A stretch of 64,000 nucleotides of DNA from Schmidtea polychroa (Eukaryota): NCBI GenBank assembly GCA_044892525.1, contig CM097885.1, positions 17,238,001-17,302,000 on the forward strand, in the 5' to 3' direction. The translations under genes were made by a program, and so were the position numbers. The notes beneath the pieces are model-generated. The model saw only the letters and a program-made list of their open reading frames with translations. It did no database searches and was not told the origin of the DNA. Numbering within the stretch: the first letter of the stretch is position 1; each line of letters opens with the position of its first letter. This document shows, in pieces, positions 1-64,000 of the stretch.

Positions 1-1466
1 GATTTCAGCTGTGATGCTGCAATTGTTCTAGCTTTACACCTGGCTCGGTGGATTGAGTTCCTGCTGATGTTGAGGGAATCAACATTGTGACCAAGGCTGG
101 ATGCTGTTTCACACAACACATAAACAGCATTTCTGGAGGATGTCTGTGTTCTGTCCAGAGCTGCCATTAGCCCAGGAGTCAATACATCAGTCTTAGCTTT
201 CTTTGGCACTGGCTTTGTGATACAGTCAGCAGGATCTGTTGATGAGGATGCAACAGGTTTATATTCATCATCACACAAGACAATCTGCTCTTGGTCATGG
301 TCACTGTCTTCACCAGATGATGATTCGAGAGTTGTCAAACAAGCACTGATATTCATTTCATCTACTGACCTTTGCCGCCGCCTTGCTTCAGCTTGTTTGC
401 GTTCACCAGCTGCTCTAGCTTTACGTTCAGTAACTTTATCCCGGACACCAATGGATCCTGGACGCCCTTTTTCTCTCTGGCGTAACAGGAATGCCCTGTC
501 TTCTGGGTTTCTAATGATAGTTAGTGCATCCTGATGGGCTATGTCGAACAGATCTTCAAGATGAGAAACAAATTCATGCTCCTGTTTTTTGTGAGCTTCA
601 CCAGACCTCGACTTGTGTTTTTGGAGACCCTTCCATTCATAAAAGACTGATTCAAGCTTCTGAATGCAGTGCTGTTCTGCTCTTGTTGGAATGCTTGCTT
701 TTTTCCAGAACTCCATTATCACGTTGATTGTCAGTTTACTGGCTTCGCGAAGAGTCATTTTTTCTACTTTATGTAGGTGTAGAAAGTACCCAAATGTCTG
801 ATAATACGATGGCAGCTTTGCACCAAGAATTTCAGGAACATATGATTTAATCAAGTAAACATTATCATTAGATCTTGTTTCCATTCTGTTAAATCTGAAA
901 CACAATAACATGGAGAGTGGAGACGATTAGGTTAAGCAAAACACTAGGCATTATTGAATGAACAACTGAAAAATTTTAAATTTTCTGTATAGTACAAGAG
1001 TACATTTAACATTGTAAAATGCATTCAACAACGATGTGTTTTTGCATGTAATTCAGCAAAGTAAAATACTGACTATTAATACATGAAGAGAACAAAGATT
1101 GCATAATTACATCTCGACTGGTGAGTAATAGCTGACTTTTTGTCTCAAAAATGAAAAACAAATATAAACATAAACAGAAGAGAATTAGCAAAGAATGTCT
1201 AATAAATTCAATAAAATACCAATAAATAATTAACACTTAAATAGGTTAATCATCCATACTCTCTCAGTCACTGCTATATAACAAACCAATAACTCGCCCT
1301 GAATTACCGGCAAAAGAAACACCATGTCAAAACTTCATCACCAGTGGGCCACCTTTAAATATTGTCAAATTGCAGAAATATTTTGCACTAATTATTTTTA
1401 TAGCAATTGGAACAACTTGGAAGGGTGAGAGTTGTTAGTTTTTAACTTTCAATTTTTTGGGCCACC

Positions 1467-1469
<3 letters not shown>
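1..1469 (-). mobile_element. hATm-type hAT DNA transposon, 5' portion (continues off the left edge), lying in a citrate synthase intron
   Basis: Terminus TAGGGTGGCCCAAAAAA on the minus strand at 1469, abutting a (TA)n tract; transposase ORF downstream. Confidence 0.8.
3..884 (-). CDS. hATm-type transposase, N-terminal part (open to the window edge, so absent from the ORF track)
   Basis: Manual translation from ATG 884: METRSNDNVYLIKSYVPEILGAKLPS...FWKKASIPTR...LEDLFDIAHQDAL...EDRAFLLRQREKGRPGSIG...AALDRTQTSSRNA, typical hATm N-terminal motifs. Confidence 0.8.
   Translation of the reverse strand, partial: METRSNDNVYLIKSYVPEILGAKLPSYYQTFGYFLHLHKVEKMTLREASKLTINVIMEFWKKASIPTRAEQHCIQKLESVFYEWKGLQKHKSRSGEAHKKQEHEFVSHLEDLFDIAHQDALTIIRNPEDRAFLLRQREKGRPGSIGVRDKVTERKARAAGERKQAEARRRQRSVDEMNISACLTTLESSSGEDSDHDQEQIVLCDDEYKPVASSSTDPADCITKPVPKKAKTDVLTPGLMAALDRTQTSSRNAVYVLCETASSLGHNVDSLNISRNSIHRARCKARTIAASQLK

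Positions 1470-1528
<59 letters not shown>
1470..1528. repeat. (TA)n microsatellite
   Basis: Direct reading. Confidence 0.95.
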
Positions 1529-1532
<4 letters not shown>

Positions 1533-2070
1533 ACTCTCGCTGCAAGATTTTAAAATCATCTAGTTAACAAAAAAGTTCTAACAGCAAGTCGAAAATTAGT
1601 ATTTATTATAAATTCTTTGGCTGAGTAATTATTAAATTGATTATTAAATTATTAAATTGATTGTTAAATTAATAAAACATTATTGTATTTATCTAAAAAA
1701 TAGCCATAAACACTAATAGCAAAATGATTTTTGAAGTATTTCTAAGGCCTAATAAATAAGTTTCCGACATCTGTATTATATAAAACTATTATTATTATTA
1801 TATTATGAATGTCAAAGGTTCGATTTTTGGGAGTTTCTTGATGCAAGATATTTTTAGAAATTGAGAATCACCGTAAATATTTATTTAAAAGCGATAATTC
1901 CGTACTTACCCAAACACTTTTCTCCTAATTTAGGTCGTAAAATAAAAAAAAATTAATAAAATAAAATTTCCCTTTTTAATATAACATTTTAATATAAGTT
2001 TATTTAAAAATTTTTATTTTATTTTTATTTAGATATTTATTTCATTATTAATAAATAGTTTAAATCAAAC

Positions 2071-6578
<4,508 letters not shown>

Positions 6579-7002
6579 AATTAATTGTACAAAATGTTAA
6601 GAACTTTCTTTTTAATCAAATTTATCTACTTTATATTTAAAGTGATTAATTTAAAGAAACATTTTATTAATGAGTTAAAAATTTCTAAGATTTCTAATTT
6701 GTCAAGATTTAAAAATAATTTCTAAAAATATAATTTCACGTTATTTAACTTATTTTTTCTTTGAATATAAATTATATATTATTTCTCTTTCTATTACTAA
6801 GAATTATACCAATTTTCGAATTTTAATTAAATTATTCAATTATTTTTTTTAAATCAAAATATTCAAATAAGTTATCGAAGTATTTGGGTTTCATCAGGAA
6901 AGTTCAATTTCGTGAATAATTCACCGCTCGTACATCCTTCGGTTCATCCTCCAGCATTAAGGTTGGAGTAAGTTTATGTAATCAGTGATTAACAAACAAT
7001 TT

Positions 7003-7320
7003 TGTTGGGCTAGAACCCAATAATCTTAAAAGTTGTTTGAACACACTAGTAACACAGCACACTCTCCAACAAGATTTTTTCAATTGATTAAAAACATCAA
7101 TTAATATAAAATAATAACAGAACATTTATCATTATATAAAACGAAAAAATATTGGAATTTCAAGAAAGAGAAAAACTAGCCAAAAGAAGTAGAAATAGTC
7201 AAGACGACATAAACTTTACTAAAAAAATACAAACGAAAATATTAAACAATTAGAGATAACGGTTATAGTAGCTCAAATAAATACACTTAACAAAAGACTC
7301 GATGAAATGGAGATATTCAA
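7003..7320 (+). mobile_element. Truncated 5' end of an LTR of the TGTTGGGCTAGA family
   Basis: Starts TGTTGGGCTAGAAC, identical to the start of the solo LTR at 8027, followed by similar A-rich sequence. Confidence 0.55.
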
Positions 7321-9699
7321 TTTCAATGGAAATATAATGGCGACAAATTCGCGACGTCAATCAGCCGAGTAGGCCCTGAAAATTTTAATGAACATCAACT
7401 GCGATGAATCTTGTGACGAAAATTCCGATGCTGAAGAAATAGCGGTGTTTGATGATGCCTTTTCGTCTGCTTCTGATGTGGAAATGTCGAATGAATCATG
7501 CGACGATTTTTACTTCCCTTACCACTTGCTCAACGTATTGGAAACAAGCCATGCAGCTCTACTTCTGTGACACAACAAAAGTCAGATATGACTGATAGTG
7601 TAATCGGGAAAGATGGCATAGAATTGCGATCATTTAGTCAACTACGTTCTGTGCTACGTGTCAATGGGGGTCCAACTATTTATGTGATTCGCCGAGTGGA
7701 TGATTCACCATATAGCTCATTCAAGTTGTTTTTAACGAACTAATTCTTCGCCACATTCAAAAGTGTACAGAAGCAGAAGCTTGTCGACAAGGTGAAAATT
7801 ATTGGTTCGTTGCTTTGCCTGAAATGGAGACTTTCATAGATTTGTGCTATGCGAGAGAGGTGCCTAATTATGGTTTAAAGCAGTGCTACTCAAACATTTT
7901 TGTGTCGCGGACCGGTTATTTTATCCTAATCCAAAAACATAAATTTTAATTAGTAATAATATTTAATAAAGAAAGTAACAAATAAAAAACTTTTTAACAA
8001 ATACACTAATGTGATGGATATGCCTGTGTTGGGCTAGAACTGATTTTTAGACCCAAAATACTAATTGTGACTGAAATGTGTAGGTACACAGCAAGTAAAA
8101 AAGCACCAAGTATAGTTAAATAGTAAAAATACACCAAATAAACAATATTAATTAAAGGAGAAAACAACAAAAGCATAAACACAAAAATTAAATAAAATTA
8201 TACAAGAGCAAGAAGTTATGCAAAATCTAACTCAAAAATAACCGAATAAACATAGAGTTACAAAAAACAAACTCGAATAACTTAAAAGATGGTAAAAACA
8301 GTAAAAGATTCCAGAAAAACCCAGAACATTCCATAAAAATGGCGATGACCATCATAAAAGCTACCTTAAACAATAAAAGTTAGAAAAATAAATAAATTAG
8401 TAATAAAAATAAAAATTCTTAAAAAGAAATTCATAAAACATCAATTAAAATTAAAATTAAATTAAAAGTAATATAGAATGTTCTGGAACCGTTCCAAATC
8501 CATCATGGACGTAAAATTAATGAAAAATAATTAAAAATTTGAACTTTAGAAATAAAAACAAAAATTATGGCACAAAAATTGCCATTAAAAATATCAAAAT
8601 CGCGAAATAGAAAATTCTGGAATAAAAAGAATTCGAGTTTGTTTTAATGCATCAATACATACACGTGTACAAAATAGGTATATATACTGACACGTTTCAG
8701 TCACAAGGATCACTTTTTATGCCAATATTTTTTTGAACGAAAATTTTGTCCAGAAAACTAACAGTAAGTAGTTTTTCCTTTTTGATGTTCATCATTTTCA
8801 TCATTGATATTAGTATTTTTATGTTTTGATTCATTAATGTACATTATTTTAATGATTTTAATTGATTTTAATCCTCTACCTAACTTGTTTTTACCTTTTT
8901 GACTAATCAGCGACGTCTTAGTGCGTCGCTATTTAGTCCTGCATTTAATATTAATTTTTAACTAACAATTTCACAGGCAGACAGGCAATATCTTTTATAT
9001 ATTTTTTTTTGTGTTCGGTCATCGGAGGTCGGCCACTTCATGGTTCTACCATGGAGTTGTGTCGATAAAACCCCTCCGCTATGGCTCCATATATTTATTT
9101 ATCGGTCGACAGTGATGTTTCGACTCAACATTACAATAGGGCTTGTCGTAGCGGTCACAGTGGGGCCGTGTAAGCAAGCATTCTTCCCGAGTTCCAATGC
9201 AGTACACATTTAAAATCAAGATTAAAAATTTCACACACTACTTCACACTAGGATCATAATTGAGTAGATCTCAGACCCAAATTAAACACAGCAATTACAA
9301 TTCAGTTAATGTAGTCGGTTGGGACCTCCCCACTTAGGTGTTGGACGAACATCGTTAGTAAATAAAAATTTTTATCAATTAAAATTATAACTATAGATTA
9401 TTTATAAAAGGAAAAAATTTATAAATCACAAAATGGAGTTTGTATATAAAGTGTAAATTAAAAACATCCTATAACCGTGAATTCTAGATTATCTCATAAA
9501 ATATAATCCTATGCTAAGTTCGAACCCGGGCTTATATATATGAGCGGCTATGTATAGATTATATATGCACGATGATAATACAATATAGGCCTTAAACATA
9601 AGATACGACCTATAATTGGTAACTCTATCTCGATTATTAAGTGTAAATGATAAGTGGTTATCTTAATTATAAAAATACAATCTAAAAAGAATCATACAT

Positions 9700-10860
9700 A
9701 AAATTTTTATTACAGAAATATAATTTATAAATGGTGATATATAACTTTGAATTTAAAATATAAAGTATAAATACTTATGGGAAATTATTAAACTATAATC
9801 TATAAAGAATTATACCCAAAATTTTATAAGAATATAAGTTCTCAATAGTTTTATGCAAATCCGAGTTTGAAAATATAACATATAAATGGTTATATGTAAA
9901 TTACCAATGTATCTTGATTATACAATTCGATCTACAAATGATTGTGCAAAAAATTTTTTGGCCATGAAAATATAATTTCTAAATAGTTAGGTATGAATTT
10001 ATATTTAGGGATATGAATTATAGATAGTTACATATAATCCTATATATACTTGGACCTTAAAATTATAAACTATAAATAGTTAGGAAAAAATTTTTACTTA
10101 TGAATGTAAATTATAAATAATTATATAAAAATTTTGATTATAAAATATAAAGTATAAATAGTTATATATAAATTGTGTACGGATATGGATCATAAAAATA
10201 TAAACTATAAATGGTTAGGAGTAAATTTTACTTATAAAAATATAAATTATAATTAATTATATAAAATTTTTGATCATAAAATATAAAGTATAAATGGTCA
10301 TATATAAACAGTTATAAATAGTTATATATACATTATATACGGATATCGATCATAAAAATATACTCTATAAAATGTTACAAGTAAATTTTACTTATAAAAA
10401 TATAAATTATAAATAATTATGCGAAAATGTTTTGATTACAAAATATAAAGTATAAATAGTTATATATAAATAGTTATAAATCGTTATATATAAATTATAT
10501 ACAGTTATTGATCATGAAAATATAATCTATAAATAGTTACGAATAAACTTTTCTTATGAAAACATGAATTATAAATAATTATATAAAAATTTTGATTATA
10601 AAATATAAAGTATAAATGATTATATTTAAATTATAAACGTATATCGACCATAGAAATATAATCTGTAAATAGTTATGAATAGATTTTACGTACAAAATAT
10701 AAATTATAAATGATTATATATGAATTTTGATTGTAAATAGTTGATTATAAATTATATAGGTATATTGATGGTTACGATTTAATTTTACAAAAATATCAAC
10801 TATAAGGGATTTTATATAAACTTGGATTGTAACAATATAATTTATAATTGGTAATATATG
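9700..10860. repeat. Degenerate AT-rich tandem array inside the solo LTR
   Basis: Recurrent AAAATATAAAGTATAAATAGTTATATATAAATT-like units. Confidence 0.85.
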
Positions 10861-11666
10861 ATACTGCATTACAAAGTAGTCCCAACAATTATCAGCATAA
10901 AACTAGTTCTGTATCACAAAATTTAGCTTACCTTGACAGTTGAGAAATTGTATATCCAAGCATTCAGTGTACCAATGTAACAGTAGAATCCCAACTGAAA
11001 TACCCAGCCATGATCAGGCTAATAATCTCCTTTGGAAGGAAAACTACAGGGTGAACGTTACCGATGCAAACTCGGCACTGAATCTGCACGAAAATTGGGC
11101 ATAAATCCACGATTGTAATATCACCGTAGCATGGATATTGAACTGATCCGGAGATAAAACAAACAACCAAAAATTTATAATAAGATGGTCACCCTGAACA
11201 CGACAACCCCGTCTAAGTGAGGATGAGGTGGGAAACTAAGTTCCAACAGCTCACCCAGCACCGACGGAGCTGGTTGATTCAGAGGTCAAATTCAATTAAC
11301 CTAAAATAAAATCTTATGTCAATGACATAACAAACTTTAAAAATGAATCATAAAATATCAATAATTAGATTAAATAAACAAAGTGAGATTTATTAATGAT
11401 TTATTTTTTTTTAAAGTTGAATTGCTGAATTAACCCTGTCAAATAGGATTAGATCTTCTGAAATTAATTTTGGTATTATTTTTATTTAGCCATGGGTTTA
11501 GTGAGTTTTCGGCGGCACTGATCTAACAGCGGGAAAAGGAAAATTTTTTTTATTTGATAAATTACATAACGGATTAATAACCGAGATTTAAATTAATATA
11601 CGCTCCATTCAGCAAAAGCAATCATTCCCCTACAAAAATCTCTTTTAATTGGGTTTATTTGGTAGA

Positions 11667-12029
11667 ATGTCCCAATCAAGCAAATCCGACGAAGTCGAAT
11701 ACCGGCAGATGATAACACGGCTCCGGACCCGGTACATATGGTATCGGATACACGACTGGAACCGGGGGTTGGACCTCGATAATTATGGTCCGGTCATCCG
11801 AAGTGGCCCAGAACCCGATGCCCCGGCGTGGGTGAAAGTAGAGCCCACCAACAACGTGCTCCGGGAAGCCCGCGATCGAGCGGCCGATGAGGTGGTGGAG
11901 GCCCAAAAGCGGCTGAGGAGACTCGAGCTCCAACTCAAAGCCGAAACACTGGGGGTAACTCTTGAAGAGCTGGAGGAGACCGACACCTCTCCACGAAAAC
12001 GGGGAAGGCCCCGCAAGAACCTGGCCTAA
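11667..12029 (+). CDS. LTR-encoded ~120-aa protein with a coiled coil and C-terminal AT-hook/NLS
   Basis: GC-rich open frame from ATG 11667 ending SPRKRGRPRKNLA* (RGRP core). A diverged homolog lies at 14549-14944 on the minus strand. Confidence 0.65.
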   Translation: MSQSSKSDEVEYRQMITRLRTRYIWYRIHDWNRGLDLDNYGPVIRSGPEPDAPAWVKVEPTNNVLREARDRAADEVVEAQKRLRRLELQLKAETLGVTLEELEETDTSPRKRGRPRKNLA

Positions 12030-12341
12030 CTCATCGACAGTCGCGGCTTGAATGGAATGGTTTTGACTGATTTCATCCAGTGATATTTTACCTTGTAGTA
12101 GCATAACGAATTGTATTTTTCTTTTGTTCATTAAATCTTGACAATATAGTCTATCGTGTATCTTCGTAGTGCAATAAATTATTTTTTTTGCTATTACATT
12201 TTGGACTTTATAGCTAATGGGGTGTATTCATGATTGAGGTGACCCTTTTCTCATCACCCACTTATTAATTTCATGCACATACTCTAACCAACTTTGCGCA
12301 CCTGGATGCGAGCGATGGAATTTATTATTATTTTCCTTCAG

Positions 12342-12823
12342 TGTACCAGTTACTTGAAAATCAACGAAAGGACCGCGAACAGGCCCAGCAACAATCCGAG
12401 GGTCTCCGAGGTCGGGTCGAAAAACTCAAGCTGAAGTATCGAGAACTCCAAGGTACTTGGTTCAGTCCAGCCGAGATGAAGAAACGGACGACCCACATCT
12501 CGCAACTCCAGACCCAGGCGGAGCAAGACCAACTCGAGATTCGAGCGTTGAAGCTACAAGTACGCTCGCTCGAGAGCAAATTGAATGAAAAACTCATCCA
12601 GGACGCCCTCCAAGAGCAGATTCGGCCTCTTCAGGTGGAGTTAGCCAAAATATACCCACCAGCCCAGACAAGCAAGCCGAAACGTAAACGGCTCGGGCGG
12701 AATACCCGCGACAAATTGAAAAGGGCCTGGCTGGCCGAGCAGGAGAAGTTGAAAGAGACTGAAGCCAATCCACGACCCCGAGAGACGTTCGAGAGTGCGA
12801 CCCTCCTGGGTAAACAAACTTAG
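12342..12823 (+). CDS. LTR-encoded coiled-coil/basic protein, probably a spliced exon
   Basis: 160-codon GC-rich frame, Q/E/K/L heptad-rich with KPKRKR, preceded by the acceptor-like TTTTCCTTCAG at 12341. Confidence 0.55.
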
Positions 12824-14548
12824 TGGTGGTAGTAGTAGTTGTTTAACGAGTATGTGATTGAACTTTGCGGTTGTTTAAAACAAGAGGATGGGTAGAAAGG
12901 CGTTTGGGGAAAAACAATCTCGATGAGGGACCGAAACAAATCGGACACGTGCCTTCTATCGGCGTCCGTGAACCCATAGAGTGCTCGACAATTACAGTGC
13001 TTGACGCGCTCACTTTTTGCGAGTACTCAACCCCTTGGTACAGTACCAACGTTGATTGCTCAACGGGTACCAGGAGGAAAACAACGTTGTATTCTGGGTT
13101 ACGCTGGTAACAGCACTTAAATATTCAACCACCAGTAACCCACCACCTGTTTGTTTTTAATAAGTTTGTCAATCGGTGGTTCAATTGTGGATAATGCCAC
13201 GCGCAATGGTGCACGAATATTTTAACGCTTAAAAATAAAATAAAATTTACAAAAATGTTCTGAGAAACGGCACCGGTCCACGGACCACTACTTTGAGAAG
13301 TGTTGATCTAAAGAATTGGGTGCGTCCATTTTTTGTGATTCTATGTCAAGATATAGGTTAACAGCTATCGTAAAATTTTTACGATTTGATATGAAATCAG
13401 AGAGAGCTAGCCGATTACAAGAAGATCGATTTGCCTTAGCGTCTTCAATAGTGTTTCCATTTATTGAAAACTGCAAGAAAGCTTTTGTCCCAAACGAAAA
13501 TCTCACCATTTATCGTTCTATATGTCGGTATCGATTTATTCAGTACATTGCTTCAAAACCTGACAAGTTTGACATCAATTTTTTTTTACTTGATCTCCAG
13601 ACGAAGTTTGTCTGCAACAGATTTCCGTATTTGGGCAAAAATCATGGCAGACCAACCAACCAAGCGTTGCTTCATACGTTGTCCACACTTTATCACAAGG
13701 ATATGAACGAAATGGTAACAACGTCACTTGTGACAATTATTTTACATCACTGAATTTGGTCGAAGAATTACAATGTAAAGGTGTGAGTATGATCGGAACG
13801 ATTCGTAATAAGCGGCGTGAGTTGCCTGACGTGGAGTCGCTCATGAAGGGTCAAGCCTTGTTTGATTCCAGCTTCTTCATTTCTGAAAATAAAACTATTC
13901 TAACAGTCTATAAATGTAATGGGTTACAGGTAAGCATGCAATTTACCTTGTCGAGCTGTTTCCAGCGTAACGCAGAATACAATAGTGTCCTAGCGCTTGG
14001 CACCCATTGAGTGATCAATTTTGATACTGTAACAAGTGGGGGAGTACTCTCAAAAAGTGAGTTCCCTATTGGCACTATAATTGTCGCGCACTCCTTTGGG
14101 TCCGTAGACTGTTGATAGAAGACTCATGTCCGATTTCTCTTGGTCCCTCCGTTAAATATTTTTCCCAAATTCGTTTACGTTCGTCATACTTACAATATTT
14201 GTATGCCCAATCTGCCATTATTCCAGGGATTTGAGTATGATAAAAAATGTCAATATCGATTATTATGAGGGTGACGCTCTAAATAAATAAAAAAATGAAC
14301 CCAAAAAATCCATTAGCATGACAATAATAAGAGATTTTACATAAAATAAGAGTAATACAAAGTGTGTGGTCCAATAAAGGGAGGAGTGCATTGTCGGCAT
14401 AAGGTTAAGTCAATATTATAGACTGCAAGCTCACAAAATCACACATTACAAAAGTTATCAATTATACATCATGGACTGATCGACGGATACCGCATTCGAA
14501 GAGGCCTCTTGGTGTTAGGTCACATGATATCAGTCTCAGTCCCCGTTG

Positions 14549-14944
14549 ATTATTTTGCGGGGCCCTCTCCGTTTCCTGGATGCAATCTGTGGTGGTGATT
14601 GACTGAGTTGAGAGCAGGCCTGGTCTTGCCCTTGCTGAAGACTTGTTAGCCAGTTCGCATCGGTTCCTCTGATTTCCTTCTCATCGAGGCTCTCGAACTC
14701 CTCGGTGTGGATCTCCTAATTCCAGGATGGGTTGCATACGGGCCTCCTTCAGCAAATTATTTTGGGCCTCTTGTTTGACGCAGATCGGAGGTCCTGGCTC
14801 TCGTCCCGTCCTGACGACCGGGACAAGGTCTGCTAGTCCTCCGGTGGTCCATGAGCGGATTTGGTACCATATCCACCGGGACACATGCTGGGTGACTGAC
14901 TTGAGCTATGGTTCTCCTACCCTCTGGCTTGTTTGATTGAGCAT
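14549..14944 (-). pseudogene. Frameshifted homolog of the LTR AT-hook ORF
   Basis: RWIWYQIRSW..LVPVVRTGREP..VKQEAQNNLLKEAR versus RYIWYRIHDW..YGPVIRSGPEP..VKVEPTNNVLREAR; ends in an SRKRRGPRK-like segment. Confidence 0.7.
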
Positions 14945-16478
14945 TTCTATAAACGCGTCATTCAATAGAAGCAGTATTACATTCGCATTCACCCAGATTA
15001 CCACCGCAAACTCTTAATTATTCCAATCATCCCCTTTAGTTACTTGAAGTTCGGTTCCTTATACATGTATCGCACAAGTTCTAGTATCCAATTCTGCTTT
15101 TAAGCCAGCCACTCATAAAAGACAATTAAAATGACATAGCTTCCGACCTAGATGATCGGTCAAGCTGTCGACATGTATTTGGACCAATTTATATGCTTGA
15201 ACATCTACATTTGCCCCAGTTGTGACCGCTCAGAGAGGCAAAATCATCAATATTAGCGGAATTTCTCAACATCAAGTTTTTGAATGGTCGTCGGTAATTT
15301 CATTTAATTCATTCACAGTAACGATTTTCTTTTCTTTAGGGAATTTTCATTGGGAATTATACCCTTTTGGATTTAATAGTTTTCGGGTTAGTTTCTATTC
15401 TGAGTAAGAGTTTAGGTTTATCTAGCCGGGTACTACTGGTCATGTCAGTATTTGTCAAGATTTGCTTTCTTACGAATTTCCATTTCGACAATTTAGCTAC
15501 AATACAGTTGTTATCTAGCTTAGAGCTGTATTGTGCTGGGGAAGTTGTAGGTTCTGGGGTTAAGGGTCTGGATCCCATGGTTAGGCGCATGATTACTATT
15601 GCCTTTTATCCCTTGACAGTGTCAAGTTGACACTGGAATTTCTCAATAATTGTAAATGAAGCGACTGTAATTGATTGATTTTATCCGTGGGTGTGTGGAG
15701 TGGGACTTATAATTGTTTAAGTTTTCCTACTGATGGGTGATTTGGAGGTGGAGGTAATGCTAAAAATAGATCGCGCTTTTCCTGCTACCTCATTGGAGGG
15801 ATATATTATCGTTCCTAAAATTAGGTTTAGGGTAATCCTGTAGTCGACAGAGTTCATAATTTATAATACAATAATCCGTTAAATGTTACAATGATAACAA
15901 TACCGAAAATTAGACATGGTTAATAAAAAAATTTTAATGGCAATAATATTGAAAAATAACCATATTTAGTTAACTTTTATGATGATAGAAATATTGAAAG
16001 TACCGATATTTAGTAAATTTTATAATGATAATAATATTGAGACCAATAGTGATAATAATAATATCATCCACGATGTTACTTTAGGATTTCAATAACCGTA
16101 ATTATGTTAAGTTGACTAACTATAATGATGGTAATACTCACATTAGGAATAAGGATTATATGATAATATCATTATTACCAATTATAATTGTTAGAAGCTA
16201 TAACATTTAATTCTTCTGTCATCAAAATAAATTACTAAGACTATTAAATCCAAAATTATATTTCATTAAATCTGATTATATAAACAAATATTCTTGGGAC
16301 ATTTTCTAAATTTTAATTTCAACCAAATATCAACATACCATCGCATTCATACTTGAATTTCAATTTTATTAAAGATTTTTTTATTTTAAAATTTCAATTA
16401 TCATTTAAATTTTAATATCTTTAAATAATTTAAGTTTCAATTAAAATTTTACAAATTTTAATCATGAACTAATTTAAT

Positions 16479-19400
16479 TTAGTATTTTAATTTTAACTCC
16501 TCACATCCCCCTTTTTTAAAATGTTTGATCTTCTCAACATTTCTGACTACCATCTTCCCATTTTGATCTTTAAGTAAGTAGCTCCGTTCATGTATTTTCT
16601 TTATCACTTTGTACGGCCCTTCCCACCTTGCATCGTCTTTATTTCGAATTTCTTGTTTGATCAAAACCAAATCTTCCATTTCAAAATCTCTCACTGTTTT
16701 GCTTAATTTTGGTTTTAGTGTTTTATCCTCTATTCTCTTTTCCATATCTTCTCTATTTATTTCTTTATTCGAGTACCATTTCATTCTGTCGATTTTCCTC
16801 CCAAATATAATCTCTGCTGGGCTTACTCCCGTTGTTTTTTGAACTGTTGCATTTAAAGTATATTCTATTTCTGGCACTATATCAGCCCAGTTTTTCCTTC
16901 CTCCTTCATTCAATGACGCGTTAATATACTCTCTGATTGTTCTGAATTGTCTTTCAATAATACCATTCGTGTTATGGTGATATGGGCTTGAGAAAATTAA
17001 TTCAATGCCAGCTGCCTTTGCTAGTTCTTTTATACTTCTTGCTTCAAAGTTCTTCCCACAATCTACATGAAGTTCTTTTGGAGCTCCAAACTTTAATATC
17101 CATTTATTTAATAACGTCTCACTAATTGTTTTTTCGTCTTGCTTGTTTATGGCCGTTAATGAGATGTATTTACTACAGTGATCAATGATTCCGCAAATAT
17201 ATTTCTTTTTGTTGAACGTTTCTTTCAATGGCCCACATATATCCATATATATCTTCTCGAATGGTTCTGTACTCTTTATTGTTTGAGTTTCCTTCTTTGT
17301 CTTGGTTGTTATCGTTTTCATTTTCTGACATCTTTCGCAGTTCTCAATTACCTTTTTTACTTCCGTTGCTAAATTTTCCATGTCGCAGTTATTCTGGATA
17401 TATTTCGTTACTTTCTGTGCACCTGCATGGCACAGCAATACGTGTACTTCTTTTATCATCCTCTGTCTATTATCTGACGGTATCCATATTTTACCTTGCT
17501 TAGTTAGTACCGTGTTGTTTTCCATTATGAACTTACAATCTTTATTTTCTAACTTATTCTTTATTTCTTGGACCTCTATATTGTCATTTTGCCACTTGTT
17601 ATATCCGCCTTCTGCTGTTACTGTTAATATTCTGGTTTTAATTTTGCCGGTTTTTGGGTCTTCGTGTTCCATCATACACTGTACACATGTTCCGCAAGTT
17701 TTCCTGGATAGCATATCCGCGTTTGTATGGCTTGTTCCTTTCCTGTATTCCATTTTAATATCCAGGCTGCTTAAATAGTTGATCCATGTCTGGAATTGAG
17801 CAGTTATTGGTTTCTTCGTTGTTACCATAAACGTAATAGCTTAATGGTCCGTTCTCAGTACGAATCTCTTACCATATAAGTAATGGTTGAAATGTTTACA
17901 AAAATAGTATATTGCCAATAATTCTTTTCTGGTAATGCAGTATCCTTTTTCGTGGCTGCTCATCGCATGTGAACCATATGCAATGACATGTTCATGTCCT
18001 TTTTCATCCTTTTGCGAAAGAACTGCTCCAATAGTATCGAAGCTCGCGTCTGTGTCTAATATAAATTCTTTTCTGAAATCTGGAAATACCAATACTGGGG
18101 CGGTTATCAATGCTTCTTTCATTTCCCCGAAAGCCTTTTCACACATCTCTGTCCATCTTATTTTCTCATTGTTTTTTCCGCATATGCTTTCTAGTGCTCT
18201 TGCCTTCTTTGCATAGTCTTTTATGAACCGTCGATAATAGTTACAGATACCCAAAAAGCTCCTCAGATTCTTTACACATTTTGGCTTTTGAAATGATTGT
18301 ATTGCTTCTATCTTGGTATTATCTGTTTGTATGCCGTCTTTATTTATTATGTGTCCCAGAAACTTCAATTCTTTTCTAAATATTTGACATTTTTCGGGGT
18401 TCAATCTTAGTCCTGCTGTTGCGATCTTCCCTAGGACTTTTTCAAATATGTTATAATGGTCTTCTTCTGTCTTTGTGAATATATACCATCACTCCATCTT
18501 TCCACAAATCTTTCAATACTTTCGTCATTAATTCTTGAAATGTTCCTGGTGCCGCTGCAATACCGAACGGCATCCTGTTAAAACAGAACTGTCCTTCTTT
18601 TGTTGAGAATGCTGTTTTCTCTTGAGATTCTTTATCTAACTTCACTTGGTAATAAGCATTTCCCAAGTCGATTGAGCTAAAATATCTGGATCCGTGTAGG
18701 ATGTATAAAATTTCATCTACATTTGGCATTGGAAATGCTTGTCTTTCTGTTATCTTGTTTAATTGTCTGAAGTCTAGACAAAGCCTGATGTCTTTTTTCT
18801 CTTTCTTCCATACACAAACTAAAGGTGTGTTCCACGGTGAATTACACTTTCTAATTATTCCGTTGTTTTCTAGATTTTTTATTGCTTCCTCAATCTTGTC
18901 TTCCAAATTTATTGGCTGACGTCTCGGTTTAATCATTATTGGCTCTCCTTTCGTGATGATCTTATGTTTTATCAGATTGGTACACCCAATGTCCCATTTA
19001 TCTGCCATAAAAACATTCTTGTTTGCCTGAAATATTTCTAACAGTCTCTTATTTCCGGTAACCTTTAAAACGTCGATGGCATGACGTAATCTTTCTTCAT
19101 CTGTTATACTCCGCCCAAATCTAGCTTCTATTTCGCAAATGAAATCACTACGTTTTTCATGTTCTTCTAGTATACATTTCAATTCTATAACAAATAACCT
19201 TTGTAGTTCTACTCCTCCAATAATTTCTGGTATTAAATTCTTTACTATAATGAATGTTACATTTCTTTCAATACTGCCCATTTTAACATTGATGTTTATT
19301 TTACCCATAGTTTCTAATCTACTGTTGTTTGCACATCTTAGCGATTCCCTTGTTTCTAATATTTCGATATTTTCTAATCGATCAATTACAGATTTAGCCA

Positions 19401-19503
19401 TCACATTAATTCGCGCTCCTGTATCCAATAAACAATCTACTTTCCGCCCTTGGATATCCAGTGTTGTACTCGGTCTACCTTGCATTATATTATATGTTAT
19501 CAC
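16479..19503 (-). pseudogene. pol: Gypsy pol (protease, RT, RNase H, integrase) with a frameshifting deletion near 18480 and a stop at 17841
   Basis: LLDTGA protease; RLCLDFRQLN and FNRMPFG RT; TDAS..GAVL and RKELLAI RNase H; HHCC zinc finger, DDE and WEGPYKV integrase. Confidence 0.95.
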
Positions 19504-19807
19504 CGGACCTTTTTCTGCTCTCTAGTATCTTCTACAATTTCATTAATACACACGTCTCCATTTTTCTTGAGGAATTTGTAAATTTTCTCTATAGTTCTTT
19601 CCTCGTGTTTTACTAATTCATTTACTTTACACTCCTCTTTAAATTTTTTCTGAATTTCCTTATCATTCGACTTTTTGATTTCTACACTACTATTATTATT
19701 AATATCACGTTCAAAAACACTACAATCTTTATCAATCATACAATCATCATACATACTTAAATTACACATACCGTTAGCATTCATTCTTTGGTTGAAATCA
19801 ATATTAC

Positions 19808-20929
19808 TTAGTAAATTGCTCCGATAAATGTCCCGTTTGACGGAGCGTGCTCGTTTGGGTCATTCTCCCTGTTATACTCGTCTGGCTGGCTTGACTGTTT
19901 TGTATTCATCATCGCACCATCAGACTCGATAGCTGCAATATCTTTTCTCTTATATTGTTGGTTTCCCCATTGTCTTTGATGTACGTTCCTTGATTGATAC
20001 ATATCTTCCCTTTGTTGATAGGTATTTCTTTGAATTCTTCCTCCTGACATCTTCCTTTGGTCTCGATCTCTTCCTTGATTTCGTCTTTCCATATTTGTGT
20101 AGCACTCTCTTTCTTTGTGTCCTCGTGCATTGCATCTATGACATTTGATTGTTGGGCATTCTCTTCGTATGTGACCTTCAACACCACATGCATAACATTG
20201 AAATCTTCTTTTTATATTACATTCTCTGCTACTGTGTCCCGGTTTTTGACACGTCCAGCATTCTATCACTTTAATTCTTGTCTCTGGTTTCCATTCGTTG
20301 ATTTTTCTCTTCGTGGCTCCAACTTGTACTACATCTCTATAAGTTCTTCCCCCAGTTGTAGGTCGTATTGATCTCACCGTGTTTACTTGTTCAATAACCT
20401 TGTTAACTTTTTCTATCTTCTTTATAGTTTCTTTAATTTGTTCCGCCGTTTTGAGATCTTTCATTTCGATTTCTTTCCTGACTTCTTTATCTTTTACACA
20501 ATGTGTCAACAAACATTTCTGAATTTCTTCCTCATTCCAAGTGTGTGACGCCAATTTTTTAGTCATTTTTGATATTTTCTCTATAAATATTTCCGCTGAT
20601 TCGTTACCTTGCTCGTAGTTCATGGCTTCTCTTAAGTCATCAATCAATGACGTTGGTCGATGAAAAGCTGCTCTTAATTTCTGTTCCACGGTTTTACCTT
20701 CTGCGGTTTCATATTCTTCAATCAAAGTCCTGTCCAGAAGTGTAATAACTAGTACCATTTGGGTCTTCACTGGTGTCTTCGTTATTTCAAAGAACCTCTG
20801 ACATTCTTTGATAAATAATTCGAGGTCATCTCCTCTGTGGAATTTTTCTGGAAGTAATCTTCCAATAAGCAGATCCGTTGGAATGGTCGCCATGTTAGAA
20901 GCTATAACATTTAATTCTTCTGTCATCAA
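19808..20929 (-). CDS. gag: Gypsy Gag with three CCHC zinc knuckles
   Basis: CWTCQKPGHSSREC, CYACGVEGHIRREC, CHRCNARGHKEREC. Confidence 0.93.
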   Translation of the reverse strand: MMTEELNVIASNMATIPTDLLIGRLLPEKFHRGDDLELFIKECQRFFEITKTPVKTQMVLVITLLDRTLIEEYETAEGKTVEQKLRAAFHRPTSLIDDLREAMNYEQGNESAEIFIEKISKMTKKLASHTWNEEEIQKCLLTHCVKDKEVRKEIEMKDLKTAEQIKETIKKIEKVNKVIEQVNTVRSIRPTTGGRTYRDVVQVGATKRKINEWKPETRIKVIECWTCQKPGHSSRECNIKRRFQCYACGVEGHIRRECPTIKCHRCNARGHKERECYTNMERRNQGRDRDQRKMSGGRIQRNTYQQREDMYQSRNVHQRQWGNQQYKRKDIAAIESDGAMMNTKQSSQPDEYNRENDPNEHAPSNGTFIGAIY

Positions 20930-21365
20930 AATAAATTACTAAGACTATTAAATCCAAAATTATATTTCATTAAATCTGATTATATAAACAAATATTCTTG
21001 GGACATTTTCTAAATTTTAATTTCAACCAAATATCAACATACCATCGCATTCATACTTGAATTTCAATTTTATTAAAGATTTTTTTATTTTAAAATTTCA
21101 ATTATCATTTCAATTTTAATATCTTAAAATAATTTAAGTTTCAATTAAAATTTTACAAATTTTAATCATGAACTAATTTAATTTAGTATTTTAATTTTAA
21201 CTCCTCACAATAATAGTAATGATAGTTATCCCCCATAATAATAATAATACTAATGCAATAGTAACATTACCATTAATAATCATTAAAACTAACAAATATC
21301 TATTTAAAATAAAATCCGAATATTTAAACAAAATAACAATCTAATAATCGTCACTCTCCCCTTCT

Positions 21366-21470
21366 TTAAGAAATGTGATACTCTTTCAGCCATTCAATTC
21401 TTCTGCATCTTTTCCCATTTGGATATTCTAGTTCAACTTGGTGTTCGGTTGGAAAACCAAGAATCTTTAT
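21366..21470 (-). pseudogene. C-terminal tail of a second Gypsy-type integrase immediately before the PPT and long LTR
   Basis: Minus-strand translation IKILGFPTEHQVELEYPNGKRCRRIEWLKEYHIS*, followed directly by PPT and TG. Confidence 0.55.
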
Positions 21471-21759
21471 TAAATTATCTCTAGCTTTTTAACAGCATGT
21501 AGGTAGGTTCAGGTAGTAAGTATATACATATTTATAGTAAAATGCTATGTTTGAAGGGATTAATGATATCTTGTAAGTGTTAGTTTGTAATGTAATTGTA
21601 GTGCCTCCGCTTTATACTTTTAATCATTTGAATATTTATATATTTAAATATATTAGAAATGAACTATTTTTTCATTTTGTCGTTAGATTTTCGAAGTTGC
21701 GTTGTTTTGGGTTGGAGTCTTTAATTTTTTTTCGAAAATTTTTGAAATTTTCTTTTTTT

Positions 21760-24700
21760 TTCTAAAAGATGGCACGACTTTTCTACTAATTGTGCCATGG
21801 ATTACGGCATCATTATTTCAAAACTGGGCTTCAACTTGTGCTATTCCAGAAATTAAAGCTTATTGCAACAAGGAAAACTTAAACTTCAAGGCTTTGGTCC
21901 TAGTTGACAATGGTCCTGGCCGCCCAGTTAATGTTGATGAGTTGTCAGAAAACGTGAAATTTGTATTTTTGCCGCCAAATACGACATCAGTTATTCAGCC
22001 GATGGATCAGGGAGTAATATCGACTTTTAAAAGTTATTACCTTCAACGTACATTTAAACGTCTTTTAAGTGAGACTGATGGACATACTAGAGTTTTGGGA
22101 AAAGTTCAACATTATGAAAGCCATAGAAATTATTTCCTATTCGTGGGAGGAGGTTAGACCATCTTGCATGAATGGTGTTTGGCGCAAAATATGGCCTGAA
22201 TGTCTTCACAGAATATGCGCTGCAGAAGTTGATGGTACACCAGCTGTTCGTCATGAAATTTCTAATTTAGCTAGAGAGTCTAATTTTGAAGGTATGGAAG
22301 AGACTGACATAAATGAATTGCTAACCTCACACAACCAAGAATTGTCTAATGAAGAACTATTGCAACTGGAATTGAAATTTGCTAATGAAGAAGATGACAG
22401 TAATCGTTCAATAGAAATCTCCGAAGAACAAAATTTAACCTCCAAACAAATTTCCAAAGCGATGTGTTTGATTGACGAAGCTATGGGGATTTTTTTTAAA
22501 AAACGGTTCTGACAGTGGAAGAAGTTTTAAAGTGTCTCAGACGGTAGCTACGAATATCAATCGCTACAAGGAAATTTATTTTACATTGAAAAAAAGGTGT
22601 TCAGCAAACATTGGACCAATTCTTTGTGAAAGAAACCCGACTTACGATAACAGCCACTATGGACTCATCAGACAGTGATTAATTTTTATTTTGTTTTAAT
22701 TGAATTTGATTTTTTTAGTTTTTTGTATGTATGTAATAAAATATTATATTATTTTTGTTTTTTAAATGTTTGCTTTGTTCAATTTTCTTTTTAAAAAGTA
22801 GTATTTTTGTAACCCTAGAACAGCGGTCGGGAACCTTTTTTAAGTAAAGAGTCAAATCAACAAAAAAATTCAAAAAAATGAAATTTAAGAGCCGCAGTCA
22901 CAGACATACTCGAGCTAAAAACTTGTGTAGCATTAAAAAATTTGTATATTACGAAATGACTTATCTTATTTAATGGCAGGATTTTCCCTTCTTTATAATA
23001 AATAAAACAAAATACATATTGTTAATTTTTCAGTATTTATTAAAGTTTATGATAATATAATATTAAATTATGAAAATTTTGATAAAATAATATTGAAGTT
23101 ATGAATCAAATAATATTAAACATTTATTAGTGGGACTTTTGAACTTGTATCATTCCAGCCAACTTTTTTAAATTTGGCACATATTTAGTGGTTTTTAATT
23201 GTAACAAAGCTTTTAAACTTTCATCTGTCAGCCTGCTCCGGTACTTATTTTTAATGTAGTTCAAGGAAGAGAAAAATTGTTCACAATTGTATGTAGAACC
23301 AAAGAGTGTCAAAAGGCCAAGTGCAAGGCTCTTGGTGTTTGAATAATTATTCGGAAATGTATTCCAGCATCTGAATATTATGTCCTGTGGCGTGTCCTCC
23401 ATAGTTGGTTGATATGTTTCAATTTGTGTTACCATGTGTTGAAGTTTTTCTATCCATATACTTTTATTTTGAATTTCCAAAAGCTCAAGCTGAAGTTCTG
23501 CAATAGATATACCAGGGAAAGCTTTTATGTCTATTAATTTTAAATTGCACTGCAATGGCTGCAAAATAAATTTCAATGTTTCCTGATACTTCTTGAAATC
23601 CTGAAATTTGCTTGCAAATGAATTCAAAATTGTTGTGATTATATTAGTGAATATTTTACAATCTGATTTCTCTTCGGTTAAATTTAATCTGTAATTTCTT
23701 AAACTATCAAAATATACAAACTGATCGTTAGATATATCCACCTTGAACAGCTCTAGTTTTTGCTCAAAAGTAAGAACTTCTTCTAATAACTGTAAAGCAG
23801 TATTTCCTTTTCCTTGCAACTTAAGATTAAGTTTGTTAAAATATTTTTTCATATCTAGTAAAAAGTAAAAATTTTCAAGCCATTCATAGTTTGTAAGAAG
23901 TTTAAAATGTTCTTCGTTATAATTTTCGAGCCTAAGATAATAATAACTTCTTGCAAACACTCGGAAAAACGGTTTAACACTTTGCCTCGTGACAACCAAC
24001 GTACAGCAGTAAATGTAAGCAAATCTTTATATTTAGCATTGACTTCTTCTAAAAGTGCAGTAAATAATCTGTGATTCAACGCTCAAGCCTTGATGAAATT
24101 TATTATGGGTATAACTACATCCATTACTTTTTTTAGGTTTGGTATTATTCCTAACGATTTTGCAACTAAAGCTTCTTGGTGCAAAATACAATGAAATGAA
24201 ATTATTTCGTGAGAAATATAATTGGAGAGCAATTTAACAAAGCCCTTATTTTTTGCAATCATCGCCGGTGCTCCATCCGTTGCAATGGATGCTATACGAT
24301 CAATATTTATATTTTTACTCTTTAAACATTTTACAATACTTTCCAAAATTTCTTCACCTGTAGTGTGTCCTTTAAGTGGCAATACTTCAAGTAGCTCTTC
24401 TTGAACACCTGAAGATGTTATATATTTAGCCATAACACAGCACTGCGATATGTCAGTAACATCTGTAGATTCATCAACAGCATGCGATATGAATTCTGCA
24501 GCATTAATATCTGAAAGTAGCATGTTTGATACTTTTGCAGATATATTTATGATACGTTCTTTAACAGTTCTAGCTGAGAGAGGTAAATCTTGTATTTATT
24601 TTAATATATCATCATGATTTTTTAAATCTTTGAAGAGCGTATCAGAAACCTTGTACATGCACTGTTTGATAAATTCACCATCTGTAAACGGCTTTCCAGC

Positions 24701-25498
24701 TTTCGCGATCTCTAAAGACAATTCAAAACTTGCTTCATTTGAAGTTGATGAAGATTTTACCCAATTTGAAAAACATCCTTGCTGAAGTAATCTTTTATTT
24801 TGTAATTCTTGAATAGCTTTTTTTCTACTATCGCCGTCTGGATACTTCTCGCTGAAATCTGAATGTTTTCCATCAAAGTGTCGTTCTATATTGCTTGATT
24901 TATTGTTCTGCATTCTTAAATTGCAAATCAAACATTGAGGTTTCCCGTTAACTTCTATAAATGCAAATCGTTCAGTCCACATTTTATTGAAACTTCTGTT
25001 TTCATCAATGATTTTTCTTTTTCTTACATTCATTGTGGTTCAATAATTCAATTGAATTTAATAACTTTAATTATTTAATAAATTTTTGTAATGCACAGCA
25101 ATAAAACCTTACCAATTCAAAAAACACTAGAAAACTAATTCACGAAACTTATATAACCGTGAGTAAAAATAATTGAAGAAAATGGTTGCTATGGTAATTT
25201 ATTGGTTTAGAATAGATTGCTGAGCAATCGATTTTTTATTTAAATTTAAATATTTTTCGTTTGTGTCTTAGGTGATGATTTCAAAAACATACTGAAAACA
25301 TTAGATGGTAGCAGCGAATTTTTTTAAAAATATTATTCAAAGTAAGAGCCACAGGTTTTGAAGCTAAGAATCGCCGGTTCCCGACCGATGCCCTAGAACC
25401 TATCTTCGATCTTTACATGGTTTGCTATAGAATATCATAATTCACTTTGCGTCGTGTTTTTTGGAACGTAACCTCAACGCAAAGTGAGGTGTTGGTGT
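21760..25498 (+). mobile_element. Tigger/pogo (CENP-B-like DDE) transposon, 5'-truncated, interrupted by a hAT
   Basis: LVLVDNGPGRP..VFLPPNTTSVIQPMDQGVISTFKSYY..FWEKFNI..SWEEV..CMNGVWRKIWP; right TIR CGCAAAGTGAGGTGTTGGTG followed by TA near 25498. Confidence 0.85.
22821..25390 (-). mobile_element. hAT transposon (SPIN/GTF2IRD2-like Buster group), complete with decayed transposase (25033-23127)
   Basis: TIRs CAGCGGTCGGGAACC / GGTTCCCGACCGATG; perfect 8-bp TSD CCCTAGAA; BED-like CLIC..RH, DESTD, TDGAPAM, CILHQE, VRWLSRG, FGSTYNCEQFFS; stops and frameshifts. Confidence 0.95.
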
Positions 25499-25606
25499 AT
25501 AATAAAATTATTAGTTTAATGTCTTTTAGTTTTATTCCTTTTTGCTATAGTAATAACACATTTTTTCAAGGGTCAGTGCTAAAAGGTATAAATTATTATA
25601 GCGCGT

Positions 25607-27193
25607 ACACAGACATAAATAAGTGAAATATAGTTCTCAAGAATTTTCCCAAATATTTGTTTTAATGGATCAATTCATTGTACTTTCCTCAAGAATTTTC
25701 AACAATGTTATATAAGCCATTCATTTCCAATATTATGCCAATCATAGTATGCGTATACGGCATATACATTACATCCATATTGCAACATCATGCTTCGTGA
25801 TTGCAAGAACAACCAGAATTCATTTTATTACATTTGTGGAGAATTCTTTTTTTGGGCGCCAACGTCTGATGACACATTTGCTTTGTGAAGCTTACGAGAA
25901 ATACCCTGTGATCAAGTTACCGATTGCTACTTCTGCCTCAACAAATATCCAGGAAATCTTAACTCTAAGACATAAAACACGCAATATATCTCAATTTTCC
26001 CTCTGCTACATCACTGATTTTTCCTTCTTCTAATATTCCTATTCCTTCTAATTAAGTGTCTCATGAATATTGTGAAGTTTCACTCAATATCACTGGGATT
26101 TTGAGGAATCAGAAGAATATGTACCTTAAGAAAACAAAGAGCCAAATTTGATAACACAATCCGATTTCAATGATCTCATTTGCGATTTTAGCTTGTTCAA
26201 AGTTGAATTTGAACTACTCGGCACCGATAGCAAGATGTTTCGCGATACTTCGTTAAAGAGAGATCCTTTTGCTATTGCCGAAACCTGAATGATCTCATTG
26301 AAGCTCTCTGATTGATTTCAAATGAGTGACATCTGGTAATTGACTGTCGGGACAAACAGCACCATTACTGCAAGACAGTTTGGCCTCAATGATGTCAGCT
26401 CACATCTGGTACTAACAATATTCAGCGTGAACTTCTCGGTGAGTGCTCACACATTTTGCTACATTCTCCTCACATAAAGTTGAACCTCATGAAGAACTTC
26501 GTTAAGGCGATGAATCGCGATGAATCGCGATGAACAAAATGTCCAAGGATTTCCATATCTATGTGACCAGTTTCTCCAGTTGTGCGACGCAAAAATAGAA
26601 GAAGCCGTTTTTGTTTGTCCAAAAATTAGACAAATCATTATGATCCCAACTTCAAAAATATTCTAAACAAGAAGAAGCTTGCAGTGTGGAAAGCATTTAT
26701 GGAAGTGGTACAAGGTTTTCTTGGCAACGAAAGATCTCTACATTATGTGAAACTTGTGCAGAAGCTTCTAAAATCGTATAATGTCTTTGGTTGCATAATG
26801 TATCTGAATATTCCATTCCTTGACTCTAACTTGGACTTCTTTTCGATGAATATGGGTACAGTTAGTGACGAACATGAATAGAGATTCTACAGGGACATCA
26901 AAACTTTCAAAAAAAGATCAAGGTTGATGGAATGTTTCAATGATTGCGGATTATTGCTGGTGTCTTCAAAGAAAGCTTAAGATGAAAATGCCCTATAATG
27001 GGAGGTTGGTTGAGGATACGGTTGTGGATTGCTCTAGAGAGCCGAAATAATGAAAATAAAAACAACAATAATTGACTGTTATATATAAACTAGAGCTAAT
27101 AATTAAAAATGATCACCAATTTCGTGATCAGCACCATAGATTTAAGGGATGTATGCAAAAATTTCTTTTGTAATAAAATCTTTGTCGAGTAGT
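25607..27193 (+). mobile_element. Decayed Chapaev3-like (CMC) DNA transposon; boundaries approximate
   Basis: Fragments CKNNQNSFYYICG, PHIKLNLMKNFVKAM, WKAFMEVVQGFLGN, LDSNLDFF..NMGTVSDEH, ADYCWCL; ends in GTG. Confidence 0.75.
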
Positions 27194-28282
27194 GATCAAG
27201 GAGTAGCGTCAACAAAATTAATTTGGTTTCTCAGTATAATAGGGGCAAACATCATTTATTAAAATTTAAAATATGATAGTATTTTGTAGATAAATCTAAA
27301 TCAAGACATATGAGAACTTTTATGAAATTATTAAGCTTGTTAGACCGATTAATTAGAACATTTGGTCAATGATGATATACAGTGTATTAGTATGATAAGA
27401 GGAACAACAGATGTCAAGTCGAATAATCTTGCGATAGATAACTTGTTTTTGTGTATGATAAAAATTTAAAAGGATTATTTAGGTCTTATTTTCTTAAAAT
27501 TCTTATGTTTTCCGATGAGCATTAAACTACAGCAGGGACCGTAAAGTAAATCGGACACATATTTTCCATCGATAAGAATGTTATAGTTAACTTTTTACTA
27601 ATGTTCGCCTATTCGACACATTACCAAAATTGTTCATTCAAAAGGTGTCAATTAATAAGGAAGCATTGTATTATGGGTTACACATGAAACAACATAAAGG
27701 AGTATAATTTTGGTTACCTGTAACCACCATTTGTAACCCACCTATTAGTATCGACAAAAGTAAAATGTTGTAATCTACTTAAATAGTGAATAGATAGAAA
27801 TTCAACATTTTCGGTTATATCAATGTCATATTATGAGGTACTAGTCGAATCACAAACTCAAAGGTACGAATAAAATGCTTGGGTCTTGACGAGAAGCGTG
27901 CGATTAGTTCATCATGGTTTCAAATATCAACTACCCAACACATCCTTTTAAGATAGTAAATTCGTTAGTACGTGAATTGAAAATGTATGTTAGAACTTAA
28001 AAATTTTCTCTTAATCAATTTACTTTCTAAGCACTTTCTAAAATATTAATTTAATAAAAGTATTATGATATTTGTAATTTTTAATCCCAATAAATTAAAT
28101 AGATTAAGTTTCATAGTTTCATCAATGAAATAACTTTACACAAAATTGAAAAAACATTAAAATTTTTAAAGAAATAGATTTGTAAAAACTGTAATAAACA
28201 TTTTATGAATATTCATTTGTTTATTTGAACTATTTTATTTTATTTATATTAATAATATCACTTAGTTTCTCTTAAATTAAAT

Positions 28283-31229
28283 ATGGCGAATCGAAATTGG
28301 CGTTCTGGTAATTTTTTAAATCAACGATTTCCAAATTGATTTCTTTATTAGGAGGTAATTACCAATCGTTCAACCAACTTTTAAACCCTATGCCTTATTA
28401 CCCACCTATGAATTATTCGAATGAAAGAAAAAATTATGGTGGAAGAGTTGGGTATCGGGATGAAAATTATAAGTAAGTAATTTTTTAACTCAAAAATATT
28501 TGTTATTGTTCAAAAAATACGGTTTTAATTTGTGAACACGCAATTTGGAAGTAATTTGAATCGATATTTAGACGTGAAAGAAAAGACTTTCAAAGTGGTC
28601 GTCGAGACCGTATCAGTCCTAATAGACGAAGATCACCTTATCAAAGGTCACATGATTCTCACGGGGATTTTCGTAGAGATTCTAAGAAATCTCATGGGCG
28701 CTATGAAGTTAAAGCCCCTCGCTTAACTTTTGATATCAAAGAACTATCGACATCTTCCCTTAAGCTTCGTTATCCGAAAATGTATATACCATCTGACTTC
28801 TTTCACACTCATTTGAGATGGCAAGAAGTCTTTCCACTTTATCGAACAATGAAATTGGGTAATCATTCTGAGTTTCAGGTGAGGAAAACCGAATCAATCA
28901 ATTTTAGATTTTTTAGATCTATTAAATTTTGGAATGTATTCAATTTAATTATTTTAGATTCTTCACAAAGACGTGGAAGTTGATGGTTACCAAGAAGAAG
29001 TTCTGGAACCTTCTGATGTAAATTACACTCATTCGGCAAAAGTTATGCTAATGACCATGCCTAATTTGGTTGATTTATACAAAGCTACGTGTAATTTATC
29101 AGGCAATTCAACAAATACCAAATCTCTGAACAAAAATATCCAGTTTTTAGTTGGATCAAAAGGTAAAAATGAACCTTTGGCTATAGGAGGGCCATGGTCA
29201 CCAAGTTTGGATGGTCCAAATCCAGATGAGGATTCTTCGGTTTTAGTAAATACTGCAATTCGTAATTGTAAAGCTTTGACTGGAATTGACTTGTCTAAAT
29301 GCAAAAAATGGTAAAATATATTAATTAATTTGGTTAAATATAGTGAGTTTTTAAATTGGAATAAAAAATTAATCACTAATGATTAAGTATAAAATGAAGT
29401 TTTAAATCATTTATATTTAAGTTCACGAATTAATGATTATTTGATATTAATTACATGAGAAATTTTTATTAAAACTTTTTAAAATAAAAACTAATTTAAT
29501 AATTTAGGTATAAATTTCTCGAAATTCATTACTATCGACCTGCTGATCGCCAAGGAATCATGCAATCTGGAGATGGTGATAAAGAAGAATCGCATCAAGT
29601 TCAAAGTGAAACGGAAGCTAGAGTTGAAAAAGTGGTTATTTTTATTCCTGAAATTTGGTCATGTATGCCAAATGAAATTGAATGGGCAGAAATTAGAGCA
29701 ACTTTTGAAAAGAAGTTATCGAGCTTAATATCCACTGATGAACCAGAAGATGTAATTGAAGAAGTTAATGAAAGTAAGATAGTAGAAGAACCGAAGCCTG
29801 AAGAAGAAAAGGTTGTTGAAGAACTAGCAAGCGAGGAAAGTCAAAATTTATCTCAATTGAAAGTTGTGGAATTAAAAGCTGAATTGAGTTCAAGAGGTCT
29901 CGATACGAAAGGAGTAAAAAGCCAGCTAATAGAAAGATTACAAGAAGCACTTGATAAGGAAAAGGGCAAGACAGTCGAAGAGAGTATCAGTGAACCAGAA
30001 AAGGCTGAGGTGGTTGAGGAAGAAAAAGAAACCGTTACTGAACATGTTATACCTGTTGTCGAAGAGCCAAAAAAGACTGAAGAGTCGAAGGAATTATCAG
30101 AAAAGGAAAGGAAACGATTAGAAAAACTTTATAAGTTAAATGATAATCCATCGATTTTGGTTTTACCAAATAAAACTGCAAAAGCCGGAAAATTTGAATG
30201 CAATATATTGACACTAGAAAATTTAATGGAATATAGACTTGATGATCAAAAAGAACACATATTTGAGGTATCTTTATTTGCTGAACAATTTAACGAAATG
30301 CTGCAGAGAGATGCTGCTTTTTATATCTATAAAAGCTTGTCTGAGTTACCCGACTCTACCACTGATTCCACAGAACCTTCTTCGAAAAAGCCAAAGTTAG
30401 AAACTGAAAAGGTGATTAGAAAATCCAAAATGATCGCTGATATGCATATGTTATTTTCTTTCTGCGTATTCGATTTCGATAATTGCGGTTATCTGAGGGA
30501 TCACGATTTAGAAGATATCATTCATTGCATCGGATTAAATTTTTCGAGGTCTCAAGTTAGAAAATTAATATCCAAGATTCCAAATAAAAGGGGAAATTTG
30601 CAATATCGTGAAATAACTGACAAAGAAGTAATTGAAGGAAGTGAAGATGATGTAGCAGTTTTAAAAGAGAGAAAATGTGTCATAGATAAACTTGTTGAAT
30701 TATCAAAAGGCAATAAAGCATTTTTCGAAGAATGCGATACCCAGGAAACGATTTCCAGAGAGGGCAATTTAGAGCTTATGGATAAATTATGCGCTGTCGA
30801 AAACAAGAAAATGGATTACGAATCACAATTTGTGTTGATCAAGGATGAATTAAGTATGATAAATTATCGATTTTTTATTGTTAATCCATTTTAATTATAG
30901 CAAAAATAAAATCCATTCAAAATGATGCCGGCGTTGTTGAAACTAATTTAAAAGAAAGTATTCGCAAAGTCCAAGAGAAATTGGAAGCAGAAAAAGAATC
31001 CCATTTGAAATTATCCGATGTTATAAAAGTCTACAATTCCATCCTGAAATCTGCAACAGACAATATGGGACTTTCAATAAAAACTATCAATGATCAGTTC
31101 GAGAAGGAAAGGTTATTAATTGAAGAAGCTAAAGCTAAAGAAGAGGCAGAGAAAAAGATGGATGTAGAAGAAGTTAAAGAACCGGAAGTAAATGAAGATA
31201 AAAGTTGGCAAGTCGTTGACCAAGTTTAA
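28283..31229 (+). CDS. CCAR1: CCAR1/DBC1-family protein; exons 28283-28307, 28352-28472, 28572-28878, 28958-29310, 29508-30853, 30901-31229
   Basis: In-phase GT-AG splicing. RYPKMYIPSDFF; DBC1 domain FLVGSKGKNEPLAIGGPWSPSLDGPNP..TAIRNCKALTGIDLSKC.KWYKFLEIHYYRP; SAP domain LKVVELKAELSSRGLDTKGVKSQLIERL; FEVSLFAEQFNEMLQRD; EF-hand-like FDFDNCGYL; AATAAA near 31354. Confidence 0.92.
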
Positions 31230-31649
31230 TGTGATTGTTTTGGTGTATCGTTTTATATTTAATAATATATTCGGCTCTTACAGTTCGTTGTTATTGAATT
31301 TGAGGTCAAACCATACACGTAGTTTTTACGTATGTTTCTGTACATTGAATTTTAATAAATAAATGTTTCCAATTAAAAGCGGATTTTTTAATCTAATCAT
31401 CTTGCCCTATTTCAATTTATCTATTAGTTAATTTTCTGAATTTTGTCCCACAAATATATAATTGTTATTTCGGTGAAACTTCGTAATTCCGGTTACAAAA
31501 ATGTTAATGGGCACAAAATATGAATTTTTCGAAAATGAGTGAACTTAATAAATCCGATGTCAAAATTTTGCTTGCCTTGCATAATATGGATTATGCAAAT
31601 ATCACTATTGACGTCGTGGGACGAATACAGAATATTTCATTTCACATTA

Positions 31650-32390
31650 TAATTATGAGTATTTGTAGGATATAAACAATTATAAATTCTGCTTTATTTC
31701 AATTGTAGTTAATTACTTTTAGGGCAAATAATTATTGTAATCTACAATTTGCAACACTCTGAATATTGCCATAAAATGCTTATTCAGACTTCATTAAGCC
31801 TCGCTGTAACTGCTCTGGATCTGCATGTCTTGCAACAATAATTACCTCTTTTCTTTATTCTTTTATTTTCCTTTCCACTAATTATATCACCAAGCTTTAA
31901 TTTCTTATTCGTAATGTCCATTTCTTCGTACCTACCTGATGCAAATTGCTGATTGTTTCTGAGGTTGAGTTCCATTCTACAGTTGAAATAATCGCATTGA
32001 TTAATGGCATTTCAGCTAGATCGTCTCCTTTTGACAATCTTTCCCCCCCCGGTCTTTCTCATCTTTTCTCCTTTGAAAGAAATAAGTAATTGTCACATCT
32101 TATAATAATCTTTTTCCCGTTTTACCATTATTCATGTTTCCATGATAATGGTTTTCTAGAATCCACTTTGTTTACTTAACTCGGGTTTTCCTTAATTAAT
32201 TAACGATTTTCTGTTTTTGTACGTTTTCTTGCATTACGACCCTTTCTGAACATATTCTGATGAATCCGTTCTCGTCATGATCTTTCCCGTCATCTCCTTT
32301 AAATCTAATCCGTTTTCCAAATTTTAATTCGATGATTTCTTGCTTTTAAATTTTCGATATTTCTTTTTAAATATTAAGAAATTTTAAATA
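31650..32390 (-). mobile_element. LTR-like repeat fragment (boundaries approximate)
   Basis: The reverse complement of about 31780-32000 resembles 44470-44680, which runs to an LTR-like end (CTCAACA, 44811). Confidence 0.4.
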
Positions 32391-32508
32391 TTAGAACCCC
32401 AACCGACTAATTTGGGTAGACTCGAAGTAAACCATTTTAAAGTAAGATGAACAATCAAAATAAGTAAACGAAACCCAAAAATCATTGCGAGTAAGTTGAG
32501 ATGAGACT

Positions 32509-33700
32509 AGTAGGGAGTTAGTAGCTCCCTGGAACACTTACCCCCCGGGGAGTTGTTCCAGTAATTTTTTATGATCAACGGTTACGTAAGTGTTCCAGTG
32601 TCATACACTTATTTTTTCTGGGATATTCAATACAAAAAAGGTCCTATAGAAAAATCCAGGGTTTTTCTGACTATAGTGAAGGGGTTTCGATGGATCCTGA
32701 CAATTTCAATATAAATTTCAGTTCTCATTTCAAAAGCATGAAATTTTCAAAGTATAATTTGGGCGGGTCTCCTTGGTCGTGGGATTTTAAATGCAAAATT
32801 CAATTCTTGTTAAAAAAGCAAGGGTTTTTCTAAGTAAATTAAGGCGGGTCTCCTAAAATTGAATTATAGTAAATCAATGGCTATATTTGGTAATCAATGG
32901 GTTCAAATAAGTAAATTAAAGTAAATTATGGTCTAAAAATTGAATTAAAGTAAATTACAGGCTCAAATAAGCAAATTAAGGTCTAAAATTTTAAATGAAA
33001 GTAAATTATTAGTTCAAATTTTAAAATTAAAGTAAATCAAGGGTCTAAAAATTTAATTTGTAAAGGTGTAAACATCCATGGAAATATTCTAAGAAAATAT
33101 AATTATTGAATAAATCATATAGTCAAATTCAATATCATTGCAAAGTCATCATCAAAATTAAATAATTTATCCTATCAATTGATTATTGATAAAAAATTCT
33201 AATTATTAACCTAACTGCCATTAAAAATAATTTTTATTTAAAATTAAATTAAAAAACATGACAATAAAATATAGCAAATTATCAAGAAATTAATTAGATT
33301 TATCTTAGAATTAACAATAAAACCTTAAATTTTTAAATATTCTTTCAATTAACATGAAATTCTCAAAAATGACAGAAATTCACTTGAATATTTAGTATAT
33401 CCCGCTAACATCAACACTAAAAAATTACCAATGAATACCTTAAACACCAAAATTTGCCTAAATAAAATCATTAAAACACGCCAGTACCTTTACGACCAGT
33501 ACCCTTACGACCAGCAACCTTATGACCAGTACCCATAGGGGTCAAAACATCTTGTCGGATAAACTCAGAGTATATATAATAAAACAAATTAACTCTATCA
33601 AATTTATCGTTGAACCAGTCAGATTATCACAAAATTGGATAAAAAAATCTTATTCTAAAATGGAAATCAGCATAAAATCGAAAGATAATAACACAGAGAA
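32509..33700 (+). mobile_element. Polinton terminal remnant related to Polinton A
   Basis: Starts AGTAGGGAG..CCTGGAACACTTACCCCCCGGGG, like the 45129 and 54527 termini; 33180-33670 is the reverse complement of about 51240-51700. Confidence 0.7.
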
Positions 33701-35209
33701 AAAACTAACAATATTATTCTCAGGTGGTAAGAATCTTCATTAAAGTGAGGAAATTATTCATTATTCTATGACAAATTAATAATGAAATTCAAATGGGTGA
33801 AAATAAGTGGTAGAATAATTCATTAATGGATTATGGGAGGTAAATGAAAATATACTGAGAAGTGACATAGATAAGATGAATGTGGATAAGAATGGATGTG
33901 CATTAATTGAATTAATTAAAATTATTTCACTAAAAATTATCAATTGCATAGAAATGTTTAGTTCAATTTTAAAAGAAATATTTGTTGGGAGGATATAAAT
34001 GATAATAATTAGTGGAAAATCGAAAATCAGGGGGCTATAAGTGATTAATTAGTGGAATATTGAGAATAGGGGCTATAAGTGAGGAGGATATATAATTTAA
34101 ATTATTTCTAATATATAAATGATTTATTATGTGACTCGATAAGGTACTGTCTGTACAATTATTTTATAAATTATTTTAGGCATTTTAAAAACATTTTACC
34201 AAATTTATATTTGAAAAGTTTGTTTAAAGTATATAACTTAATTTTAATTGTCTAATTCCATCTAATTCCATCAACTGTTATTAAATTAATTTCTTATTCA
34301 CATTTATTTGAAAATTTAAAAAACTTTACTTGTAAAATTTATATTTTTTAATTTAATGTAAACTACTTTTAATTATATTTTATAAAAGGCATATATTTGA
34401 ATATTACATTTATCTTGACTGAAAATGGTAATATATCTATTATTTTAAATTATCTTTTATGATAATTGTTTTTGAAATATCTAGTGTAAATCAAAACATT
34501 TAAACAATAATATGCTATTATTAAGGTATTAAAGTAATTAGTCAAATATTTGAAAAAAAAGACATAATCATTATTTCTCAGTCAAACACCATTCACGGCT
34601 TGTTATGTAACAAATGGGACATTTACTGATTTAATACTTAAAAAAATAAATGTCTATAAAACAATAAAATTGACTACACAACATCAAAATGAAAAACACA
34701 TTAATAAAGTAAATTTACGAAACGAATATAATGTAGAATTAAACCCGAAAAATTGACAGTTTGTATGACTTTGCATGAAATACATAGCACGAAATCCGCA
34801 AAATCTAATCAAAGGCAATCTGAAGGAAATAAAATTGGTTTAATATTTGAAAGCTTTGTTTATCCGATACTATTTTTAAAGCGAACTTCAAAAGCCATGA
34901 AAGAAAAAATAACATAAATTTCCATACAATTCTTTTGTATTTCAAATCCGAAATTTCTCCAATTATTGTAAGAATAAAACAGAATTTAAACATCATTCAA
35001 AGAAATATTACATTCAAAACACTGAACAATAAAAACATTCAATATTATGGAGCTGTATAGTAAGCAAAGACTTATAAACAGTTTAACACAGACAATAGCA
35101 ATTATAGACCATAACAAAGTACCAATTATCACGAAAACTAAGAATGGAGATAATCATTGAATTTATTAAACCATTAACACAAATTAAATAATAACATTAT
35201 ATTAATAAT

Positions 35210-35678
35210 TCACATATAAAGATCATCGATATCAATTTCTACTACATCATTTGCCAAATCATTGTCTTCTTTGTCTAATAAGTAAAATAACAATATAAAT
35301 AATAGAATAATTTGGAACTTACAATTTTCACTTAAATCGAAAGACATCTGAATAGCATTAATTAAAAATGGAACCATTACTCTTTCACTAGCTAAAAATT
35401 TATAAATATATATTTACAAATAGAATGAATAAAATACATTTCTTATAAGGATAATACAATTTTTCAATCGGTGGATATTCATCATCAGTCGAATTTTCAA
35501 CAATTTTCTTCTCTCGACATTTGTCTTTATTCATCTTTCTTTTTTCATTAACATTTGACTTTTGTTTTGAGAATGAAAATTTCTTTATTAAATCATTTTG
35601 AGGAATTTTAAAAACATTAGAATTTATCTGAACCTCACGAAGAGGCATAGATTTGTGAATTATTGAATCTTCAATCAT
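35210..35678 (-). CDS. Small intact 3-exon gene (35678-35438, 35391-35323, 35274-35210; 124 aa), securin-like
   Basis: Two phase-1 GT-AG introns of 46 and 48 nt keep the frame. Basic N-terminal half with PLREVQINSN, central DDEYPPIEKLYYP, acidic tail EDNDLANDVVEIDIDDLYM*. Confidence 0.7.
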
Positions 35679-36151
35679 TTTAATTTACAATTTAATTTTA
35701 AGATATTTAAACAAATATTTATTTAAAGTTCTATTTTTAAAATTTAATATAAAAAAATTATATAAAACCAATTTAAAGCAAGGCAATTTTACAATTATCA
35801 AAAAATTTCAAGCTAATAAACTAATTTAAAAAATTTGGAACTATTTTGGTTGAGTAGTGATTAAAATCATAAACATCCTGATTTTTGAAGAAAATTGTAG
35901 TAAACTTCATTAAAATAGATTAAAATAGATGCCTTTATTATTCATTTATTATTCATTTGTATTATGTTTAGTCAAAATGACATTAAATAGCATGTAAACA
36001 GCAAGAAAAAAAAACTCAAGTACTAAATTAGGTTAAATGACTCAAAGATAAAAATTATAACTAAAAGTAGATGAACTATAATTGCAAAAACACTATTTAA
36101 ATTTGAATATATTGGAAGAAGAATATAATTACATGAAACTCAAAGTTAATA

Positions 36152-36246
36152 AAACCATAGCCAATTGAGACTTAAGTTTTTCCATTTAGGAATCTAATTA
36201 GGAAACCATAGCCAATTGAGACTTAAGTTTTTCCATTTAGGAATCT
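36152..36246. repeat. Near-tandem direct duplication of ~44 bp
   Basis: AAACCATAGCCAATTGAGACTTAAGTTTTTCCATTTAGGAATCT occurs twice. Confidence 0.9.
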
Positions 36247-36707
36247 GTACAACATACTAAGCTATAGTAGAAACTAAAGTAGGCCATCCCACATGATGTC
36301 AAATTCTCTCGGAATCTGCTATTCAGTTAAAATTATTTAATTTAGCTCTTAAAATTTGTGAATAATTTTCGTAAGTTTTGATTAACTTTTTAATGCATAT
36401 GAAATATTCCACAATAAATTTATTTTAGAAGATTTATACCGTGTTATGTCTATTTTTCCGAATTTTAGTATCAGAAATTAAATCTAACTTTATTGTTAAA
36501 ATTCAATATAATTAAGTCCAATAAAATTTATTCCAATAAAATTAACTATTCCAATAAAATTAACAATTCCAATAAAATTAATTAAAAAAACTCAAAATAC
36601 AATCGAATAATATATTTTGGTGATTTCACATTGGAGTTAAATGATTTTATTATAACATCATGATAACTAATATGTTCCAATAATTTTTTTGAAACTACTA
36701 CACTTGG

Positions 36708-37154
36708 CAAAGCCCTAACAAGGCATTATTGCGCCCTGTGCGGTTTATATATCTGGCGCCCCAAACACGCGAATTCAAAACAGTCTACTATAATCATTAT
36801 AATGTTCATGTTAAGATTGTTGACTATGTATTCATCTCCAGCTATTATATAATAGGTATTAATGTTCCTAAAATTCTGTTGCTAATGGAAAAAATGACAG
36901 GAACCCATTTTGTGGACTAACATTTTATAAAATACACACTTACAAAGGCACACTAATGGACCAGTCCAATCAGTAATGTTAAAGATAGGCTAGCTAGGAT
37001 GTCTTTTTTTCTCGTTCATGTCATTTATTATTTTTTATTTATATTTTTTTGTTTTTTGGTGACATTATAAAATTGGTACATCCCAATTTTGTGCTCCTTT
37101 CAGATGTGTGCCCTGTGCAACTGCACCGCTCGCACCACCCTTCTTACAGCCCTG
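36708..37154. mobile_element. hAT MITE
   Basis: 8-bp TSD ACACTTGG; imperfect TIRs CAAAGCCCTAACAAG / CTTCTTACAGCCCTG. Confidence 0.75.
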
Positions 37155-40100
37155 ACACTTGGTGGGTTACAAGTGGGGAATCATTCCATATGATTGGTGA
37201 CATTTTACGATCTTTTCTTTAAGAAATTAAGAAACAACTTTAAGAAACAACCATGCAATTCGGGTTGTCTACCTTATCTCACTAGCGCCTCGACCCGGTC
37301 TACTTGCTTTGTCACCTCAGCTTTGGATCGGGCTACGTCTTGGCGAAACTTCTACATCGAAGGAGTTTTATGATTATAAATGTTAAAATTTGCACAGCGG
37401 CATCAGTGAAAATGATACTATACCTGATAATAATTGTGATTTAACTTGGTTAAAGGCTATAGATACGCATTATTTTTATGTAAAAAGTATAAAGTGATGA
37501 TTTCTTGGTAGCAGGATTTATTATTTAAAACAATAATGTGATAATTTAAGCCTTTGTTGCGAATAATGTATTTAATGATACGTCGAATTGCTTTACCAAT
37601 TCTTAGACGCATAGAGAATTCTGGTATGAAAACTGCCAATTATGTAATAAATAACAATTCCAAAATTCTACCTGCTTTAAAATCAAATGTTTTATCTGAA
37701 ATTAAAGAATCACTAGCTAATGTAATTCAACATTTACCTACTGTAATTAATAAAGTATCTGATGTTTTTAATAAACAAGAGAATGAACAAAAAGGTGGAA
37801 TGATTAAACACAGAAAAACTTTAAAGAAACATATAAACAAAAGAATGAAAGGCTATGGAACTATATTCGAGAAATGATTAGCGCAAAATCTGAATTATGT
37901 ATTTTTGATAGACAATCACCTCAAGCAGTAATCGAACATAGTTCATTTGAAAATATTTATCCAACGAATTCAATTACTTTACAATTAATCCTTTGAGAAG
38001 TAAGGAAATTGTTGAATTTTTCTTACCTATTGGATCTTCTTCTTTTTATAAGGACTAAATCTTTGGTGATCGGCGATTATCAAATTTTATTCTTGTAACA
38101 TTTCAAAGAAATAAAAGAAATAAAAGACCACTATCAAATTTTTATTCAATGTATGACCACAATAATGTAAAATCAATAACTTTGTTGGCGCTTAAGAGGT
38201 GTGTCATTTAAATGTTCTAGGGTTGCTTATGAATTTGAAATTAACTCTTTCCTAAACACTTTCATGATTTTTTTACTTTTTACCATTTGTACACAGTGGC
38301 TGAAAATCAATGAGCAGGTGAGTTCTACTACTAGAACTACTCATTGCATTTTCATTTTTGGGTGCTGGACTTCCAATAGAAGGTCTTACGTCACTGTTCA
38401 TTATCTATCCCATTCTTAGATTATTGTCCTTCTTTGTTCATTTATTTATGGTCCTAATTACTGGATGTTATTCAATGTTACTTTAGGAAATTTTTCGCAG
38501 GGATCCGTCCTTATCTCCCAGTTCTTAAATGTAGTCCTATATTTTCTGTGTTGTTTTGTTAAATCTCTCTGCATACTCTCTGCCTGGTTTTACAACCATC
38601 TGCAACTACTGCAAGTCATTCAGTTATACCAAATCTCTAGATTCTATTTCCATTCTAGTCTTTCGACAAAAACTGTGTCAGCAATTGACCCAGTAGGCCC
38701 TGATGAGCACGGCCCTGAATCCAGCTGACGGATGACTGAAGTATCACCTGATCCATTGGATAAGAGGACATAGAGCTCCTTTGCACTTGACCAGCGTAAC
38801 CCTCAGTTCATCAATATCTATTAAAATTACTCAATAAAAATTAAAATTTAAACTAAAAACAAATAATAAAGAACAAAAAATATTAAATCGAACGATAAAA
38901 TTTAATAACTTTAAAATTATTTCATGATTAAAAATTATTTCATACAAAACAAAATTTCCACAAGTGGATAAAATTCATAAGAACCGAAAACTGAGAGCAA
39001 GTTAGCCAAAAAAGTTTTGTGTTACCGTTGTTGATTTTCAAATGAATTTCCAGTCAGTATTTTTACTGATTTAGTTGTCCGCCTACGCATTTATTGCCAC
39101 TCTATCCAATCGGAATGCGTGTAAATTTTGATTTACTATACACGAGTGCATGCATTTCACATTTAATTGATTGATTTAAACCAGTTATTCTCAAACTGGG
39201 CGATATCGCCCCCTGGTGGGCGATCGATATCTTAGAGTGGGCGAATATTTGACTATATGCTTTTAAGGGGCGATAATCATTTTGCGTGGGCGAAATCATT
39301 TTGAATACCCGCTTGCAGTGATGGCTCATGCAATTTGTATATAAAAGATTCCACTGCATTTTTATATTGCGTTGCAGTCGGACATAATGTGTGCATGTCT
39401 TAGATTCGCTTTGCGTGTGCAACGGTTTCAAGCATTTAGTTGCGTTTAGTCAAGCAGTCAGTAATAAGTAATGTTCAATTTAATTTTAATGTTGTCTGTT
39501 GTGCTGTCGCCATATAATTTCAATTATTTTTAAAATAAACGTATTTCATTTTGTTCTGTATATCATACGTAAGTTAATTATTACTTATACCTATTGATTT
39601 ATAAAATGATTTTATTGATATTATAAAATTTAATAATTATTTTCTATTAATTTAACTAATATTAAAAATATTTAAATAAAAAAAACGACCTGAGAATCGA
39701 ACCTGGCACTATTAGATATTAGCTAGCTATGATTTTTTTAAAATTTGAATTTTAGATCAATCTCTAAAAATGTTCTAGAAAAAGAAATACCGGCACTATT
39801 CTGTTGAGTATGTAAAGTTTGGTTTTATTTTTTACCCACAAAATAGTCAACTTCCAATGTGTTTACTGTGCAATCACGTATTTTCTAATGAAGCAATGAA
39901 ACCACCCGGATGATTAAACATTTAAAAAGAAAACATCCCGACAAGCAGGAAAAAGACATTGAATATTTCGAAAATTTAAAAATGATGTTTACCAAAAGAA
40001 ATAAAATAATCGATGTATTCAAAACAACAACAACACATATAAATAAGGGATTGGAGGTGTCGTATAAGATTTCACGTATAATAGCTCAAAATGCGAAACC

Positions 40101-40200
40101 TCATAATATTGGAGATAAATTATCATTACCGGTTATAAGGGAAGTTCTTACCATGACTTCAGCAGATCCAGCCAATATTTTGTCAATGATTCCATTAAGT

Positions 40201-40575
40201 CAGTGCTTTCCAACCTTTTCATGCTTGTGACACACTTTTTAGACTTCCATCATTTTGCGACACAGCAAATCAGTTTTACCAGAAAACCAGACGTCATACA
40301 ACTTACGCCATATGGTAAACCGTTATACAAGAGACAATGAAACATATTTACATATAAATATTGAATTCCAACGATTAACTAATAAATAGGGTAAACAAGC
40401 GTTCTTGCCGCTAAAACACGACGGACTATATATGTGTATTGTATTTCACTCTAACAATCGCTAAAAAGTTTATAAAATTAAGGGACTCTGTGGCTTTTCA
40501 TTATGTTCACGCGACACACCTATGCAGCGCTGCCGATACACTAAAATGTCGCGACACACCGGTTGGAAAGCTCTG
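40201..40575. mobile_element. hAT MITE inserted in the Buster transposase
   Basis: TIRs CAGTGCTTTCCAACC / GGTTGGAAAGCTCTG; TSD CATTAAGT; excision restores IPLSNDT. Confidence 0.93.
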
Positions 40576-41675
40576 CATTAAGTAATGATACCATATCAAG
40601 AAGGATTAAAGAAATGGCAAATGATGTTGAAAATCAATTAACTGCGGATCTCGAAACACAAGAGTTCACTATACAGTTGGATGAGAGTAGTGTACGGTAT
40701 AGTGATACAATATTAATCGCTTATGTTAGGTACATAAAGGATGCAAAAATCATGGAAGAAATGTTATTCTGCAGACATTTAGTCATTGATACGAAAGGCA
40801 CATCAATATATGAATGTTTTAAAACGTATTTTGATCAAAAACAAATTCCTTTAAAAAATATATTAGCCTGTGCAATGCATAGTGCCCCTTCGATGGTAGG
40901 ACGTCATCGTGGTTTTATAACGATGTTAAAGAGACAAAATCCAGATATGTTTACAATTCATTGTATAATTCATAGGTAAAACTTGGTTACCAAATCATTG
41001 GCGGGAGATTACATGAAACAATGAATTTAGCAATATCAATAATTAACAAAATAAAAGCACACCCCTTAATAACAGATTATTTCGGCAACTTTGCCATGAA
41101 AATGATCAAGAATATGAGCGTCTATTATTGGTCACGGAGGTCAGGTGGCTATCTAAAGGAGGTTGCCTCAGAAGAATGTTCGACCTATTTGATACAGTCA
41201 TTGCTTATTTAGGATCAACAAATTATAATATTCCAATGGAGATATCTGTTTTAAAGAGTGGCATAGCCTATTTGGCAGATATATATGCAAAAATAAATGA
41301 ATTACTTTTGAAACTACAAGGAAACAATGTAAGCATAATTAAGGTGAAAAGTTTGATGATTGGATTTATAAACAAATTAGGCCTTTATAAAAATAACATT
41401 GCTAGAAAAGATTTTACTTTATTTCCATGTTTAAGTAAAATAATTGTACAGGACGAAAATATTGCAGTTTATTATAAGAATTTGGAGAGCCAAACTGTAG
41501 ATATGAAACTTCGGTTAAAAGATGTTGAAAATATTCATATTCCTGATTCCATTTAGTGCTACCAATGCTCCTTCGCATATCCAAGAAATGTTAGTAGATT
41601 TGCAGGCAAATATTGAAGCAAAACATTCATTTGAACGAAGCAGTTTAGAAGAATTTTGAATTAAAATTAGTAACA

Positions 41676-42056
41676 CAGTGGTGGAACTTCAAAATTTGGG
41701 CCCCCGCGCAATGTAAAATAATTCCACAATAATTTTTTTTAACAAAAACAAGTTAGATATTGATTTCATATATCATAAAAATAATACAAAAATGAAACTA
41801 AAACTTAAAGGACCTTAAATATTAAAATCTTTCCTCATTGCCTTCATATTGGCAAAAAAATTTTCGGTTAAAGTTTAATACATAGTCATTCACAGCAGCC
41901 GCTATTCAATGATAGTTTTATGTTTGTAGGCAAATATAACTGCGGGAAAAAGTTTCAGAAAATGATTGTAAATATTTTTTTACTAATAATTTTGGGACCC
42001 CTATAGCTGGTGGGCCCCCGCAACGCAGGGTCCTGCGTCCACTAGTTACGCCACTG
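41676..42056. mobile_element. Second hAT MITE inserted in the Buster transposase
   Basis: TIRs CAGTGGTGGAACT / AGTTACGCCACTG; TSD TAGTAACA. Confidence 0.9.
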
Positions 42057-42721
42057 TAGTAACACATTTCAGAGACTGGATAGAAATAAAAGTTTTAATT
42101 ATGGCATTTCCAACTTCATATCTAGTTGAAAAGGGTTTCAGTGCTGTTTCTCAAATGCTGACTAAGCAAAGAAATGGCCTAAATATTTGCGGACAAGGTG
42201 ACTTAAGATTATATCTCTCGAAATTAGAACCAAATATTATTAAACTTTGCAAAGTTCACCAACCTCAAGGTTCTCATTAAATCTTTAAATTTCATTTAGC
42301 TTATTATTTATGTTTGGTCTTACCTTTTGTAGGTTAAATTAAAATTCTAAGTAATAAATATTATTCTACTTTTGTTTCTTTCAAATTTCTTTGGATATAT
42401 CTTACTAACGCCTAATCTAAACCAAACCTCCTTATATTAGAAATTATCATGTAATTTTTATCTGTTAAAATTCATAGGGGGGCTAATAAAGAAGTGGGCC
42501 TTACAAAGTGGGCGTTTGGTCCAAAAAGATTGAATGACATTGATTTAAACAATTCAATTATTTTATAATATTATTTTTTATTTCATTTTATTATCTCTAT
42601 TATTTTTAATGGAAATTTTAATTTTAATTTTAATATATTTATTATTATTTTATTTATTTAAAATAATTTTTTCCTATTCCTTTTCTTAAATTCTGCAATT
42701 TTTGCCATAGCTCCTTCGTAT

Positions 42722-43656
42722 TGTTGAGGATACCTAAATAAACAATTTATAAATAAATAAATAAAATTACCTGGGGCAAGATCACCATGACGACCTATGG
42801 GAACTCAGAAAAAAAAACGGAAGTAAAAAGAAATTAAAAATGAGAAAGATAAAGGAAAAAAAAGGAAACAAACATGAAAATAAAAGCTAAGGTCAATACT
42901 AATTAATTAGTACTAAAAGGAAAAGGAATTTTGAAATCAGGGAAAAAGGAAAACAACAATATTCTTATCTTGACAGCCTGCCAGTGATAACTTTATTGCT
43001 GGGAGAAGGCGGTCAAACAAAAAAGGGAAAAGGGAAAAGGGAAAATATCTCGACATCTGTCAGAGATAAGGCTGACATAGCGGGGAACGCAGAAGAAAAT
43101 GGAAATAGGAAAACAAAATCTGTCGCCAGTGCCATAAACAAAACAACTATATAAAGGAAAACTGGCGGACAAGAAATCAGAACAAAATTAGAACAAAAAG
43201 TAGAACGAAAACAGAACGAAATTGAGTACAAAAAGAAACGAAATTAGAGACAAAAAGTATAGGAAAATTAGAGAAGAAAAGAGTTAAAAAGGAGAATCAA
43301 AACAGAGTGAAAAGGGAAGGGACGAGAATCTTTTATAAAATTGAATATAAAGTAAAAGTAGAGTAAATAAATCGTGTGTTCAAAGCAAATAGAACAATCG
43401 ATCAACGTATCCTGTAATTGAGTAGTTGACGGATAGTGATTATTGTTGTGGTTACAGAAAGGGCTATTCTTCACATTCGAAATAAGCTCTGTGTGATAAA
43501 TTGGTTTATAGTTAATTGATTGTAATTGAAATTTGTACAATTCCGTGTGAATATTAATAAAGCTTATTGCGTTCGAGAGTGTTGAATTGTGAATTAATAA
43601 ACACGCTTTGGAGTCAGAGTAACATTTAAATTTATCACCAACTCAATAACCCAACA
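42722..43656 (+). mobile_element. Solo LTR (935 bp)
   Basis: TGTTGAG...AACCCAACA termini; 4-bp TSD GTAT; 3' end resembles that of the 8027-13145 LTR. Confidence 0.75.
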
Positions 43657-45607
43657 GTATGTAAATAAGAATCATAAAATCCCTAATTAATTTGATTATG
43701 GTCCTTCGTATGTAAATTCGACCAATAATCATTCTTAATCTTTTATATTATTAATTATTTATTTTATTTATTATTCTTTTATTTTCGAGTTAGCAGATTT
43801 TTCAAATGCGTTATTTCTCTCTTAACTGTGTTGGTGATTGCAACTTCTTGCGTTCCTCAATTTTATTATACATGTTTTATTTATTCTGGCTGTGTTGTGT
43901 ACTTTACTTTGTGTTATTTGGTGCATAATCATAGATTTTAATTCGACTTGGTGCGGTTTTTATTTCCGACTCATTAAAACAAACTCTCAATTTTTTTGGC
44001 TCTAGTCCAAAAACTCTTTTAAAAGGAAGTGACTATCATGAAAAATATAGTCAAGATTTTGAAAATGATAATTATAGTACAAGTTATACGCAGTCAATAA
44101 TTAGAAACATGGGTTACCTTAATAAGAATGTTAATTGTAAAATCATTATGTCTTACTTCCATTCTTTACATTCGTATGGCTCCTGACTTTGATCTTAATC
44201 AAAGTCAATTACCAATATAAAGAAATTTAAGACTTGATATTAATCAATTTCTGTAATAGTCTATGAAGTTTTTGGCAAAGAGATTCAAATTACATCCAAT
44301 CTTATAAAATTATGTAATGCCATACCCCGGGTGCCCATATAAATATTACATAATACAGTATATTTAGTTTGGTTTATAATCCTCACTTGTCACTACTATG
44401 GTATTTTGTTTTTCTTCTTTTAGTTATTTTTGACTAAATCTATTTTACTTAAAATTGTCAAATAGAGATGACGCCATTATTCAATTCGTATACTGTATAA
44501 GGAACTAAAACTTAGGAATAATCGGCATTTAACCTCAGGTAGGGACGAAAAACACGACAGTAAAAAGGAAAAATTATTAAAATTAGAAAATAGAATTAAC
44601 GGAAGAGAAAAGAAAAAGATCAAGTTATTATTGCAGAACGTACAGAACTAAAGCGGTCAAATCTAGACTTATCAAATAGTCAAAAGATTGTAAGTAGATT
44701 GTACGAATTCGAATACAAATATACGTTGAGTATTGTTAGACTAATTGCTTTTATAGAGCACGTGGAGTCAGAAACACCGACTTTAATATTTATTAAATTG
44801 AAAACTCAACAAAATAATTGTCTCAATTCTTGTCTGTTTAGATTTAGTCAAATTAGCAAAATATATAAATAATTCAGTAAAGGTTAGAACGAAAAAAGCA
44901 CCACTTAGTCATTAAAGCAGGGGTCGGCAACCTTTTAGTACTGGAGTGCCATTTTTCATTATTTTCTTATTTTTTTATTCTTCGCGTGCCGAGAAGCGAC
45001 AACTACATAATTTAAAATGATAGGTACAAAAACACTTCTGGATGGAATATTCAAATTTAATCTAAAAAAAAATTATAATATTTACATTTTAATATACAAA
45101 TATTTCATATCAACAAATCATCTTCTAGAGTAGGAGAATGTGTCACCACTGGCACACTAGCCCCCCCCCGGGTGGTGGGGGGCTAAACGAAATATTTTTT
45201 TCAAGGTCAAATTTTAAATAAAGACATATGACTCATCAAGGTCAAATTTTAAATAAAGACATATGACTCATCAAGGTCATTGAAACAAAGGCCATGACTC
45301 ATCCGATGACTCACCAAGGTAATTAGAACAAAGTCCATGACTCATCAAGTTCATGGGATGACTCATCAAGGTCATATTTTAAAGGTCAAGGTCATATTTT
45401 TAGGGTCAAGGTCATATATTTAAGGTCAAACCTTCACCAAAGGGTATCATTCGAAATGTATTTGAGAGGTCTATCTAATGGTTATACCCTCGAAGGTGAA
45501 TGGTGGGTCCTCGGCCTTCACAGGGTCAAAAAACTTCGAATTTTTTCAAACTTTATAATATATTTATATCAGTCGAAAGGCATTTGAGAGGTAAGTAAGA
45601 TGGCCAT

Positions 45608-48600
45608 TAGGGTGGGTCGAATGTTAATAAATTGTGAGTTCAAGAAAGGAAACATGGTTAAAAAGTTGTATTTTGGTATAGAAAAATCGAATCAAACCAT
45701 TTTACTTAGATTTATGGACATTTACTGCTCCCAACTTTTCTCCGAAAATGCAGTTCAACATAAGTGTGAAAACAATGTAATTTGGCTAGTGTCGGAATGT
45801 GTTTTGCGCCTTTGTCCATATTTAGATGTAGCTTTCTTAAGAGCTTATAAGTATATTATTTACTCTCTTGGGCTGAGATAGTATATTCTGTGTCCTCATC
45901 CCGCATTGAAATATATCCTGACAACGTCAGTGATTAGGAAGGGCCAAATTTGAATTATCCTTTTCAAAGACAAAAATCAACTTTCGAAATTATTTTTTAT
46001 TAAAAACATCCAGCCAAAAGTTTAGAAATGTATTAGCGAGGGCATAAAAAGAAGTCACATGAAATCAGCTTTGCTTTGCACCTTGGGCAATTCCTTCCTT
46101 GAATTTTTACACAGTAGTACCATACCATGTCTGGACTTGTGACCAAACACTTTGCAACTGGCAGAAGAAACATCTTTGATGGCTCTTTCAACGGCTTGAG
46201 AATAACAGGGAAATTGTTCTAATGTAATTTTCTTATTCATCTTCAATTCATGATCCAATATATGAGATAAATGAGGGGGAGGCGTCAAATTACATTTTGT
46301 CCAGTCAATCATGTCAACATATGATGTAGCAGACGACTGAAGAAAGACAGTATTCTTGTCCATAGTGCGAATCACTTCGGAAGGGAGAAAATTTTGTCTT
46401 GCAGTTATGATTTTTTCTGTTGCAAACTTTCTGATTTCTTCATCATCATCACCAACAGCAGCTAGGAGTATATTTTCTGGATGTGAGAAGTAATTGTTGT
46501 TCTGAATGACAGGAAAGATGATTTCTTGGTCTGATGGATCCAAATCCTGCAGAAGTTGGAGCATATAAAAAATATTTCTTGCACCATCTTGGCATGACGA
46601 GTGAGTCTTTATATAAAACCATGACGGTCCATAGAAATTGACAATAAATTTCACTATTCGCATGAGAGGTTCAGATGGAGCAGTTTCGGACATATATAGT
46701 CGCAGAATTCTATTAGCTTTCGTTAGTCAGCGACTGTGATTCAAATTTCCTGGTTGTGCCATTTGTAGAAAAGGGACATCCTTGTTGTTGTGGTACCCTT
46801 TCTGGACTGCCAATCATACTCTGAGGAAATACAATTCATCAGTGTTCAATTCTTTCTTGACATTTTCACTAATATCTACGACCTTTCCAGGAAGGGACAT
46901 AAAGGCTACTACGGGCTTGTCTTTTGGATCAAAATCAAGAACGCTTCCTATTTCACCACATGACGTTTTTGGACCTTTTGTTTCTCCACCATCGACGACT
47001 GAAAAATAGTTCCTGAATGGCAATTCATTTGCATGCAACAAGCATATCAGCCATTGTAGAGGTCGCCCTAGGCTTTTTTCGAGTCTTCTGATTATTCCAT
47101 TATTTTTTCCGGTGTTTGTATTGGTTCCATCGCACACAATTGCTTGTAGGGTCAGTGAGGACTGCGTGCTAACGATGATTGACATGATTTCTTTGCCAAT
47201 ATCCACAGCTTTACTACTTTGAGGTACAACATGATCGATATATGTATCCCCTGGAAAGGCGACAATCACATAATGCTCCTCTTTTAGGATCCTTCTATGA
47301 AGTAAGGTGGAATCTTGTTTCCCGTCAAAACCGAGGCAAATCAAGTTTTTCGCTTCTGCTGAATGCTGTTCAATTTCTCTCTCCCTCCAGTACTTTCTCT
47401 GACGCCGTAATTTTGCGGGATCGATGATTGTTTGAGAGGATAACAGTTCCATATCTTTCAGAAAAGCGTTTACTAGCAAACACGTGTCTCTGTTGCTCAC
47501 ACCACATCTGTCAACAGCTTTACTTAATTCAGGATAATGTCTTCTATTTTGAAATTCATCACATTCTTCTACGCTTGACTCTGAGCTTTCTGTTGAATTG
47601 TCTAACTTATCTTTACTTTCATCACTAGCGGCTTCACTCTCCGTGTCACTTCTTGAGGTCGGATGTAGATCGTTAACTTCAGTGTCCATTATTTCATTTT
47701 TCATTTGTTTTCCTTTTCCTGTAGGGCTGCTTTTCGTTTGTTTTCTCTTCAATTTTGAGGTTTCCTGTCTGTCCGTATTTCCGATTTTCATGTTTCTGGT
47801 AGTTTGTTGGTCAATCCAGAACTCCCACTCTAAGGTAGGAATTTTCAAGGCCAATCGGCATGTACACTGACTTCTTCCACGAGCACCATCATTAAAACAT
47901 TTGCAGCAACATATGTCAAACAATTTGGAAAACGAGCTTAACTTATCTTGAAATTTGGCAGATGACCTCTTGCATTCTGGATACTTCTCTAATTCACGCA
48001 CTTTTGATATTAGTCGCTTGACACGAACCACAATACTACTGAACTCAACAGTTGGGATACTTGCCTTCATATAAATTTCCTTCACCTTATTTGCGAGAAG
48101 AGTTGCTTGTTCGTTAAAGCCAGTATGAAATTGCGTACATTTCTCATTGTAACAGTAATCACGAAACACATCTTCACAAGTAGGTAATTGGTTTCTGGGT
48201 AGTTCACAAGTTTGACCAAACAGACAATGACGTGATTTACTTCTTGTTTTGCGAAATTGTTTATTTCTCTGTCCCTTCATAACTGCTCTTCTGTACTCAG
48301 CTCTGGCAAAATAAAAGTGAATCATCAAGTTAACTTTTTTAATTAGGTCCAGCAAACACTTGACATCCAATCGAAACAAATTAAATTATCTGAGTTTAGA
48401 CTGACTAGTAGTATCCATGTGGATTATGTGTTGACTGTAGTGTGTGTTAGTATTGTTCAGAAGAAATTGTCTTTGTGAGTGCTTGTGTGAAGGTGCTTCC
48501 GTGAATTAACCTCTCTATACATGCACGCGTTAGCTTGGACTTGTGAATAGAGCATGTCAAAAATGGTCTTTCTGCAAGCGTGTGACTGCTTGCAGGATGA

Positions 48601-48776
48601 ATTTACAATGGCACGTGTGCGAGCATTTTTACTGGGATAGTACTAATACATACAAACAAAAGTTGGGACCTGTAAACCCTTTTAAACAGCAGTCTTTTGC
48701 AGGGATATTTCATTTTCTAGCATAAGCACAACTTTTTAGGCATGTTTGGAGAAAAAAAAATTTTCGACCCACCCTA
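45608..48776 (-). mobile_element. hATx/hATm-group transposon inserted in the left TIR of Polinton A; transposase about 48280-46055 with two in-frame TGA stops
   Basis: TIR TAGGGTGGGTCGAA at both ends; 8-bp TSD ATGGCCAT; FDGKQD, CDGTNTNTG, CLLHANEL, FPCYSQAVER. Confidence 0.93.
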
Positions 48777-49183
48777 ATGGCCATACCCTTGAAGGTGTAT
48801 GGTGGGTCCTCAACCTTCAAAGGGTAAAAAACCTTCGAATTTTTTCAAACTTTATATTATATATATATATATATAATTTTTTGTCTTAATTATCGAATCT
48901 CTGATTATGTAATAATAATAATATGTTTTGCTTTAATTATCGAATTCGTAATAATTTAATTTTGTTTAAATTGTTAATTATATAATAATATTTTTATTTT
49001 TTGTCTTAATTATCGAATGCGTAATAATTTAATTTTGTTTAAATCGTTGATTATATAATATTTTGTTTTGTTTTAATTATCAATTACATAATAATTTAAT
49101 TTATCATTATTATTGGGAAAGATATTAACGCCCGCGTGGAAGACGTTATTTTCAAATTATTATTGTTATTTTCAAGGTTTTAA

Positions 49184-49288
<105 letters not shown>

Positions 49289-49614
49289 CTCCTAGTCTAT
49301 CCGACAAAATAATTTGTCCCCTTATGGGTACTGCTCACACTCAACAGGTTGCAAGGGTACTAGTCATGCTTATTATTATTGTTATGATGTTACTTAGACA
49401 TTTGAAGGTTCAACCATGGTTACAATTTCTACATTTTGAAAACGCTAATTTGATTGGCTATCTCAATTTTTATAAATGTAAAAACAAAAGTAATTTAGTT
49501 ATTAAGAAATTTATTTATTACTGATAATTTCTACAAGTATGAATATGAATGTGTAAATCACAAAACACATTTGGTAACTTTATTATTTTGTCAATATATA
49601 CATGCCATTTATAG

Positions 49615-50169
49615 CAAGGAAATCCTACTAGAAATAAGGAAAAATTAAGTCCAACCTATTCCGAAGATAAGTGTTCATTGAAATTTTTTAACAACACAGT
49701 TGAAGATTTTATAAATAATCATGATACTTACAGTGATAAGCAAATCATAAATATTTTAAAAATTTTCAAACATTCCTCTATTGAATATTTGATTGATTTA
49801 TTTAATTATGATAAATGCATTTTGAAGTTATCTAGTTATTTAATGTATTTAGAAAAAACAGTGGTAAACAATGATTCACTGAATGAATACTTTTGGAGAT
49901 GTATGTATTTAAGGTTGAAACCGGGATATAGTAGATTGATTTATGAATGGGTAGCAAAAGTCTATTTGATTGAAAATAAGCTAACGGAAAAACTGAACGA
50001 TGTTAAGAAAAGGTATTTAACTTGTTCAATTTGCAAAGAAAATCAAGTTTCGGTTTTGTATTTACCGTGTGGTCACGTAATTGTTTGTTCTAAGTGTCAC
50101 GAGAAGAATGTTCACAATTGTCAAGCCTGTTCAACACTGATTAATGAATATCATACTATATACATGTAA
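49615..50169 (+). CDS. IAP-type C3HC4 RING-finger protein (last exon; upstream exons likely at about 49380-49573)
   Basis: CSICKENQVSVLYLPCGHVIVCSKCHEKNVHNCQAC...IYM* at the extreme C-terminus; the frame is open from the acceptor TTTATAG at 49614. Confidence 0.8.
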   Translation, partial: QGNPTRNKEKLSPTYSEDKCSLKFFNNTVEDFINNHDTYSDKQIINILKIFKHSSIEYLIDLFNYDKCILKLSSYLMYLEKTVVNNDSLNEYFWRCMYLRLKPGYSRLIYEWVAKVYLIENKLTEKLNDVKKRYLTCSICKENQVSVLYLPCGHVIVCSKCHEKNVHNCQACSTLINEYHTIYM

Positions 50170-51733
50170 GTTCTCAATACAAATCAATACAATATCAAAG
50201 TCAAATGAATTATTACCATACATAATGACGGTACTATAATGTAGAAAATTTTCAAACATTGAATAATATGAAATCATCTTGGTAATTAAATATATTGGGC
50301 GCAACTACCAAATGTTGATGATATGATGGATGGTTTGGTATTTATAATATCATTTTTAGATTATTCAGAATGAAATATACCCATGAGTTCATCAAAATGG
50401 GAAAAAGATCTTCACAAGAACCATGAAGATACTGGAAAAGCCGAAGAAACCCTAACCAATATTTTAAAGTTGACATTATGTGTTACAGTAGTATTGGTTA
50501 TTATTGTTTCGTAAATGGTTTAATTTGTTTTTATAAATTTATTGTTTTATTTTAATACTTCTTGATTAAAACATATTCATTATTAATTCATTTTGTTTAA
50601 TTTTTTAGATAGTGTTATTTATATATATGGAAATTTACAATTATATATATACAATAATATATTATATACAATTATTATAAATCATAATGATGATTTTCTT
50701 CTGTCCATTGATTCTCCTCTGATATTACTGCCATAATCATCTTCGACAAAATACAAAGATAATATTTCTAGTGACTTTGTTAATCATGCCAAAGTCTTTG
50801 TTAATTATGCACTTGTATTGCAAATTTATTAGTCATACAATTATATTATTTTTTCATGCCCTGACATAATATTATTATTTATTATTATTATGATTATTTT
50901 ATTTAACAATACCATATAGCAAATTTTTAGGCAATTTAGTGAAAAGTACATGGTTATTTTAAATATAGCGATTTCTTAAGTAAACTATTTCCAGATAAAT
51001 TTACCAATTTACTTAGAAATCCATGGTTTTTGGCTGTACCATTTAATTAAAATATTTTAGGATTCATAACAAATATTTTGATGTAGTTGATACTAATACC
51101 AATTATTTCAATTATTTAACTAGAAACATAACAGAATTCTTAGGTAATATAATATTTTTGTGTATTTTTTAGTTAATTTATAAAAAGAATAATATTGTTA
51201 ATTTTATCTCTGTGTTATTAAAATTATCTTTCGACTTTACCCTTCTTACCATTTTAGAATAAGATTTTTATCAAAATTTGTGATAATTTGACTGATTCAA
51301 TTTGATGGAGTTATTATTAATTCGTTTTATTATATATACTCTGAGTTTATCCGACAACATATTTTCTCCCTCTATGGGTACTGCTTGTAAGGGTATTGAT
51401 CGTAAGGGTACTGGTGGGTTTTAATGATTTATTGAGTCAAATATTTGGTTATTATTTGGTATTAAATTCATTGGTAAATTTTTAGAGTTAGCGGGATTTT
51501 ACTAACATTATTACTAACATGTTTTGTGAATAATTGAAAGAATATTTAAAAATTTAAGGTTTTAGTGTTAATTCTAAGACAAATTTAATTAATTTCTTGA
51601 TAATTTGCTATATTTTATTGACTTGTTTTTAATTTTAAATAACAATTATTTTTAATGACAGTTAGGTTAATAATTAGAGTTTTTACAATAATCAATTAAT
51701 CAATTGAAAATATTTTGTCGGATAGACTAGGAG

Positions 51734-53720
<1,987 letters not shown>

Positions 53721-54626
53721 AAATAATAAATCCCATGGGCGCGTCATTGTCTTTGTTCTGAAAATGATAAGTAATTGTATTTGTTCAAAAAATAAATGAG
53801 TCATCCATGAGTACTTTTTTATTACCGTTTGTTTGATATGTATATTATAAGGTTTGAAAAATTTAAACCTTGGATCCTTGGACTCTTTGACCTTCAAACT
53901 TGGACCATCATACTCATCTTTGAATTACCTTTTGTTTGATTTGTATATTATAAGGTTTCTAATTTTTGAACCTTGGGCCCTTCGACCCTTGGACCTTCGT
54001 ACTCACCTTTGAATTACCTTTTATTTGATATGTATATTATGAGGTTTTAAAAAATTTGAACCTTGGACCCTTTCGAGGGTATGACCTTCAAGGGTATGAC
54101 CATCATACTCACCTTTGTATTACCTTTTATTTGACATGTATATATCTACATGTATAATTTTTAAAGGTTTTGGACCCTTTGAAGGTTTGAAGGTTCAGGA
54201 CCATTCATAAACCTTTGAAAGTATGACCATGATACTTACATCTCGACCTTGACCCTAAAAATATGACCTTGACCTTAAAAATATGACATTGACCTTAAAA
54301 ATATGACCTTGACCTTTAAAAATATGACCTTTACCTTAAAAATATGACCTTGACGAGTCATCACATGACCTTGATGAGTCATGGTCTTTGTTTTAATGAC
54401 CTTGACGAGTCAGCCAATGACCTTGATGAGTCATATGTCTTTGTTTAAAATTTGACATTTAAAAAATTTTTCGTTTACCCCCCTCCCTTCGGGGGGTAGT
54501 GTGCCAGTGGTGACATATCCCACTACTTTCTAATCATCTAGTCTAGTGTGATCCTTGGCCTTGCTAGGCTTTGCTTAGCTTTGGGATATCAGGAACGTAT
54601 TTTGAGACTTTATAATTCACACACAG

Positions 54627-54809
<183 letters not shown>

Positions 54810-55051
54810 CCTTTTAATAACTAAATTGTTCACAACAATAAAAACTTTGACTATTTCACAATAAAATAGTCTAAAGAATACTTTACAATAAAAACGTAAA
54901 ATGGAAATGATAAAAGTGAGAACTAAAACAATAATTATATTAAATAAATTTTATTTTAATTCAAAATTCATTCAAGTACATATTGATGTTCCCTTTCATA
55001 TGGAAAGTGTGGGTGACCATAATAATCATCTGGGAAATGTTGATGAACATA

Positions 55052-56273
55052 TCAATTATTATCTTCGTCCGGATCATTAACCTCAGCATTGTTACTATTA
55101 CCCATAACCCTGTTAACTATTTTATAATGACCATAGGCTAAACTTTCATTTTTATTTACCCAATGCCTCTTATCATCATTATTTGTTAGGGCTAAATTTA
55201 TATTTTTTATTGTAAATAACTGATGATTTTTACTTACTATTCGAGATTGTGGTACTGAAATCATTGAATTATTATGATAAAAATCAAGGTACGATTGATG
55301 TTTTAATTCGGTACCCTTCAATGTTATTCCCTTAGCCTTGTTGCTCTCTTTATCACCCAAAAGGCTATAGCATTTAGGCCTTAAGAACACCCATTCCTTA
55401 TATCTACTCCCTTTATTTTCATCTTTGAATTTACCAATGACGGAATCAAAAGCTCTTGAATATAATTCATGAGATGAATCATAATTCGATGTATCCAGCA
55501 TGTTATCTCGTAAAAGCACATCTAATTTGCATCCTTTAACCTCTAAAAATAAGGAATCAGTGTCACCTGCAATAATATTGATTTCGCAGCTAAAATCATC
55601 TCGATATTCGAACTTTCGATCTATGTATGATGTCAACATAATGATGTTTTAATACTTCAGAATTATTTAAAATATCCACTAAAGCATCCTCATCGTATGC
55701 AAGAACATTAATCGAAAGCCCCGGATTTTTATCTTCAAATTTAGTTATATTACAGAAACGCATCGGTAAGTCAGAAGGATCAAAGACTAGATCAGACCGA
55801 TTATAATTACTTATTCGATTTCTATGATTACTATCAACGTCATCGTATTTCAAAATAGCTAAAATGCTATAGATGAAACACAAATCATCCGTATTGTTGA
55901 TATTTATTACGCAATGTTTATTTAATAATGATTTAGGAGTTGGAAGAGAACCCCTCCCACTCAATCTATTTATTTGAGAAAATTTTGTAATAACAAAATG
56001 TATTTCTTTTATTTTATTAATAATCCAATTACTTCCATTTTTATTAATTAAAGTAATTTTCTCATTAAGAATAGCAATACCTTCATCTAAAAAGGTATCA
56101 CTCATGGGTCTTGCAGAATTTGAAATAACGAAAGATTGAAATTCTCCGTCTTTTTCAAATTCCCCTTCGATACAAAATTGAATCTTTACAGAACCCATTT
56201 CTCTGGTAACATTATTAAATTTATTAATTAAGGGCGTGGGTACGGTTAAAGAATTTAAATTTTCAACCATCAA
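55052..56273 (-). pseudogene. Protein-primed DNA polymerase B with a large internal deletion
   Basis: N-terminal VININNTDDLCFIYSILA..KFEDKNPGLSINV joined almost directly to GDTDSLF, LDTSNY, GKFKDE, LRPKCYS, KAKGI, DDKR; exonuclease motifs and polymerase motifs A and B are absent. Confidence 0.9.
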
Positions 56274-56438
56274 AATGATTTGTTAAACAGAATCTAATTG
56301 ATCAACTCGATTTTTAAAATTAATATATATACTGAGTGCATAAAATTATTATATTTAATGATGCAACAATATAAAAGTAATTTTATTATCATTATCTAGT
56401 ATTGCTTAATCATTATTCTAGAAACTTCAGTGAAAAAG

Positions 56439-56895
56439 ATGGAGAAACAAGTAAATTCAGATATAATCAAGTTAATTCTTGAGGAAAATTCAACATCGAT
56501 TGATAATCTTATTAGAAAATCTCCTGTTCAGTTCCTACAATATTCTATGGAATATTTAAAATATCCAATAACTTAATCATTTAAAGTAAATATATTTATA
56601 TAGTTTAATTAAATTTTTATTAGGAACCTGTAACTTTGAAACAGAGTTTATATAATATACAAGTAGGTAAAATTGGAGATATCGATAGAAAAAATATTTT
56701 AGGATTATTGTTGGCTATCAATAAAAATATTCAATTCAATGAAAACTTTACATGTATGAATTGTGATAAAGATTATGCTTTAGAAAATTTTAAAAATGAA
56801 AATGAAAATGATAAAAATTCAAATTCAGAGTTTTAAAGATGGAAAAGAAACAATCAGACCTATATGGAAAATAATTGATACTAATATATTATAAT
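56439..56895 (+). pseudogene. Polinton accessory gene of unknown function, spliced and frameshifted
   Basis: ATG 56439 MEKQVNSDIIKLILEE..., intron-like GTAAAT..TATTAG (~56586-56623), then EPVTLKQSLYNIQ..CMNC. Confidence 0.4.
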
Positions 56896-56899
56896 TCTT

Positions 56900-57120
56900 T
56901 ATTTGTTTCTGTTTCACATAAACTGCGAGCCAATGCTCTCTCTTGAGATTACAAGATTGAGTATTTACAATTAAAGCCTTGTTTACATCAATATATGGTA
57001 TTTTATCTAATGGAAAAACTCCAAGAAAAACTCCGAACAATTTTCGACCTATGTATTCAATCTGAATAGAACTTATTATCAATAAATTAAAGTAATTAAA
57101 AATAAAATTCTTACTTCATT
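56900..57120 (-). pseudogene. Adenain-like cysteine protease, truncated
   Basis: FLGVFPLDKIP..LIVNTQSCNLKREHWLAVY (catalytic His motif); the Cys-containing half is missing. Confidence 0.85.
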
Positions 57121-57129
57121 TTTAATAAT

Positions 57130-58280
57130 TATTGTGTCCTAATTTGGTTTATAGTTCAAGCTAATCATTTTCAAACTTTATTTACACTAGTACTGTATGA
57201 TTGGATGTAATTTGAATCTCTTTTTCAAAAACTCCATAGACTATTACAGAAATTGATTCAGTTAGAGGTGTTCCAAATTATCCATAATATCAAGTCTTAT
57301 ATTTCCTTGCTGTGGTAATTGACTTTGATTAAGATCAAAGTCAGGAGCCAATACAAATGTAAAGAATAGATACTTTTTTTTAAAGTCAGACATACTAATT
57401 CCACAATTAATATTCTTATTAAGGTAACCATTTTTCTAATTATTGACTGCGTATAACTTGTACTATAATTATCATTTTCAAAATCTTGACTATTTTTCAC
57501 GATAGTCGCTTCCTTTCAATAAAGTTATTGATTTTACATTATTATGGTCGTAAATTGAATAAGAATTTGTTAGTGATCCATTATTTCTTTTATTTCTTTG
57601 AAATGTTACAAGAATAAAATTTGGTAATCGCCGATCACCAAAGATTTGTTCCTTATAAAAAGAAGAAGATCCAGTAGGTAACGAAAATTCAACAACTTCC
57701 TTGCTTCTCAAAGGATAAATTGCATTTCTTGAAGCAAGTCCAATTTGATGACACTAACACCAGGTAATAAATATTTTGGTTGATCCATAAAATCAAATTG
57801 TATTGGTGAACATAATGAAAATGGTTTAGATTTTGCAATCCACGTTTTTCTTATATTATCATCTTCAATGTACTCCATACCTTCTAAATATGTACGTTTT
57901 GTATCATGATTGTAATTTAATATGGTTTCGATTAATGCTTTATGAGCAAATGTATCATTTCCTCCTTCAACTTTAATAGAATTAAAAATTAATTCAGCTT
58001 CTTTAAAAAGAGTTTGGAAAAAGAAATTGTTTGCAGTTACAACAGAATCATCAGAAATATTTTCACCTACATTATTTACAACTTTCAACTGAAGATAAAG
58101 TAAAGTATCATTCAAATCTAAATATTCGGTTTGAGATCCGTTAATGTAAAATTGAATTGAAGAGGTACCAGTATCAGTAATTGAATTCGTCGGATAAATA
58201 TCTTCAAATGAACCATGTTCAATTACTACTTGAGGTCATGGTCTATCAAAAATACATAATTCAGATTTTGCGCTAATCAT
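57130..58280 (-). pseudogene. Polinton major capsid protein (double jelly-roll), frameshifted
   Basis: MISAKSELCIFD.., YLDLNDTLLYLQLKV, NNFFFQTLF, QPKYLLPGV, RLPNFILVTF; position between penton/core genes and protease. Confidence 0.85.
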
Positions 58281-58678
58281 TTTTCGAATATAGTTCCAAA
58301 GACTTTCATTCTTTTGTTTATATGCTTCTTTAAAGTTTTTCTGCGTTTAATCATTCCACCTTTTTGTTCATTCTCTTGTTTATTAAAAACATCAGATACT
58401 TTATTAATTACAGTAGGCAAATGTTGAATTACATCAGCTAGTGATTCTTTAATTTCAGATAAAACATTTGATTTTAAATCAGGTAGAATTTTGGAATTGT
58501 TATTTATTACATAATTGGCAGTTTTCATACCAAAATTCCCTATGCGTCTAAGATTTGGTAAAGCAAATCGACCTATTGTTTTTAACCAACGTGTTCCATA
58601 TTGTTTACCAACAAAATATGGTAAATCTCCACCAGATTGACTATTACTATAAAAGTTTACAATATCATGATTATTCAT
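58277..58678 (-). CDS. Polinton small core/membrane-active protein with QxGG motifs
   Basis: YSNSQSGGDLPYFVGKQYG..WLKTIGRFALP amphipathic segment; EQKGGM and a basic tail; lies just upstream of the MCP. Confidence 0.7.
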   Translation of the reverse strand: MNNHDIVNFYSNSQSGGDLPYFVGKQYGTRWLKTIGRFALPNLRRIGNFGMKTANYVINNNSKILPDLKSNVLSEIKESLADVIQHLPTVINKVSDVFNKQENEQKGGMIKRRKTLKKHINKRMKVFGTIFEK

Positions 58679-59701
58679 TTATTTTACGAAAATGTAGTGT
58701 TAAATGTGTTTTGGTGTCTTTTGAAAATTTAACTTGTTTTCCACTATCGTTGCGAATATTAATTTCAATGTTGTTTATAGATGAAGTTGAAATTGGAAGG
58801 TACATTGGATTCTTTATTTCTAACTGTACTACCTCTCCCTGTTCATATCTTTTAATCCATATCGATTTTAATAGAGGAACTCTTACATCACCAACATTTA
58901 TTGGTTCAATGATATTTGAATAAATAAACATTTGTTGATGAATTTTAAATATTTTTGGAATTTTCACACCAACAAAGTCTTTTTCAATATAAGTTTGATT
59001 CTTTAATCCTAAAGCCTTTGTTAATTTTTGATCAAAGGTGATATTTGAAATATTATCTACAAGTGTTATTTTTACCAATTCTTGATTTTGAAGATTTATT
59101 TCTTTAAATGGAGATGGATTAATTGTCATTAAATACCCTCGCAACTCTGATAAAGTAGTTAAGAATAATTCATCTTCAAAATAATGTTCGAATTTTGTCT
59201 TGATATCGTAATTTATAGTTATTCCAATTTGTTCAATGATATTATTTTCAGTAAATTTAGGTAATTTAATTCGACAATGGTCAGTTTTGCTAATGATTGA
59301 TATGGTTTTTAATTCAAACTTAGATGCATGTTTGGTGTCAAGAAATGATATTTTAAATGGAACATGTGGACAAACTATCACTAAGTTTTCATATCTTTCC
59401 AAGAACACATCAACATCTGGATTGTATGTAGAATTTAAAATTTCTAAGATTTTGTTTTGATTATAGATTTCAAGTATTTAGTTTCTTCGCATGATTTTTT
59501 AAATTCGTATTGTATCCATGAATTACTGTAATACGGAAAATGATTATACACAAATGTAAAATCAATCAAAGCTACTTCCCACTTCCCATTCAAATAAATT
59601 GGGTTTTGAAATTCAACTTTAAAATTACTAGCATTATTATCAGGATAAATAAGAGGACAACTATTACTAGGTAAAATCATATAAAACTGGTTTTCCTTCA
59701 T
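58671..59701 (-). pseudogene. Polinton minor capsid (penton) protein, one frameshift
   Basis: FYMILPSNS..YPDNNASNFKV..L.GKWEVAL at the N-terminus; MFIYSNIIEP..VGD..VPLL..NPMYLP..IEINIRNDSG..LHFRK at the C-terminus. Confidence 0.88.
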
Positions 59702-59706
59702 AATAT

Positions 59707-60823
59707 TTATTTAATCAATTGGTTTTCGGATATCCAGCTAGGATTTTTATAACCATGCCATTTCACATAGTATTGTTTATATTTCCTGTCTGATTTAGTT
59801 TTTAAAATCTCTTGAATTCTGAAGATTGTGGGTGATGGAATGACTTGTAGTTCTTTTTCGTAGAATTTGTCACTGACTTGATCGTTTTCATTATCTGTAA
59901 TAAAGTACATGACCGGATTTCGATTAGTATGTATTTTCGATATTTTAAAAACTTCATCACTCCAATTGTTTTCAAAATTCTTGATGAATGGAGAAGCACT
60001 GATTTTACTTATTCTAACATGGTCTCCAACTTTATATTTCGACGTTTTTTTTGATTTATCTTGTTGTGATATCCAAGTATCAATATTATTTGTTGAATAA
60101 ATATCGATTGGTTTCATTCCATTTATTCCTCTATGAGGTGAAAAATTGTAACTGTAAATTATTTTCGACAATACATTTATCCACGTTTTATCGACTTGAT
60201 ATTCAAAATATTTTTTCAAACGATCTCTTAAAGTACGATTGAATCTTTCCACGTGTGCTGCTTTATATTGTGAAAATACTGAGTAATGATTTATTCCTTT
60301 GACAATTTCTTTAACTTTGCTATTATAAAATTCTACCTAAATTTAAAATTAATTAAAATTATTTAATTTATAATTTTACCCAAATCTGTTTGTAAATTAC
60401 GAGGCTGTCCGTCAGCAAATAATGTTTTTAATGAATCAGCCATTTCATTAGCTGATTTAGATTTTGTCGGGATAGCACGAGCGTATCTACTAAATACATC
60501 AATACATGTCAAAATATATTTGTATCCTTTATTAATTTTTGAAAATGGAATCATTTCCATTAAATACATTTGCCATAAATCATTAACACCAAATGTTTTA
60601 TAAGATCTCGTGGGGAATCTTTTTAACATTGGTTTATTTAGACTGTAGGCTAATTGATTAGATAACCATTTTTGAGTTTCTTTCTTTGATTTATTTACTC
60701 TTTTTGCAAGTTTTTCTACACCACCAAAACCATCTGGATCTTTCAGGTTTGTCCAAATCGTTTCGAGTTTTTCTCTAATATTTTCTTCTTTGATTTGACC
60801 TTTTTGAAAAATGTTTCCTTCAT
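59707..60823 (-). pseudogene. Polinton retroviral-like integrase with C-terminal chromodomain-like tail and a 43-nt intron (60379-60337)
   Basis: P..FGGVEKL, WQM(D>Y)L, ILTCIDVFSRYA, LQTDLG|EFYN, KAAHVERFNRTL, YYVKWHGY..SWI; frameshifts. Confidence 0.9.
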
Positions 60824-60914
60824 TATTACAACATGATGTTAATATATTTAAATCTAAATTATGTTTATCCGGTAATGAATCCTTAGCAGCAATTATTTCT
60901 ATGATATTATATTT

Positions 60915-61240
60915 TTAAGAATTTAATGACGAAATAGTGCTTATAGCCGATAATACAATTGGAATTAATGTACCTAAAATCCGCCTTGTTGTTTATATAT
61001 TATTTTTCTCATTAGATTTCTATTTTTGGTGTTAACTAATGATAAAAGAGATTTCTTATGTCTTTTTAATACAACCTTTTAGCTTTACTAATATTTACAT
61101 TTCCATGAACTATGTTAACAATAGCTTCAAGTAAATCATCAATAACAAATGATGGAAAAGCTTGTAATATACTCGTCCTTTTATTATTTGGAGCATTTAG
61201 CAAGGCGTTAAAATATGGTAAGCTACGTTGTAATTTCATT
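60915..61240 (-). pseudogene. Polinton small basic core protein with a QQGG motif
   Basis: MKLQRSLPYFNALL..LLEAIVNIVHGNV..LKRHKKSL..YKQQGG followed by a hydrophobic LIPIVLSAI segment; frameshifted. Confidence 0.6.
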
Positions 61241-61270
61241 GCCAATGATGTATTTTATTAATTAATTTGT

Positions 61271-61408
61271 TTATAATTTAATCCAACTCTTCCTTTTCAT
61301 TGATTTTTTAGTCATATTTGTAGTTTTTTCTTTCCGTTTAGTATTTCTTTTGTTTTCTTTCTGCTTTGTAACTTTTTCACGTTGAACTATAACTTTTTTA
61401 AATGACAT
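61271..61408 (-). CDS. Very basic 45-aa peptide, putative DNA-binding core protein
   Basis: MSFKKVIVQREKVTKQKENKRNTKRKEKTTNMTKKSMKRKSWIKL, directly downstream of the ATPase. Confidence 0.45.
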   Translation of the reverse strand: MSFKKVIVQREKVTKQKENKRNTKRKEKTTNMTKKSMKRKSWIKL

Positions 61409-61429
61409 TTTTAAATAATAATAATAATG

Positions 61430-62059
61430 TATTTCATTTTTGTTTATAAATCGTAACACCTTTATCATTGAAAATATCTGTTCTAACACGTAAATCATCT
61501 GGACATTGTTAAGTAAAGTCGAAAAATAAATACCCATGTACTATCTTTGTTGCATCTTGAAAGGATTCAATTAAATTCTATCATCTTCTATCATTAGGAT
61601 AAGCCTGTCTTGCGAGAAAATCAATTATAGTTGCGTCTCGAGGATTTTTGAAAATAACTAAATATTGTACATTCAAATTACGCGTTCGATGACTTCCGCC
61701 TTGATGAAATAAATTTTGTGTTATAAAAATTACCGTTACTCCGATATGTCTACTGATTTTTGTAAATAAATTATTAAAATCTTTCTCTTTATTTGCTTCC
61801 TGATATAAATCATCAATAATTATAGCATCACCTTGTTGTAATCTAGATGACCAATTTTTTTCAAATCCCTTCATTATATTCATTTTTAATTTACAAAACT
61901 GATCTTGTGTCATACAATGCTCGTCATCAGCTCCCTTATGCCAGTATATTTTATTAAATTTTGATTTGAACATATTCGATTGTAATAATTTACAAACAAA
62001 TAAAGTTTTTCCACTACCAGTAGGACAATTTGATAAACGGCATCATTTCTTAATTCCAT
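61430..62059 (-). pseudogene. A32/FtsK-like genome packaging ATPase
   Basis: Walker A PTGSGKT (frameshifted just upstream), Walker B IIIDDL, ITQNLF, RTRNLNVQYLVIFKNPRD; premature stops. Confidence 0.92.
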
Positions 62060-62148
62060 CTTAATTAATCTAATTTCATTAATATTATTGTTTATATTTG
62101 TTTAAATTTAATATTATAAGTATATAAAAATTATTTAAATTTTATTAC

Positions 62149-62595
62149 ATGACTTCATTATTATTGAGCAACATTAATTATAAAGATAAGTGTTTAGTCA
62201 AAAACATGAAATTCCCATTAGGTAAACCCCAACAAGTTGTGGATAGAAGTGGGATGTATCCAATTATATTTTTCAAGTTGGGTAGATGTCGGATAATGGG
62301 ATGCAAGCAACCTCTTAAATTAGTTGATTTGAAATATAAGATACAAGATTTACAAATTCAGTCCATTACAGTAACTGCTGATATCGAAAAATTTATAAAT
62401 TTATACGAATTACAACATAAAACTAAATGTGTGTTTGATCCAGAAATATTTCCCGCCTTACGTCTTCAAAAATATAATCCAGTTTGTGTTAATGTATTTT
62501 CAAGCGGGAAGGTTTTATTACATAGAATAAAAACTTTAGAATATAATCACTATGTAGAGAACATTATCTCAGAAATTAAAATGTTAATTAATTAA
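62149..62595 (+). CDS. TATA-binding-protein-like protein (148 aa, intronless) encoded inside Polinton B
   Basis: IQSITVTADIEKFINLYEL..FDPEIFPALRLQKYNPVCVNVFSSGKVLL matches TBP repeat 2 (IQNIV.S.D..FPI.LE.L..YEPELFPGL.YR...P....LIF.SGKVV); degenerate repeat 1 IFFKLGRCRIMGCK. Confidence 0.8.
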   Translation: MTSLLLSNINYKDKCLVKNMKFPLGKPQQVVDRSGMYPIIFFKLGRCRIMGCKQPLKLVDLKYKIQDLQIQSITVTADIEKFINLYELQHKTKCVFDPEIFPALRLQKYNPVCVNVFSSGKVLLHRIKTLEYNHYVENIISEIKMLIN

Positions 62596-62637
62596 TTAAT
62601 TTTGTTTGTATTGATTTTGTTTTTAGTAATAAGAAAA

Positions 62638-63024
62638 ATGTCAAAAGGTAAAGAATATATTTTTATTTATAATTAATAATCTTTATATCTAGTTTACTTA
62701 TTTGAAGTAATTTTAAAGAAGTTTCAAGAATTATACCCAGGAATAAGAAATACCATAGATTATTGTGCACCAGAGTTACTTATAAATAAAATATTTCGCT
62801 TAACAGGTATTAATATAGAACAACTTTTAGAGTTGCACTACGTTATGGTTCTGAGGTCTGACACTAGATGCATTGAAAATTGTATTGTTTGCAAAGATTC
62901 TATGAGATTGTCATGCCCCAATGGGTGTCCATGCTGTCACGACTTTAAAAGGGATCAATCAGTTCATATCTTATTAGCTGAAATGCGTAAAGCATACTAC
63001 ACAGATGTATTTAACTTGAAATAA
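62638..63024 (+). CDS. Two-exon Cys-rich accessory protein (62638-62647, 62693-63024; 113 aa)
   Basis: A 45-nt GT-AG phase-1 intron gives the open frame MSKVYLFEVILKKFQELYPG...CIENCIVCKDSMRLSCPNGCPCCH...FNLK*. Confidence 0.6.
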
Positions 63025-63049
63025 AATGTTTTATATAATTTTTAAATTT

Positions 63050-63657
63050 TTAATATTATCTGTGTGTGAATTATAACCGAGTGGTTATCACATTCATTGT
63101 CATCATTATAGTACTCGGGTTCAAATATATGTATGTATGACGTTTCTTATATAATTATAATACAATAAATATATATCTATAATAAAATTATAGAATTATG
63201 TAACACCATACCACCCCCTGGGTACCCATACAAATATTACGTAATAATATATATCCTGAGATATTTGGTTTGGTTTATACTCCTCACTTGTCACTACTCT
63301 ATCAAAATGTATAGAGTTTTTCCTGAGATATTTGGCTTGGTTTATACTCCTCACTACTCTAATAAAGTATAATTATTATGTAAGAGGTCAAAGGTCAATT
63401 ATTATATAAGGGATCAAAGGTCAATTAGTATGCAAGAGGTCAATGGACAATTATTGCACAATGGGGTCAGATAGGACATGAAATTAAAAAATCAAATGTT
63501 ACGTAAACAACACATCATTACATCGCCTTATATACGATTACGTAATTTTACAGAATTATGTAACACCATACAACCCCAGAGTACCCAATCAAATATTACG
63601 CAATACTGTATATCCTGGGATATTGGAATTGGTTTATACTCCTCACTTGTCACTACT
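63050..63657. repeat. Right TIR of Polinton B with three terminus-like copies
   Basis: GGTTTATACTCCTCAC(TTGTCAC)TACT ends at about 63298, 63358 and 63657; AGGTCAA repeats at 63380-63445. Confidence 0.85.
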
Positions 63658-64000
63658 AATGAAATTTTTCAGATGTTTGAAGTAACGAAGATTCCGTATT
63701 TTAATATCCTCAGTATAGATTTTGATTTTGGAAACAAATGCTTTCCATATCTCATAAAGCTCCATAACCGTTTGTCCAACACCTTGCAGATGTAAATTAA
63801 ACTCGCCGAGGTGAGCTATAAAACATAAGTTTTATAAGCCACTGTGTGTCTTCAAGTTCGGAATATCTTCCAGATTTTTCTTCCAAAAAGACTTTGATTG
63901 AGTCGAAGCATCCAACAAACCTTTCCAGAACTTTACCGCAACTTAGCCATCCAACGTTGCGGTGAAGAGGTATGTGCTGATATGCACTCTCCATCTCTTG

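Follow-up and report, generated by a model that had tools for sequence, protein, structure and literature searches.

Two genes under purifying selection and a predicted leader-splicing module in a solo LTR from a giant Burro-type Gypsy element of Schmidtea polychroa

In a 64,000-nucleotide stretch of the Schmidtea polychroa genome (the window; contig CM097885.1 of assembly GCA_044892525.1, positions 17,238,001 to 17,302,000), a Burro-type Gypsy element is represented by a solo LTR with two open reading frames, ORF1 and ORF2, both of which are almost certainly real protein genes. By a narrow preference, we favor a reading in which these two selected genes of a giant element likely lie in the R/U5 part of the LTR, are likely expressed by splicing from a shared leader, and likely encode nuclear regulators of the element's transcripts.

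Results

A Burro-type element left a solo LTR at this site

The LTR is a single insertion of 5119 bp that starts with TG, ends with CA and is flanked by the 4-bp target site duplication (TSD) CCTG (Table 1), as an earlier note on this DNA had described. Empty sites and matches to full-element LTRs both confirm these limits. We examined five copies of the target repeat that lack an interruption; in all of them the left and right flanks are joined without the insert, and in two the junction has the same single CCTG. The LTR is 93% identical over its full length to both LTRs of one 35.9-kb element. Neither a primer-binding site nor internal sequence is attached to it. Both ends were present in 49 fetched LTRs: 22 of these are solo LTRs flanked by an exact 4-bp TSD, 14 are 5′ LTRs, 11 are 3′ LTRs and the other two have an imperfect TSD. 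The target is a non-coding MITE of ~300 bp, which we take to be hAT-type, with terminal inverted repeats and an 8-bp duplication. This MITE was inserted in a decayed piggyBac-type transposase gene (PF13843) whose frames contain stops and shifts, which rules out the hAT transposase frame that the earlier note had seen restored across the insertion.

Table 1. Features of the solo LTR and its target site (positions in the window)
Feature	Position	Strand	Basis
MITE, left part (non-coding; interrupted by LTR)	7881-8026	.	Copy comparison
Left TSD CCTG	8023-8026	+	Sequence inspection, empty-site comparison
Solo LTR of Burro-type Gypsy element, 5119 bp	8027-13145	+	93% identity to LTRs of 35.9-kb element
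Putative U3; ancestry follows internal region, not rest of LTR	8027-8608	+	Recombination and conservation analyses
Near-invariant block, putative promoter and R boundary	8609-8706	+	Conservation
AATAAA within near-invariant block	8621-8626	+	Conservation
TATA-like box within near-invariant block	8679-8686	+	Conservation
Inr-like TCAGTC within near-invariant block	8697-8702	+	Conservation
Predicted leader exon, ends in A (start uncertain, 8699-8712)	8699-8763	+	Conserved motifs
Predicted donor GT after leader A	8764-8765	+	Conserved motifs
Conserved non-coding block in predicted intron; long hairpin predicted	9012-9196	+	4.5% mean mismatch; fold z -2.9
AT-rich degenerate tandem array, subtype-specific (limits approximate)	9635-10860	+	Composition, repeat analysis
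Predicted acceptor AG, one base 5′ of ORF1 ATG	11664-11665	+	Conserved in copies
ORF1, 120 aa, two predicted helices and C-terminal AT-hook-like basic motif	11667-12029	+	Translation, selection, structure prediction
AT-hook-like basic motif of ORF1	11994-12017	+	Sequence motif
AATAAA 3′ of ORF1, predicted poly(A) signal	12173-12178	+	Aligned position
Predicted acceptor AG, then TG TAC (ORF2)	12340-12341	+	Conserved in copies
ORF2 exon; predicted splice-made start codon, then 159 codons	12342-12823	+	Translation, selection, structure prediction
Basic motif KPKRKRLGRNTRDKLKR of ORF2	12674-12724	+	Sequence motif
Conserved non-coding LTR end, adjoins primer-binding site in full elements	12915-13145	+	Alignment; fold z -2.9
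Right TSD CCTG	13146-13149	+	Sequence inspection, empty-site comparison
MITE, right part (non-coding)	13150-13305	.	Copy comparison

Burro1/GYPSM1 elements of Schmidtea mediterranea are giant Gypsy-like LTR elements of >30 kb with a ~25-kb internal region (PMC6431247, section 7). The full element at G000:C2:145315023-145350908 resembles them in size (35.9 kb, with an internal region of 25.5 kb and the TSD CATG), in encoding one polyprotein (by Pfam, Gag CCHC, MATH, an in-frame env fusion glycoprotein, PR-RT-RH-IN and ankyrin) and in its BIR cargo (PF00653 and RING in one ORF), bearing out the link to giant Burro Gypsy elements proposed earlier. Its cargo also includes TRAF, and several cargo genes are host-directed. 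Pfam at E ≤ 0.01 detected no BCL2-like or dUTPase-like motifs in the full element; the published motifs were found partly by HHpred (PMC6431247). Because its polyprotein frame spans 4,486 codons, compared with 4,873 aa reported for Burro1/GYPSM1 ORF1, the element may belong to Burro1 or to a sister family.

Unlike Burro1/GYPSM1 as described in the text of PMC6431247, which names no genes inside the LTR, the full elements carry ORF1 and ORF2 in both LTRs. No description of genes in Burro LTRs was found in the literature searched, a scope short of the main Burro papers, figures and Repbase entries, and the main text of PMC13524379 does not mention planarians. The Burro/GYPSM1 architecture is already known; what is newly described here is the LTR promoter block, the A-ending donor, the predicted splice-made start of ORF2 and the recombining, probable R/U5 cassette.

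Both LTR genes are under purifying selection

At first look, the genome contained 2,772 candidate ORF1 places, of which 150 were scored. Eight LTR pairs differ at 4-17 nt in ~5 kb. The dN/dS comparison that the earlier note had suggested revealed purifying selection on both ORFs, with a value of 0.18 for ORF1, from 219 pairs at dS > 0.6 among 40 unique sequences, and one of 0.11 for ORF2, from 206 such pairs among 36 unique sequences. Shared variants at codon positions 1, 2 and 3 numbered 27, 30 and 78 in ORF1, and 24, 14 and 70 in ORF2. In the frame controls, synonymous to non-synonymous counts were 182:60 (ORF1) and 258:97 (ORF2) in the real frames, but 35:217, 44:216, 71:311 and 57:322 in shifted frames. 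An older family retains both ORFs in the same order at ~45-57% identity (56% over 97 aa for ORF1). A candidate full element of that family, the pair L086/L087, was rejected because it encloses no matching internal region, as was a third gene in 10860-11300, whose frames differ between subtypes.

The earlier note's central claim of LTR-borne genes is thus upheld. It had named two outcomes that would speak against it, an origin of the ORFs in nested insertions or deleted internal sequence and a lack of purifying selection; since full elements with two such LTRs were found, both ORFs lie in both LTRs and both are under purifying selection, neither outcome applies.

The searches run detected no homologues of either ORF outside the source genome, Foldseek returned no match at E ≤ 0.001, Pfam and homology searches revealed no resemblance to host domains, and no homologue or fold match assigns a function to ORF1 or ORF2. 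ORF1 terminates in SPRKRGRPRKNLA, which contains the R-G-R-P core with basic flanks of AT-hook proteins (PF02178). Of 52 intact ORF1 copies, 51 retain this core, with a motif region that shows little or no change; the share of intact copies is inflated because loci were chosen by ORF similarity. Unlike typical PF02178 matches, ORF1 has a single motif scoring 10.9-12.8 bits, under the gathering cut-off of 17.4; the AT-hook of the earlier note therefore holds as a terminal core with basic flanks but falls below the Pfam threshold, and DNA binding is putative. The motif could equally be a nuclear localization signal. The ORF1 structure model is weak (pLDDT 68, pTM 0.29), and ESM Atlas returned nothing for this protein. 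ORF2 was predicted to form long helices, in agreement with the coiled-coil ORF behind a splice acceptor noted earlier, and ESM Atlas matched it to generic coiled coils only. Its arginine-rich motif KPKRKRLGRNTR(D/E)KLKR is kept across subtypes, with a similar form in the older family. The searches run found no sequence or fold homology of ORF2 to any known export factor.

Conserved motifs predict a shared leader exon

Upstream of both genes, the near-invariant block has a mean mismatch of 1.5% in 17 LTRs, compared with 25-35% just downstream, and is retained in two older-family LTRs. Because the invariant AATAAA at 8621 precedes the TATA-like box, the R boundary can be placed only approximately. 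The donor A|GT matches a strict pattern in 44 of 48 LTRs, and the remaining four show A|GT as well. At the acceptor side, AG lies 1-2 nt 5′ of the ORF1 start codon in 51/52 intact copies, as compared with 20% of all ATGs in these LTRs, while AG|TGTAC introduces ORF2 in 50/50 intact copies and at five of six older-family loci. Given that ORF2 lacks an ATG yet always follows AG|TG, splicing would create its start codon. In one full element, AG also lies 0-3 nt before the first ATG of seven out of eight internal accessory ORFs. An AATAAA occurs ≤220 nt from ORF1 in 51/52 copies, although the frequency of this hexamer in AT-rich DNA weakens such counts as poly(A) evidence; the AATAAA after the ORF2 stop has been lost from the window copy by a short deletion.

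These conserved motifs suggest that the ORF1 and ORF2 mRNAs likely arise from one short leader exon spliced to either gene, and we consider leader splicing as drawn in Table 1 probable. Two exact patterns of the leader joined to ORF1 or ORF2 had no matches in the genome as processed copies, and no GT..AG joint was detected in contigs of four sequencing runs over 10870-13300 or of three sequencing runs over a sister LTR. Three sequencing runs cover the introns and flank as DNA would. One run guessed to be RNA has coverage that is absent from intron-like bins, yet it covers U3 too. As described in the available part of PMC2585583, the env start codon of Drosophila gypsy is likewise assembled at a splice joint; there, the joint is AT|G and env is an internal gene, whereas here a predicted A|TG would start a non-env gene within the LTR.

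The array varies between subtypes

The AT-rich tandem array reported earlier inside the LTR is indeed present, with 84% AT and a period of 136-160. It is replaced by other arrays or simple repeats between subtypes; the only generic feature common to all 14 subtypes checked is an AT-rich stretch (13-21% GC) at the array's place, and the window itself is ~30% GC. The predicted hairpin at 9012-9196 showed no clear covariation among 33 sequences. For this block and the conserved LTR end, both candidate structured blocks for a putative Rev/Rex-type response element, Rfam yielded no match beyond one chance-level hit, and a search for long-range pairing between conserved blocks was uninformative.

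Recombination probably separates the ORF segment from U3

Pairwise distances for LTR bases 1-580 track those of the internal region, with rank correlations of 0.90 for its 3′ part (10 LTRs) and 0.93 for its 5′ part (13 LTRs). The leader and ORF segments track each other (0.80; 45 LTRs) but not the internal region (0.07-0.57). These correlations represent few independent lineages and carry no P-value. Ancestry switches between LTR position 577 and about 706 in four of six triplets scanned, three of which share one U3 contrast; the downstream switch is variable, about 250-550 nt before the LTR end, and the triplet L056 has an additional switch inside U3. By this recombination between copies, both genes fall downstream of the promoter and belong to an R/U5 cassette of ~4.4 kb, whose exchange is independent of U3 as well as of internal sequence. 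We regard this placement as very probable. DNA-level gene conversion could contribute to the exchange.

Discussion

Competing explanations

LTR-borne genes are, to our knowledge, rare, and the textbook cases, MMTV sag and HIV nef, lie in U3, the usual place of such genes. ORF1 and ORF2 might accordingly sit in a long U3, with expression confined to the 3′ LTR through splicing from internal donors and solo LTRs silent for them. However, co-segregation with the internal region is confined to bases 1-580, and both ORFs are preceded by a promoter-like block and a donor; by this indirect evidence, the ORFs appear to be neither upstream of the start nor co-inherited with the 3′ internal region, as sag- or nef-type genes would be. 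Although Sag is a singly spliced MMTV product according to the accessible text of PMC12789967, we judge the U3 alternative very improbable. Still less credible, to the point of being negligible, is that the ORFs arose by chance, came with a nested insertion or are captured sequence in decay: the want of homologues outside the source genome would fit, but low dN/dS at high dS, the frame controls, their occurrence in both LTRs and their survival in the older family all contradict it.

What the proteins do is a separate question. The earlier note suggested that ORF1 may use its AT-hook to bind the AT-rich array within its own LTR; in this model, the protein would act through the array. The near-constant RGRP core and the AT-rich stretch in every subtype checked favor this model, and the predicted ORF1 helix (62-95) could multimerize the single hook. 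Against it, there is only one sub-threshold hook, which may be a localization signal instead; the array lies downstream of the putative start, inside the predicted intron, in an AT-rich genome background; and between subtypes other arrays or microsatellites take the array's place, although the motif stays the same. Because the array is not conserved, a matched pair of hook and array is not borne out, and we consider the model improbable. Somewhat less improbable, but still unlikely, is that the same spliced genes act outside the element's transcription, with ORF1 anchoring the integration complex on AT-rich chromatin, or with both proteins acting on host pathways as the BIR/RING/TRAF cargo does. 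A host factor is known to tether integrase through AT-hooks. The host-directed reading also draws support from the several host-directed cargo genes (see also PMC6431247, section 7) and from a host-protective role of the Burro1 IAP, as reported in the available portion of a citing paper (PMC13465017). On the other hand, neither protein resembles any host domain; moreover, if they sit in the leader segment and have poly(A) signals of their own, the genes would supply the promoter's first products, which would fit a regulatory role. We moderately favor a self-regulatory function of the ORF proteins.

Proposed model

In the preferred model of two leader-spliced regulatory genes, transcription would start near 8699-8712, and the leader, ending in A at 8763, would be joined either to 11666, giving the ORF1 message, or to 12342, where A+TG would form the ORF2 start codon. 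Each message would end at its own AATAAA, and the same leader would serve the internal accessory ORFs. Full-length genomic RNA would have to escape both splicing of the ~2.9-kb intron and cleavage at these poly(A) signals, which would call for a switch. The likeliest candidate for a Rev/Rex-like switch is ORF2, with its predicted coiled coil and arginine/lysine-rich motif, and the likeliest chromatin-binding activator is ORF1, with its predicted helices and AT-hook-like or NLS-like tail. Template switching during reverse transcription would swap the ~4.4-kb segment between copies, and solo LTRs could therefore express and donate the genes.

Parts of this scheme have parallels. As far as the available part of PMC11952523 describes them, elements of the MDG1 group (412, mdg1) have two small accessory ORFs, sORF1 and sORF2, which are separated by a poly(A) site and lie downstream of the promoter, ahead of gag; those ORFs are outside the LTR and unspliced, and sORF2 is a membrane fusogen, whereas here the LTR itself encodes both proteins, each gene follows a predicted acceptor, and the products look soluble and basic. 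Deltaretroviruses, with their LTR and Rex/RexRE, and MMTV, with Sag/Rem, resemble this element in having a U3 poly(A) hexamer (which here precedes the TATA-like box), a need for unspliced RNA export, and small spliced regulatory genes, according to the accessible text of PMC12789967. No sequence or fold relation of Rex, Sag or Rem to the ORFs was found, and here the genes appear to lie in R/U5 and Rex-like activity is putative.

If two selected, spliced genes do occupy R/U5, minus-strand strong-stop DNA would be ~4.4 kb, and genomic RNA would have to retain an intron and ignore poly(A) signals in its own 5′ LTR, a control of the complex-retrovirus type in a Gypsy element. Should the genes lie there, solo LTRs could also be protein-coding units, and planarian studies that direct RNAi or mapping at the internal genes of Burro elements would overlook the transcripts of the LTR genes. 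More tentatively, and as a rather less likely reading, the 4.4-kb R/U5 of the Burro LTR may be a self-contained two-gene unit, comprising promoter, leader, splice-made start, separate poly(A) sites, a chromatin-binding activator and a Rev-like switch; the many solo copies would express it in trans and return cassettes to active elements by template switching, making them a gene pool and regulatory network rather than debris.

The window holds a solo LTR of a young, known family

The window copy, a 5119-bp solo LTR of a Burro-type Gypsy element, runs from a 5' TG to a 3' CA, with CCTG directly on either side, as the earlier note had claimed. That note also had the insertion interrupting a restorable hAT frame; no such frame is present, because the target is a MITE, presumably of hAT type, which is non-coding, measures ~300 bp, has terminal inverted repeats flanked by an 8-bp duplication, and lies within a decayed piggyBac-type transposase (PF13843). 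The insert is missing from all five other copies of this MITE examined, and two of the five have the same single CCTG.

A genome search with the last 1.5 kb of the LTR gave 3,207 candidates, of which 40 were scored (identity 91-100%); many of these 40 were paired ~30.5 kb apart. Full elements with two such LTRs do exist: one of 35.9 kb, flanked by the TSD CATG, extends from one LTR of such a pair to the other. Inside it, a single frame of 4,486 codons encodes CCHC, MATH, fusion glycoprotein, protease, RT, RNase H, integrase and ankyrin, and further ORFs encode RING, TRAF and BIR-RING. Fetched LTRs with both ends (n=49) comprised 22 solo LTRs with exact 4-bp TSDs, 14 5' LTRs, 11 3' LTRs and two with an imperfect TSD. 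The family is young, since LTRs differ by 4-17 nt within each of eight pairs and, over the ORF segment, only 1.1% separates the window copy from the sister closest to it. It is also already known, the design being that of Burro1/GYPSM1 (PMC6431247 section 7), which makes a planarian the probable host. In the texts covered (that section, passages of PMC8532177, PMC13465017 and PMC11410931, and the literature searches), genes in a Burro LTR are not mentioned.

Features in and around the LTR (window coordinates unless a fetched locus, L011 or L065, is named)
Feature	Position	Strand	Description
Diverged LTR	7003-~7330		Truncated start, same superfamily; first 14 bases are those at 8027
Solo LTR	8027-13145		Window copy
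Promoter-like block	8609-8706		AATAAA, TATA-like box, Inr-like TCAGTC
Leader (predicted)	~8699-8763		Short exon; donor GT 8764-8765
Conserved block	9012-9196		Non-coding
Array	~9635-10860		84% AT
100-bp block	11190-11290		~95% conserved between window subtype and two divergent ones otherwise ~20% different; missing at 37/58 loci
ORF1	11667-12029		AT-hook-like tail
ORF2	12342-12823		Long helices
Conserved block	12915-13145		Non-coding
Older related LTR	13916-~15000	minus	Decayed 3' part in the same piggyBac-like pseudogene; broken ORF1 relative, AG just 5' of its ATG; no recognisable ORF2
Small Gypsy element	16189-21209	minus	Separate; 317-bp LTRs 99% identical; gag, PR, RT, RH, IN frameshifted
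Host-type exon	29503-30894		DBC1, SAP, LAIKA, EF-hand; presumably CCAR1-like
Integrase, A32-like ATPase and chromo-like fragments	46055-50169; 55052-62042	; minus	Suggest a decayed Polinton/Maverick
RING ORF	49615-50169		
Primer-binding-site-like motif	L011:6214-6240		8 nt 3' of 5' LTR; presumably tRNA-Pro; a 14-base stretch of it has 3,309 genomic occurrences (control 0)
Long untranslated leader	L011:7400-9900		Between RING ORF and gag; contains direct repeats of ~100-170 bp
LTR junction	L065:2111-2400		A second, divergent LTR, represented by its middle and 3' part, directly follows the first (tandem or nested)

ORF1 and ORF2 are genes under purifying selection

The AT-rich array and the two ORFs described in the earlier note are real. 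Both ORFs are present in both LTRs of full elements, and among 58 loci chosen by similarity ORF1 is intact in 52 and ORF2 in 50. Pairwise dN/dS is low, 0.18 for ORF1 (219 pairs) and 0.11 for ORF2 (206 pairs; dS>0.6 throughout), indicating purifying selection and bearing out the claim of LTR-borne ORFs; the 0.45-0.50 among nearly identical copies is as expected under post-insertion decay. Variants common to several copies favour third codon positions, and the synonymous:non-synonymous ratio is reversed in shifted frames, with an echo only in the antisense mirror frame. Judged from sequence, ORF1 and ORF2 are genes, and an origin of the frames by chance is scarcely credible. In the structure models, ORF1 (pLDDT 68) combines two helices with a disordered basic tail and ORF2 (pLDDT 84) shows long helices; the databases searched returned no homologues or fold matches.

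The decayed ORF1 relative in the window (39% over 69 aa) was the starting point to an older, diverged family. Of 12 loci, the ORF1 profile matched in all 12 and the ORF2 profile in six, in the same order and near an LTR-type end; one intact-looking ORF1 shares 56% identity over 97 aa.

Predicted expression signals

Across 17 LTRs the promoter-like block has 1.5% mismatch, against 25-35% just downstream, and it is retained in two older-family LTRs, one of which carries TATAAATA. With AATAAA placed 5' of the TATA-like box, the block resembles the arrangement in deltaretroviruses, where the poly(A) signal lies in U3 (PMC12789967). The donor-like GT ~60 nt downstream is always preceded by A (44/48 by strict pattern, the other four being mis-anchored with the A present; one further LTR has the donor region deleted). 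AG stands 1-2 nt 5' of the ORF1 start in 51/52 copies, though the upstream sequence is unrelated, compared with 20% of all ATGs; internal accessory ORFs have AG just 5' of ATG in 7/8. ORF2, without its own ATG near the start, opens with AG/TGTAC in 50/50 copies and with AG/TG in 5/6 older-family loci, and splicing of the leader's terminal A to TG would create its start codon. The gypsy env start codon is likewise formed at a splice joint, AT/G (PMC2585583). AATAAA follows ORF1 in 51/52 copies and ORF2 in 48/50, the window copy being one of the two exceptions. We infer that the promoter-like block and the predicted leader donor, acceptors and poly(A) sites make up the expression anatomy of the LTR.

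Position and possible roles of the genes

LTR bases 1-580 fall into a few haplotypes, which track the internal flanks on the 3' side (rank correlation 0.90) and on the 5' side (0.93). Between the leader and ORF segments the correlation is 0.80, but these segments follow the flanks weakly (0.07-0.57). Reciprocal mosaics, the window copy among them, switch between LTR positions 577 and ~706 in 4/6 triplets, which are not independent, and one other triplet also switches inside U3; the second, downstream switch has no fixed position and falls 250-550 nt short of the LTR end. Such a pattern would be expected were minus-strand synthesis to switch templates, copy to the RNA 5' end and jump at R, and it is also compatible with gene conversion. 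Indirectly, and from few lineages, it points to a U3 of ~0.6 kb with both genes in a ~4.4-kb R/U5 segment, so placed that their being U3 genes is quite improbable.

The earlier note further proposed an AT-hook protein that binds the array of its own LTR. The tail PRKRGRPRK is indeed retained in 51/52 intact copies and, in eroded forms, in the older, decayed family, but it is a single motif scoring under the Pfam cut-off. The LTR middle is a variable module, and there is no sign of ORF1-array matching because subtypes carry unrelated arrays or microsatellites only, sharing just a low-GC stretch while the tail is kept; specific binding of ORF1 to the array is accordingly doubtful. Host-directed or integration roles of the two proteins are rather unlikely, if less so.

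Somewhat better than even, in our estimate, is that both proteins regulate the element's own output, ORF2 being a Rev/Rex-like switch and ORF1 a chromatin-binding activator. We favour this because genomic RNA from ~8700 would have to retain a 2.9-kb intron and read through two poly(A) signals within the 5' LTR, the very signals that short messages would use. The two conserved non-coding blocks give more stable predicted folds than shuffled sequence (z -2.9 each) and may serve as response or packaging elements; no covariation support was found for the fold of the upstream one. Functional parallels of ORF1 and ORF2 would be sORF1/sORF2 of the MDG1 group (PMC11952523) and the regulators of complex retroviruses.

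Follow-up and report, generated by a model that had tools for sequence, protein, structure and literature searches.

A conserved TATA-binding-protein-like gene in a Maverick/Polinton lineage and an oriented promoter-like motif before the core genes of the lineage

Described TBP-like proteins and the present gene

In crystal structures of TATA-binding protein (TBP) bound to DNA, the C-terminal repeat sits on the 5' half of the TATA box and the N-terminal repeat on its 3' half, and the C-terminal stirrup (E-P-E-L) is the contact for TFIIB. Giant viruses (Nucleocytoviricota) encode TBP homologues of their own, which serve viruses equipped with their own RNA polymerase. The late-gene TBP-like proteins of herpesviruses (BcRF1/UL87/ORF24) read a TATT box. 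For mid-size dsDNA viruses with an adintovirus-like PolB, our source for a TBP-like gene is the legend of Fig. 5 in Starrett et al. 2021 (PMC8502044), which lists ‘TBP’ in the map of a related virus (adintoviruses / MELD viruses). The text consulted there describes no conservation, architecture or promoter link for the box, and one of its supplementary files contains neither TBP nor TATA. Besides this legend, a full-text literature search returned no discussion of a Polinton TBP; two candidate papers were set aside on the extracts returned, PMC10675990 as concerning a mirusvirus-like element and PMC12220804 as an author-name match only. Because of the Starrett legend, a TBP-like gene in the adintovirus/Polinton group is not wholly new. 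An earlier note on this DNA knew of no described Polinton TBP, a claim that the legend softens. We found no earlier description of the gene's conservation across the Maverick lineage, of the trimmed architecture of its product or of the promoter dichotomy reported below.

The gene studied here is an open reading frame (ORF) of 148 codons, ATG to stop, near the right end of the window, the whole stretch of 64,000 nucleotides that was analysed (Table 1). Judged by its sequence, the family protein is a minimal TBP of 145–170 residues, compared with about 180 for the cellular core. It shares with cellular TBP and TBP-related factors (PF00352) the homology of a canonical C-terminal repeat, with both intercalating phenylalanines and an EPE(L/I)FP stirrup conserved, and a predicted ten-stranded saddle over the full core. 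Unlike them, it has an N-terminal repeat that lacks helices and goes undetected by Pfam, an invariant Ser in place of the strand-1 Asn of the second repeat, and a gene that is multicopy on a mobile element. Giant-virus TBPs are likewise virus-encoded proteins of the TBP fold, but those among our matches are longer (189–500 aa). The likeness to herpesvirus BcRF1/UL87/ORF24 would lie in the proposed logic, that is, a viral TBP mimic, a variant TATA word found only in late promoters and recruited host RNA polymerase II (Pol II). It is an analogy and not a relationship: UL87/BcRF1 are proteins of 550–730 aa that appear at Foldseek ranks 28–29 as remote matches (E = 1.6e-3 to 2e-3, TMq 0.40).

Table 1. 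Positions of genes, motifs and terminal regions of the element in the window
Feature	Position	Strand	Description
TBP-like gene	62149..62595	+	148 aa plus stop; canonical C-terminal TBP repeat, shortened helix-less N-terminal repeat (predicted)
Canonical TATA box TATATAAAAA	62121..62130	+	begins 28 nt upstream of the TBP-like ATG
Divergent spacer between ATPase and TBP-like gene	62060..62148		89 bp
ATAAACAA promoter-like motif	62088..62095	-	36 nt upstream of the ATPase ATG
A32-like packaging ATPase	61437..62059	-	broken; first ~19 codons in another frame than the remainder; Pox_A32 22.1 bits
Small conserved gene	60918..61239	-	three frames here; its length is 108 aa in sister copies and 175 aa in other subfamilies; ATAAACAA at 61267-61274
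rve integrase with C-terminal chromodomain	59710..60914	-	split into two ORFs; ATAAACAA at 60989-60996
Penton-like gene	58674..59701	-	two frames; ATAAACAA at 59773-59780
133-aa conserved gene	58280..58678	-	intact in the window copy; ATAAACAA at 58771-58778, 100 nt upstream
Major capsid gene (double jelly-roll match weak)	57185..58280	-	at least three frames; ATAAACAA at 58314-58321 and 58376-58383
Protein-primed family B DNA polymerase (polB) remnants	55055..56282	-	large internal deletions; DNA_pol_B E 0.033, DTDS motif
Cys-rich gene following the TBP-like gene	62639..63021	+	33% identity to a 122-aa ORF of another subfamily; probably with a short GT..AG intron at ~62649-62691
Right terminal region	63031..63658		inner edge inverted at 54610-54657
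Left terminal-repeat remnant with (TAA)n microsatellite	54610..54864		inverted relative to the right-end region of sister copies

Homology, predicted fold and element linkage of the TBP-like gene

By sequence profile and predicted structure, the ORF encodes a genuine TBP homologue. Pfam TBP (PF00352) matched residues 68–129, one repeat only (E = 3.9e-10; 39.9 bits, curated cut-off 22.9), and a profile of 21 family members matched solved TBPs in the C-terminal repeat only (E = 3.4e-20). Pfam and the PDB profile thus both detected the second repeat alone (residues about 62–151), and the tandem repeats were not both detectable by sequence. Alignment of the N-half against the C-half with hhalign gave a weak similarity (E = 0.0015, probability 6.7%), and we read the N-half as a repeat mainly because of the predicted structure. 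These results agree with the earlier note, which had described a C-terminal half that follows the TBP repeat and a degenerate N-terminal one.

An AlphaFold2 (AF2) model built from the 21-member alignment (mean pLDDT 94, pTM 0.83) has, in its C-terminal half, the canonical succession of strand, helix, four strands and long helix, and in its N-terminal half four strands and no helices. In this model the protein is a full TBP saddle minus the two helices of the first repeat. All 44 Foldseek matches in the PDB with E ≤ 0.001 were TBPs. Alignment with human TBP residues 160–337 by VIA-align covered 148 of 148 residues (Z = 13.4, rmsd 2.5 Å), and the first 38 entries of the VIA-align ranking were TBP, the next entry having Z = 7.0. 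In a viral structure library, the best matches were giant-virus TBPs (E = 2e-8, TMq 0.72).

The 21 sequences are identical in sixteen alignment columns, including the P-E-x-F-P stirrup, C-V-N-x-F and G-K. The C-terminal phenylalanines F101 and F117 are invariant and align with the DNA-kinking phenylalanines of TBP; in the N-half, F42 is nearly invariant, but its partner could not be placed. The invariant Ser of the family stands where strand 1 of the second TBP repeat has Asn (IQN in the host gene), and the first repeat of the family retains N-I-N.

The surrounding genes are those of a Maverick/Polinton element. In an open sister copy (L031), Pox_A32 scored 30.3 bits (cut-off 22.8) and Peptidase_C5, an adenain-like cysteine protease, 27.4 bits (cut-off 21.3); the protease fragment in the window was without a Pfam match. 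The rve integrase model gave E = 5.6e-7 and a score of 30.2 bits, under the cut-off of 32.6, and the chromodomain match was weak. The major capsid gene gave a weak DJR-like_dom match (E = 0.04), and the nearest Atlas clusters have PF21738 in 15–24% of their members; the long polB-like ORFs of sister copies had no Pfam match at E 0.01. The gene order in the fetched copies is the TBP-like gene and then, in the opposite direction, the ATPase, a 108–177-aa gene, the integrase, the penton gene, a 120–133-aa gene, the major capsid gene, the protease and polB. None of the element parts examined encodes an RNA polymerase subunit, and use of host Pol II would therefore be required.

Within the window, 57742–63052 is 96% identical to other copies, with weaker homology continuing to about 63658, and an inverted match between 54610–54657 and 63031–63076 (85%, 48 nt) shows where the terminal repeat has its inner edge; the outer left terminal-repeat arm was not found in the window. 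This homology to sister copies and the inverted terminal match together place the ORF within the element, with the ATPase on one side and the right end on the other, as the earlier note had it. The divergent spacer follows from the ATPase start codon at 62057–62059 (reverse strand). Our coordinates for the ORF, the spacer and the TATA box about 28 nt before the ATG coincide with those first reported.

A search of the 781 Mb host genome with the TBP-like protein gave 4,088 first-look candidates, of which at least 150 were scored. All 150 of the scored matches exceed the Pfam TBP cut-off, and 16 contain stop codons, in a list that favours intact copies because it is ranked by score. They include subfamilies at about 90–93%, 63% and 58% identity, to which a Pfam search adds others of 154–170 aa. 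We fetched 21 copies from at least five subfamilies. All 21 carry core-gene matches, and in 19 the TBP-like gene is flanked by a divergently oriented ATPase ORF of 100 aa or more, the other two being broken there. The host has a canonical intron-bearing TBP gene and several two-repeat paralogues, to which the element protein is 23–31% identical over one repeat; this distance and the differing architecture rule out a retrocopy of host TBP. The TBP-like gene is a conserved gene of this Maverick/Polinton lineage, and its association with the flanking genes, which the earlier note had read from a single copy, holds in the copies fetched. The host TFIIB gene (L097) is interrupted by an intron, and the top match to PF00382 is BRF1-like.

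Relatives also occur outside this genome. A collection of 5.8 billion proteins held 23, and a library of 1.84 billion representatives held 283 clusters at E ≤ 0.001, 82 of them at E ≤ 1e-10. Among 54 metagenome contigs that encode a relative, 23 carry further Polinton genes (tblastn with the proteins of one sister copy) in three gene orders. The remaining 31 gave no further Polinton match; 29 of these are shorter than 3.2 kb, and the other two, L051 and L058, measure about 5.2 kb. On metagenome contigs, the TBP-like gene may share a strand with the ATPase and precede it, follow the protease or a penton gene, or be divergent from the ATPase, and this varied position indicates that it travelled with the lineage through rearrangements. 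In many relatives its neighbour is an OB-fold gene whose product resembles T7 gp2.5-type single-stranded-DNA-binding proteins, a weak match (Z = 7.1). Among IMG/VR viral contigs we found no relative of the TBP-like protein (27 pattern matches, none confirmed) or of the ATPase (592 pattern matches, none confirmed).

Selection on the gene family was assessed by dN/dS (Nei–Gojobori). Between subfamilies the ratio was 0.06–0.32 where dS was computable and unsaturated; one unsaturated pair, L031 and L030, had dS 0.126 and dN 0.032 (ratio 0.26). The range found between lineages shows that the TBP-like gene family is under purifying selection.

The copy in the window looks different. Compared with the protein common to seven sister loci, it is 93% identical, with 4.5 synonymous and 11.5 non-synonymous differences (ratio about 0.6), and it differs from the family at positions 97 and 126, both of them nearly invariant in the alignment. 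The earlier note had stressed that the ORF is intact while the rest of the element is broken. The second half of this statement stands in that the ATPase, the 108-aa gene, the penton gene and the major capsid gene each occupy at least two frames, the integrase is in two pieces and large parts of polB are deleted, but the 133-aa ORF at 58280–58678 is likewise intact, as probably is the Cys-rich gene at 62639–63021, so openness is not special to the TBP-like gene. Neighbouring genes have an estimated one frame break per 500–650 nt, at which rate a frame of 447 nt has a fair chance of remaining open. Given the dN/dS of about 0.6, the changed conserved positions and the other open short frame, the argument that selection has kept this copy intact is not supported. 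The contrast between an intact ORF and broken neighbours is best read as chance in a short gene, and by these sequence comparisons the window copy is probably decaying. For this copy alone, we consider it very probable that the gene is dead and its short frame open by chance. That reading is compatible with the explanation of the gene family that we prefer below. A look-up of RNA data for 61000–63100 listed none. Contigs from four sequencing runs were compared with the window, two of them possibly RNA (X1, X2) and two others (X3, X6); X1 overlaps the ORF only at 62155–62220 and X2 nowhere, and, being contigs, they are uninformative on expression.

Two promoter classes in the element

Inspection of the upstream regions of sister copies revealed a recurring word, TATAAACAA. 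To place it relative to genes, we located gene starts by tblastn in 75 fetched loci (L021–L095) and scored sense-strand occurrences of the ATAAACAA core up to 150 nt before the ATG. The core precedes 28 of 35 ATPase starts, 16 of 16 starts of the 175-aa gene, 23 of 29 integrase starts, 18 of 23 penton starts, 20 of 23 starts of the 122-aa gene and 21 of 24 major capsid starts, that is, 126 of 150 for the six core genes combined. Before the TBP-like gene it was absent (0/69), as it was before the protease starts as called (0/15), and it precedes 4 of 28 starts of the downstream 136-aa gene. Many genome copies are closely related and hence are non-independent observations; counting distinct upstream sequences only, ATAAACAA was present in 88 of 111 regions of the six core genes versus 0 of 61 of the TBP-like gene. 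In metagenome loci, the exact 8-mer occurred at 24 of 42 distinct core-gene starts and its 7-mer core at 39 of 42, compared with 0 and 2 of 43, respectively, at starts of TBP-like genes. The exact 8-mer was missing from three related core-gene contigs (L065, L077 and L079). Some 35 nt before the ATPase, the motif is found even in a distant lineage whose ATPase is 35% identical.

Distances from motif to ATG are tight and gene-specific, with modes of 32–35, 32, 65, 19, 100 and 41 nt (span 19–100 nt), and within gene modules (145 kb) 181 motifs are in sense and one in antisense orientation. Dinucleotide shuffling of L056 gave an expectation of 2.17 against 14 observed, a number reached in 0 of 200 shuffles; for L031, 8 were observed against 2.33 expected (1 of 200). 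Eight of the 24 ATAAACAA matches in the window fall within 58314–62095, all on the gene strand. Part of the conservation of the motif may reflect coding constraint, because some of its copies fall inside the coding sequence of the upstream gene. We rejected the possibility that the motif is a poly(A) signal of the upstream gene: it precedes the ATPase, where no co-oriented gene lies upstream, and several copies lie 41–100 nt ahead of the upstream gene's stop codon.

The TBP-like gene belongs to another class. Of its 61 distinct upstream regions, 30 contain TATAWAWR, accompanied in 8 cases by a CCAAT box no more than 50 nt away; for the 136-aa gene, TATAWAWR occurs in 8 of 24 upstream regions, with a CCAAT box in 7 of these. 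The upstream regions of polB show neither motif class clearly and may lie behind an intron. The genome also contains a Polinton-like element from a different lineage (9.4 kb, n = 1), in which there was no TBP-like match and a single ATAAACAA, inside an ORF; the genes of that one element show a different short word near the ATG.

Because of its near-absolute orientation and fixed spacing, features that do not by themselves indicate the protein that reads it, we favour interpreting the oriented motif as a putative core-promoter element rather than an enhancer site. TATAAACAA nearly matches the ordinary TATA consensus, and therefore host TBP may read it.

Proposed role of the protein and alternatives

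We propose that the element encodes a minimal TBP that, expressed by the host, would bind TATAAACAA before the ATPase, integrase and virion genes and nucleate host Pol II initiation there, a proposal to which we give roughly even chances. The TBP-like gene would be transcribed by host factors from its ordinary TATA box, sometimes aided by a CCAAT box, as would the neighbouring OB-fold gene in many lineages. The protein would then bind the variant TATA-like TATAAACAA, in sense orientation shortly upstream of the ATPase, integrase, penton and major capsid genes and of two small genes, and initiation by host Pol II at these sites would give the element an early-to-late programme of its own. DNA binding, the identity of the protein that reads the motif, recruitment of TFIIB and the timing are parts of this scheme that we infer. 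The earlier note had suggested that this lineage encodes its own basal transcription factor. The TBP fold, the membership of the gene in the element, the purifying selection and a core-gene promoter motif as candidate target all accord with that suggestion, and the role as a factor is a reasonable reading of them.

Known structures make this proposal attractive. If the orientation seen in TBP–DNA crystals applies here, the divergent N-terminal repeat would pair with the unusual AACAA half of the motif and the canonical repeat with the canonical TATA half, with the stirrup kept. A more specific version is a virus-style cascade on host Pol II: a TBP of 150 residues and ‘one and a half repeats’, made from an ordinary TATA promoter, would use its remodelled N-terminal half to read TATAAACAA as a private core-promoter word and would turn on the genes of packaging, integration and the capsid. 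We hold this version tentatively and doubt it somewhat more than we believe it. If it is true, no smaller TBP would be known and no earlier factor of promoter selectivity from a Polinton, and the protein would provide an independent parallel to the TBP mimic of herpesvirus late genes.

The trimmed saddle could also serve to obstruct. A mini-TBP might sit on TATA boxes, or sequester TFIIB, BRF or further partners of TBP, without forming a productive complex; it would then damp host or element transcription, for example in the control of latency. The surface that is missing here binds TFIIA, NC2 and Mot1 in cellular TBP. The model lacks both N-terminal helices and retains the DNA-facing sheet and the C-terminal stirrup, and the loss of helices would remove docking sites for TFIIA and regulators. 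Conservation of the stirrup, however, suits productive use equally well as titration, and a decoy leaves unexplained why six core genes have a dedicated, oriented motif that is absent from the TBP-like gene's own promoter; we regard this explanation as unlikely. A division of labour in which host factors read TATAAACAA, be they forkhead proteins or ordinary TBP, would leave the mini-TBP a general role without promoter preference, such as replacing limiting TBP where the element is active. TGTATAAACAAAT is a tested Biniou/FoxF forkhead site (PMC1891290), TATAAACAA is also an exact forkhead site, and TATAAACA is one position off TATAWAWR. Yet a sense orientation of 181:1 and closely kept distances to the ATG are what core-promoter elements, rather than enhancer sites, typically show, and the single TBP-less Polinton-like element examined (n = 1) is without the upstream motif, which makes host readers of this kind rather improbable in our view.

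Outside transcription, the protein might bend DNA at AT-rich terminal repeats and so aid protein-primed replication or packaging. In the host genome its gene adjoins the terminal repeat and the packaging ATPase, and the OB-fold partner of many relatives, with its T7 gp2.5-type resemblance (Z = 7.1, a weak lead), would fit such a task. Against this, the gene has no fixed place in relatives, where it may precede the ATPase or follow either the protease or the penton gene, and the residues retained are those of the stirrup that faces TFIIB in cellular TBP. We think a role of this kind very unlikely. The preferred reading, a minimal TBP that would direct host Pol II to the element's core genes, concerns the gene family as a whole.

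To our knowledge, how Maverick/Polinton genes are expressed from within animal chromosomes is essentially unknown. An element-encoded TBP together with an oriented word on six core genes makes Maverick expression directly testable, with one small protein and one 9-nt word. The protein is also a natural experiment in trimming the TBP saddle, in which a whole helix layer is predicted to be gone. Should the word prove private to the element, it may help to distinguish active copies from silent ones where a genome contains thousands.

Genes beside the TBP-like gene and the starts of polB

The usual neighbour of the TBP-like gene, on either strand, is a conserved gene of 100-146 aa, with the copy in L031 (a sister copy) having relatives in 27 other loci. 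Its promoter is of the TATA (+CCAAT) type, as is that of the TBP-like gene. We obtained an AlphaFold2 (AF2) model of the protein with a pLDDT of 90.5, which showed weak likeness (VIA Z of 7.1-6.8 and a best Foldseek E of 0.048) to single-stranded-DNA-binding proteins with an OB fold, of the T7 gp2.5, phage Enc34 and ASFV CP312R type. The gene product is possibly the element's SSB.

In the window's subfamily and one other, the position downstream of the TBP-like gene is taken by a Cys-rich gene of ~120 aa rather than the OB-fold gene, and this Cys-rich gene has no Pfam match. A GT..AG intron of ~43 nt seems to separate its first four codons from the remainder in the window's subfamily. Upstream of the polB ORFs in four subfamilies (L022, L027, L035 and L038), we found neither promoter class, that is, neither the TATA-like word shared by the six core genes nor the canonical TATA; a conserved TTGTAATTC word precedes these ORFs, together with an AT-rich tract ending in AG, and polB may start in an upstream exon.

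Features in the window, in fetched loci (L-numbers) and in C1-C3 of the host genome
Feature	Position	Strand	Remark
100-146-aa neighbour gene	L031:8750-9160	+	
Relatives, examples	L047:1788-2138; L042:1699-2064		
Cys-rich gene	window 62639-63021	+	
Cys-rich gene, other subfamily	L035:7811-8179		
polB starts with upstream TTGTAATTC word	L022:8586; L027:9162; L035:700; L038:8561		
ORF pair	window 46055-48325	-	upstream of element
Same ORF pair	L034:3957-6226	-	within another Maverick copy
L099	C2:101941400-101950800		second Polinton-like lineage
TFIIB-like ORF clusters	C3:38.21-38.37 Mb; C1:23.85-24.19 Mb		spacing ~7.9 kb for some

Other elements and repeats

The pair of ORFs of ~500 aa and 210-280 aa, the first beginning MIHFYFARAEYRR, is probably part of a different transposon, one that inserts into Mavericks. 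Long stretches of (TAA)n/(ATT)n microsatellite border the terminal-repeat regions of the window element (51700-54800) and invade them, and sister copies carry the same microsatellite in their terminal region (L021:8489-8606).

The L099 lineage is unrelated to the TBP-carrying Maverick lineage. It encodes an A32 ATPase of 223 aa, an integrase (32% identical) and a protease, with a CATTTTA-like word recurring 15-20 nt upstream of its start codons; no TBP-like gene is present within the L099 interval. An LTR-retrotransposon-like gag/protease ORF adjoins the element.

TFIIB-like genes and abundance of the Maverick lineage

The host genome has at least 12 ORFs, 301-310 aa long and without introns, that match Pfam TFIIB (38-44 bits) and lie in clusters. 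TFIIB-like genes are expanded here in a genome also flooded with TBP-like genes.

First-look candidate counts across the 781-Mb genome (4,088 for the TBP-like protein, 2,998 for Pfam TBP and 2,605 for Pfam Pox_A32) suggest that it holds thousands of copies of the TBP-carrying Maverick lineage. Identical TBP-like proteins occur within several sets of copies, suggesting that the lineage was amplified recently.
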